This document shows, one piece after another, positions 1 through 64,000 of a DNA stretch of 64,000 bases. The position numbers were made by a program, and so were the translations under genes. The notes under the pieces were generated by a model, which did no database searches, was not told the DNA's origin, and saw nothing but the letters and a program-made list of their open reading frames with translations. The stretch is taken from positions 110,858,001 to 110,922,000 of the forward strand of contig NW_024704742.1 in assembly GCF_018977255.1 (NCBI RefSeq), in the 5' to 3' direction. Within the stretch, counting starts at the first letter, position 1, and each line of letters begins with the position of its first letter. This DNA is from Callorhinchus milii. Taxonomy: Eukaryota.

Positions 1-126
1 TCTTTGCAAAATGGGCTTCACTGATTCTTCTCTTGCTTCATTTTGTGCTTCATGATCTCTTTGCCTATTTAAGTGTACAGGGAAAATTTGTTAACACCAA
101 AACCAAATCCTGGTTCTGAACTCATT

Positions 127-1220
127 ACAACAACAACAAAATTACATTTGTAAAGAGCCTTTCACGTTGGGAGGACGTTCCAAGGCGCTGAATAATCAGG
201 GATCAGGACCAGAGCTTGGGGTGCAGGCTTGGGATGAGGGAGGGCAGAGGGGGGTAGAAGGGCAGCTGAAGGCATGATCAAAAAGGAGGGTCTTGAGTCG
301 TGCTTTGAAGGAGGCAAGAGAGGGAGCAAGGCAAAAGGATTTTGGGATGGTGTTCCAAAAAGTAGGGGCAGAGAGCCTGAAAGTGCAGCTGCCGATGGTA
401 GGGCGGGTCGGGCGGGAGACCTGGAACAGGCCTGCTGAACCAAGGGAGCGGACAGGTTTATAGGTGGTCAGCAGGTCAGAGAGGTAGGGGGGAAAGGCCA
501 TGGAGGGGCCTTGAAAGTTAGGGCAGGGATTTTGAATTCTATCCTCCGAGGGATGGGGAACCAGTGGAGCCGGGCGAGGGTGGGATTGATGGGGTCACAG
601 AGCCTGGTGCGGTAGAGGACATGAGCTGCAGAGTTCTGGATAATCTGCAGCTTGTGGAAGGATGAGTTGGGAGCCCAACAAGGAGGGAGTTTCCGTAATC
701 AAATCTCGAGGTGACGAATGCGTGTTTGAAGGTTTCGGCGGCCTGAGGTGTGAGGCAGTGGCGGAGTGGGCAATATTGCGGAGATGGGTGAAGGCAGAGA
801 AGGTGATGTCACAGATATGGAGGAGAAAGGACAGTTGAGATCAAACAAGGCTTGACGTTGTGGAATCTGCAACCATTGGATGCTGATGCTGCCAGTGTCT
901 TAGGTGCTAAGGCGCTGGCGCGAGCCAATCAGGAGGGCCTCAGTTTTGCTGATGTTCAGCTGTAGAAAGTTGGCTCTCATTCAGGACTTGATGACAGACA
1001 GACATTCTGTCAGGACAGCAGTGGTCCTGGAATCGAGGGTGGAGGCAGAGAGATAGAGTTGGGTGTCATCCGCATTCATGTGGAATTTAACCTTACGTCT
1101 GCGGATGATGTCACCAAAGGGGAGCATGTAGCGGTTGAAGAGGAGGGGACCGAGGACAGAGCCCTGAGGGACTCAGCACAAGACTGTGCGGGGGCTGGAA
1201 GAGAAACCGTTGGCGGAAAA
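127..1220 (-). mobile_element. 5'-truncated L2 LINE
   Basis: RT C-terminal peptides (LSDLL..RSL..APTFWN..FKARLKT) and the 3' tail with ACGTCCTCCC stem-loop and (TGT)n. Confidence 0.85.
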
Positions 1221-4200
1221 GGAAAATACAAAAAAGGAATTACTTCCTTTTTCTTCCTCTTTTTTTCTGTCTTGCAAATGCTTTCCAGCTGCATTGCCTT
1301 CATCCAGTCAAACCATTCTGTGCTTACTTGTTAGTGTCACCATGGCACCCACACTGCTATGATGTATGGATGAAGGATGTTAAGGCAAAGCTATTCCTAT
1401 CTAAGTACTGCCCTCATCACATCAGGTTAAGGACTAAAACTGAGGGGCTGTGGGAACCTAGAGAATCCTTGATTACAAAACTAAGTCCAACTTCTTAAAC
1501 AGGAAGCAGATCTAAACTGGCCCTTTTGTGTACAAGTCAGAAATTCCTGACAATGCCCTTTAACTCTACCCTGCCTGTGCTGTACGTGCTGTTCTGCTTG
1601 ACTGCCATACAGAAACAGCGTCATTGCCCTGGAGCTTGAGGTTCAGCTGTTAATATTTAAACCAGAAGAATGCAACTGGGAAGGGAGGGTGAGGACTTAT
1701 AAAGTCATCTCACCGAGCAGCATCGCAACATATACCTCCAATTACTGTGTAAATGTGGCTAGCTACTGCATGTGGTTACACACTTATAACATTTAAAAGG
1801 AAACAACATTTTAGTATTGAGGTATGTGTGGTACCCTATAAATAATTTGTGCAGTGCCCATACCCACACACATATAACTAGAGTAGTAAGAAGTAAACCA
1901 GGGAATAGATATTCTAATGTCAGACGCCTTTCAGAAAGTCTCCATGGTGGTTTTATTTTATGCATCTTTTATCGCACTGTTCTGCAGTTTTTCTCTGCTC
2001 ATCGGCAGAATCACATGTCACAAATGAATGACAGCTTGTCATGTAAACACGCTGTGCTTTGTATCTCTAAAAGTAAATAAAATTTTGCTTTAAATTTTAC
2101 TTACAAAGCAGATTTAAAATTTTTGCTATCACTGAGGAATTTTCCTAGGAAGTTCCAGCTATACATTACACACCACAACATACACAACAACCTGTATTTG
2201 TTTTCGAGTAATCATTCCTCCTAAGCATACAAACCAGTTTTAGTTGAGTCATTTTGTTCAGATTGATTCACACTGAATTAACTCATAGAGAACCAGTCTC
2301 TATTCTCAATTCTTGATATTTCTCACGCTTTTAGTCTTAAAATGTATCATCGTGCAAAATTTTGGAAACATCTTAAATTCAGTCTTACTTTTTAAGAACT
2401 GTGGAAAATAAATGTTAAATGAATTTCAAGAGTTTTCAAAAATAATGTGCAAATTTAAATTTTAAGTCAATGACTTTAACTAAGACAAAGTGAAATTTCG
2501 GCCTCTGAACACCTGAATGATAACTTTAACAAAATGTATCATAACAAATATCAGTAACAACAGTAACAAAATAAACAATGCAACAAGATCACAATGGTGT
2601 GACTTAATCTAAGGTTACTGAATTTAACCAAGGTATATTGTGTGCTGTATTGCAATAGATTTATTGTGGGACTGAGAATCTAGAGCAGATGAAATAGACT
2701 GAGATTTCATGAAGTTGGAAAGTATAATATTTGAGAAAAGCAGACACTGAGGAATATCTTGTGAAAGGTTCATTTTCCAAAAATATGAAGTCAGGTTTTG
2801 TGAAAATTGACTACCAAGTAAACCATCTATTTGTATGAGAGTAAGGCAGGAAATTCTCCTATTTCTTGCTTCTAGAGAAATTGCTGACATGAACATTACA
2901 AAAGCTATAAAGGTCATTTACTATTAAGACATAATGGGTGACTAATAGGGCAGACTTCAGAACAAAAGGATCTAAGGTCAGGCCTATTACAGATGAACAG
3001 ATAAAAACAAAACCAAGTAGCTCGGTTTTACTACTAAATGCCATCAAAATGAATTGGCCGAGGAAGCAATTCAGAAAATTCGCTCTTAAGCAGAATTATT
3101 TAAGTTGTTAGTAAGCGCAGCAACCAATAATTATTCCTTCAAGCAATGATTATGGATGTGATGTCTAGCACAAGTAAGTAAGAGGTGTAAGCTGGTGTAT
3201 TTTTGGAGGATTATTTAACATATCTGAATCAATCCAGAGCAAAAACCTACTCACATAGTTTAGAATGGCATTGCTAATTGACAGTTGTGGTTGAGACCAA
3301 ATTTGCCAACTGTACGTGGGTTGAATGAGGCTTCCTATCATAAGTCATGACAAGGAAGGCAACTAATCAAGGATGAATACCGTAGGATGTAATATTTGAT
3401 AGATGTTCTGGAGTCTCACTTGATTTGCTTTTTGAAGGACAGGGAGAAATTTTGTAGGCAAAGAGTGAGATGGAGCCAGGAAGTCAGAGGGCCAGGACAC
3501 AGAGAGAATCACCTTGGATTGGATGCTTTATGATTTGATGGGGCTGCAGAAAAAGGAGAAAATAATTTAGAAAATAAGACAAGGTAAACAGAAAACACAT
3601 TTATTTATATGCTGTATATATTTAACAATCAGTAAATCAATGTTGAGCTATTGAAAGAAATGGAAATGTTAATGATATTCATCATATAGTGTGCCAGAAT
3701 ACATTTAGTCTGTCTCACTCCCACTTACAAGTTCTTAGTCTGTCACCCATCTTCCTGGAGGAGAGCTCAGTTTCATTTGTGTTGCTGTGGTAACAAAACC
3801 TATTTCATATGTTGTAGTTAGGTAGGCTTTCCAGAGTACTGTTATTTTGACATTAACTAATGGAGATAATCATCAGCCAGGAGCTGCTACACCTTGATTG
3901 AGGTTTAATGAATCTGGATGAAATATTGATATCAATATTCCAGCTACCCACTGACCAAGAAAGGCTGCTTCTTTCAACTGGAAATTCAGTGCTATCTAGA
4001 AGCCAATTCTTACCCTCTCACTCTTCAATCTCCCTTTGCTAATTTTCTCTGATTTATCTCTCTTGTTTATTTTCCCTCTGTTGGCTGAACTCTCTATTAT
4101 CACTGCGCAACTAAACTAAGAATTGAACTAGTTAATCAATGTACACTTCTACAATTACTCACACGCACTGACGGACTCGAACTTTAATCGATACATCCTA

Positions 4201-4739
4201 CTTCTACATAGATCCACTCATGCAATCAAGCCGCTGTACACCAGAGAGAGAAAAAATAACCAGCAGTTTCTAAATCAAACATCAAGGAAGTCTCCATTCA
4301 ACACCTTGCTTAGAAACTCTGAAGACTGAAATTTCACCAAGCCTTAACCTAAAACAAATGTGTTAGCTTTAAAAATGAACACCTAATTTAAGAATTTTCC
4401 ACAATCCTGCCTTATTGTAAATATTAGACAGAATGGCCTATGCAGGAATTGAAAGTTTGAGCCTTTTATCCCTTTACAACTGATAAAGGTTTCCAGTCAA
4501 CAATTTATTTCCAGCTGTAGAAGACACAATAACTGCAGTAAAATGGTCCCCTGTTCTGTGCATTATGTATGTAATATAAATATATTTTTCTTCAAAGATC
4601 ACTGGATACATCAATGTACACAGTGGGATCAAATTTGCAATCCATTGAATGTGTCAGAAGTGCTTTTCTTTCCAACAGTACTTCAAGGCATTGCTAATGA
4701 CAGCCCAACCAGCCTGGTGCAGCAGTAGGATTTAGAGGA

Positions 4740-5130
4740 AAAATCTCAAAATTCCAACCTCTTGGATCTACCTTCACGGACTTTACTTACTTCTGTGCAT
4801 TTTTCAATTTTAATATCTAAGTTATCAGTCCAAGTGCAGACCCTATCAGGTTCTCTTTGTAAGACTTTTGCTACCCCCTCCGAGTCTACAGTTTCCCCCA
4901 ACCCGGTGTCATCTGTAAATTTGACTACCTTACCCTGGCATGGGTAGGGGCAAATCCAGGTCATTAGTGTATACAAGCATCCAAGGAACAGGAGGGGAAC
5001 CAGTACAGACCCCTGAGGTCCCTTGCTTAATATCTACCCCATTTTGACCTCAATCCCCTAATGTTGTCTTCCCTAGAGCCAATTTTGAATCCACATCCAT
5101 GTCTTGCCCTTGATATCAAGTGACTGGAAC
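4740..5130 (-). mobile_element. Old CR1 RT fragment
   Basis: VKFTDDTGLG..LQRE.DR peptide. Confidence 0.65.
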
Positions 5131-6277
5131 TGAGGAAGCAGCGGGGAACACAATTGCCTTCAGGGCAAAAGGTTCACAGTCAAAAAGAAAGATAAATAAA
5201 ATGAAATGATCTGAAAGAACTAACAATTGGCAAGCTAAGCGCAAGAGGACAAGAAACAAAACTAAGAGAATTAAAGAGCAAAGAACAGTGATAATAGAAT
5301 GAATGAAAATTGAATAAAATTAACGAAACAAATGAATGAAAAGGAACAGGGGCAAAAAAGGGAAAATAGATTAGGTAAAGAAAGAAAAACGGCACTGAAA
5401 AGTCCCTTAATATATTTTCATAGATATATATTATAGCAATAAATAAATTATATAAATAGCAAGAACAAAGATTAAGAAAGTAAGAAAACAATTCCCCAGT
5501 TAATATAGGTCAATATAACAAATTAATCCAATTGGAAAACACAAAATTAAATAACCGTGTTTGGTTCATTGTTGTAAAATACAACTGCACATGAAGTACA
5601 GTACATAACCAAACCATTCCATCAGGCAAAGTACTTGTAGAACTTTCAAGCAGACAGATTGTATTAGTGGAAATGTTCTCTTCTATTCACAGTGTAAAGA
5701 TTAACTTTATTAAATATTTATGCACTGATTCACATTTGTTAACACTGACCTTTCTAATTAAAGTATGACCCCCTTAGGATGTTAAAAGGCTGAGCAATCA
5801 GATTTAAACCTAATAATTTCACAAGGTGATGAAAACTTATACCTGAGGTCACTGAATGCTTTAATTCTATGACAGTAACTTCACTTTGTAATTCCCAAGT
5901 TGGATATATCTGATATTCTGAAAGAGCAAAGCAATACATAACCTATTATAAAACTATTCTAAATCAATAGCTAATTTCTCAGTATTGATTACTATTTAGA
6001 CATTTAAAATCTACCCTACAGCAACAATATAACTTTATAGGAATAAGTCCCAACAGATGCTTATACGTATTAAAATTATTGACGACTGAAATAAGATCAA
6101 AAATGTCAGCTCTATCTATTAATCTTTATAAAAAGCATTTTATACAAACTTAGACTATTGACAACCAACTAAACTGAATTTGCTTAATAAAGTTCAGCCG
6201 TCTTCCTACAAACTGAATGCTATAAATCGATTGCTTGATGATATTATAAATATTGGCTTTGTAAAGAATACTTTCTA

Positions 6278-7590
6278 AACAACAACAACTCGCATTTATA
6301 TAACACCATTCACCCCAGACGGCATTTCGGAGCGCTTAACAGTGATGCCGAGCCAGGAGGAGGGGGAAGGCCGTAGGCATGGTCGAGAGGATGGTCTTCA
6401 AGGACGACCTGAAAATGGGGAGAAAGGGGGAAAGCGAAGGCTTTGAGGGAGAGAGTTCCACAGCTTCCGGGCATAGTGGCTGAAAGCATGGCCGCTGATG
6501 GTGGAGTGGAGGGACCAGGGGACAAGAAGGAGGCCGGATCCAGTTGAGCATGGACAGCAGGTAGTGGTGCAAGGAAGGCAGAAAGTTGGAGAGATAGGGG
6601 GGTGCCAGGGCATGAAGGGATTTAAATACAAGAGTGAGGATCCTGAAATCAATCCACTCTGTGACAGGGAGCCAACGGAGTTTGACAAGGACTGGGGTAA
6701 TGGAGGGACGGAGTTAAGTGCAGCTGTGAATGTGGATGTTGGAGTTTCGGATCAGTGGAATTTTGTGAATCATGGAACAGGGCAGACCAGTGAGGAGGGC
6801 ATTTGAGGAGTCGAAGCAGGAGATGATGAAGGCATGGACAAGGGTTTTGGCAGCTTTTGAAGTGAGGTAAGGATGGGGGCAGACAATGGGGCGGAGGTGG
6901 AGGAAAGTGGTTCTGACCAGGGATCGGATGTGGGGTACGAAGGATAGCTGGGGATCGAACCTGATGCCTAAGTTTCTCACAGGTTCAGTGAGTCTTATGG
7001 AGAGATTGGGTGGGGTGAGGAGGTCTAAGCCGCAGAGAGAAGACGTTGATGGGAACCAAAGAATATGGCTTCCATCTTGTCAATATTCAGCTGCAGGAAA
7101 TTTGGGCTCATCCAGGTTTTGATTTCTGTCAGAAAAGCCGACAGAACATCAGCAGACTGGGCGTCACAGCTGGAGGAAATGAAATAAATTTGTGTGTCAT
7201 CCACATGCATGTGGAAGTTTACCCCGTGTCTGCACATGAAATCGCGAGAGGGAACATATAGAGATGGGGGCAAAGGAGTGTAGGTTGGGGCTCGTGGTAG
7301 GAGCCGTGGGAGGAGGAGTGGGTGATGGAGAAGGAATGGGAGGGGGTGGGGGGATCATGGGGCAGGAGGAAGAGGCGGCCAGGCAGATGTTATCTATCTT
7401 GGAGATAAAGAAATCAAGACCTCTTTGCACTTGGCATTAGATGTTAGGATTAAGGATGCTTGATGGGGCATACGGAGGAGGTGGTGGGTGATAGAGAATA
7501 GGATTTTGCCATTGCTTTCAGCCTTGAGAATGACCTGTGGTAGAATGCAGTTTAGGCTTGCGAGAGGGAGCGATGGTTGGTGGAGAAGAT
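6278..7590 (-). mobile_element. L2 LINE fragment (second L2 family)
   Basis: HMHVDDTQIY, RNLGIRFDPQLSF, AAKTLVHAFI peptides; (TGT)n tail. Confidence 0.85.
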
Positions 7591-10500
7591 GCAACTTTTC
7601 TTAACAGCAAAGTTGCAAAAAAAACATATATTTACAATATTAAATTCAAAAAACACCCACAGCTGGAAGGATCCAAACATCCTTAATATTGTTGGATCAA
7701 AGATTTGTAATGTTCCAAACATTTCAAGATTTCCTGAGTATTCAAAGGATTTGTTTGTGTTTGGCATTCACTGGTCTCAGCTACTCTCTTCTCCATGTTT
7801 CAACCCCAAAATGACCTTTGCCATCACCAAGATGATATTATTAATTGCACAGTTCTAAATGGTCACAGGTCAGTTTATCTGCAATTTATGGTCACTACAT
7901 TGTTCAGGACTAGTGTCCTATAACTACAGTCTGTAACAGAGCAAGTGCACTGTAAAAGTGAACTGTAACAGCACCAGTATATTATCAATATCCTCAGATT
8001 TTAGGGCCACCAACTCAAAAATACTTACCAATTTATTTATAGTTGGAGCTTTCCATTTGGTGAGTACTTCCTAAACCAGCAGGGTGCTCTAATCGTGGGA
8101 TTATCTCCATTATAAGTGCACACAGGGAAGGTCAGTAACTGTAACAACCAGCAGAATATCAATCCTTCACAAGAGACGTAAAACCGAGGCATTGTCTACC
8201 TGTTCAAGTGGATTTTAAAGATCCCAAAAAGAAAAGGGAGTTTATAAACAGACTGAGCTGTCAACAATCGCCCAGATGACTGACTGTGGGACACTGGTGT
8301 GTTCAAATTGGCTGCCACATGTGTCTACAGATATGTAGACACTGCATTTTACAGAAACACTTTGTGAAGTACTTTGAGATAGTTTGACAGGATGAGGTAT
8401 TGTATCTGATGCAAGAATTATTATTATTAACCTTCCTACCCATAAGTAGCTTTTCTTGAACACGTTTATATTTATTAGAACCCATGAGCAGTATATTCAG
8501 AAATTTCCTATTATATTATAATATTATATTGTAGTCTATTATACTACAGGGCACAATACTAAGTTTGAATGGGAATTTACAGTTCTAGCTTTGCTGATAT
8601 TTTTCCTATACTTTCTAGAAGTAGATATAAACATAAAAGTAAAAATAATGTAAAATTAATAAACAACTTAATCAGTCATTTTGAACAGTCAAGACTTGCA
8701 CTAAGCAAATGTTTTTAAGACAAATATCCCATTTATTACAAGATTCAGAGACTTCTACAGCCTACAGTGAAAAATGTGTTTAATTAGAAGAGTTCAAAAA
8801 TAGAACAAAAAGATAAATTATACTATCTAAACTTGCAAAATACAATCCCTGTGCATTTAAATACCTGCTTACCATTATAGATATCTTGTCAGAGAAGCCT
8901 AAGTGATTGCTTGCATGAAGGGATATTGTTAACATGTACTATTCATGGATTGTACAGATTTGTAAAATTAACTGGGTAAACAAAGTTGATGATACAAGCC
9001 CTTTATTGCCAAGAAGCAAGAGTAATGCTCTCCAGGGAATGGTAAATCTGTGGATACTCATATTTTTCATTTTGTATCTTCTGATGCAAAGCTCCTGAGG
9101 CTTAATATTGCTCCTACTCTTAGCTTTAAAACAATTGTCCTTGCCAACAGTCCCCCAAATAATATTGGCTGTTTGAGGAGCATTGCTGTGTGCAAATTGG
9201 CTGCTGCATTCACCTTCAAATGATAATTTTAATAATCATTACATTTGGTACAGTGCCTTTCACGTCGGAAGGTCGTCCCAAAGCACTTCACAGGATTTAC
9301 TGTTAACAACAACAACAAGATTGCATTTATAGAGCGCCTTTCACGTCGGGAGTCCGTTCCAAGGCGCTGGACAGTTGGGTCGGGACCCGCGCAGGGGGGA
9401 AATGGTCAGGGTGAGGGGAGGGAAGGGAGGGAGCGAGGAGGGGGTAGAGAGTCGAGAGGGGAGGTGAAGGCACGGTTGAAGAGAAGTTAAGTGAAGTTAA
9501 GTGGAATGACTGTGCATTTGTGGGTGATTATACCCTGCTTACTCAATTCTATAGAGCGTAGAGTATTAGGTACAGATTGGCAAGAGCAAGGCTTGGAGAT
9601 CCCAGAGTGTGATTTGGGTATTGCTGGAATTTAGCCAACTGAAACAATACAGCTTGTTATTGAAAGCACTGTCTTGCAAGTTCCCCTCTGATTGACCAGC
9701 TAGGAACACCCAATCAGTTAGCACTTTGACTTGTAGGGTTACCAGGAAAGAGTGGGAAAAATCCCTATTCCCATGATCATTCTGCCCCTCCAAATCACAA
9801 TGATGAGCCAGGTTGGCATGTCTGTCATCAGTAGCGTACTGGAGCACTGTAGGCTGCCTGGCTCAGGAACCGGACTAACAAGACTGCAGAGGATTAACTC
9901 AATTCTAATATTCCAATGTTAAACACGTCGCATTGGAGCCATGTCCAATTGTGAGGTTCTGACATCTATATTAAACTATATATATATAGCTTACAGAATC
10001 ATCTATTGTACTTAAAACTGGTTAAAGTTTATTTCATTTCTATCAGTTGAGTCACTACCAGAGAAACAAGTTCTGAGATGTTATTTTATGTGAAGGGCAC
10101 TATCTAAATACAAATTGTTGTTGTTGTTGAATTATAACATTGCTAAAGGTGTTGGCTTTCAGGCGAGATGTTAAATCAGGGTCCTGTCTGCTTGGTCAAG
10201 ATGATATTAAAGATGACATGACATGATTCAGAAGAAAACGCTCTTTACTTGATCATAATTACCTGCGAACTTTTTAGCTTATCCACTGTGATGCATTTTA
10301 TGTATTTATTCCCATTCTTTACAGAATGTTCAAACAATTACTTTTTGCCTTTTGATAATTGTAATAATGGTAATAATCCTTACATTTGGTATTGTGCCTT
10401 TCACATTGGAATGATGTCCCAAAGTGCTTCACAGGATATACTGTAAAATGCTGTGACTGTAATTTGTGGGTGTCTAGTCACAGATACTTTACAGGTGAAT

Positions 10501-11464
10501 GATTCAATTACTAAACAAACAGAAAATGTTGGTCAAAAGTAAACAGAAAACCTTTAATAAACCACCTAAAACGATACACTCCATCTCTGTAGTACTGAAA
10601 ATTGACCAAAATATTAAATATTTCCTTTTTAACATCAAGCAGTTGCTTGAGGGCAGGAGTGTAAGAAGAGCAAGAGGGTCAAAACTTCCACAATAAGCAT
10701 TAAACTGCATTAAAAGCATGCTGGAAAAACAACAGGAACATATTGAATTAAGAATTAATAGAAAGCATTGTATTGCTTGCCGAAAACCACAGCAAATTTC
10801 AGAGTGTTACAGAACAGAAATCACAAATGAATGGGGGTAACTAACCATACATCATTCTTTTAGGATGTTAACCTTGCACTACACTATTTCAAGCAAATAG
10901 AAGATCATTGGGGAAAAAACACAAAAATTGCCCTTTTATAGCTTTTGAATCTATTTATAAAACTGACCTGAAAAACCACAAAACCTTTAACTTTTGTGGT
11001 AATCAAGGTGAATCTGCAGTCTCCTGTTAGAGATTTAATTGATCCTATCACCTCCTCACAAGATTTGCTTTGTACGTTTACACATTTATGAATGTCAAAG
11101 CAATGCCACACTTTCTGGCTGAATACACCACCCCAGTACCTACCACCCATGGTTAACCGCTGTGCTTGTATTGACTAGCACGCTGCCAAGTGCTTACTGA
11201 ACAGATGCTCACTAGCAGTTTGAGAAATGCCCAAAGTGCTTTATTTCCATAACCTAATTTCCATTTTAAAAGGAACCAGTTGGAGCCTCGATGGTAAGTC
11301 ACGAGGATCTTAAAAGAACAAAGCTGCATTCAATTAATTATTGCAATAATATATTCCAAGTTCCAGGATTGTTTTGTCCTGAGCTTCTGTGGATGCACTG
11401 TGGATGTACTAAACTAAATCCAAAAATCACATCAAATATGTGCAAATATCTGCTTCACTGTGAG

Positions 11465-11794
11465 AATAATAATAATAATAATAATAATCCTTGCATTTGA
11501 TATAGCGCTTTTCACGTCGGGAGGACGTCCCAAAGCGCTTCACAGAATAGACTGTAAAGTGAATTGACTGTATATTTGTGGGCGAACGCGGCAGCCAATT
11601 GCGCACAGCAATGTCCCACAAACAGTCGTAGATTGAAAATGACCAATTTTATTATTGTTTTTTGTTTTTTGGAGGGATTATTATTAGGCGTGTGGAGTAA
11701 GGAAACTTGCCCAAGGTTTCGCCCTGCCTGGAATTGAACTCAGGTCTCTCACTTGCAAAGCGAGTGCTCTAACCACTGAGCTACAGGACTCCAC
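11465..11794 (-). mobile_element. Young tRNA-derived SINE (full length)
   Basis: Head GGAGTCCTGTAGCTCAGTGGTTAGAGC (A box)..GTTCAATTCC (B box); L2-like tail; (ATT)n. Confidence 0.92.
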
Positions 11795-12113
11795 GTAGAA
11801 GGTGATGATACAGCAGTGACCATGCCAAACTCATTCATTTTATGCCCAGGTCATGCTCCTGGAAGTGAACCCATATTCCTTTCGGTAGTAAAGTTACTAG
11901 TTGTAAGTTAGCCTCATTATTTTTCCTATACATCCTCCAAATTGCTTTCATTGCACTGGGGCAGAGGAGTTCTGTGCATCCACAATGAAGTGTATGTGCA
12001 AAGCTCTGCTAACTAGCATTAGTTTTGTAATGTTATTGGAAGATGCATCTTGTCATCAGCCTTTCAGTAACTATAAAATTGTTCCCCTACAATTTATTGG
12101 TGCCCATTGCATC

Positions 12114-12447
12114 GTGGAGTCCTGTAGCTCAGTGGTTAGAGCACTCGCTTTGCAAGTGAGAGACCTGAGTTCAATTCCAGGCAGGGCGAAACCTTGGGCA
12201 AGTTTCCTTACTCCACACACCTAATAATAATCCCTCCAAAAACCAAAAACAATAATAAATTGGTCATTTTCAATCTACGACTGTTTGTGGGACATTGCTG
12301 TGCGCAATTGGCTGCCGCGTTCGCCCACAAATATACAGTCAATTCACTTTACAGTGTGTTCTGTGAAGCGCTTTGGTACGTCCTCCCGACGTGAAAAGCG
12401 CTATATCAAATGCAAGGATTATTATAGGATTATTATTATTATTATTA
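12114..12447 (+). mobile_element. Young tRNA-derived SINE (full length)
   Basis: Same family as 11465-11794, opposite orientation. Confidence 0.92.
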
Positions 12448-13434
12448 ACAGCTATCAAGGAATCTTTTCTGAATGAAGCCTGAATCGAATGACACAATAT
12501 TTTATTACTACAATGGTATCAATTGAAATCATATAGTCTCTGCAAGGTGCTACAATTACCCAGGAGGCGTTTGCCCGATTTATCTGGAGCTAGACAAACT
12601 TCTGTTCTTGTTTGAAAGCACTATGGGATATTTAACATCGACCTGAAGAATAGGTGGAACCTTGGTTTATAATTAAAATAATAAGAATAATCCTTAGATT
12701 TGAATTAGCACTTTTAACATCAAATGGTCTTCTTCATAGTGAGTTGTAAAGTGCATACAGTTTTGCACAGTAATATCCTACAGTCAGCTTTAATTTTAAG
12801 ATTTAAAAATGTTAAAAAAGCTCCAAATATACATGAAAATTGTCTGGAATAGAAAGTGCACTGTCTCCCCAAGATTCAGGCCCTGCTAACATAATCCTGG
12901 ATAATAATAGGTGCAAGTTGGCAAGAGGCCTGGTCTTGGGAAGCCCAGAAGGTGTGTTGGGCTTCTGCAGGAGTCAAACTGGCTAAAACTGTGCAGCATC
13001 TAAATGCAAATACTGTTTGGCAAGCTTCCCAGCTAGGACAAGCCAACCCATTCTGGATTTGGCTTGCAGGGTTAACAGAGATAAGTAGGAAGAATCCCTA
13101 CTTCCAAAAGCTTGGCTGTTCCTTCACGTCCTGCTGATGAGCCAGACGGCTAATCTATCAGTAACAATACTAATAATATAATAATATAATATAATAACGC
13201 ACGGTTCATGACTGTTTGTGGGTCATTGCTGTGTGCCAGTTGGCTACTGCATTCACCTACAAAAACAGTCACTACACTTTACAGTATATCCTGTGAAGTG
13301 CTTTGAAATGTCTGCTTGACGTGAAGCATGCTGTATCATATCATATGAGAATAATTATTATTATTGATTTAACAAGCATAGGAAACTGGGCTTCGCAACT
13401 CGAATACATCTGGATAAGTGTTTAACTAAGATTG

Positions 13435-14100
13435 CAGAGTCCTCTAGCTTAGTGGTTAGAGCACTCGTCTTGCAAGCAAGAGGCTCTGTTTCAAATTCCA
13501 GCAAGGAAAATGTTAGGCAAGTTTTCTTACTCCATTCGCCTCTGTTTACCTACCAGTAAGTAGGAACCCGGTAGTTGGCCGATTAGCGGATTGCTTTTCC
13601 GTTGGTAATAATCCCTTCAAAAAAATAATAATAATTTGGTCACTCAATCCATGACTGCTTGTGGAACACTGCTGTGCACAATTGGCTGCTGCGTTTTGCC
13701 CACAAAATACAGTGAATTTACTTTACAGTATATTCTGGAGTCCTGTAGCTCAGAGACCTGAGTTCAATTCCAGGCAGGGAGAAACTTTGGGAAAGTTTCC
13801 TTACTCCACACGCCTAATAATAATCCCTCCAAAAACCAAAAACAATAATAAATCGGTTATTTTCAATCTACGACTGTTTGTGGGACATTGCTGTGCGCAA
13901 TTGGCTGCCATGTTCGCCCACAAATATACAGTCAATTCACTTTACAGTGTGTTCTGTGAAGCGCTTTGGGACGTCCTTCCGACGTGAAAAGCGTTATATC
14001 AAATGCAAGGATTATTATTATTATTATTATTCTGTGAAGCGCTTTGAATGTATCGAAGGTATGATAAGGTACTAAATCAAATGCAAGATTATTATTATAA
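13435..14100 (+). mobile_element. Older SINE with a young SINE (13736-14030) nested in its tail
   Basis: tattct flanks both ends of the inner copy; the host tail resumes at 14031. Confidence 0.82.
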
Positions 14101-14378
14101 TACCTTGTAGTACTGCACATCTGGATGGCCTGGGGTCCAGACTACTAAGACAACCACAGAGGATTGACTTGAATGACCAAATATGGTGAATGATCAACAT
14201 TACCTGAAGAATTGTTATCCAGGACACCATGAGAAACTCATTGTTTCTTTTTTTACAAGCATGTTAAGGGAGCTTGTTTAACTTGTTTTTCTGCTGGTTT
14301 AGTTAGGTACGAAAGAGCCCATGGCACTATTCAAAAAGAAATAGGGAATATCGTCCTTCCTGGCCAACACTCTTTGTC
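14031..14378 (+). repeat. Direct repeat, copy of about 26860-27209
   Basis: Long near-identical runs, e.g. ataccttgtagtactgcacatctggatggcc and gggagcttgtttaacttgtttttctgctggtttagttaggtac. Confidence 0.9.
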
Positions 14379-16290
14379 ATGTTGTCATGACATGTTGTCA
14401 TTGTCATGTCAAAGTTGGCTGTATGTTTATATACAACTACACAGTATATACTGTATAGTATATCCCATGAACTCATTTGAGATGTTTTGATGATATGAAA
14501 AGGCAATAAATCAAATGAAAGGATGTTCATTATTTAACATCTACCTGGACCTAGTTTTAACATCTCATCCAAAGGTTGGCACCAAGACAATCAGCACTCC
14601 CACAGCACTGCCCTAGACTAAGATCGTAAGTCCCAAAGTTCAGTTTTAAGCCATAAATTTCTGATTGAAAAGTGCTTTCCAGATGACCATTGTGTGACTA
14701 AACAGTGATATCAGCCTTTGGCCACACGAGGGCGCAGCAGAATACAGGTATTCTGACAAATTTCAAACTAAGGCAGCATTGCAGTCACGTCTCACCTTAA
14801 CAAAAGCCTCATTACTGTAACAAAGACATCCCTTACACGAGCTGAACTGTCATCAAACTCACATATTCTCCTCTCTGTGTACTGAGTTTGCCTGCCCCTT
14901 CTCAACCCTAGTGATGAATTTTCTGCCCATTGAATCTATGCCGCTGTTAGCTCTGATTTTGAAGTCACCTTTTCAATTATCACACTTTTCAGTTCTTTAC
15001 CTTGTTATAACATATTTGTGAAAAAACAACATATTGTTGCAGGGAATGCAATTTAATAAATCATGAATTATCATGGAAAATGTTTGATAATGCATGAGAA
15101 GTATATCGTTAAAAAATACAAACTTCACAAAACTTAGAGCTATTAAGTTCATTGCTTTTGACTTTATTTACCACGTCCACAAAATACATTTATTTTCTGT
15201 AAAGTTGTTAATGACCATCTGACTTGTAAATGATGCATTTACTAAAGGAGTTCAACATTACAGCTATCATTTATAGAACAACCTTATGTCTCCAGGCATT
15301 TCACAGTGATAGGATAATAATAATAATAGGGTAAGATGCAAGCAAGGGAGAAGGAGGGAATGAAGATGAACATAGGGGCAGTTGAAGAGATAGGTTCTAA
15401 GGTGGGATCTAAAGACAGATAGAGAGAGTCGAGGTGAAGGGATAGAGGTAGTGAGTTCCAGAATTTAGGGCGTAGTGCTTGAAGGTTTGGCCACCAATGC
15501 TGGTGGGGGTGAACAACAGACCCAAGTTAGCCAAGCAGAAGGAGCAAGCAGAGGACACCTATTATCAACTTCATCTGAGTGCTAGTCAGTTCAACTTGCT
15601 TAACACATCAAGTTAGTTAAAACCTGATATAATCTGCATTTCAAATTAAGTGTTAAATTCCAACGAGAATGTTTTCATTCCACCTGTTACCCTGTAGTTA
15701 ACGTTTCATAACTGATTCATTGTGGTAATTATCACATCAAATCAGTAATAAAACATTGCATTTTTTCACCACCAAAGTATTTCATAACATGAGGATTATC
15801 TTGTTATATTATCTTTTGACCAGATGAGGGCAATATGAACCTAAAACAAAGCCTCACCTGATACAGTGATATGATTCATTTCATCAAATGGAAAAACATA
15901 ACTGTTTCCCAATGGACCATTGGATAAAGACATCACCTTGTATAGCACTTAACCATGCAGCCCAGAAAGGAATGGGTTTAATATTAGTCGGCTGAGTTTT
16001 CTGATTGCAGTTAATATGTAATCCTGTGAATTCTTGTGCCCGGGAGTGGAGGGAGGAAAATAAATCAGTCAGGGTTCACACCCACTATTGCCATCCAGTG
16101 GCTTTTGCTCGAAAGTATGGGCATGAGTATGTGAATGTTGGTTGAGTACAGAATTAGGATCCGATTTGATGTTCTTCATAGTCAAATAACCTGCCGTTGT
16201 TCAGTTCATCCGGTTCACTCAGTTGGTAGCACTCTCACCTCCGAGTCAAAAGGTTGTGGGTTTAAACCCCATGTCAGAACTTAGAACTCA

Positions 16291-16610
16291 TAATAATAAT
16301 AATAATCCTTGCATTTGATATAGCGCTTTTCACGTCGGTAGGACGTCCCAAAGCGCTTCACAGAACACACTGTAAAGTGAATTGACTGTATATATGTGGG
16401 CGAACGCGGCAGCCAATTGCGCACAGCAATGTTCCACAAACAGTCATAGATTGAAAATGACCCAATTTATTATTGTTTTTGGTTTTGGAGGGATTATTAT
16501 TAGGCGTGTGGAGTAAGGAAACTTGCCCAAGGTTTCGCCCTCTGCCTGGAATTGAACTCAGGTCTCTCGCTTGCAAAGCGAGTGCTCTAACCACTGAGCT
16601 ACAGGACTCA
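16291..16610 (-). mobile_element. Young SINE inserted in an older Deu-domain SINE (about 16213-16670, +)
   Basis: Flanked by actcata on both sides. Confidence 0.88.
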
Positions 16611-17039
16611 TAGTCTGTGCTGACACTCTAATGCTGCAGGTGCTGCCTTTCGGACGAGCCATTTAACCTAGTTCTGTTGCCCTCTGGCCCTCTTAGTTGC
16701 TTTCAACACAGTTAAGCATGCCACCCTCCTCAATCACCTGTCCTCCCTAATCCACCTCAGTTCGGACCACATTCTCCTGGTTCAATTTCAGTGAGCGAAT
16801 AGTGAAACTGTAGAACAGGCTCCCTAGGGAGATGGTTGAAGCAGGAAATGTTGATTCTTTCAAACACAAATTAGATTATGGGATATAGTAGATAGGTAGC
16901 TTGGGACATATGTGCATGTGACCACCAGGAAGATGGAAGGCGAACTGGATGGACCTTGGTCTTTTTTCGTCCAGCATTTCTTATGTTCTTATGTAAGTCC
17001 TTCATGATCCACTGTTATGATTACGTCTCCACAAATGAA

Positions 17040-17400
17040 TTTCCTCCCACCACTCACAGTCACTTGCAGTGTATCCCAAGACATCATCCTTGCAACCCCC
17101 TCACTTTTCTTTATTTGTATGCTCTATCTCGGTGATATCATCCACAGACATGGGGGTCAACCTCCGCATGTATGTGGAGAACACTCAAATCTACTGTTCC
17201 TCGTCTTGCTACGACCCCACGTCCACTGATGTTATGTCTGCTTGCTTGTCAGACATCAAGGCCGAGATTAAATTTCTGCAGCTGAATGTTGACAAGACAG
17301 AAGCCATACTCCTTGGCTTCTGTCAACATTTTCTCAGCTGCAGCTCCAATTTCCTTAACCTGCCTGGCCTATTCCTCAGACTTCCTAAATCTGTGCACAC
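17040..17400 (+). mobile_element. Degenerate L2 RT fragment
   Basis: MYVENTQIY..CLSDIK..FLQLNVDKTEAIL. Confidence 0.7.
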
Positions 17401-17458
17401 CAAGGATTCAGGTTCAACTGCCTATAGTCATCATCCCTCTCTCGTCGGTTGTGTGTCA

Positions 17459-18050
17459 ACAACAACAACAAAATTACATTTGTAAAGCGCCTTTCATGTC
17501 AGGAGGATGTCCCAAGGTGTTCGACTAGAGAGAGTTACAGACCCGAGCGTTGGGGTGGGGGAGGGTGGAGGGTGGGGGTGAAGCAGGGAGATCCAAAGCA
17601 CGATCGAAGAGGAAGGTCTTGAGGTGGGTCTTGAAGGTGGCGAGGGAGGGGACGAGGCAGAGGGACTACGGGATGGAGTTCCAGAGGGTGGAGCAGAGTG
17701 GCAGAAGACCAGTCCACCGATAGTGGGGCGAGCGAGGCGGGGGATGTGAAGCAGCCCAGAGCGGAGGGAGCGAACAGGATGGTAGGGGATTAGGAGGTTG
17801 CAGAGGTAGGGGGAAGCAAGACTGTGGAGGGCTTTGAAGGTGAGGACCAGGATTTTGAACTGTATCCTCAGTAGTGATGGGAAGCCAGTGGAGTTGGGCA
17901 GGATGGGGGTGATAGGGTCGCGGAGCCTATGGCAGGAGAGGACACAGGCTGCAGAGTTCAGGATGGAGGGAGAAGTTGGGGAGGCCGACAAGCAGTGAGT
18001 TTGCATAGTCGAGCCTCAATGTAATGGTGTGTATGAGGGTTTCAGCGGCC
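17459..18050 (-). mobile_element. L2 3' fragment
   Basis: RIQFKILVLTFKALH peptide; L2 tail. Confidence 0.8.
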
Positions 18051-19946
18051 GGTCAAGGTTAACTGCTTCAAGTTGTTACCTGCATGAAGGGCGCTACATA
18101 AAGTTGGCATTTCGTTGCTGTCTTGCCTGCCTATTTAGGTGGATGTTAAAAATCCCATGCCACTATTCCAAAAGAGAGGAGAATTTGCAAATCCCCCAAA
18201 TAAAATTGGTCACCACTTCATGGCTGTGGGACATTGCTTTGCGCATATTGGCTGCAACATTTGCCTAGAAATCACAGTAAAAATCCTGGGAAGCATATTC
18301 CGTGGAAGAGAGAGATGTTTTATACAGGTTGAAGTCCAGACAATTAAAAGAGGGGGGTGGGGTGGAGGAGATCTGCTATGGATTTACTGCCGGCTTTGTG
18401 GGAGGTGCCCCTGTGATGTGATGCTCCAGCCATTTGGGATTTTGCAGCAAAGAATTGCACTCAGGGATCCTCACACAACCTGCCAGGAACTGTTGTCTGC
18501 TTGAGGTGTTGCTGCACATGTAAAGGTAATGAAACATGTTCAATTCTTTATGTTAGCGAAGAATCCGAGCCTGAGAATTTCAAATAAGCAAAGCGATGGG
18601 CAGTGCAGAGGGTGAAGGGTAGATTTGCTCTATCCTCACAATCGTGTGATGTGTCAACAGGATTTGTACTCAATTAGCCAGGAATGCATCTGCCCAAATA
18701 ATGGCAGATGTTGGCAAATTTCTGTTCAAATGCTCAGAGAATGCTTTTTTACTAAAAAAAACGCTTTGCATTGAATGAATCTAAAAACGTGTATCCTATT
18801 TGATTTATTACTAAATAAGCAAGAGCGTGCTTTCCTGGTAAAATGTTAACATCAGATTAATATCAGGTCTTGTGTTATCCGGGTTTCCTATGGGTTTGCG
18901 TGTTTGTGAACCGTACATCAAGACACAGATGCTGTCAGAAGAACTCAGCTGAGTGGATGAATATATCATTCAGTATAATCAATGATTATTTTCGTAATCA
19001 AATTGAGATCAAATGAGGATTAAAATATCACAGTTGTTATGTACAGCACTTAATATTTGCAAGAATGGCTGACCATGTTTTAGTATGTTCTAATACAGTG
19101 TATAATATATATGTGTATATAAATATATACACGCAGTGGTTGGAGACTGCTATTGCTCACATGCGTATTTAGATTTATTTCCGATCGATTGTGGGAGTAG
19201 ATTTTTTTTGCACAGATCTTAATACGTAGAACTCCACAAATCAGTTTTTCTGCATTTTCTTCATATTTTAAAATGAAACGAATGGGGGCAGATCATGTAG
19301 AGTGGCTTAAAGCTTTGGACATCGCTTGCTGAACAATTAAGGAGTGTTGCTTTCCCACAATCTTCATTCGTGTGTATCTAGATCAGTCTTTTCTGTATAT
19401 CTATATATTTAGATGTGTGTTGACATGCTAATTGTTTGTGTTGTGATGCAAGTATCCAGAACGTACAACATCTGGAAAACACAATGTAAATAATCAAGTC
19501 ACCACAGGGGCTGAATCTGTGATCAGACATTCGCCATCTAATGGCCGATATGTACATTTGTAATATGTGAATTGTAATTCGAGATGGAGGGGTTGGGGGT
19601 GAAATTGCTAACGCCAGTAAATATTATTATTATTATATATTATATATAACTATATACATTAACTGTTGCAGCTAATCAGGTTTTATGCATGAGTGAGTTA
19701 GTGTTTGCCACTTTGCATTAACTGGAAGAAAGGTATTGTTTATCTTTGCCTCAAAACAGCCTGGGCTGGCTCAGAAGGTATTTCTTGACTGATGAGCCCA
19801 AAATAGTCACAAATCCGGTGGTAAAGGTGCATTTTAGGAATAAAATAATAATGATACTTTCATTTAACATAATGCATATTGTAAAGTGTGGTTTGTGACT
19901 GTGTAATTTGTTGGCTATTACCGATAAATTAAACTTGTTAGATAAG

Positions 19947-20248
19947 AATAATAATAATAATAATCCTTGCATTTAATATAGCGCATTTCACATCTTCTAG
20001 ATGTCTCTAAACACCTCACAGAATATACTGTAAAGTGAATTGACTGTACATTTGTGGGCGAAACGCGGCAGCCAATTGTGCACAGTAATGTCTCACAAAC
20101 AGTCGCGGATTGAGTAACCAAATTGTTATTTTTTTATTTTTTATATTTCCTTGAGGGATTATTATTAGGCATGTGGAGTAAAGAAACTTCCCCAAAGTTT
20201 TGCCTTGCCGCGCGCGCATCAAACCCAGGTCTCTCACTTGCAAGCGAG
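19947..20248 (-). mobile_element. SINE copy
   Basis: Family body and tail. Confidence 0.85.
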
Positions 20249-20289
20249 ATATGATCTATGCAGTGACTATAATATGATAGAATATCAGG

Positions 20290-21010
20290 TTTGAAGGGGA
20301 AAAATTAGGATCACAAATCAAAGTGCTAGACTTTAACAAGATCAGCATTGATGGAATCAGGAAGGAATTAGTTGGAATAAAGTAGCAGGAATTGTTAGTT
20401 GGTCGATTGTGGATTGAGTGACCAAATCATTGTTTAATATATATATACCCTTAAAAGACAAAGGTTGTATTATAATTCAAAGCAACCATAGTTAATAAAT
20501 TGTCAATCCTTGTATTAACAAAATGATAATGCAAATGAAATGCAAGGGACGGTGACAAGCCTCTTCACACTATTAAGACAGTAACGTCTCACCTGAAAGG
20601 CACATCTAACATTATATCACAACCCCAACAGTGCATTGGAGTGTCGGCTGGAATATAGAGAAAAGCAGAGGAGACAATAAAATAATATGGAAAAAAACTA
20701 AATGGGTAACTGCAGCGTATTTTATAAATATATCAACAGCAAGAGTGTTAATCAGATAAATAGTAGAGAGTATGAACCTGGCACAATTGTAGAATGAATA
20801 TTTTGCTGTCATCTTCACATTGAAAAAGACAGTTGGAACCACAAATTAAGGTAAACCTGGATTTCAGAGACGAGCAGAAACTGATTATACACAGAAAAAT
20901 GGCAATGGATAAACTAATGAGTTTGAAGTCAGACAAATCTCCAGGTCCAGGTGTTTTCCACCTAGCGTACTAAAATAAATAAGGGAAGAAATTGTAGAGA
21001 CTTTAATTAT
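20290..21010 (+). mobile_element. Decayed CR1 ORF2 fragments
   Basis: aatgaatattttgct..cttcac and agacaaatctccaggtcc resemble the CR1 at about 63570-63900 (NEYFA..FT, DKSPG). Confidence 0.55.
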
Positions 21011-21018
21011 TAAAGCCT

Positions 21019-21280
21019 GTGGAGTCCTGTAGCTTAGTGTGGAGTCCTGGAGCTTAGTGGTTAGAGCACTCGCCTTGCAAGAGAACGAACCTGGGCTTGA
21101 TTCCCGGCAGGGCGAAATGTTGGGCAAGTTTCCTTACTCCACATGCCCCTGTTTACCTAGCCTTAAGTAGGAATCCGGTTGTTAGTCGATTGCAGATCGG
21201 AGCTTTTCCGGGGGTAATAATCCCATCAAAACAAATATAATAACATTTTTAAAAATGTGATAATTCAATCCATGACTGTT
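21019..21280 (+). mobile_element. SINE 5' part with a tandemly duplicated 20-nt head
   Basis: gtggagtcctgtagcttagt followed by gtggagtcctggagcttagt. Confidence 0.8.
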
Positions 21281-21394
21281 TAAGAATTTTGTTTCAAATA
21301 TTATGCAGGAATTGAATAGCTTCATTCATTTTGCTGCCATGATTGAAGTGATTGAGTGCTGAGTCGTGATGACTGTGGTACTGTAGCTGCCCAC

Positions 21395-21520
21395 AGGGCG
21401 GTGTTAAAACAGACTCATGTTTCAGAACAGGAAAAGGCAGTGAATGTGCTTCTCGTAACAACTCCCCAACGAATCATCAGTTGTTGATCAGTGGTACCAG
21501 ATCCGCGGCAGCCCTATAAA
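21395..21520 (+). promoter_or_regulatory. Candidate core promoter of copy A (GC box plus TATA box)
   Basis: TATAAA at 21515-21520, about 250 nt upstream of the ATG; GGGCGG at about 21396. Confidence 0.55.
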
Positions 21521-21767
21521 GTTATACAGAGACAAACTGGGGTTCTTTTGGGTCACATCTAAAGATCAGATCACAAGTGGCAGTGGCCAATACTGTAATC
21601 TTACGGACTGAGCTAAGCTGGGTAACAGCACCTCTGTCTGGCTCCCTGAGGCCAGATACTCTTTATTGCTATTTCCCTGATCTCACCTTCTGTTTTGGCC
21701 AGAAACAACATCTTCCCTTTCGAGATCGTCCTCTTTTTTTAAAAAAAACTCTTTGTTTATTATCAAG

Positions 21768-22029
21768 ATGGGAAAGGTGAAGATTTTTGCAATAACCTAT
21801 GATGATTTTGTTGATAACATTGCCCCAATGTTCTCCAGTGGAGACTTCGTCTCTGGCCGGGTCACTGTGGAAGTGATTGAGGAAACTAAGCTGCAGTCTC
21901 TTACACTCCATGTGAGAGGAGAAGCCAAAGTCCACTGGACAGAATCAAATGGCACCAACTCCTCTACAAGTTACAGCAAAGAAGTGAAGTATTTTGACTA
22001 CAAAAACCTGTTATTAGGACAGGTAAGAG
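21768..22029 (+). CDS. ARRDC3-like: ARRDC3-like copy A, coding exon 1 (arrestin N-domain start)
   Basis: MGKVKIFAITYDD..PMFSSGDFVSGRVTVEV..LHVRGEAKVHWTES..EVKYFDYKNLLLG matches the ARRDC3 N-terminus (GKVK..SSGDTVSGRV..ARGHAKVRWTES..EVEYF). Phase-1 donor G|gtaagt at 22029/22030. Confidence 0.93.
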
Positions 22030-22879
22030 GTAAGTAGTAATTGTAACCCTTTACCCCTTACCATGTAACATAGTTGCTCTGGTGTAGTGTAGCTCAGCAT
22101 GTTCTGTGTGTCACTGTCCTGCAATCGTGTTGTATACTGTGTATCAGTCACCAGAAACCTAGTAACTTCGGACTACTACCCTCTTGTAACAAAATGAAAA
22201 CTTCTCTGTATCAAATTGTGCAGTTAGTTTGCTGAAAAAATAAATTATCTATTCTAAGAGATAAAACTGGCACAACTTTACAAATGGGGAAGATCGATGA
22301 TCACCTGCTTTACTGCCAATTTGTGTCAGTGCCAATACTTAGCAATGCTCATTTCCCATACTTTGCATTTTTGAAGTTTTATTGTATTTTTCCCCGCCTC
22401 TTGTAGTTTTTATGTTTAATGAAAGATTGCTACTTTGATGCAAAAATTCAACATTATGTCTGCACCAGTGTTTTTGTTTGTTACTGTTCATCTCTAATCA
22501 GAGATTTTATACGAGGTGAGGATAAGACTCATTTTAGATCCTGTGTTTGTGAAAACATATATTCAGTGGCAATCATTTTGGGAGTGTTATAAAAGGTATT
22601 CTACATGCAGTGATATTGAAAAGTGAATGAATTATTTTGCTAAATCTTCATCTTTCATTCTATGGTTCAATCCTGCTTGAGATAAGAATTGACCATGGGA
22701 TGAGAGGGCTGTGAATCTCTTTTTTGGTCCAAATATTTAAATAATCAGTGCTTCTAAATGCTGCCTAATATTCTGCAAAAAAAATGTTGAAACAGCTAAA
22801 TGACACATTCCTACACAGTGTTGTCTCTACATAATGTATTCCCTTGAAATTTTGCTTTTGAATACTAACATATTAACTA

Positions 22880-23468
22880 AAACAACAAATTACATTTGTA
22901 TAGCGCATTTCACATTGAAAGGATGTCCCAAGGCACTGGACAGTCAGGGATTTGGACCTGAGCAGGGGGTTGGGGTCAGAGTAGGGATAGGAGGCTGGCC
23001 GAATGTGTGGTTGAAGAAAAGGGTCTTGAGATTTGTTTTGAAGGAGACAAGGGAGGGAGCAAAACAAGGGGACTGTGGGATGGAGTTCCAAAGGGTGTGG
23101 GCAGAGAAGTTGAAGGCCAATAGTGGTGCGGGCCGGGAGGGGGACGTTGAGCAGACTGGATGGAGCCTGCTGAGCAGAGGGAGTGGACAGGTTGATATAG
23201 GTTCGCAAGTCACAGAGGTAGGGAAGGGCAAGGCCATGGAGGGCCTTGAAGGTGAGGGTGAGGATTTTGAACTCAATCCTAGGGGGATGAGGAGCCAGTG
23301 GAGCCATGCAAGGATGGGGGTGATTGGGTCACGTAGCCTAGTGCAGAAGAGGACATGAGCTTTAGAGTTCTGGATGATCTGCAGCTTGTGGAGGGAAGCG
23401 TTGGGAAGGCCAACAAGCAGAGAGTTGGGGTAGTCGAGCCTGAATGTAATGGATGAGGGTTTCAGCAT
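22880..23468 (-). mobile_element. L2 3' fragment (intron 1 of copy A)
   Basis: RLDYPNSLLVGLP..LQIIQNS peptide; tail. Confidence 0.82.
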
Positions 23469-23694
23469 TTCATATTAGTACAGTACCATTAAATATCTAG
23501 ATTCACATGGAAAACTATTGAAACAGAAATTGTAGATACTACTGTCTAAAAATCACAGTTGACAGGAGAGTATTTTGTAAATGTATACCTTTTAACTGCT
23601 GTTCATTTCCATTTTATAGAGAACATAATAATCGAGAGCTAATTGATCCATCAAATAGATATAAATGACAAACCAATTCTCTTTTCATTTTACA

Positions 23695-23936
23695 TAATTT
23701 TAAGCAACTAACAGACATTGACTGGATGCACTTTTTTGTGATCAAAAATCTCGGATTCTTTGAAATAATTTAAATGAATCATTTCAATTGCTTTTCTCAG
23801 TGATGACGTAACATAACATGTCTTGTGTAAGTTTACAGTAATATACCTTGCCCAAGTTTACCATAATACAACTTAAGTCTTGCCTAAGTTAGAAATATAA
23901 TAATGTCATTGAGAAATGGGACAATCGATAGACTCA
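23695..23936 (+). repeat. Direct repeat, copy of about 25390-25631
   Basis: Shared agtgatgacgtaacataacatgtcttg..cttgcctaagttagaaatataataatg..caatcgatagactca. Confidence 0.9.
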
Positions 23937-24009
23937 AAGCAACTTTTGCTCACTGGAATGCAATTTGTGACATAGGAGTATCAGTTTGTGAAATGCCAGT
24001 TTTCCAGTG

Positions 24010-25389
24010 TAACAAAATTACAGAGCGCCTTTCAACAACAACAACAACAAGATTCCATTTATAAAGCGCCTTTCACGTCAGGAGGACGTCCCAAGGCGCT
24101 GCACAGTTGGGTCATGACCCGAGCAGTGGGGAAATGGTCAGGGTGAGGAGAGGGAAGGGAGGGAGCGAGGAGGGGGGAAATGGTCAGGGTGAGGGGAGGG
24201 AAGGGAGGGAGCGAGGAGGGGGAAGAGAGTCGAGAGGGGAGCTGAAGGCTCGGTCAAAGAGAAAGGTTTTGAGACCGGCCTTGAAGGAGGAAAGGGAGGA
24301 AGCAAGGCGAAGGCACTGGGGGATGGAGTTCCAGAGCCTGGGGGCTGAGAGGCTGAAGGCCCGACCACCGATGGTAGGGCGGTTGGGGCGGGGGACGTGG
24401 AGCAGACCGGAGCCAGAGGAACGGAGGGTACGGGCAGGTAGGTAGGGGGGAGGGAGGATGTCGGGAGGATGTCCCAAAGCGCTGAACAGTCAGGTGTCGG
24501 GACCCGAGCATGGGGGAGGGGTGGTGTAGGGGTGAGGGAAGGCAGAAAGGTGGAAGGGAGACCAAAGACACAGTCGAAGAGAAGGGTCTTTAGACTGGCC
24601 TTGAAGGTTGCTAGGGAGGAAATGAGGCAAAGGGACAGTGGGATGGAGTTCCAGAATGTGGGAGCAGAGAGGATGAAAGCCCGGCCACCGATGGTAGGGC
24701 GGTCGGGTGGGAGACATGGAACAGGCCAGAGCCCGATGAACGGAGGGAGTGGGCAGGTTGGTGGGGAGTCAGCAGGTCAGAGAGGTAGGAGGGGGCAAGG
24801 CCATGGATGGCCTTATAGGTGAGAATGAGGATCTTGAACTCAATCCTCTGGGGGATGGGGAGCCAGTAGGGTCGGGCGAGGGTGGGAGTGATGAGGTCAC
24901 GGAGCCTGGTGTGTGAGAGTACACGAGCTGCAGAGTTTTGGATGATCTGCAGCTTGTGAAGAGTTGGGAAAGCCGATAAGAAGGGAGTTCCCGTAATCGA
25001 GCCTTGATGTGACAAATGTACGAGTGAGGGTTTCAGCAGCCTGAGGGGTGAGGCAGTGGCAGAGTCTGGCATTGTTGCGGAGGTGGTGGTAGGCAATGCC
25101 GGTCATGGTACGGATGTGGGGGAGAAAGAACAGTTCAGGGTCAAACAAGATATCCATGTTCCTGACTGGCTCAGTGAGGTTGATTGTGCAGCCGTGGAGG
25201 CTGATGCGGAGGTGCGGAGGCGCTGGTGCGAGCCACTCAGGAGGGCTTCAGTCTTGCTGACATTGAGTTGGAGAAAGTTAGCCCTCATCCAGGACTTGAT
25301 GTTGGACAGGCAGTCAGTCAGGACGCCAGTAGTCCTGGAGTTCAGGGTGGAGGCAGAGAGGTAGAGTTGGGTGTCATCTGCATACATGT
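24010..25389 (-). mobile_element. L2 fragment with a younger L2 3' end (about 24034-24460) nested in its tail
   Basis: [21 protein letters not shown]. The older tail agagcgcctttca|gtcgggagg is split by a second (CAA)n-tailed L2. Confidence 0.82.
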
Positions 25390-26565
25390 TAATTTTAAGC
25401 AACTTACAGACATTGACTGGGTTCAGTTTTCTGCGATCAGAAATGTCAGATTCTTTGAAATAATTTCAATGAATAATTTCAATTGCTTTTCTTAGTGATG
25501 ACGTAACATAACATGTCTTGCGTAAGTTTACAGTAATATACCTTGCCCAAGTTTACCATAATACAACTTAAATCTTGCCTAAGTTAGAAATATAATAATG
25601 CCATTGAGAAATGGCACAATCGATAGACTCATGCCAGATGTCTTACCAAAGTCTGCCTGACAGAAAGAAAATACCAACAAGAAGTGAAGTATTTGAAGCA
25701 TAAAGAAGTGTTAATCGGACGTGGAGCTGGTTAATTGTAATGGTAACACAATCAAGTAAGTTGCCCTGGTGAAGTTTAAAACAATCTGTGTGCAGCTTGA
25801 CTGTAACTATTATAAATAATGGGTACATGTCAGGAATGAGTTACTACAGAATACAGCGCTTTTGTATTGAAATATGAGAACAGATTCACTATTAATGGAC
25901 AATGTAGCATTTATTAAGGATATAGCGCAATGTTGTAGCGCAATAAGTGCTTCAAGGAGGGACATCATTTCTGAAATTGCAGTGGCAATAAGAGGAATTC
26001 AATGAAATACAAACATCCTTTATGTAATATTAAAGTTGCATTACTCTTTTATCTCCCAAATTCTGAAATATCTGGCATGCCTGCAGCAATATTGCACCAT
26101 ACTAAAGTGACTACTGCAAGTAACCTTTGTACTTAGCATTTAAGAATAAGAACTGGCAGTTTGCACAATGTTCACTTATATATCAGGAATAAGGCTGCAC
26201 ATGTCCTGAATGTAGAGGAGAGTTTTTTTTGTCAGCCGCATGTCTGATACATGATACATCCACATATGTATGCTACCTAACATGGAAGGTTCACTGTGTT
26301 TGGAATGGAATGCACATTCTCCTTGGAAGGACATACCTCACTTACCTAATTCCAGAGAGTATTGGTAAAGAGTACAGATTGGCACAATTCAAGGCTTGGG
26401 GATCCCATAGTGGATTGGGATACTGCTGGGTTTAACTTGCCAAACCAAGATAGTTTGCCATCAGGAGCATTCGTGCTGTATGTCCAGCTCAATTGAGGAA
26501 GCAAGTCTCTGGAGTTGTGTTCAAGACCCATTAATTTAAACGTAATCTTGGAATATGGGGATAAA

Positions 26566-26930
26566 TGGAGTCCTGTAGCTCAGTGAATAGAGACTCACCT
26601 CACAAGGGAGAGACCTGGGTTCAATTCCCAGCAAGGTGAAACATTGGGAAGATTTCCTTACTCTACACGCTTCTGTTTACCTAACATTAAGTAGGCACCC
26701 AGTTGTTAGTTGATTGGCGGTTCATATTTCCTGGGGGGGTAATAATTCCTTAAAAAAAAATTGGTCACTCAATCCAAGATTGTTTGTGAAACACTGCTTT
26801 GTGCAGTTGACTGCCGTGTTTTGCCCACAAATATACAGTCAATTCACTTTACAGTATATTCTGTGAAGTGCTTTGAGATGTATCGAAGATGTGATAAGGT
26901 ACTATATCAAATACATGATTATTATTATAA
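26566..26930 (+). mobile_element. SINE (older, longer subfamily)
   Basis: tRNA head, extra internal tctgtttaccta.. segment, and tail. Confidence 0.85.
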
Positions 26931-29896
26931 TACCTTGTAGTACTGCACATCTGGATGGCCTAGGGTCCAGACTACTGAGACAACCACAGAGGATTGACTA
27001 GAATGACCAAACATGGTGAATGATCAACGTTACCTGAAGAATTGTTATCCAGGACACCAGGAGAAACTCATTGTTTCTTTTTATACAAGCATGTTATGGG
27101 AGCTTGTTTAACTTGTTTTTCTGCTGGTTTAGTTAGGTACTAAAGAGGCCATGGCACTATTCAAAAAGTAAGAGGGAATATCACTCTTCCTGGCCAACAA
27201 TCTTTGTCACTTCGCTTTGCAATATTTTCTGTGAAGCGCTTTTCTCAAATGAGCCTCGAGGAAAGTACAAGACAACCCACAATTCTCTCCTCACTTCTGA
27301 AAAGATAAAATACAAATAGGAATAATGGCTGTCAGGAATAATGCTGCCATTTGCTACAGAGGCAGATAGAGAGAGTGCACACACATACACTAACCATGCT
27401 GTCGAAGACGTGATAAAATGCTATATCAAATGTAAAGATGATTATTATTATTATAAGGCAGAGCAGTGGGATTCAGTGAACATCTTGTTCTGAGAGCTGA
27501 TGCAGATTTGATGAGCCAAATGCCTCCTTCTGTAAATATCTATGGTTCTAATCATTTCATACCAAGACTTCAGTTGAGATGAAATGTAAAGTTTCAGTTT
27601 TCAGCCTCACAGGGCACAGGTTGGGAAATACCTCCTGGGCAAGGAGGAACGGGTCATGTTTTGGTAGAGAAATACAGTACTGATTATAAGATAAGATAAT
27701 CAAAGGAATGACTGCTTTTGACATTTTCAAGTTGGTAATAGAATGTGCTATTGCATAGCTTCAACTGTCTGCTTCAGCTATGACAAATCCTGTTTGACAT
27801 TGTTTAGATTTCATGTGCATTTCAGTGACAATTACATAGCTATTGATATAGTGATAATTTACTGTATACTGCTCAGACTTAGCACGTAAATGAGCCATAG
27901 AGATCATAATGTACGTCTTTTTGGTGGTTTGTACAGAATTATTTGATCTCAGTCAGACTTCTATTGAAGAGAGAGAAAAGAGGCATTAAAATCAATTTCA
28001 GCTTGGGAAGAGAAAAAGATATCTCAATCCTGCTATCCAGGCCTGTAAAAACTTCCTGAAGTATCACAATAAGAAAAAATGTAAATCTGCATGTTTTTGT
28101 ACTGTTTTTGCTCATGTGAATACAGAATGAATACGGTTACGTTTCAGCATCTGTATTACTTTGTAGTTACACACATTATGCAGTCAGCAATGTGATTTAG
28201 TCCATACGAATTAGAGGAATGAGCTTTGAGCAGCAATTAGTAAAGCTAAGGTCCTTCAATCTTGAAAAGGAGACATTTCAATGGGAACTTAATAGAGGTA
28301 TGGAAAATTTTAAATGGGATTGAGAAAGTAAAGGGTTTTAAAGGCCAATTTCAGTATTTCTTTACTCAGAGAACAATTAACGACTGGAATATTTTACCAG
28401 GAAAGATGCTTGATGGTGGACTCATTTAAATAAAATAGCTTGATGCTGTACTTGGAGGATGGTAGGTGGATGTTCTGGAAAAATGGGATCAAATGGACTA
28501 AAAGCCTATATTCATCCTAACTTCTCGAGTGATGTCCATCTAATAATATTGGGGGCAAAAGGTTATGAAAAGTTGATCAAGCAATAACATTTTCCACTGT
28601 GTCATTCCTTCTGTGCAGTTTTAAAAGTGAAAACTAAATGTCGTTAATCTTAAAAAAAAACTCCTTGAAATATGCAAATTCAGAACATTATGTAAATTCA
28701 GTGTTGTGCCTATCTCACTTGCAGAAAAATCCGTGAGGCTAGACTGAGCGCAGGTTTAGACCAAATGTATTGCTCTCAGGTGTAGCCTTGTAACTTGCTA
28801 CCTTTTCACTGCTCTTATACAAAGCCCTGCTTACTGAGCTTACAGGAAAGACAATGGAGCACAGGTAGCACAATGCAGCAAAACAAACATTCAATAAAAG
28901 TTTGTTTTAATATAAAGAATGATAGAAACAGAAAGGGCTGCACACAGGAATATGACTTGGAGCCCAGCAAGTCGAAGCTCTCCTGTTTCAAAATCCCAGC
29001 AACCAAACCGCTTTCTATTTCCCTTTCAACTATGGTACAATTATGTCGCAACTATAGTATGTGTCAGTGACTTCCACATTTCAACAACCATGGAAATTAA
29101 TGGTTTCTAATTTCCTTTTTAATTATTTTCTCAACTTTCATTAAAAAAACTGTCTTAACTTTCGGTTTGTACCTCTTCTCTGGTAAGTTTTTAATAAATC
29201 TATATTACACCCTTTTTCTTATTTGCATGTCCTTCCTAATATGGGATACCCAACACTGTACACAATACAAAACTATTGTCATGTAATGCTCAACATTACC
29301 TTTTTGCTGTTGTATTCCATTCCTCTGCTTATAAAAACAAAGATTCAGTTAGTTTTTTTTATTTGCTTTATCTAATGTCCTGCCATCTTAAATAACCTGC
29401 GAATTCAAGATCCTTATCCTGACAAACCAATCTTTTCTCGCATTAGCAAATCTGACCTGCTCGTACCCCATCCCTCTGTCTATCCGCTTCACTCAGCTGG
29501 CTCAGACCTGCTACACGTCCCTTGACCACTCTGCAGCATCATTAGTAGCTGTGCCTTCAGCCACTTCATCCCTAACATATGGAACTCCCTACCTCAATCC
29601 CTCTGCTTCAGACCCTTTTTATCGTTAAATCCCACCTTAAGATCCTACCTCGCGACAATGCCTACGATCACTTCTTCTGCTTCTCCATTGCTGAGCATCC
29701 AAACCTGCCTCTGTGCGACACTATCCTGTGTGACGGGCACTATTTAAATTCAACTTGTTGTGGTTGCTCACCAAGATCCCTCTACTCCTTTGCTCCACTA
29801 AAAGTGCATTTCAAAAACACTGCATGAATACACAATATTTTGCTTTTGTTTTGCTGCTTTGCAAGATTTCATTTTATATATTCTATTTTGGTTCAG

Positions 29897-29975
29897 GTTA
29901 CAGGACTGAGAATGACTTAATCACTATACCTCCAGGCATAAATGAATACCCCTTCAGATTCATGCTTCCAAACAT
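29897..29975 (+). CDS. ARRDC3-like: ARRDC3-like copy A, exon 2
   Basis: ttcag|..TIPPGINEYPFRFMLPN..|gtaag; 79 nt, phase 1 to 2. Matches the G-x-x-E-Y-x-F-x-F-x-L-P arrestin motif. Confidence 0.9.
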
Positions 29976-30047
29976 GTAAGAGCTGCCTTTTGTTTTACTT
30001 TCCTATGATGTGCTTCTTAGATTATAATAAACTGTATTTATACTTTT

Positions 30048-30425
30048 ACAACAACATATTACATTTATACAGTGCCTTTCACAATGGGACAATGTCCCAA
30101 TGTGCTGGACAATCAGGGATTTGGACCTGAGCAGGGGGTTGGGATCAGGAGGGATGGAGTGTAGGGATAAGAGGTTGGCCGAAGGTGCGGTCGAAGTGGG
30201 CTTCAGACGTGCCTTGAAGGAGGCAAGGGAGGGAGTGAGGTGAAGCTGTCTGTGGGATGGTGTTTCAAAGGGATGGGTCAGAGAGGCTGAAGGCCTGACC
30301 GCCAATGGTAGGATGGGCCAGGCCGAGCTGGGGCCATGGAGCAGGCTGGAGCCTGCTGAGCGGAGAGGTTGATATGGTGTTAGTAGGTCACAGAGGTAGC
30401 AAGGAGCAAGGCAGTTGAGTACTTT
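30048..30425 (-). mobile_element. L2 3' fragment
   Basis: LAPCYLCDLL..SLASFKARLK peptide; tail. Confidence 0.75.
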
Positions 30426-31009
30426 GAAAAAACATTTTTTTAAAACATTCCGTGGGCCAAACATTTCTGCAAACCTGTGTGTAGATTCTTGCCAACCTGC
30501 TCTCCTCGTGAGCCCCCATCATCATTCCGAGCTACTTCACCATCATTCTTGCCTCTGAATCAAAAGGTTGTGGGTTCAAGGCTATTTCTAGTAACCTGCT
30601 GGGACAATATCTCAAACTCTTCAAAAATTGATATGACATGAGAAAATATTAAGATTTTTATTCAGATTTTTATAATAAGTTAATTAGTATTTGCCCACAA
30701 AAAAAATCTGAATTTACAATAAAAAATTAATCACTTTTATTATTCTTTATAAGTCTCCATGTTACGATAAAATTCCTGAGCATTTCAAGAAGCACAAGCT
30801 TATCAGGGCCAGTCAGCACACATTTCTAAACAACAGATTAAGCAGAATCAATCTAGTGAGATTATGGAACTCACTGCCTGAAGTCGTGGTTGAATCAGAT
30901 AGTGTAGATGAATTAAAGAGTGGGAGGGGAATTGAAGCGTATCGGAGGAAGTAAGGTATGAAGACTCGTGTGGAGTATAAACACCGGCAACGGACTGGTT
31001 GAGTACTAC

Positions 31010-31878
31010 GATTTTTATCCTACAGTTGAATGTGAACAAGACTGAGGCCCTCCTGATTGGCTCGCGTCAGCATCTCTGCACCTCAGGCTCTGGCAGCATC
31101 AACCTCCATGGTTGGATACTTCAACTCACCAAGCCAGTCAGGAACCTAGGTGTCTTGTTCGACCCTCAACTGTCTTTTCTTCACCACATCCAAGCCATGA
31201 CCCCCTCTGCCTTGCCTCATCTCTGTAACATCGCCCGACTCCGCCACTACCTCACCCCTCAGGCCGCTGAAACTCTTGTTCATGCCTTCATCACCTCCAG
31301 GCTCGACTATGCAAACCCCCTGTTTGTCGGCCTTCCCAACTCTTCTCTCCACAGACAGCAGATAATCCAGAACTCTGCAGCCCGTGTCCTCTCCTGCACC
31401 AAATTCCGTGTCCTCATCTCCCCCATTCTCGCCCAACTCCATTGGCTCCCTATCCTTCAGAGGATCCAGTTCAAGATCCTGGTCCTCACCTACAAAGCCC
31501 TCAATGGTCTTGCCCCACCCTATCTCTATGACCTCCTAATCCTCTACCAACCCACCCACTCCCTCTGCTGAGCCGGTTCCGGCGTGCTCCACGTCCCCCG
31601 ACACACCCGCCCCACCATTGGCGGGAGAGCCTTCAGCCACTCTGCCCCCAACCCCTGGAACTCCATCCCCCAGTCACTCCGCCTCGCCCCCTCCTTAGCC
31701 TCCTTCAAGTCCAGCCTCAAAATCCTCCTCTTCAACCATGTCATCGGCCACCCCCTTCCTCTCCCCTCCCTTCTCCCCCCGACCGCAGCTCGGGTCTGAA
31801 ATGCTGTACACTGTCCAGCGGCTTGGGACGTCCTCCCGACGTGAAAGGCGCTATACAAATGTAATCTTGTTGTTGTTA
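31010..31878 (+). mobile_element. L2 3' fragment
   Basis: LQLNVNKTEALL..SRLDYAN..LHWLPI ORF; tail gggacgtcctcccgacgtgaaaggcgc..(tgt)n. Confidence 0.88.
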
Positions 31879-32012
31879 TCTCATGATTAATTTGTTTTGA
31901 TGGAGAGTTGTAGGTTCGCAGACCTTTTCACGATCCAATTTTACGAGTTAGATAGTTCAAATTAAAATTGCATGTTACACACATCTTATAATGCCTTGTT
32001 TTATGCTAACAG

Positions 32013-32160
32013 ACTATTACCTGCTACAGTTAAAGGTGAATATGGTAATGTGAGTTACTGGGTGAAAGCCAAACTACACAGGCCAAGGAAGTTGACCATG
32101 AAAGTAAAAGAAGAATTTGCAGTTTTTGAACGCTTCATCAATTACAACCCATTGTGGATG
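32013..32160 (+). CDS. ARRDC3-like: ARRDC3-like copy A, exon 3
   Basis: aacag|LLPATVKGEYGNVSYWVKAKLHRPRKLTMKVKEEFAVFE..|gtaagt; 148 nt, phase 2 to 0. Confidence 0.93.
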
Positions 32161-32999
32161 GTAAGTGAATAACACTTACATTTGACATTATGCCTTTCTC
32201 ATTGTAGGATATTTCAAAATGCTTCACAGGATTTACTGTAAGGTGTAGTGACTGTATTTTGTAGGTGAACCCAGCAGCAAGTTTTGCGCGTAGCAATGTC
32301 CCACAAACAGCCAAGAAAATAGCAAAGTGACAGATGGAAAAGGCAGCTGCGGATCTCCTGTGTTAAACATAATAGCTAAACAATTCACTCATGAATTCAG
32401 TCACTCAACAATTCAGCCTGGCAGTTTTCTGCATAGGCGCAGTTCACAGAAAGTGACGGCAGTGGCAACTTGATGACCAAAATGTCACTCATGTTAGCTT
32501 CATTCATGCTAACAAATGGCCGACATCCCGGTCATCAGGTCACTGACAATGTCAGTTTGGCAGCCTGATGATGTTGGCAATAACCAGACGACGCAGACAT
32601 TTTTTGGCTTGAGAAATTAGCCAGTGTTTTAGAAGGGAATGCACAGATGGGACTCCAATTATGGTGGAGGCATATTTATATCTCCATGGAATCCCAAACA
32701 AGCAAGACACAATAATGGTCTTTATTGCACATACGTGCAGCTAGCTGACTCTCTTACTGCATATTGGACAGTCCCAGTGCTAAAGAAAAAATAGTCAACT
32801 TCCAGTTCATCAGGTTATCATCAGCAGCACTTCCCGTTTTCCGCACATGGTAAACAAGTGGGCCAGCTACATGTGTATACATACGTAGTTATCAAAGTCC
32901 AAAAGGTAACTGGATTATAAGCAAATTTGCACATATTAACTGGTATGAAAGCTTGATCATGGAAAATACAATGAAGTACGTACACTAAATTCATCTTCA

Positions 33000-33400
33000 C
33001 CATGCTTCCCAACTCTTCCTTCCAAAGCTACGGGTTATTCAGCACTCTGCAGCTTGTGTCCTCTCCCGTGCCAAGCTCCATGACCCTATCAGCTCCAACC
33101 TCACCTGGCTCCAGAGGATCAAGTTTAAAATCCTCATCCTCACTTTTAAAGCCCTCCCAACTCTGTGGCCTACTAGCATCATACCAACCTGTCTGCTCCC
33201 TCTACTCGGCAGGCAGTGGTCTGCTTCATGTCCACCGCCCTGCCCTAATTCAGTGGTCGGGCCTTCAACTTTTCTGCCCCTATCTTTTGGAACTCCATCC
33301 GGGAATCTCTCCAACTAGCTGCTACTTCAAGGCCGGTCTCAAGACCTTCCTCTTTGACTGTGTCTTCAGCCATCTTCCCATCTCCCGACAACCCTCTTGA
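33000..33400 (+). mobile_element. Degenerate L2 3' fragment
   Basis: FKAGLKTFLFD-type peptides. Confidence 0.65.
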
Positions 33401-34205
33401 TTCCACCTTGAGCACCTTGGGAAGCTCACTGGCTCCCTGTACTAAGGCTGGATTCAAACTGGACTTTATCAGCTGCAGCCCAGGGCCCCAGATTTTGAGG
33501 GGCCCCCAAAAAAGCGCAAGTCGTGATGACTAGTGTGCAGCGGGAGCACTGCACAGATTCTGTAATGTTCTGACCTCCCTAGTGATTGAGATTTCTCAGG
33601 AAGTCAGAGCACTATTGCGCGTGTGCTAGAAGCACATGTTCAGCTTCTGACACATGCGCAAAAGCAATCGGCTCAGCCAATAGAAAACCAAGGTAAACGA
33701 CTTGAAACTCCACAACTGCTGGGACTATGAATCCCATGTTCCGGAGGGAGGTAAACATGATGATTACTAGCTGGTATGAAACCTTGGCTGTGGAAAATAT
33801 AGTGAAGTATCGAGGCCATTAACATAACAAACAACAAGAAGGTGGTGATCAAAATACTGAAACCTGTCGAAAAGAAGAGGAAGATAAAGATGATTGCTCA
33901 CTGACAGGTGGATGGTCCAATGAGAGTGCAGGATGTGTTAATGAACTGGCGGATGGTACAGTGGGAGCGTTTACTTGCTGTAGGTATTTGAACTGACTGT
34001 CCCCAAAACCACAACTTTAACAAACTGTGGCTGCAATTTTGATATCAAAAAATCATGAGTTTCTTACAGCCTTATTTATTTTCTATTTTTCTCTCATATT
34101 CCTTCTTAGTTTTTCTAAACTCCCTTTTTGCAGCATAAGTATCCTGAGTGACTGTCTCTCTGCCTTGATGAGGAACAAGAGTATTTCCTCTGATTTCTTT
34201 TACAG

Positions 34206-34308
34206 TTACCACAGGAAGCCACAAATGACAAAACTCTTTGTTGCTGGTGCTGTTCCTCAGGGCAAATATCACTCAGAGCTAAAATCGAGCAGATGGGCTA
34301 CATGCAAG
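34206..34308 (+). CDS. ARRDC3-like: ARRDC3-like copy A, exon 4
   Basis: Read by hand (not in the ORF track): tacag|LPQEATNDKTLCCWCCSSGQISLRAKIEQMGYMQG|gtgaca; 103 nt, phase 0 to 1. Matches ARRDC3 [31 protein letters not shown]. Confidence 0.9.
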
Positions 34309-36139
34309 GTGACATTTCTTGGTGTAAAGGATAAAATGTAAAGTTTATTTTTGCATTGGGTTTCTGTGCACTATGAATTGAAGCTGGCACAAAAGTAATC
34401 CGAAACAAACTGTTTGGTTGGAGGTTTGTAAAAATCTTTAAGAAGCAGTAAAATAAGTCAACAGGGTGGTTAAATGTAGCAAAATGAGATGTGATGAGAG
34501 TGTGTGGGAGCGCGGGGGGGTGGGGGTGAAGTAGTTATTCACATTGCAATTTGTTTGTTTACTTTTGGGTATTTCTGTCAATGTCCTGAGTTTTGCACAT
34601 TTGATATTGTTCCATTGGGAAAGTTCTTGCAGACAGGTTTTGTAGAAGCCTTAATGTCGTAAACTGGATCTGACAGCTTGGGGGTCTATTCAGACATAAA
34701 CAGATATGGAAAATCCAACTGTCAATTGAAGGCCTGTAGAAGGCTGTGGGCCACACCCAGAAAACAAAACCTGCACAACAGTTTTAACAAATGTTTCTTT
34801 AAAAAAAAACTCTACCTTTTTACATCAAGATTCTTCTGAGGAGCCCCTTGTTTTATATTGGTGGTCAATTATTACTTAGGCATGGTGCCCAATTATATTA
34901 TTATGCCCAATTCCACTTAGGGCTAGAACGCTAAACAAACTTGATTGGAGCCCAGTCCTTGTTAGCTCCCTTGATTGTGGCATCCTTTTATACATGAAAA
35001 AGTATGTGCTCCTTCACATGTAGCTTGAGCACCAATAACCATAAAAATCAGTGACAAGACCAAACACAATTTTCTTACATGATATCAGGTCACATTATGG
35101 GATGATGATCATAAACATCAAATTAAAACAAACAGATATTAAACAGGTTTATACATAATACAGGAAACAGGCTTCTTTGTTCGCAAGCAAAGGCTATTCC
35201 CAATTACCTTCTAACTAGCTTCAAATCTGGTGAGGATTGCTGCCCAATGACTCCTTCTGGAAAGAGGGCATGCCGATGTCAGGAAAGGATGTGAGCATGA
35301 TTGATTTTTGATAAGTTAGCAGAAAGCTGCTGGAGTCTACTGATCTGTACCAATTTTGAGCTGCGTTCAGATAATGAGGGTGTCCCACATCAGCCATAAA
35401 GGAAACGTTAATTTTTTTTATGTGGAGGATGGTTGACTTTGACACTTGGAGAAACTCCCTTCTCTTTTCGAATAGAGTCTTAGAATCTTTAACATCCACC
35501 TGAACATGCAGACATAACCTTGGTTTATCGTCTCATCCAAAGGATATCAATGCTTTCTACAATGCAATCAATCTACAATGCTCCAGCACTGCATTGGATT
35601 GTGAGCCTAGACCATAAACTCAAAGTTCTGACATGGGGCTTGAAACCACAACTTTCTCACTCAAAGGTGAGAAAGTTAACAAGTGATCCAGGCTGACAGC
35701 AATTTTTTACAAATATCTTTCATTAAAACAATAGTTTAACAAGTGCAAATTAAAGCTCTATATAACACCAACACCACAGTAGTTACTTTTGAGTGGAGGA
35801 ATAAGGTGCCATCAAGAGATATTTTTGTATCTTTTTATTGCAGATTATGAGAATAATTTTAAGATAAGGTTGTATTAGAACAGAGGTATCTGCCCTTTTT
35901 ACTATCTGCTTCTTACTATAAAACAATTAGTATTTCAAAACTGTTAGAAAACTTTCTTAATAACTGCAAACAAAGGGCATTTTTCTTTGGCATGCATTAG
36001 GTTGGCACAACTCCAAAGAGGAACAATATAAGCATCTGAGGAGAAAAAAAATTAAGGGATGTAGGAAATTACTGTTAATAAAACAAAAAGGAACTCAGCA
36101 AAATAGGCACAGAGCGAATGGAACGAATAATAATCCTTA

Positions 36140-36490
36140 TATAATATAATAATCCTTGCATTTAATATAACAACAACAATTTGGGATTATATAGCGCCCT
36201 CCACACACGGATGGTGTCTCAGAGTGCTTTTCATGTTTTCTAGACGTCTCAAAGCGCTTAAAGTGAATTGACTGTATATTTGTGGGCGAAACACAGAAGC
36301 CAATTGTGCACAGCAGTGTCCCACAAACAGTCGTGGATTGAGTGACCAATTTATTATTTTTTTTTCCTGAAGGATTATTATCAGGGGTGTGGAGTAAGGA
36401 AACTTGCCCAAGTTTTGCTCTGCTGGGAATCGAACCCAGGTCTCTCGCTTGCAAGGCGAGTGCTCTAACTACTGAGCTACAGGACTCCAC
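36140..36490 (-). mobile_element. SINE with a ~55-nt L2 family-B tail inserted at about 36170-36223
   Basis: Family match; the insert matches the 3' end of 60257-60964. Confidence 0.82.
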
Positions 36491-36759
36491 AAATGGACTC
36501 CAAGAAAGGCCCTGTTCTGTGGTGACAGTTTCTTTGGAGTAATATTTACAGTAGCTTTTTAATCCATTCTATGTATTAATTTAACACAATGAATGGGTTA
36601 TAAGGAATATCTGAAAAATTGTAGCTATTATAATTTGTGCCTCTGTTCCTTAATCAAGAGGTAATTAAGACTTGCCTATATTCAGAGCACTGTTCCTGGC
36701 TGCTGCTCCCACTCAGACTGCTCTTTCTGGTCAGCTGAATTCTTGTAATTGTATAAGGA

Positions 36760-37135
36760 GTTTTGCCTTAGAGTCATAAGATTGTGGGTTCATGCCCCAC
36801 ATTGAGACTTTGAGCTCAGAGTCTAGGCTAACACTCCAATTATTTCTGGAGAGTGCCACATTATGAGAGCTGTGGTCCTTCAGATGAAATGTTAAACTGA
36901 CATCCCGTCTGCCTAGTCAGATGTCTTTTAAGATCCCATTAAGAAAGAGAAAGGATTTTTTCCCGGTGTCCTTGCCAACAATTCCCCTTATTAAAAAAAA
37001 TGGTCAATAATGTCAAGGCTGTTTGTGGGACATTGTTTTGTGCAAACTGCACACATTTGCCGACAAATACATGGAAACTTTGTGAAGTGCTTTAAAAGAT
37101 TTTCAATGCCGTAGACCTTACATCAAATGCAAACA
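36760..37135 (+). mobile_element. Ancient Deu-domain SINE (SacSINE1/AmnSINE1-like); other copies near 35380-35700(-), 58085-58430, 18125-18270 and 10155-10240
   Basis: cttcagatgaaatgttaaactga..ccgtctgcc..aagatccca..cccggtgtccttgccaa matches the Deu core as recalled. Confidence 0.65.
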
Positions 37136-37715
37136 TCATTATTGGATGGTTTAAAAGTTGTAAGCACAGTTGATAAGACTTTTTTTTCCTCAAGTGATTT
37201 AGTTATTATTTTTAAATATAAATTTAGCTTATCTAATTATTGTTTTAATTTTCTCCCTGCTGGCCACTGCCTCTTTGCTCCTGGTCTGGCTTCTGTTACT
37301 GAGGTAAAGTTCCCCGAGTGCTGATTGTCTTCTGGTACCCTGCCAAATGGGCAATGCTCACATGTGAGTCTTGGCAGTGAATGCTGGCAGGTCATTTGAC
37401 TGTATATGGCATCGCAGCCAAGCCCGATCTCCCCAACCAACTACATATATGTGCACAATTAGTAGCGGGACCAGGAACCTTGGCTTGTTTTCCCCGAGGA
37501 AAATCAGGGATAATTTATCCTCTCTAAGAGGTCCCAGCTGATCAGTAAACTCAGCATGGACTGGGATTTGAACTAGCGAGCTCCTGTTCCATAAATTGGC
37601 GATATTTAACTTGGTGGTTGTTTTAAAATATGATGGTTACAAAGTGTTTGTAATACACAAAATAATTAAAATGTGAGGAGTTTTTTTCAATGTTTTTTTT
37701 CCTCTCATCCTACAG

Positions 37716-37972
37716 GTGAAGTAATTCAAATATTTGCCGAATTTGAGAATATTTCTTCTCGTACAGTGATACCAAATGCAGTCATTAACCAAATACAGAC
37801 TTTCATTACCAATAGGAAAAGTAAAATAGTATCAAAAATTGTAGCCAGACTGCAAGGAGACCCATTGCTGCCGGGAGCAACAGAAAGATGGAACGGAAAA
37901 GTTCTGCAAATTCCAACTTCACCTCCCTCTTACCTCAGCTGCAGTATAATCACCATAGAGTACATATTGATG
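37716..37972 (+). CDS. ARRDC3-like: ARRDC3-like copy A, exon 5 (arrestin C-domain)
   Basis: tacag|GEVIQIFAEFENISSRTVIP..WNGKVLQIP..CSIITIEYILM|gtaggc; 257 nt, phase 1 to 0. Confidence 0.93.
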
Positions 37973-38344
37973 GTAGGCTGCTTTCTTGCATTATTGGTTT
38001 GCATTCTGATGTTGTGGAAAGGCAGCAACAACAACCAAAATAAATATTTAGCACATCATGGAGCCTTCAAATTCTACACCACTAATCTCAGGAATTCTCT
38101 CCCTCTACCACTGCAGCTCACCGTATCTCGATTTTGTCTTTTAAGTTCTGCTTCAAAATGTACCTCTTCAACATATGGTCATTTCCCCCTCCCACCTCTC
38201 TCCTGCTCAGCATCTGCCCAGACTTTATAAAGTGCTCTGGGATGTTATCTGTGAAGTCCTGTAGCTTAGTGGTTAGAGCACCCGCAATTTGCCCACAAAT
38301 ATACAGTCAATTCACTTTACAGTATATTCTGTGAATTTGTGATT

Positions 38345-39010
38345 TGAACTCGCGTGTGAGGATCTTGAAATCAATCCGTTTGGTGATGGGGAGCCAGTGG
38401 AGCCTGGTCAGAACTGGTGAGATGTGGGTAAGCAGTTGCTCGGGTGTGCAGGCGGCAGAGTTCTGAATGATCTGGATCTTGTGATGGTAGAGTTGGGGAG
38501 ACCGGCGAGGAGTGCGTTGGAGTAATCCAAGCAGGAGGTGATAAACGCATGCTTGACAGCTTTGGCTGCATTTGGGGTAAGATACAATCGGAGGCGGGCA
38601 ATGTGGCAGAGGTGGAAGAAGGCAGTCCTGGTCAGGGACTGGATGTGGGGGATGAAGGACAGTTGGGAGTGGAACCGGACGCTTAGGTTTCACACTGGTT
38701 CAGTGAGTCTGAGGGAGAGCCCAGGGCCGTTGAAGAGTTTAGATCCGCAAGAGTGAAGACGTTGACAGGAGCCAAGGAGTATGGCTTCCATCCTGTCCTT
38801 ATTCAGCTGCAGCAAGTTTACACTCATCCAGGTCTTGATGTCTGCCAGACAAGCTGATAGATCATCGGCAGACTTGGAGTCACAGCTGGAGGAGGCAAAG
38901 TAGATTTGTGCGCCATCCGCATGCATGTGGAAGTTTACCCCGTGTCTGCAGATGGACAAACCATCCAAGTGTGGTCCCACTAAGGTAGATGAGGGAACGC
39001 TCAGGAGCAC
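38345..39010 (-). mobile_element. L2 RT fragment
   Basis: HMHADGAQIY; LHWLPITKRIDFKIL. Confidence 0.8.
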
Positions 39011-40005
39011 TTTACAGAGACTGTGCCAGAAACCAAGCAGGGAGGGTGGGAGAGGAGGAAAGTGCTCAAAGGCACAGTCAAAAAGCTAGGTGGGGTTTGA
39101 AGACATAAAGAGATGGGGTGAGATGGAGTCCGCTTATGGAGCAATTTCTAGAGGGTCAGGTTATAGTGGCTGTATGAACTCATTTAAAATTTCTGTATAT
39201 ATGCTTTTTTCCTGTTGTGAAAATGATTCTCCCCCTTCTCCAAATCATACATACCCCTTTCCTGCCACAAAGGTGTGAAGATAACCTGTTCCTAATCCAA
39301 TGCCTCTTTGTAACTTGCTTGTTTTTTCGTTTTTATGGAGATGTCACTATCTTCTCTGAAGTTTCACTACAAGTGATGAAATATATCATGGGGTAAAATT
39401 TGCAGCATTCCTTAACTTATTTAACAAATGTTTTAGGGTTTTTAAAGGTAATTGTGGTGGCTTCCTTTTGGCTCAGGTAAATATCAACTATGTATAAGCC
39501 ATTGAAATCAGGAAAGACAGGCCAATCCTAGCAATGTCCTGATGGATTGTAAAATTTGGTATCAATATCCTCAGATTTGGTAAAGGAAGAGAATATAACT
39601 TGATAGGGCTTCCACTCATTGTGACTTTTTTTCCTATACGTGTGTGTTTTGGACTTTGAGTAAGGAAGATCTCAGGTCTGGCTATGACAGATAGTTTGAA
39701 GCACTCTGGGATACTACCTCATGGGTAAAGCACTATATAAATGTAAGTTGTTATTGACTCGTTCACTGGCTGCAATGTTGGAACAACCCATTGACAAGAA
39801 TAGTGATGACACCCAAAGAACAATAATTAATTGGGTGAAGTACTGAAGAGTCTCTCACACTTGAGGAATTGTAACCTCTCATAACAGCCATGTCTTCAAT
39901 AGAGGAGCAAATAAAGGAGCAAAGTGAGAAAATGTTGTAAGGGTGGAGGAACATTCTCTGCCTTGTAATGGTGACAAATTGTAATACTTGCTTGTTTCAT
40001 TTTAG

Positions 40006-40116
40006 GTTTACCTATTTATCCCTTCAGCAATAGATTTGAAGGTTAATTTGCCACTTGTTATCAGTTCGGTCCCGTTATATCCTTTCAACAACAGTGGGGG
40101 CCAGCAGCCAATGTGA
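40006..40116 (+). CDS. ARRDC3-like: ARRDC3-like copy A, exon 6 coding part with early stop; total ORF 960 nt (319 aa)
   Basis: tttag|VYLFIPSAIDLKVNLPLVISSVPLYPFNNSGGQQPM*; TGA at 40114-40116. The ancestral donor GAAG|gtaaga is retained at 40163. Confidence 0.88.
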   Translation, partial: VYLFIPSAIDLKVNLPLVISSVPLYPFNNSGGQQPM

Positions 40117-42559
40117 TATTAACAGGAACTGGCTGTTCCTCACACTGACACAAACACCTGAAGGTAAGAACTGCTTCTGGCAAAAACATCCATTACAGAA
40201 CACTTAAGCTTTTCAGTATTAGAGTAAGATTTAATGTCATTAATGAAATGAAAGTGACCCACTTCATTGAATGTAGTGGCTGTAACTTATATCCTAGAGA
40301 TAGCAAAGTACTGGCTGACCCTGTTAGCAAAAGATCACACGATTGGCTTAGATGAATAAGACCCTTTGGCCCATCTGATCTCAACCATCTTTTTATCTGC
40401 TAAAGCAGATAAAAAGCTGCTTTTTAAATGAGTCCAGTGTCCTGGCCTCAACCACCATTTGTGGCAACATGTTCTAGTTGTTAACTACCCTCTGAGTGAA
40501 GAAAAGCTTCTGGTATCTATTGCAAAATTGCGCTTTGCAACTCTAAACATAATGTGCTTCAGTGTAGCGCTAGCGCCAGATTACAGCATGACCAGCCAGG
40601 TGATACACCTCTGGTTTCCAGCTTTTAAATGCTGCCAATGTCACTTCCTGTGCAATCTACATACATGCTATGTACAGGAAGGGCTGCACCATATTAATGT
40701 AGGGTCTGAGATTACACACCTAAACCACCATGTCACAACAGGGTCGGTCTGTATTTGATATATTTATTAAATCTGCTACTTGGATAGATAAGGAACCAGT
40801 TAAACATATTTGTTGAATATTTAATTTCTGGCAATGATTGTCAATGATGATGACTTTACCAGGTGTTGGGATAATCCTTTGTTAAATTTTGACACCTGCA
40901 GCGTTCTGAGACTTTTCAATTTCAAAGTAAATTTAATTGTAAATTTTAGCTGCCCAAGAGACTAGTAAACTAACTTATATTTTTGTTAAATATTTATTTT
41001 CTAGACTTGATCTGTGAAAAAGTGGAAAATGATTTTGCTGGCACTGAAATAACTTCTTGTCAAAGAAAAAAACAATTTCTACTGAACCTTCTTAATTCTC
41101 CCCAAGGCCTTGTCATCTTTCCTTAAGTAGGGCACCCAGAACTGGGCACAATATGCCAAACCATGGCCAAACCAATGATTTACAATGTTGTGAGTCCTTG
41201 GGAAGTACCATATTTCTTGCAATCTCAAACTGCAGGAGAAACCAGGGATAAGGAGATGGTTCGCCTTTTGTCCTTCTACATACTGCAGATTCAAGCAAAG
41301 ATATCTTCTTTCATTTGACTGTGGCCTTTTTGAGAATCCTGCCAAAGTGGTGTAGTCCTCTAAAGTTTTATCAGACCATCTGCTTTATATTTCTTTGGAA
41401 GAGTTGGAAGAGATTCTGTAGTACCAGTGATGTCAAATACCTTCCTCTTCAAAAATAAATGCAACAGATTCCTTGGAGGCAACAGATTTTGGTTTTTGGA
41501 TAGAACCAAAGTTTCATTTAGATTTATATAGATTTTTGACTATAAAGGTGTGAATAATGGAAATGCCTAAAGCCAACTGAAAACAATGTGACCCTCATTG
41601 CAGTGTCCCGAGGTGAGGCCAATGTTTAGAAGCCAAAACAGCATTTCCGCAGCTGTTTGAAAAGTTATTGATTTAGCAAAGTCATAATTTTGTAAAGTGA
41701 CCACGAGAGGCTGAGATCCGGAATCCATTAAGCTGCTGAAAAAAGTAAATGATCCAATCAGTGTTTTGGTTGTAGACTGGAGATTGCTATATTTGTACTT
41801 CACAGCCACCATATTTGTATGCTGTATTTGTCTGAAATCTTACCTGATTGGGCCCAGCAGCACAGATTCACTGAAAGCAGCCTCACTAGATGGTAATCCA
41901 AGATGGCAACTCACACCATCTTCAGCCAGTTTGGGCATGACAGTTATTCAACAATCATGTGGAGGGGAATATTTCAATGCACATTTTAACATTTCTTAAT
42001 TAGGAAATAGAATGTATTTAGGACTACCGCGTTTGCTTATAATATTTAACAATGTAGCTACAATTGTGCAATTAATTTTGCTAAGGGATATAGGAAACTG
42101 GGTTTAATAATAAAAAGGTGATAACAGAGGTTGCAATGGTGCAGACATGATGAGCCAAATGTAACCTTTCAGTGCTGGAAATTTCTGTTTCGATCACGTT
42201 TTGCTCTTCATTATGTCTTATTAATAAATTGAAACTCCCAATTCTCAAACATTCCCAGTTTGAAATGTTTCAAGCTGACTTCCAATCCATTCACAGCAAT
42301 GCATCCAACTTGATCATAGTCAGCAATGGCATTCTGTCTGTCTGCGACTGGGTCTTGCTGTTTTTCCTTGTCCACAAGACCTCTCTGTAATCATTGATAC
42401 TGTCATCCATTTCATTCTCCTAAATCATCTCTTCTCTTTGGTCCACTTCTATGGCACTCATTTTGATTTGCATTATTAACTTAATGCCTCCATGCTGTCT
42501 AATCCCACAGTTTCACATCCTGTGCCCATATTATCACTTTTGCTGTACCCCATTGCTGT

Positions 42560-43420
42560 CTTCTTGGTCTTGTATTTCTTCTCTGTTTGCTTCCCATTGG
42601 TGACATCGTCTACAGGCATAAAGTTTGTTTCCACATATATGCCAATGACATCCAACTCTACCTCTTCACTTCTACCCTAAATTCCAGGATTGGCTTGTTC
42701 TGGCTCCTTGTCAGTAGTCATTGGATATGCCTTAACTTTTAACTAAACCTCAACAAAACTGAAAGCACCTCAATCAGCTCTCACCAGCGCCTTCTCACTT
42801 TTGGCTTCAAATCTATTAATCTCTCTGGCTGCTCACTCAGGAATAAACAGCAAGTCTGCTACCTTGAATCCATTGGTTAGAATACCTTTTTCAGCTTTAG
42901 AGCATTGCCCATGTGCAGCCTTACCTCATGCTGCTCGAATTCTCCTTGATGCTTTCAAGTCAAGAATAAACTTCTAATTCTATCTTCATCAGCCTCTTAA
43001 GCTCCATCCTCCACCAAAACAGCCAATATTCACCTCCACACTAGGTTCTGCACACGCATTTCTTACTGAGTCCCACCAGCTTGCAATACCCCAGCTAACT
43101 GACTTTAGGCCCTTGTTTTGAGCTTCAAATCCCTTTACACACACTAGAAATGCAACCTACACTGACCCCACTCACCTGACTGTATGCTGTGATTCTTGTC
43201 TAATGTTTCTCAATCCTACTGTTCTACTATTAGTGACCAAACCTTCAGGTATCATGCCTTCCTTCTGGAATTCTCTTCCAAAATCTTTTTGCCTCATTTC
43301 CTTTTTCACTGCGTTCAAAATCTTCCTAAAGCATATAAATAGAATACAATGGAAATGACATTTATATTCATATTGGGAGGATGTACAAGACTCTGGACAG
43401 TCCAAGGTTTGCACTTGAGC
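42560..43420 (+). mobile_element. Highly decayed L2
   Basis: tatgccaatgacatccaactctacc (YADD-like) followed by L2-like sequence through to a tail remnant. Confidence 0.55.
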
Positions 43421-44204
43421 TGGAGTTAGGGAGCGAGGGTGCAGGTATGACAAATATCTTTGTGATCTTGCTTTTGGTCAGCATCACTGCCGTTCTTGGT
43501 GTTTGCTGGTACAATTGGTACATGTTTTGCATTTATGAAGTTTATTCTACGTGAAAGACGAAGTATAAGTTAATTCTATGTGAAAGGCGATGTATATTGC
43601 TATTTTTCCCTTTGCTTCATGATTGTCTCTTACAAAGCTTCTTCTTCCTTCCCAACTATTATGAAGTCAATAGGAATTTACAGTGGGAAGAGGGACAGAG
43701 ATGACCTGGACAAGATTGCCTGAGTCCATAGATTGGTCCTTTTATCATTCATAGATACATGTGATTCAACAAATGTGTTACTTCTTTGACATATTCTGAA
43801 TAAAGTAATGAAGTCCTCAAGTTTGATTGTGCACATGTGGTTTTATTGTTTGTTTTATTACTATCTTGGTGTATTAAAAATATGGTGGCATCATCCCAAC
43901 ACATTTACATCATCACAATACAACACTATGTTCATGTGACGGAATTTCGACTCCACACTCTGACCCAAAGTTGGAAGTTATTGATTAAGTCATTGTAAGA
44001 TCTCATTGTAAGAAAGAATAGAGCTGTACTATTATCTATGATAACCTGGAATCTTTCAAACAAAAATGCCTTATTCATTAGACATAAAAGAGTTAAGTTG
44101 CACTACAGCAATTTCCTCTCAATTCTGCTCCTTTTTAATTTCCTTTGTACAAACTCAGATCATTCTTTGTGCCAGGTTACTGTAACTGGTATGAGTAATG
44201 GATA

Positions 44205-44572
44205 CATATCGACTTCAAGATCCTCACCCTTGTCTTCAAACACCTCCACTCCTCTGCACGCCCTTACCTCTCTCCTCACAACAGTGCCCATTGCCTTCGC
44301 TTCACCAGGTCTGGCCTCCTCTTTGTCCCCTGAATCCTCCTCTCCACCATCGGTGACCGTGCCTTCAGTCACTATGCCCCGAGGATCTGGAACTCCCTTC
44401 CTCACTCCCTTCGCCTCACCCCCTCTCTTCCTATTTTCAGGTCTCGGCTTTTCGACCGCGCCTTTGGTCACCTTCCTTCCCCTCCCTCGGCCCCGGGATT
44501 CGTTACTGTGAAGTGCTCTGAGACACTGTCCAGCGTGGAGGGTGCTATATAAATTCAAGCTGTTGTTGTTGC
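44205..44572 (+). mobile_element. L2 3' fragment (family B tail)
   Basis: Tail gagacactgtccagcgtggagggtgctatat..(tgt)n; same family as 60257-60964. Confidence 0.8.
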
Positions 44573-46586
44573 TGCATATCAGGACAAATAAATAAATAGA
44601 GATTACAGAAGACTAGATTTTATATGAAAATATATTATTAAAACAGATTCATGGTGAGTTACAGATGTAAAATTTAAGGATTGTGTAGTTCACTTTTGCT
44701 TGCCTCTTCAAAGTGCAGAAGAAATAGCCATGGCAGTCTTAATTATACATATTTTTGCAGAAAAACAATAACAACTTACATTTATATAGCGTCCTTCGGG
44801 TAGTGTCCCGGAGCGCTTGATAGTGGTGGAGTCTGACCCCACCTGTTTCATAATAAACAAAATTATCATACTTCAAAAATCATACATTCAAAAATATCTG
44901 GATTTTTTTTCAAGAAACTATTTGAACTAATTCTCAATAAATTCTAATATCATTTCATATGATATCTTCACTGATGCGATCTTCTTAGGCTGGTTTCATT
45001 GACCTGGTTGAATGCACTGTTACCACCCATCATATGAATGTGGGCTCCCACCACATTCTGATCAACATCACCAATGTGACAATGTCCTGCACCATCTTTA
45101 TTGATGCCATTTTGCTGGGGTAACTTGCTGTGAAGGAGAGTTGTTCTACATTACACATTAGTTGCTGCAGACCCTTTCATGATCCAGTTTTGCAAGTCAA
45201 CTTAACATTGTGTTGCCCTTTGCTCACCTTGCCTGTTTTTTTCTCCTCACAGACTCTGCCTAACTCCTTTGAAGTCATATTTGGCAGTGTTACAGGGTAA
45301 AAACAACCACACAAGCAATTGGACATGGTGAAGGAACAGTATACAGCCTTTGAGATTATTAACATTAACACTCCATTGCTGGTGGTAAGTACATAGAAAG
45401 GTTAGAGTGCAAATTATCATTTCAATAAATTGGCCAATCCTAAAGTTATCCAACATTTTTTTAAGGGGGTCAGACCGATGTCTTGACTGAAGCATTGAAT
45501 GCAGTGTGTGGCAAATTCCTGTTTCTTGTCACGCATGGATCTGTTAGGGCTTTGACAGAGTGGGTTATCCTTGCCCTCAGATACCTCCAGTGAATAGGCT
45601 GGCTGAGCTATTATCAGAAATGCCCTGGAGTACTGCAGCCTCACCTGCCTCAGGAACCAGACATTCAAGATTGCAACAAAGGATACACTCAAAGCTGATA
45701 TTCCGTTGCCAAGCATGCCTGTCACCCTGGAGCCAGCTCAGCTCCAAGGAAACCCTGCTTACCTCCCCAAAAAAGAAAAGTCACTAGTTGGTCTTTTAAC
45801 AATTGACAAACACAGGTTTGAGTCCTCACCAGGTTGGTAACAGGAATCAGGAACTGGGTATTCTTGATGGACTTCTAGATTTCATAACTTATAAAATCCT
45901 TTCATGAAATACTGCAAATTATACCGCTGTTTAGAGTGGAAAAAGGATGTCCTCCCAACGTGAAAGATGCATTACATAAATGAAATTTGTTGTTGTTACC
46001 TATTGAATCATGTGTTTTTCAAAACATTTTACAAAGTATATCACCATGATTATATGGTAAATATGTTATTGTAGAAGAAATAATGAGTTAAAACAGTTCC
46101 TTAAAATACAGATTTATATAAAGGCATAATAAAGATTTTGACATTAAAGTTCATTAAAGGAACACTATATTGTGGGATGCTGTTATGAACATAAGATATC
46201 AATTGTCATTGTGGTTCGTTCTACCAGTTGCTGTTATTGTTCCATATTATTGTCCCTTTGTATTATTTGGATACGCAAAATTGATTTGGATCAGAGTCAT
46301 TGATTTTTGATTCATATATCCAGGGTTTTGTATCTGCCTTTAATGGTGTACAGCAGCTGCTGCAAACTGGGAGATCAAGAGCTCAATAGGTATGTGCGTG
46401 TGTATGTGTGTGGATGTGGTTTGTGGGCAGAAGGATGGCGATAACGCTCATGCATTTCCTACTGAGTTGTGCTATTCACTACGAGGCTATCCACCTAGTG
46501 AGAGCTCAAACCTACACTTGTCAAGTGTTGAATGTCCAACAAATGGCAACTTCTGTGGGGGATGGGGTTAAGGATCGTGGCTACTC

Positions 46587-49500
46587 CAACAACAACAACA
46601 ACAAGATTCCATTTATAGAGCGCCTTTCACGTCGGGAGGACGTCCCAAGGCGTTGAGTCAGGACCCGAGCAGGGGGGAAATGGTCAGGGTGAGGGGAGGG
46701 AAGGGAGGAAGCGAGGAGGGGGTAGAGAGTCGAGAGGGGAGCTGAAGACACGGTCAAAGAGAAAGGTCTTGAAACCGGCCTTGAAGGAGGAAAGGGAGGA
46801 GGCGGCGAAGGCACGGGGGATGGAGTTCCAGAGTCTAGGGGCTGAAAGGCTGAAGGCCCAGCCACCGATGGTAGGGCGGTTGGAGCGGGGGATGTGGAGC
46901 AGACCGGAGCCAGAGGAATGGAGGGTACGGGCAGGTAAGTAGGAGGATAGTAGGTCGGAGAGATAGGAGGGAGCAAGGCCGTGAATGGCCTTGTAGGTGA
47001 GGATGAGGATCTTGAATTCGATCCTCTGGGGGATGGGGAGCCAGTGGAGGCGAGCGAGGGTGGGAGTGATGTGGTCGCGAACCCTGGTGTGGAACAGTAC
47101 ACGAGCTGCAGAGTTCTGAATGACCTGCAGCTTGTGGAGGGAGGTGCCGGGAAGGCCGGCGAGGAGAGAGTTCCCATAGTCCAGCCTTGAGGTGATAAAG
47201 GCGTGGACCAGAGTTTCAGCAGCATGAGGGGTGAGGTAGTGCCGTAGTCTGGCGATGTTTCAGAGATGATGGAAGGCGGTGCCAGTTGTGGCGCGGATAT
47301 GAGGAAAAAAGGACAGCTCAGGGTCGAACAGAACCCCGAGGTTCCTGACTGGCTTTGAGATTTGGAGAGTGCAGCCTTGGATGCTGATGGTGTCAGTGCC
47401 TGAGGTGTGGAGGCGCTGACGCGAGTCAATCAGGAGGGCCTCAGTTTTGCGCACGTTGAGTTGAAGAAAGTTGTCTCTCGTTCAGGACTCGATATCAGAC
47501 AGGCAGGCTGTCAGGACATCAGTGGTCATGGAGTTGAGAGTAGAGGAGGAAAGGTAGAGTTGGGTGTCATCCACATACATGTGGAAGTTAACTCCATGTC
47601 TGCGGATGATGTCACCAAGGGGGAGCATATAGAGGGTGAAGAGAAGGGGACTGAGGACAGAGCCTTGAGGGACACCACAGTGCGAGGGCTGGAGGAAAAG
47701 CCATTTGTGGAAACAAAATGAAGATGGTGGGAGAGGTACGACCTAAACCACTTAAGGACAGGGCCTTGAAGGTTGAGGTGGGAGGACAAAACGGTGGAGG
47801 AGGATAGCGTGGTCGACCGTATCGAATGCTGCCGATAGGTCGAGGAGGACGAGGAGGCGGAGGGAGCCCTGGCCGCAGATGATCAAGATGTCATTGGTGA
47901 CCTTGACCAGGGTGGTTTCTGTGCTATGGGCAGCACGGAAACCCGACTGAAGGGGTTCGAATAATGCATGCGTGGAGAGGAAAGAGCGCAGTTGGGAGGC
48001 GACAACTCTTTCAAGGACCTTGGACAGGAAGGGTTGGAGATAATAATAATAATAATAATAATCCTTACATTTGATATAGCGCTTTTCACGTTGGGAGGAC
48101 GTCCCAAAGCGCTTCACAGAACACTGTAAAGTGAATTGACTGTATATTTGTGGGCGAACGCGGCAGCCAATTGCGCACAGCAATGTCACACAAACAATCG
48201 TAGATTGAAAATGACCAATTTATTATTATTTTGGTTTTGGAGGGATTATTATTATTAGGCTCTGTGTGGAGTAAGGAAACTTGCCCAAGGTTTCGCCCTG
48301 CCTGGAATTGAACTCAGGTCTCTCACTTGCAAGCGAGTGCTCTAACCACTGAGCTACAGGACTCCAGATGGGCCGGTAGCTTGATAACTGTGACGCATCA
48401 AGGGAGGGTTTTTTCAAAGAGGGAGTGATGATGGCAGTTTTTAGGGGAATGGGAACAGAGCCAGAGGTGAGGGACAGGTTGATGATGTCTGTGATATGTG
48501 GGGCAAGGAGGTGGAGCTGAGAGATAAGGAGTGGAGTGGGGATGGGATCAAGGGAGCAGGTGGTGGGTTCCAGGGACAGGATGAGTTTGGTGACAGAGGG
48601 TGGGGAAACGGGTTCGAAGGTGTGTAGGGGAGGATGGGTATGAGTCGGAGTGTGGGAGGGAAGGGGTGGGTGGTGGGTGGAAGTTGGAGGGGGAGTGAAC
48701 GCGGAGCGGATTCCCTTGATTTTGGATTCAAGGAAATCCAGCATCTCCTCGCAGTTATAGTTGGAGGAGATGACCTGCGCGGGGTGGCGGGGGGGACGGA
48801 GGAATCAGGATGTGGTAGAAAACAGAAGCCTGGGGTTGTTCTTCGCCTCCAGGATTATCCTGGAGTAGAAGGACGACTAGGCCCAGGCTAGAGTGGAGCA
48901 GTAGATTTTGAGGAGGTCCAGCTAGATTTGTCGGTGGACAGTTAGGCCAGATTTGAGGCAGGTGCATTCAGCGACCCGCACCTGGCTCTTCAGTGAGCGG
49001 AGGTGGGTGGTGAACCAGGGGGTAGAACGAGAGTAGGAGACAGTACGGGAGGTGATGGGGGCAAGAGTGTCGAGTGTGGAGGAGAGGATGTTGTGGAGGA
49101 GGGTGAGAGCAGACGAGGGATCGGTGAGGGTTGAAGGGCAGAGGGAGAGGAGTTCAGAGGATTCCAAGGCAGCGGTTAGGGATTGTGGAGGTAACTTCTT
49201 CCAGGGGCGGTAGAAGATGGTGGGTCTGGTGGAGGTGGGGAGGGGGGTGGAGGTGGTGAAGGAGGTGAAGTGGTGATCGGAGACGGCCTTGTCGGTGATG
49301 GTGACATCCGAGACACTGAAGCCCCGGGTGATCACCAAATCGAGTGGGTGGCCGTGACTGTGAGTGGTGGAGTTGATGTGGTGGGAGAGGTTGAGCGAGG
49401 AGTGGAGGGAGGAGAAGTCCGAGGAGATGGAGCAGGAGGGGGTGAAGTGCAGGTTGAAGTCGCCCAGGATGATGAGGCGATCAGAGCAGAGGCAGAGAGA

Positions 49501-50680
49501 TGTAAGTAGGGTAGAAATATCGGAGATGAAGGTGGGAGAGGTTTTAGGGGGCCGGTAGAGGAGGAGGATTTTGAGTGAGAGGAAGGAGGGGTGGGAGAGG
49601 GTGAGGTGCTCAAAAGAGGGGAAAGAGCCAGAGGAGTAGGGGGATAGGGCAAGTGGTGTCCTTGAGATAAGGGCTACACCACCGCCACGGCGGTTGGGGC
49701 GAGGGATGTGGTGGGAGGTGTAGCCGGGTGGTGTGGCCTCCGTGAGGGGGAAGGTGTCACCTGGGGTGAGCCAGGTTTCTGTTAAGGCCATGATGTCAAC
49801 GCTCTCATCAAGGATGAGATCGTTGATGACCAGGGCCTTGTTACAGAGGGAGCGGACGTTTTGTAGTCCGATGTGGAGGGAGCGGTTGACAGAAGGGTGT
49901 GTGGGAGGGAGGGGGTCCAGGTTGTGAGGCAGGGGTGGGGGAATGGGGATGAGGGAGGAGAGGTTGGCTCCCCGGGTCTGTGTCCGGGGTGGCTGGCGAG
50001 TGTGGTGGGGAATGGGGCAGTCGGTGTGGCTGCTGCTGGACAGCCAACGCCGAGTGCCACGGTGAGCCCGGCGGAGGATTCCCGGGCTGGAACAGAGGGA
50101 GGCTGTGGGATGGTCAAGTGGGGATAGAAGGCGAGGGGGACGGAGAGAGAGGAGGACAGGGCGGGAGAGATGCAGAGGGGGGAGGGTTTGGGGGGAGAGA
50201 GGAGGGGTGGAGGGAGGGGGGGAAGGTCAGAGCGGCAGCCATAGTGCGCACGCGGGGACCGGGAGCAAGCGGTCAGGTGGATGGCATTTGCCCATAGGCT
50301 GGGGCTGGGGCTGGGGCAGCCAACCCAACAGGACCATGGTGGGCCCTGCTGCGAGCCCCGGGGGGAGGGGGTGGGCGCAGAGGGTTTTATTTTGCGCTCG
50401 CACACTCCTGCAACTAAACTATGACGTCAGTGGTTCCCCCGCTCCGCGCCCCCACAGTCCCTCCCCCCAGGATGGCTGCACTCCCTGCCGCCTTGTGCTT
50501 TATACTACATAAAAAGAAAGCCAGCAACAAAACACAGATGATCCTGTTCCTGACTTCAGTTGGGTATTTTTCAGTCAGGAAACGCCCAAAAAAACAAATG
50601 TCTTCACAAAAGGACGAAACAAGCCGAAACACAACACCAGCTCTAGATTGCCAAGGCGGAAGCAGAGTGAAGTGACTCAC
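46587..50680 (-). mobile_element. Near full-length L2-clade LINE (APE endonuclease + RT), inactivated and SINE-interrupted
   Basis: EN motifs LQNVRSL..DIMALTETWL..GGGVA..LGDFN..SDH (49860-48922). RT motifs QSGFR..STET..LLDLSAAFDTVDH and YVDD. (TGT)n tail at 46587. Contains a stop at 48922 and frameshifts. Confidence 0.92.
48042..48365 (-). mobile_element. Young SINE inserted into L2 ORF2
   Basis: Splits YRPI|SNP; agat is duplicated at 48038-48041 and 48366-48369. Confidence 0.92.
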
Positions 50681-50881
50681 AGGAGAATTAGGAGGAATTT
50701 TTCCACAACAAGCTGCCAGCTTTAGAACAGACTAAAATCGGGTTTACAAACTCTGTCTATCCTGACCTCCGACAGTGTTTATTGTTTCACTGATTGTGTC
50801 TGCAGCTTTTACACCCAGTGCTTCAAATCAATCAACTTCACTTCAAGATCTTTGATTCTATATTTTTTTGTTCCGATCGTC

Positions 50882-51152
50882 ATGGGAAAGGTGAAGGTTT
50901 TTGCAATAATCTACGATGGTTTTATTGACAACATTGCCCCCATGTTCACCAGTGGAGATTTAGTCTCTGGACGGGTTATTATGGAACTTTCTGATGAAAT
51001 CAAGGTGAAATCTCTTAAGATCCATGCCAAAGGTCATGCCAAAGTCAGCTGGACAGTAAGGAAAAAGAAAGGCTCCAAGACCCACAGTAGAGTTTACCAC
51101 CAAGAAGTGGAATATTTGAATCACAAAGAAGTGTTAATCGGACATGGAGTAG
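50882..51152 (+). CDS. ARRDC3-like: ARRDC3-like copy B, exon 1
   Basis: MGKVKVFAIIYDG..SGDLVSGRVIMELSDEIKVKSLKIHAKGHAKVSWT..EVEYLNHKEVLIGHG; donor G|gtaagt, phase 1. Confidence 0.92.
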
Positions 51153-51213
51153 GTAAGTTATAATTTTTGTGGGTCACCTGGATGTCTGACACATGTGGAA
51201 ACTCGTCACCGTG

Positions 51214-51503
51214 CCTCAGAGTATGGGGAAACAGAGCTTAGTATTGGTGAGTATGCGGACAGTAGAATTTTGGATTAGCTGGACCCTGTGCATGGTAGAG
51301 CTGGGGAGACCAGCGAGGAGGGCATTTGAATAGTCGAGGGGGGAGGTGCCGAACGTGTGGACAAGTGTTTCGGCTGTATCTGGGGTAAGGTACGGTCGGA
51401 GATGGGCAATGTGGCGGAAGTGGACGAAGGCTGTCCTGATCAGGGATCGGATGTGAGGAAGGAAAGATAGCTGTGGGTCGAATCTGACGCCGAGATTACG
51501 CAC
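51214..51503 (-). mobile_element. Internal L2 RT fragment
   Basis: RNLGVRFDPQLSFLPHI..LDYSNALLAGLP. Confidence 0.8.
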
Positions 51504-52143
51504 TTATCGAAATATCACTCCTTCCTCTTGGGTTTTTGAAGAAAGGCAACAATGCCCCCTATTGGTGATCGACAAGTTGGAGACCACTGCTATACGGAGA
51601 TGGGAGCTATCAATCATGGTCAGCTCTTTATTTCTCTTTCATGAGATGTGCCAGATCTGGCATTTTCACCCAAGTCAAACATTTCTGCAGATAACCAATA
51701 AGGTGTAATCCAGGAAGTAGAGCACGCATAACAATCCCAAAACACTTGCAAATGTTGCTTTTCATTTTACCATTTCAAGAATAAATGCACAAAGAGGTCA
51801 AAGTACACATTGCAAATAATAATAATTTCCGTGCATTTGGATTAACGCCTTTTCAAGTTTATTGTCGAGACGTCTCAAAGTGTTTCACAGAGTACACTGT
51901 AAAGTGTTACAAACACTCTGGGAAGCTATCCTGCATGATGAACGGTCTGTAAATGCAAGTTGTTGTTGTAAAGTGGAGTGATTGTATTTTGTGGGCAAAA
52001 CAGGGCAACCGTGTTTGAAATACTGGATTTTTTTCATGAAAATCAAGTTGTGCAATAATTTTTGTTAAACTAAGGTGAGGTCTGGAAATATCAAAGCCTT
52101 GGGCAAGAACAACAGTGATACATTGGCCTGTAGCCATTAGTCT

Positions 52144-52396
52144 GAGTCCTGTAACTCAGTGGTTAGAACAGTCGCATCGCAAGCGAGAGCCTTGGTTTAA
52201 TTCCCGGCAGGGCCATATCTTGGGCAAGTTTCCTTACTCCACACGCCTGATAATAATCCCTCAAGAAAAAAAAACAATAATTAATTGGTCACTCAATTCA
52301 CGACTGTTTGTGGGACACTCCTGTGCGCTATTGGCTGCCATGTTTCGCCCACAAATATATAGTCAATTCACTTTACAGTATATTCTGTGAAGTGCT
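52144..52396 (+). mobile_element. SINE copy
   Basis: Family match. Confidence 0.82.
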
Positions 52397-52642
52397 CACA
52401 GAGGTCTCTGGCCTGCACTAATGTGTCAGTTTATTTGTCAAAGTCCATCACATGAGGACCTGGATTAAGCAGCTGGTGCTGAGTAACCCCTGAGCAAGTG
52501 TTATTGGACTTGGACCTCAAGAACTTCAAAGTGGCTGGCATATTATAAGCTGTCCTGTAAAGGTTCTCCCACCACACTGAAGGGGCAGATTCCTATCAAC
52601 TAGGGTGGTCCTAGCTGGACAAGCAGGGGGAAAGCTTGTCAG

Positions 52643-52890
52643 ATAATAATAATAATAATAATAATCCTTGCATTTGATATAGCGCTTTTCACGTCGGGAG
52701 GACGTCCCAAAGCGCTTCACAGAACACACTGTAAAGTGAATTGACTGTATATTTGTGGGCGAACGCGGCAGCCAATTGCGCACAGCAATGTCCCACAAAC
52801 AGTGGTAGATTGAAAATGACCAATTTATTATTGTTTGGTTTTGGAGGGATTATTATTAGGCTCTGTGTAGAGTAAGGAAACTTGCCCAAG
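52643..52890 (-). mobile_element. 5'-truncated young SINE
   Basis: Family body and tail, no tRNA head. Confidence 0.85.
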
Positions 52891-53120
52891 ATAGTGCTTT
52901 CAATGGCAAATAATCAGTTTTAGTTCGTCTGACTCCAGCAGTACGGACTCTGGACACCCCAACTTTTGGCCCTTGCCAACCTGCGCCTAATAATTTCTGG
53001 ATTTATATAAGAAGGATGCGGCCATCCAGGAAGAGAGTGCACATTTGCTTCCAAAAATATCTCAGGAATTTCCATATGTAGGTGGCATGCATGGAACACT
53101 CAGTTTGGTTCGGATACTCT

Positions 53121-53437
53121 TAATAATAATAATAATCCTTGCATTTGATATAGCGCTTTTCATGACTTCTAGACGTCCCAAAGCGCTTCACAGAATATAC
53201 TGTAAAGTGAATTGACTGTATATTTGTGGGCGAACGCGGTAGTCAATTGCACACAGCAATGTCCCACAAACAGCCATGGATTGAAAATGACCAATTTATT
53301 ATTGTTTTGTTTTGGAGGGATTATTATTAGGCGTGTGGAGTAAAGAAACTTGCCCAAGGTTTTGCCCTGCCTGGAATTGAACTCAGGTCTCTCACTTGCA
53401 AAGCGAGTGCTCTAGCTACTGAGCTACAGGACTCCAC
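53121..53437 (-). mobile_element. Young SINE (full length)
   Basis: Family match. Confidence 0.9.
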
Positions 53438-53718
53438 CTTAAGTATAGTGATGGATTTCCTGTTGTATCAGACATTCAGCAGACCCAAAAAAATGCTGAT
53501 ACTCAAGTGCAGTGCTGGGCACTGTTTTACCTGCAGTGTCAGGCCACCTTTAATAATCCTCATATCTGCACACCAAGGTACCTCTAGTCCTCTGCTCCAT
53601 TTAAAATCTTACCATTTAAGATGGACTTTAAGAACACTGCATTAACTCATAATATTTTGCTTTTGTTTTGCTGCTTCACAAAATCGCATTTTATATCCAG
53701 TATTTTATTTTGGTTTAG

Positions 53719-53794
53719 GTGACTTCACTGAAGATGTCACAACTATGCGTCCTGGCAGATATGAGTACCACTTCAGATTCATGCTTCCACAGGC
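53719..53794 (+). CDS. ARRDC3-like: ARRDC3-like copy B, exon 2
   Basis: tttag|DFTEDVTTMRPGRYEYHFRFMLPQ|gtaaga; 76 nt, phase 1 to 2. Flanking intron is homologous to copy A. Confidence 0.88.
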
Positions 53795-54404
53795 GTAAGA
53801 GCTGCATTTTTGTTCTACCTTTATAATTTATCGTTGAATTTTCTTTGTGTATTACACATAGATGTAAATGTGCTTAAATGTGCTTAATTATTGGAGGTTC
53901 CTTTGTTGGATGCATTATTAAACTGCCTCCCTGATCAGGTGAATATTAAAGATGCAATTACATTATTCAGAATAAGAAGGGAGTATTTCCTGGTAAACTA
54001 GCCAATATTAATAAATAAATAACCCTTACATACCGAGGAAGGTGGGAGAGGGAGGGGAAAAGATGACCAAATGCACGGTCAAAGATTTAGGCCTTAACGT
54101 GCCTTGAAAGAGGGGAGGGAGGGAGGGAGTTGGAGGGACTCCAGGAATGGAGCTCTAAGGAGTTGGAGCAAAATGCCGATGTTGGGGCAGATGGGACAGG
54201 GGGGACATGAAGCAAGTCAGTGTTTGCTGGGCAATGGGAATGGCCGGGTCGGGAGGTTCGAGAATGATGGACGTAGAGGAGTGTTTCACTGGGGAAAGAG
54301 GGAGCTTTCTGTGAGGAAACTGCACAGCACAATGTCTCTCTTCAGTCCCCTTCACAGCGGCCAAGAGAGCAGTGGTCGTCTGTCCTGACAATGAACCACA
54401 AAAG

Positions 54405-54860
54405 ACTTCTCTCTCTGCTCTCTCTCTCTCACTGTCTTTGTTCCTGTCTCTTCCCCTCCCTCATACATTCTCTTTCTCTCAATCACTCTCTCCTTCTCTC
54501 GATCACTCTCTCTCTCTCTCTGTACACTCGCACACATTCTCTCTCACACACTGCCACACACTCTCCCACTTTCTCTTTCACACATACTCTCCCTCGCCTC
54601 TGAATCACTCTCTGCTCTCTCTCCCTCCCTCTCTCGGTTTTATTCTACCCCTTTCTCTCATGCTCTCTCTCTCCCTCTCTGTCAATCACTCTCTCCCCCA
54701 CCTCCCAACCCATCTCTCACACATTCTCTCCCTTACGCTCTCATAACTCTCTCTCAATATCTTTCTCTCTCTCCTCTCTCCCTTCCCCCTTCTCTCTCTC
54801 TCTCTCTCTCTCCCTCCCTCTCGCAATCTCTCTGTCTCTTTCTCAATCACTATCTCTCTG
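54405..54860. repeat. Degenerate (CT)n polypyrimidine microsatellite
   Basis: About 450 nt of CT/CA repeats. Confidence 0.9.
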
Positions 54861-55154
54861 GTATGCAGCAGCGTTTGGTAAATAAGCAGTTGGTAAGAGA
54901 CGGCATGAGCTCCTGACACGGCCGGTATTATTTCCATGCTCCACTCTGCATCCTCCCAACCACCAGTTCCTGCTGCTGCGGTGAGAGAACAGGAGAGAGG
55001 GAGCGAGTGGCCCGAAATTGGAAATGGTCTCAGGCTGGATGAAATCACCTGCCATCCGGATGCAACCAGTGGGCCACCTGTTGGACCACGGTGACGTAAA
55101 TTAACATTGTGCATTACGCATGTCTTTTTATGCCTTTTGTTTTTTTGCTAACAG

Positions 55155-55302
55155 ACCATTACCTGCTACATTTAAAGGCTTATATGGCAAAGTGGAATAC
55201 ACGGTAGAAGCTAAACTAAACAGGCCATGGAAGCTGAGCTTCAGCGTGGAACAACCTTTGCCAGTTTTTGAACGCATTGATATTAACCATCCACTGCTTC
55301 TG
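55155..55302 (+). CDS. ARRDC3-like: ARRDC3-like copy B, exon 3
   Basis: aacag|PLPATFKGLYGKVEYTVEAKLNRPWKL..VFERIDINHPLLL|gtaagt; 148 nt. Confidence 0.92.
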
Positions 55303-55689
55303 GTAAGTGAATGGGAAAGTGCAGAATGGAAAAGGTAACTGTGGATATTCTATGCTAAATATAGCACCTGCTGAATTCACTCTTCAAATTGCTGACACAG
55401 TCTGCTTCAGTGCTTTCCTTGATTATCCCTACCACATATTCACAAGATCACAAGATAAGTTCAGAAGGCCGTTTGTTCCTTTTCATTTTCATTTAATTGA
55501 TCATTCACTCCATGGCTGTTTGCTATGCGCAAATTGGCTGCTATGTTCACCCACAAAAATCTTAGTTGCTCCACTTTACATTATATCTTGCGAAGAGCTT
55601 TGGGATACCCTCCTGATGTGAAAGGCACTATATCAAACGCAAGAATTATTATCTTTCCAGAAAAAAAAACCTTACTATCTTTACATCAC

Positions 55690-56420
55690 AGCACCAATGT
55701 TTTTTTAAGTGTGTCCAGGATCCTGGCAACCTGCTCCAGGTTTCAGTTACCCTTTGGGTAAGGATATACTTCCTGGTTTCTGTTATGAAATTGCCCTTTG
55801 CAACTGTAAACATACGTCTCCCTCCTTTTATCCTTCTGTAGCAGTCTTCAAGTCCCATCTTAAAACTTAGTATTTTCAATTATGCATGTTTGTCTTGTTT
55901 ATTGCTACCTCACATTATTATAATAAGGAGAACAATGAGTCACACCTAGACATTTTTCAGCTTCCCCCTTGGCAACTTCTATCCCATTCATAGAGTACAT
56001 GTGATCCCTATTTAACTTCCTTCATGAAGTACTTTGCATTTATCTATATTAAATTTTATTTGCTGGTTATTGGCCATGTGTATATCCTATCAAATTCTCT
56101 TTGCAAGCCCTTTGCTCAAGTGCAAACCCTCTAATGTCCAGTGCCTTGGGACGCCCTTCCAATGTGAAAGGAGCTATATAAATGCAATTTGTTGCTGTTA
56201 TTTGCTGCTTCCTCGTATTCCACAGTTCTCCCCTACTTAGTGTCATCTGCAAATTTAATTACCTTACATTGTGTCTATAAATCCAGGTAATTCAAAGAAC
56301 AAGAGGGGTCCCAGCGTAGACTCCCGAGTACCCCCATTTAATCTTTCTCCACATTTTGACCAGGTCACAAATCCAAACTGTTTGCTTACCTGCTTTGTCC
56401 TGAGCTTGATTCTGTGCCAT
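55690..56420 (-). mobile_element. Decayed CR1 fragments
   Basis: tttgcagatgacactaag (FADDTK) on the minus strand; TQRVTETWSRLP. Confidence 0.55.
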
Positions 56421-56422
56421 TT

Positions 56423-57970
56423 ACAACAACAAAATTATATTTATAGAGTGCCTTTCAAGTCGGGAGGACGTCCTAAAGTGCTGAACAGTCAGATGTCGGG
56501 GCCCGAGCATGGGGGAGGGGTGCTGTAAGGTTGAGGGAAGGCAAAGAGGTGGGAGGAAGACCAAAGGCACGGTCGAAGAGAAGGGTCTTGAGACCGGCCT
56601 TGAAGGATGCTAGGGAGGAAGCGAGGTGAAGGGACTGCGGGATGGAGTTCCAGAGTGTGGGGGCAGAGAGGCTGAAAGCCTGGCCACCGATGGTAGGGCG
56701 GGTCGGGCGGGAGGTATGGAGCAGGCCGGAGCCTGATGAACTTAGGGAGTGGCAGGTTGGTAGGGAGTCAGCAGGTCAGAGAGGTAGGAAGGGGCAAGGC
56801 AATGGATGGCCTTAAAGGTGAGGACGAGGATCTTGAACTCGATTCTCTGGGGGATGGGGAGCCAGTAGAGTCGGGCGAGGGTGGGAGTGATGAGGTCACG
56901 GAGCCTGGTGCGTGAGAATACACGAGCTGCAGAGTTTTGGATGATCTGCAGCTTGTGAAGAGTCGGGAAGGCCGATGAGGAGGGAGTTCCCGTAATCGAG
57001 CCTTGATGTGACAAATGTATGGGTGAGGGTTTCGGCAGCCTGAGGGGTGAGGCAGTGGCGGTGTCCGGCAATATTGCGGAAGTGGTGGTAGGCAGTGTCG
57101 GTCATGGTACGGATGTGGGGGAGAAAGAACAGTTCAAGTTCATTAAAGATATCGAGGTTCCTGACTGGCTCAGTGAGGTTGAGTGTGCAGCCATGGAAGC
57201 TGATGCTGCCAGCGCCTGAGGTGCAGAGGCGCTGGCGCGAGCCACTCAGGAGGGCCTCGGTCTTGCTGACGTTGAGTTGGAGAAAGTTGGCCCTCCTCCA
57301 GGACTTGATGTCGGACAGGCAGTCGGTCAGGACGCCAGTAGTCCTGGAATTCAGGGTGGAGGCAGAGAGGTAGAGTTTGGTGTCATCCACATACCTGCGG
57401 AAACTTACCCCATGTTTGTGGATGACGTCACCAAGGGGGAGCATGTAGAGGGTGAAAAGGAGTGGACAAAGTCCTGAGGAACACCGCACGAGACGGTGCG
57501 GGGGCTGGAGGGGAAACCGTTTGCCACAACGAAGTGGATGCGGTGTGAAAGGTAGGACCTGAACCAGGCAAGGACAGAACCTTGAAGGTTAAGGTGGGAG
57601 GAGAGGGGTTGGAGGAGGATTGAGTGGTCCACGGTGTTAAAGGTGCCGGAGAGTTCGAGGAGGACGAGGAGGCAAATGGAGCCCTGGTCACACATGGCCA
57701 GGATGTCGTTTATGACCTTGACCAGAGCAGTTTCTGTGCTGCACGGTAACCCGATTGGAGGGGTTCGTGGAGGGAGTGAGAGGAGAGGAAAGAGTGAAGC
57801 TAGAAGGCAACAGCTCTCTCAATGACCTTGGATAGGAAAGAGATTTGAAATGGGCTGGTAGCTCGATAGTTGTGAGGGTCAAGGGAAGGCTTTTTCAAGG
57901 TGAGTGTGATCGGGGCTGTTTCGAGGGGGGAAGCAACAGTGCCAGATGACACGGAGAGGTTAATGATGTT
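56423..57970 (-). mobile_element. 5'-truncated L2 at the position where exon 4 of copy B is expected
   Basis: RT peptides [36 protein letters not shown]; (TGT)n tail. Confidence 0.88.
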
Positions 57971-59348
57971 GTGATAATTTACTTGTGATAATTGGTTTCA
58001 CTGTGTGTGCATGCAGTCAGCCAGAAATATTTACACTGAATTCTGTGCACCATGAATTGAATTGAAGGGGCAAAGTAGATATCAAGCTGGCTTTGTTTGA
58101 TAGCACTGTTGCCTCTGAGTCAAAAGATTATGGGTTCAAGTGCCAAGACATTGAGCTCATAATCTAAGGTGACATTACAAAGCAGTGTCAGGTGAGAACT
58201 GAGTTGTCAGTATCAAATTATCAACTGGTACTGTTTTTCCCAATGTCATGACCAATAATCTCCCAGAAAAAAATTGTAATTCACTTCTTTGCTGTTAGTG
58301 GGACACTGCTGTGGCAAATTGGGTGCTGCAATCCCTTATAAGTACACAGTCACTACATTTTACAAAAACCCACAAAGGTCTTTGGGAGGCTTCAATGTTA
58401 TAAGACGTTATATCAAATGCAAGGATTATTTTATTGAAAAATATGAAAGGAATAGACAAATAAGATGCACTGTATTTGTAAAAACCTTTAAAAAGCATCT
58501 AAGTGTATCAACAAGGTAGTCAAACATAGCAAAAGTAAACAACAAAATTGCATTGTTTACTTTTGGGAATCATTAGATCAGTTTGCATAATGAACAGTTT
58601 GCATGATGATGGTTACCCATCAACATCCTATTATAACATCAAGCTATTTCTAAAACGAGTCCAGCATCCTGACCTCAACGGTCCTTTCACATAATCTGTT
58701 CCAGTCATTAGATACCCATTGGTAAAAAAAATGCATTCTGGTGTTGATCTGAAACTGCTCTTTGTTACTCTGAAGCTGAATCCTGATATTTCTGAAAGTA
58801 CCGTTTGGGGTTTATTCACTCAATCTCATATAAAACCTTATATACTTTTCTAAAGTCCCTTCTGAGATATCTCTTTTCAAGGCTGAAAAGCCATAACTTA
58901 TCTCATTGTTGCTCATGGCTGTTTCTTCTAACATTCTTTTGGTCATCTTATTTATGGGACATTGCTTTGCACAAATTGGCTGCCACATTCACTTACAAAT
59001 ACAGATTGCAATTCACAGAAATTTCGCAAAGCGCTTTGAAACCCTCTGGATGTTATAGGTGCTATATCAGATGAAATTATATTATTATTATTAATATACA
59101 GTTTTGTAATGTTACATAAAAGTAACAACTTTACCACAAGCCTGTTTTAGATAATCATTGATAATTGACTCCTATCAGGTTAGAGCACAAATATTACAAA
59201 TCACTGAGCAACACTTAATGCAGTTTGATTGATATTATTTTTAAATTAAATGGAATTTATTAATGTTCTATTTAATTTGTTGTTTTAAATATATTTTTAT
59301 TGGCAATACACAAAATAATTACAATGCTTTTTTTCTCCCCTGCTAAAG

Positions 59349-59605
59349 GTGAAGAAATTCAAATATTTGCTGAATTTGAGAATGGTTCCTCCCGTGAGGT
59401 AGTGCCAAAGGCAGTCATTCATCAAACCCAAACTTTCTTTGCCCAAGGGAAGAGCAGGAAAATACAAGAAACAATAGCCAAAATAGATGGAGAACCAGTG
59501 GCTCCAGGACAAACAGGAAAGTGGATTGGAAAAGGCATGCTTATTCCAACTCTGCCTCCCTCTTACCTCAGCTGCAGAATAATCACTATGGAGTACACAT
59601 TGATG
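59349..59605 (+). CDS. ARRDC3-like: ARRDC3-like copy B, exon 5 homolog
   Basis: taaag|GEEIQIFAEFENGSSREVVPKAVIHQTQTF..CRIITMEYTLM|gtaagc; 257 nt, open in the ancestral frame. Confidence 0.9.
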
Positions 59606-60044
59606 GTAAGCTGCTTTCTTGCATTACTGGTTTGCATGCTGATAATGTGGAAAGAGCGCACTGAAAGCATCTGCATCATCAACAACGCAAATTAATGTTA
59701 AGCACAATACATAAGCTAGAGCGCAGTGAAGGACCAAAAATTTACAAAATAAAAGATCTCACCTCAGAGATCACACAAAATAGCAGCCCGTGTACCCTGA
59801 ACAGAAAAAAAGCACTTTATGGGACTCTAACTGAGTTATGTCTCTGTTGATATTTTGCTGAACTCACAAACAAATCTCCACGATTGGCACTTGCGTAGCA
59901 ACAAATAAATCCTCGAGCAAGGCCATTACACTGAGGCTTCTGGAGGGGGATGAGTAGAGGAATCTGAGATGGTTGTGAGGAATTATGCTTGTGAGGGTGG
60001 CCTGAGTTGGTGACAAATTTTAATATTTGCTTGTTTGATTTTAG

Positions 60045-60164
60045 GTGTACCTATCGATCCCTTTAGCATTAAATCTAAAGGTTAATTTGCCACTAGTTAT
60101 CGGTACGATCGCCTTACATCCTTCATACTACAGTGGTGGTGAGCAACCAGAGATGTTAGCATGA
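60045..60164 (+). CDS. ARRDC3-like: ARRDC3-like copy B, exon 6 homolog with early stop
   Basis: tttag|VYLSIPLALNLKVNLPLVIGTIALHPSYYSGGEQPEMLA*; TGA at 60162-60164; ancestral donor at 60200. Confidence 0.86.
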   Translation: MYLSIPLALNLKVNLPLVIGTIALHPSYYSGGEQPEMLA

Positions 60165-60256
60165 ACTGGTTGTGCCTCGCACTGTCGGAAAGACCTGAAG
60201 GTAAATAACTGCCTCTGACAAAAAATACCATTACAGAAAACTAAGCCTTCAATATT

Positions 60257-60964
60257 TGGAGGTCAGGTTCGACTCCCAATTATTCTTCCTCCCCCACATC
60301 CGGTCCCTCACCAGCACCGCTTTCTTCCACCTCCAACGCATCGCCCGTCTTCGCCTATACCTCTCCCCAAAAGCCGCTGAAACTCTGGTCCATGCCTTTG
60401 TCAACTCCCAGCTGGACTATTCAAATGCCCTCCTCGCCGGCCTCCCCTCCACTACCATCCATAAAATCCAACTCATTCAGAACTCTGCCGCTCGCATTCT
60501 TACCGCATGAAACTCCGCTCCCCGATCACCCCAGTCCTTGCCAGACTGCACTGGCTTCCTATCCCAGAGAGGATCGATTTCAAGATCCTCACCCTCGTAT
60601 TCAAGTCCCTGCACTCCTCTGCACACCCCTATCTATCTGACCTCCTCTCTCCTCAGCACAGTACCCATTGCCTTTGTTCCTCCGGGTCTGGCCTCCTCCT
60701 TGTCCCCCGAGTCCTCCGCTCCACCCTCGGCGGCCGTGCCTTCAGCCACTATGCCCCGAGGCTCTGGAACTGCCTTCCTCACTCCCTTTGTCTCACTCCC
60801 TCCCTTCCCATTTTCAGGTCTACGCTGAAGACCTTTCTTTTCGACCGCGCCTTTGGTCACCTTCCCACCCCTCCCCCTGGCTCGATCCCGGGATCAGTTA
60901 CTGTAAAGCGCTCTCAGACGCTGTCCAGTGTGGAGGGCGCTATATAAATCCAAGTTGCTGTTGT
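60257..60964 (+). mobile_element. L2 3' fragment (family B), inserted after the gene duplication
   Basis: RT C-terminal ORFs; flanked by tatt. The empty site is visible in copy A at about 40216-40230. Confidence 0.88.
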
Positions 60965-61721
60965 TATTAGAGTAAGATTTAATGTCATTAATGAGATAAA
61001 AGTGACCCACTTCATTGAACATAGTAGCTGCAGCAACACAGCTCAGTACCTCTCTTCTCTCATACAAACAAGTCTCTCCCACTCCTCCTTCTTTTCCAAA
61101 TCAGACGAATGGGAGTGATTGTGCTTCATTGTACAATAGTGAGCTGTATTAGCACAGTCAGTTTTATTTGTTCAAAGTTATTGACAGCTCATGTTCTAGG
61201 CTGACACTAGACTATTTTTTAACAACTCAGATTGACATTAAAGTAGATCAAACATAGCACAAGACTTTGACCATTATCTGTTCGATAAAGGGGATAAATT
61301 AACAATGTTTTAAATGTTCAATGTGATAATTATGGCCATGTAATAATTGTGTTTAACAACAAATGACATATAGGTGGCAGCACCCATCTCCTGCAGAGTA
61401 GTCTCTCCTCTCTTTCACACTGAGATCAACCCCATCTTGAATTTCAAGCCAAGTAAATGTAACTGTAAACTTTAGCTCCTAAAGAGACTTGTAACATAGT
61501 TTGTTTAATATTCATTTTCTCGGTTTGATCTGTCATTTTGTCCTCTCCCTTCATTTTATTTGATAATAATCTTAACCATATGCCAGTTAGTCACTGATTC
61601 ACCAAGCAATTGAAATACTTATTTATCATATCAAAACCTTTTGAACACTTCTATTATGTCTCTCAATCTTATTTTTTTCTAGCAAATACAATCCCCAATT
61701 ACTACTGAATGTTCTCTATAT

Positions 61722-64000
61722 TCATAGAATCATAGAATCGTACAGCACAAAAAGAGGCCATTCGGCCCATCGTGTCTGTGCCGGCTCTTTGAGAAGAGCA
61801 GTGTAATGTCAATCCCACTCCCCAGCCCTTTCCCCATAACCCTGCAAACCCGTCCTCCTCAAATACCCGTCCACCGCGTTTTTAAAAGTAGTTATTGAAT
61901 CGGCTTCGACCACCCTTTCAAGCAATGCGTTCCAGATTCGAACAACTGGTTAAATGGTTAAAATGACAAAATGTGGAGTCCTGTAGCTCAGTGGTTAGAG
62001 CACTCGCTTTGCAAACGAGAGACCTGAGTTCAATTTCAGACAGGGCGAAACCTTGGGCAAGTTTCCTTACTCCACACAGAGCCTAATAATAATCCCTCCA
62101 AAACCAAAAACAATAATAAATTGGTCATTTTCAATCTACGACTGTTTGTGGGACATTGCTGTGCGCAATTGGCTGCCGCGTTCGCCCACAAATATACAGT
62201 CAATTCACTTTACAGTGTGTTCTGTGAAGCACTTTGGGACGTCCTCCCGACGTGAAAAGCGCTATATCAAATGCAAGGATTATTATTATTATAACTCGCT
62301 GCGTGAAAAAAAAATTCTCACCTCCCCTCTGCTTTTTTTAGAGACTATTTTAAATCTGTGACCTTGAGCCACCGACACACGCAACAGTGGAAACAGTTTT
62401 TCCCTTTCTAACCTATCAAATCCCCTCATGATTTTGAACACCTCTATTAGGTCTCCTCGTAACCTTCTCTGCTCCAATGAGAATAATCCCGGCCTCTCTA
62501 GCCTTTCCTCATAATCAGGTCCCTCATTCCTGGTACCATCCTTGTAAATCTCCTCTGCACCCTTTCCAATGCCTTAACATCCTTCCTATAGTGTGGTGCC
62601 CAGAACTGGGCGCAGTATTCTAACTGAGGCCTAACCAGTGTTTTATATAGGTTAATCATAACCTCCCGACTCTTGTACTCTATGCCCCTATTTATAAAGC
62701 CTAGTATCCCATATGCCCTTTTTACAGCTTTATCTACCTGTCCTGCCACCTTCAATGATTCATTTACCTGAATTCCCAGGTCTCTCTGTTCTTTTACCCC
62801 CCCCTTAAGATTGTATTACCAGCCTATATTGCCTCCTCTCATTCTTTCTACCAAGATGCATTACCTCGCATTTCTCCACATTGAAATTCATCTGCCATGC
62901 GTCTGCCCATTTTACCATTCTGTCTATGTCTTCCTGCAGTTGGCTCCTATCCTTCTCACTGTTTACCACCCCACCTAATTTTGTGTCGTCCCCAAACTTG
63001 GAAATGGTACTTGCTATACCCAAGTCCAGATCATTTATATATATTAAGAAGAGCAGTGGTCCTAATACCGATCCCCGGGGGACGCCACTATACACTTCCC
63101 TCCAGTCAGAAAAGCAACTGTTCACCACAACTCTCTGCTTTCTGTCTTCCAGCCAGTTCTGGATCCATGCTGCCACTGTCCCTTTTATACCATGGGCTTC
63201 TATCTTTCTTACTTTCATGTGGCACTTTGTCAAATGCCTTTTGAAAGTCCATATAACTGCATCAACTGCACTACCTTAATCCACCCTCCCTGTTACCTTA
63301 TTGAAAAAATTCTAATAGATCTGCCTTTAACAAATCCGTGCTGGCTGTCCCTAATTAACCCGTATTCTTCTAAGTGAAGATTTATTCTGTCCCGGATTAT
63401 AGTCTCCAGGAGTTTCCCCATTACTGATGTTAGGCTGACTGGCCTGTAGTTCCCAGGTTTGTCCCTTTTTGTACAGGGGAGTCACATTGGCCACTCTCCA
63501 GTCCTCTGTCACCACCACTGTGTCCATCGAAGATTGAAAAATTGTAGCCAAACCCTCCGCTATTTATTCCCGTGCCTCCCATAGTACCCTTGGTTGAATC
63601 CCGTCCAGACTGGGCGACTTATCCACCTTCAGCCCAGTCAACCTTTTCAGTACTTCCTCTCCTTTTATACTGATCCTATCCATTTCTTCTCCCCTCTCTT
63701 CCGATACTGCGGCATTTGGTGCTTCCACTTCTTTTGTGAAGACAGATGCAAAGTACTCATTCAGTACATCAGCCATGCCCTCTGCCTCCACAATAAGATT
63801 TCCGCTTTGGTCCTTGATTGGTCCCACCCTACCTTTGACTAACCTTTTTTTGTTGATGTGTTTGTAAAATATTTTAGAATTCCCTTTAATGTTACCCGCT
63901 AACCTTTTTTCATATAATCTTTTTGCCCCTCTTATTTCCTTTTTCAAACTTCTTCTGCACTTCCTATATTTTATTTGGTTGTCTTCTGTGTCTTGGGTGA
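61722..64000 (-). mobile_element. CR1-clade LINE 3' portion (RT), running off the window, SINE-interrupted
   Basis: [54 protein letters not shown]; (ATTCTATG)n tail at 61722-61739. Confidence 0.92.
61973..62292 (+). mobile_element. Young SINE inserted in CR1
   Basis: Family match; aact is duplicated at 61944-61947 and 62293-62296. Confidence 0.9.

What the first reader, a model, noticed from the sequence alone, without database searches (positions are those of the whole stretch)
40006..40163. Tail-less alpha-arrestins: a shared exon-6 frameshift removes the PPxY (NEDD4-recruiting) tail from both ARRDC3-like paralogs
Seen: copy A reads ..PLYPF-NNSGGQQPM* and copy B (60045-60200) reads ..ALHPS-YYSGGEQPEMLA*. 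In a shifted frame the ancestral tail is still legible (A: SSQCDINRNWLFLTLTQTPE|gt; B: SMNWLCLALSERPE|gt; human as recalled: SSQCSMNMNWLSLSLPERPE). Both copies have 16 nt between the PF/PS codons and the SS/SN codons where ARRDC3 has 21 nt, so one ~5-nt deletion predates the duplication; B lost 2 nt more. Exon lengths are 158 and 156 versus 163. Coding exons stayed open afterwards (exon 5 only ~59% identical in protein yet no stops), and the new frame SGG[QE]QP is kept in both. Established: ARRDC proteins use C-terminal PPxY motifs to bring NEDD4-family HECT ligases to GPCRs and transporters. Inference: this is a lineage-specific subfamily of complete two-domain arrestins that could bind cargo without the canonical ligase tail, acting as decoys or re-purposed adaptors. 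The stops lie 47 and 36 nt upstream of the old donor, inside the ~50-nt window that escapes NMD at that junction.
Basis: partly seen in the sequence, partly recalled or inferred. Interest (0 to 1): 0.8.

Follow-up and report, generated by a model that had tools for sequence, protein, structure and literature searches.

The report
Truncated tail-less ARRDC3-like genes, elephant shark
Two neighbouring copies of the trafficking adaptor gene ARRDC3 in the elephant shark do carry the reported frameshift, but they belong to an old shark-and-ray-wide gene family that had already lost its ligase-recruiting tail, so the frameshift only trims a shorter, family-specific end.

Summary
Exon 6 of copy A (40006-40163, 158 nt) and of copy B (60045-60200, 156 nt) stops early in frame 0, and the ARRDC3-type ending is legible in a shifted frame. 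The canonical Callorhinchus milii ARRDC3 lies about 21 kb downstream of copy B on the same strand and has a 163-nt exon 6. A and B share a 5-nt gap at the same place.

The causal reading does not hold. No exon 7/8 (PPxY) sequence lies downstream of either copy. In the tree, A and B group (100/99) with 18 elasmobranch 'ARRDC3-like' proteins of 324-365 aa. None of these 18 has a PPxY motif. They keep the exon-6 frame, and most end in a conserved ...GFQT after apparently reading into former intron 6. The tail was therefore most likely lost once, before chimaeras and sharks split. The C. milii frameshift is a later trimming just behind the complete Arrestin_C domain.

Exons 1-5 stayed open (A-B dN/dS 0.64, bootstrap 0.47-0.91), so constraint was relaxed but real. 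Copy B lacks exon 4 in this assembly. Both copies carry a derived internal PPSY in a C-domain loop. Expression could not be tested. Moderately interesting: a new variant of a known kind.

The parts
21768..22029 (+). Copy A exon 1 (ATG at 21768, 262 nt, ends in phase 1, donor GTAAGT)
   Evidence: tblastn; boundaries
29897..29975 (+). Copy A exon 2 (79 nt)
32013..32160 (+). Copy A exon 3 (148 nt, same length as canonical)
34206..34308 (+). Copy A exon 4 (103 nt, same length as canonical)
37716..37972 (+). Copy A exon 5 (257 nt); holds the derived internal PPSY codons at 37922-37933
40006..40163 (+). Copy A exon 6 (158 nt; canonical 163). The end of Arrestin_C is encoded up to about 40074. The 5-nt gap against canonical falls near 40090/40091. 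Frame-0 stop is at 40114-40116. The predicted product is 319 aa.
40100..40207 (+). Relic of the older reading frame in copy A: SSQCDINRNWLFLTLTQTPE, then read-through of the donor as GKNCFWQKHPLQNT, TAA at 40205-40207. Compare shark ...PEGKSDFLFTNQNLGFQT*.
   Evidence: read directly
40209..40285 (+). Non-coding block downstream of exon 6. It is 86% identical between A and B (66/77), more than the exons, and is partly shared with canonical intron 6 (CACTTCATTGAA...).
   Evidence: no Rfam family
50882..51152 (+). Copy B exon 1 (271 nt)
53719..53794 (+). Copy B exon 2 (76 nt)
55155..55302 (+). Copy B exon 3 (148 nt)
55303..59348 (+). Copy B intron in which exon 4 should lie. Exon 4 is present in the UniRef models P0001 and P0002, but it is found neither in the window nor anywhere in this assembly. 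Without it, exon 3 to exon 5 is out of frame.
59349..59605 (+). Copy B exon 5 (257 nt); internal PPSY codons at 59555-59566
60045..60200 (+). Copy B exon 6 (156 nt). It has the same 5-nt gap (near 60129/60130) plus a net 2 nt fewer (near 60149/60150). Frame-0 stop is at 60162-60164. The older frame reads SMNWLCLALSERPE, then GK, then TAA at 60206-60208.
60257..60964 (+). Repeat insertion that interrupts the block conserved between A and B downstream of exon 6. It is the source of the only weak proline-rich 'tail' hits.
60965..61030 (+). Copy B counterpart of the conserved non-coding block (92% identical to 40217-40282)

Best explanation
The window holds two tandem, same-strand ARRDC3-like genes of Callorhinchus milii: A (21768-40163) and B (50882-60200). 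The canonical ARRDC3 lies about 21 kb beyond copy B. A and B are the chimaera-lineage members of an old cartilaginous-fish paralogue clade, the short ARRDC3-like proteins. This clade has the full arrestin N and C domains but no exons 7-8 and no PPxY. In sharks and rays its translation appears to run through the former exon-6 donor and ends about 16 codons later in a conserved ...GFQT/GYYT. This read-through is inferred from the protein models alone. On this reading the ligase-recruiting tail was lost once, before the split of chimaeras and elasmobranchs, and not through the frameshift. Later, in the C. milii lineage and most parsimoniously before A and B duplicated, a 5-nt deletion just behind the end of the Arrestin_C domain shifted the frame. 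Copy A now ends after 319 residues, and both copies lack the clade's own roughly 45-50-residue tail. The arrestin fold itself stayed under relaxed purifying selection. Inferred, not shown: the products are PPxY-tail-less arrestin-fold proteins. They could bind ARRDC3-type partners without bringing NEDD4-family ligases through a tail, acting as competitors or as ligase-independent scaffolds. Copy B may be on its way to a pseudogene.
For: Identity and layout: the window's exons are 97-100% identical to C. milii UniRef proteins. The canonical gene lies at G000:C1:110939185-110954793, and the window is 110858001-110922000. Exon lengths are 262/79/148/103/257/158 for A, 271/76/148/-/257/156 for B and 280/82/148/103/257/163(/155) for canonical, with the same phases and GT-AG sites.

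No tail exons: 94 ARRDC tails were searched against the window and against the 21.3 kb between B and the canonical gene. They gave only proline-rich repeat hits (best E 1.5e-4, with an in-frame stop). The same search gave E 5e-31 on the canonical exon 7. In the whole genome, residues 344-398 match at only three places, none beside A or B.

Clade: 20 elasmobranch proteins of 324-365 aa from 15 named species and one unnamed record. Of these, 18 went into the tree and the motif scan. P0132 (an isoform) and P0136 (the unnamed record) were left out. 0 of 18 have [PL]PxY, against 2 motifs in each of 16 full-length ARRDC3/ARRDC2 rows. 18 of the 20 carry the terminal G[FY]x[TSA] motif.

Tree (35 rows, IQ-TREE PMSF): A+B 100/96; A+B with the short clade 100/99. 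AU tests reject A+B+C. milii ARRDC3 as one clade (p 0.0007) and reject A+B with all 10 canonical ARRDC3 rows (p 0.008). Copy A's old frame reads through the donor as GKNCF...T*, like shark GKSDF...T*.

Fold: Arrestin_N covers 15-152 and Arrestin_C covers 179-305 (profile 1-136 of 137) in P0028. TXNIP 4ll1 aligns to 3-303. The AlphaFold model is confident to about residue 303.

Selection: A-B dS 0.47, dN 0.30, ratio 0.64, bootstrap 0.47-0.91, with 0 of 1000 replicates at or above 1. Under neutral drift of 0.235 per site, 275 codons stay free of stops in 0.5% of 5000 simulations. All indels in exons 1-5 are multiples of 3.
Against: A and B are long branches (0.6 and 0.46), and the short clade also sits on a long stem, so attraction cannot be fully excluded. 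The groups for the AU tests were named after I had seen the tree.

That the elasmobranch tail is a read-through of the donor is inferred from protein models alone; I had no shark or ray DNA.

The part of exon 6 behind the frameshift is as conserved as the coding part (A-B 79%, A-C 71%, B-C 73%). Copy A's old frame is open to the shark-like stop. Both facts would also fit more recent, separate frameshifts.

Constraint is weak. The ratio is 0.64. Copy A has changed 8 of 36 and copy B 3 of 33 columns that are invariant in all other rows. The tail conserved in elasmobranchs is gone. Copy B has no exon 4 in this assembly.

No transcript evidence was obtained. Whether exons 7-8 were never copied or decayed later cannot be told, because neutral sequence between the copies is barely alignable. 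A-B homology does continue colinearly for more than 5 kb downstream.
Confidence: 0.72

Rival explanations
1. One reading: A and B were full-length ARRDC3 duplicates with PPxY exons, and the shared exon-6 frameshift is the event that removed the tail.
For: The frameshift is real and apparently shared. The old frame in exon 6 is more ARRDC3-like in A (SSQCDINRNWLFLTLTQTPE) than in the elasmobranch short proteins (STQYGMNANNLNYTLPAGPE). The exon-6 donors are intact. Homology with canonical intron 6 runs to about 15 nt before the exon-7 acceptor.
Against: No trace of exons 7/8 lies after either copy, with a positive control. The closest relatives keep the frame and still have no PPxY (0 of 18). 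The tree and AU tests place A/B with them. Copy A's old frame runs through the donor to a shark-like stop.
Confidence: 0.07
2. One or both copies are unprocessed pseudogenes, and the frameshift (plus the missing exon 4 in B) are disabling lesions of genes no longer needed.
For: The tail that is conserved across sharks and rays is lost. dN/dS is high at 0.64. 8 of 36 universally invariant columns are changed in A. Exon 4 of B is absent from the whole assembly, which puts exon 5 out of frame. Degenerate relics of further copies lie nearby.
Against: All splice sites are intact, and there is no stop or frameshift in exons 1-5 of A or in exons 1-3 and 5 of B. Such an open frame is expected in 0.5% of neutral simulations per lineage. 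The ratio is below 1 in 1000 of 1000 bootstraps. The lesion lies behind the end of the fold. Exon 4 of B exists in the UniRef models P0001 and P0002, so its absence here may be a polymorphism or an assembly gap.
Confidence: 0.25
3. The frameshifts are recent and arose separately in A and B (or spread by gene conversion). For most of their history both genes encoded the full short-clade tail.
For: The region behind the frameshift is conserved like coding sequence. Copy A's old frame is open for 34 codons to the shark-like stop. A and B differ in net shift, -5 against -7.
Against: A and B align without a gap through the whole 16-nt linker and share derived sequence there (ACAGTGGnGG), against 21 nt in canonical. 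The non-coding flanks are also conserved, 85-86%, so conservation need not mean translation. 34 open codons occur by chance about 20% of the time (my arithmetic). Copy B's old frame has a stop in the linker.
Confidence: 0.12
4. The frameshift is a sequencing or assembly error.
For: Short indels are a common assembly error.
Against: Two separate loci show it. Protein models made on other DNA show it too: P0001 contains an exon that this assembly lacks and ends in the same residues, and P0028 skips 40075-40105.
Confidence: 0.02

Closest known systems
Canonical vertebrate ARRDC3 (here the C. milii gene at G000:C1:110939185-110954793, and Pristis pectinata P0047)
   Same: Arrestin_N plus Arrestin_C. 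The same exon phases, and identical lengths of exons 3-5 (148/103/257). Same strand and neighbourhood. About 50-56% protein identity.
   Different: No exons 7-8 and so neither of the two tail PPxY motifs. The start is MGKV rather than MVLGKV. Exon 6 is 5 or 7 nt shorter and frameshifted. Evolution is fast: terminal branches are 0.46-0.6, against 0.015 for the canonical gene.
Elasmobranch 'arrestin domain-containing protein 3-like' proteins of 324-365 aa (e.g. Pristiophorus japonicus P0078, Carcharodon carcharias P0122, Amblyraja radiata P0131)
   Same: Same clade in the tree (100/99). MGKV start. No PPxY tail. Ends inside or just beyond exon 6.
   Different: They keep the exon-6 frame and a conserved C-terminus (...QYGMNY...LPEG...GFLxxNxNxG[FY]x[TS]). 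The C. milii copies lose this through the frameshift. The C. milii copies alone carry an internal PPSY.
ARRDC5
   Same: An alpha-arrestin without a PPxY motif. The Discussion of PMC10110545 (passage read) calls it the only family member lacking this feature and suggests a mechanism not based on HECT ligases.
   Different: It is a separate, older paralogue. The genes here are ARRDC3 derivatives: they fall in the ARRDC3 clade against an ARRDC2 outgroup at 100/100. ARRDC5 itself was not put into my tree.
C-tail-less arrestins such as the p44 splice form of visual arrestin and truncated beta-arrestins (recalled, from no call)
   Same: An arrestin fold whose regulatory C-terminal tail has been removed.
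   Different: There the tail docks on the N domain and its loss pre-activates the protein. No such docking is shown for alpha-arrestins, and the model of the shark protein gives a disordered tail (pLDDT under 30).

Membership tests
Alpha-arrestin (ARRDC) family | Arrestin_N and Arrestin_C domains in one chain | tested here: met
   Pfam on the copy A model P0028: PF00339 at 9.8e-27 (15-152) and PF02752 at 5.1e-24 (179-305, profile 1-136 of 137). Copy B model P0001: PF02752 at 9.8e-23, with the N domain partial in that model. TXNIP 4ll1 aligns to 3-303 at E 6e-52.
Alpha-arrestin (ARRDC) family | C-terminal tail with PPxY motifs that recruit NEDD4-family ligases | tested here: not met
   No tail exons. 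The only [PL]PxY is an internal PPSY at residue 267 (A) or 269 (B), inside the C domain.
Canonical ARRDC3 orthologue | Groups with ARRDC3 of other vertebrates; eight-exon gene whose exons 7-8 encode PPSY and PPxY | tested here: not met
   The tree places A+B outside the canonical group. AU rejects joining them, p 0.008. The true orthologue lies downstream.
Chondrichthyan short ARRDC3-like clade (named here; annotated only as 'ARRDC3-like') | Monophyly with the elasmobranch 324-365 aa proteins | tested here: met
   100/99 support. The alternatives are rejected at p 0.0007 and p 0.008. Caveat: long branches.
Chondrichthyan short ARRDC3-like clade (named here; annotated only as 'ARRDC3-like') | Conserved C-terminus ...G[FY]x[TS], read through the exon-6 donor | tested here: not met
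   Frame 0 stops 47 nt (A) and 36 nt (B) before the donor. Only a relic remains in the old frame: A reads GKNCFWQKHPLQNT*, B reads GK*.
Unprocessed pseudogene | Disabling lesions inside the conserved domains and a dN/dS near 1 | tested here: inconclusive
   Copy A has no lesion in the fold. The A-B ratio is 0.64 (0.47-0.91). Copy B has exon 4 missing in this assembly but present in UniRef models.
Unprocessed pseudogene | No expression | not testable with these tools
   No read data could be laid.

The most novel reading that the evidence does not exclude
Cartilaginous fishes have kept, for over 400 million years (a date from general knowledge), a fast-evolving ARRDC3 paralogue without PPxY, placed next to ARRDC3, which acts as a natural ligase-uncoupled competitor of it. 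The family duplicates repeatedly, and in the skate it has several alternative first coding exons. In the chimaera lineage it lost its own C-terminal peptide and gained a PPSY in a flexible loop of the C domain, which would move the ligase-docking site from the tail into the fold.
Probability: 0.1. Interest if true: 0.7.

Novelty: new variant of a known kind. Interest (0 to 1): 0.42.

Why it matters
ARRDC3 is studied as an adaptor that links receptors and transporters to HECT ligases through its tail. What it does without that tail is examined with engineered mutants. A natural ARRDC3-derived family without the tail, conserved across sharks, rays and a chimaera, offers a comparative handle on PPxY-independent functions of the arrestin fold. 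The conserved new C-terminus (...GFQT) is a candidate new motif. For genome annotation, the case shows that a 'frameshifted ARRDC3' in C. milii is a member of a separate family, not a broken ARRDC3. It also shows that the existing protein models of both copies (a skipped stretch in exon 6, odd first exons) are unreliable. Searches of the held literature found no paper on this family.

Tried and rejected
Transcript evidence. The run search for 39969-40300 listed 12 runs, but no RNA holder was listed. Expression, 3' ends, use of the old donors and the exon-4 question of copy B therefore all remain open.

Duplication breakpoint in intron 6. I first read the end of homology with the canonical gene at 40284/61030 as the edge of the duplicated unit. 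I rejected this because A and B stay colinear for more than 5 kb downstream, and because neutral sequence is too diverged for 'never copied' to be told from 'decayed'.

Alternative acceptor inside exon 6 (...caacaacag|TGG in A, ...tactacag|TGG in B). Read from the sequence, it would give frame +2 with early stops in both copies, so it does not rescue the old frame.

RNA family in the conserved block downstream of exon 6. There was only one sub-threshold hit (21 bits against a gathering score of 70, E 0.69).

Docking of the elasmobranch tail on the fold. The AlphaFold model of P0078 has mean pLDDT 62 and a tail under 30, which is uninformative.

Codon-position pattern in the old frame behind the frameshift. 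I counted it by hand for A against canonical (7/4/6 differences at positions 1/2/3). The sample is too small to tell translation from other constraint.

Earlier notes of this scan. There were none on this place or this sequence.

Full report
WHAT IS THERE

- 40006-40163 is a 158-nt exon with AG and GT flanks. Frame 0 ends ...PLYPFNNSGGQQPM*, and frame +1 reads ...SSQCDINRNWLFLTLTQTPE.
- 60045-60200 is a 156-nt exon. Frame 0 ends ...ALHPSYYSGGEQPEMLA*, and frame +2 reads ...SMNWLCLALSERPE.
- A protein search with the exon-5 reading frame of the second copy returned one protein, a Callorhinchus milii UniRef entry (P0001, 97% identical). The organism is therefore the elephant shark or something nearly identical to it.

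GENE MODELS

tblastn with a sawfish ARRDC3 (P0047), a sawshark ARRDC3-like protein (P0078) and a C. milii model (P0028) placed six exons for copy A and five for copy B on the + strand. I set the boundaries by splice sites and phase.
- Copy A: 21768-22029, 29897-29975, 32013-32160, 34206-34308, 37716-37972, 40006-40163. The product is 319 aa.
- Copy B: 50882-51152, 53719-53794, 55155-55302, 59349-59605, 60045-60200.
- All sites are GT-AG.
- P0028 turned out to be a model of copy A. It skips 40075-40105 to stay in frame and then runs into intron sequence.
- P0001 is a model of copy B and ends in the same ...YYSGGEQPEMLA.

THE CANONICAL GENE

The window's own genome could be searched. The window is G000:C1:110858001-110922000, and a canonical ARRDC3 lies at 110939185-110954793 on the same strand, about 21 kb beyond exon 6 of copy B.
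- Its exons 1-7 measure 280, 82, 148, 103, 257, 163 and 155 nt.
- Exon 6 reads ...HPFGSRTSSVSSQCSMNLNWLSLALPEIPE.
- Intron 6 is about 130 nt long.
- Exon 7 reads APPSYAEIV...PPPVYSE.
- In a three-way alignment, A and B have a 5-nt gap at the same columns. They align to each other without a gap through a 16-nt linker whose sequence they share but canonical does not. B lacks a net 2 nt more.

WHY THE FRAMESHIFT DID NOT REMOVE THE PPxY TAIL

First, there is nothing to remove.
- 94 ARRDC tails were searched against the whole window and against the 21.3 kb between copy B and the canonical gene. They gave only proline-rich hits in repeats (best E 1.5e-4 to 4.6e-4, with an in-frame stop).
- The same search found the canonical exon 7 at E 5e-31.
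- The genome-wide search matched tail residues 344-398 at three places only: the canonical gene and two other ARRDC genes on other contigs.

Second, the relatives lack the tail too.
- A search with P0078 listed, ahead of all canonical ARRDC3 proteins, 20 elasmobranch 'ARRDC3-like' proteins of 324-365 aa from 15 named shark, ray and skate species and one unnamed record.
- They keep the exon-6 frame. 18 of the 20 carry a conserved end...LPEGPEGKSDFLFTNQNLGFQT in sharks and ...EVxAGFxxNNKNxG[FY]Y[TS] in rays.
- The GK after PE is what the donor GGTAAG/GGTAAA encodes. Copy A's old frame reads through its donor as GKNCFWQKHPLQNT* (TAA 40205-40207), and copy B's reads GK*.
- I infer that the clade's tail is an exonised start of intron 6. 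I had no elasmobranch DNA to confirm it.
- 0 of the 18 short proteins scanned have a [PL]PxY. Each of the 16 full-length ARRDC3/ARRDC2 rows has two. P0132 and P0136 were left out of the scan and the tree as near-duplicates.

Third, the tree (35 rows, IQ-TREE with PMSF).
- A and B are sisters (100/96).
- Together they join the elasmobranch short clade (100/99).
- This group is apart from the chondrichthyan and bony-vertebrate canonical ARRDC3 groups, with ARRDC2 as outgroup.
- AU tests reject a C. milii-specific origin (A+B+canonical C. milii held together, p 0.0007). They also reject A+B with all ten canonical rows (p 0.008).
- Caveats: A and B are long branches, and I named the test groups after seeing the tree.

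The parsimonious history is one loss of the tail in the stem of cartilaginous fishes, followed by a later frameshift in the chimaera lineage. I cannot tell whether exons 7-8 were never part of the duplicate or decayed afterwards. Homology of A and B with the canonical gene fades about 15 nt before the exon-7 acceptor. However, A and B remain colinear with each other for more than 5 kb downstream, so that point is not a duplication boundary.

WHAT THE FRAMESHIFT DOES

- It lies just behind the fold. In P0028, Arrestin_C covers 179-305 (profile 1-136 of 137), TXNIP 4ll1 aligns to 3-303, and the AlphaFold model is confident to about residue 303.
- What is lost is the linker and the clade's own tail, about 45-50 residues, which are conserved between sharks and rays.
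- A model of the sawshark protein gave a disordered tail and no hint of its role.

ARE THE GENES ALIVE?

For:
- No stop or frame-breaking indel occurs in exons 1-5 of A, or in exons 1-3 and 5 of B.
- A-B dS is 0.47, dN is 0.30 and the ratio is 0.64 (bootstrap 0.47-0.91; 0 of 1000 replicates at or above 1).
- Differences by codon position are 78/56/87.
- With neutral drift of half that dS per lineage, 275 codons stay open in 0.5% of 5000 simulations.

Against:
- The ratio is high.
- Copy A has changed 8 of 36 and copy B 3 of 33 columns that are invariant in every other row.
- The tail conserved in elasmobranchs is gone.
- Exon 4 of copy B, which is present in P0001 and P0002, is found nowhere in this assembly. 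Without it, exon 5 is out of frame.

Open:
- The stretch of exon 6 behind the frameshift is as conserved as coding sequence (A-B 79%, A-C 71%, B-C 73%).
- The non-coding block 40209-40285 is even more conserved between A and B (86%, P about 5e-5 against the synonymous-site expectation).
- So either non-coding constraint acts here, or the frameshifts are younger than they look.
- No Rfam family matches.

EXPRESSION

Expression could not be examined. No RNA holder was listed for the stretch, and the single laying of reads gave nothing.

COMPARISON AND NOVELTY

- PPxY-less alpha-arrestins are known. The Discussion of PMC10110545 (passage read) calls ARRDC5 the only family member without the motif.
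- New here is that an ARRDC3-derived family without the tail exists across cartilaginous fishes, with its own conserved C-terminus, and that the elephant shark copies are secondarily truncated.
- Three searches of the held literature found nothing on it: 'ARRDC3' with 'elephant shark' gave two unrelated papers (listing only), and the other two gave none.
- The NCBI and UniRef names ('ARRDC3-like', 'arrestin domain containing 3a') do not set the family apart.

VERDICT

This is a new variant of a known kind, of moderate interest.

Noticed in passing
window 37922-37933 and 59555-59566: Both copies encode PPSY inside exon 5. The canonical protein has SPSI at this point and the elasmobranch short proteins have SPTL. 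It is the only [PL]PxY in either protein, and none of the 33 other rows scanned has a motif at this position. In the AlphaFold model of P0028 it lies in the loop 262-274 between two strands, where the mean pLDDT of residues 261-270 is 64. The 23 nt around it are identical in A and B.
   Followed up: partly
window 55303-59348: Exon 4 of copy B (about 34 codons, present in the UniRef models P0001 and P0002) is missing from the window and from the whole assembly. A LINE-like insertion lies in this intron (about 56420-57840). This could be a polymorphic deletion, or the assembly may have lost the exon.
   Followed up: partly
window 40209-40285 and 60965-61030: A non-coding block just past the old read-through stop is 86-92% identical between A and B, more than any exon (70-78%). 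Part of it (CACTTCATTGAA...GCTGTA) is shared with intron 6 of the canonical gene. No Rfam match. Its function is unknown; it may be a 3'UTR or a splicing element.
   Followed up: partly
window 25630-25741, 45256-45384 (and doubtfully 44561-44593): Degenerate relics of further ARRDC3-like exons. One is an exon-1 3' fragment inside intron 1 of copy A, 84% identical to copy B's exon 1 end. Another is an exon-3-like piece with a stop between A and B. The region downstream of B (beyond the window) is colinear with the region around the second piece.
   Followed up: partly
proteins P0131, P0132, P0134, P0135 (Amblyraja radiata, not in the window): Four annotated isoforms of the skate short ARRDC3-like gene differ only within residues 3-82 (18-28 differences) and are identical afterwards. 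This suggests several alternative first coding exons spliced to shared exons 2-6.
   Followed up: no
proteins P0001, P0002, P0028 against window 54191-54304, 54569-54682, 41108-41248: The public protein models of both copies contain first or last 'exons' that lie in repeats or in intron sequence. The copy A model also joins 40074 to 40106 to stay in frame. These models should not be used as they stand.
   Followed up: partly
G000:C21:8330766-8347868 and G000:C26:2972239-2977095: Two further ARRDC genes of this genome with tail matches (residues 344-398), probably ARRDC2/ARRDC4/TXNIP-type. C21 may hold two genes in tandem, since there are first-exon matches at 8337653 and 8347626.
   Followed up: no
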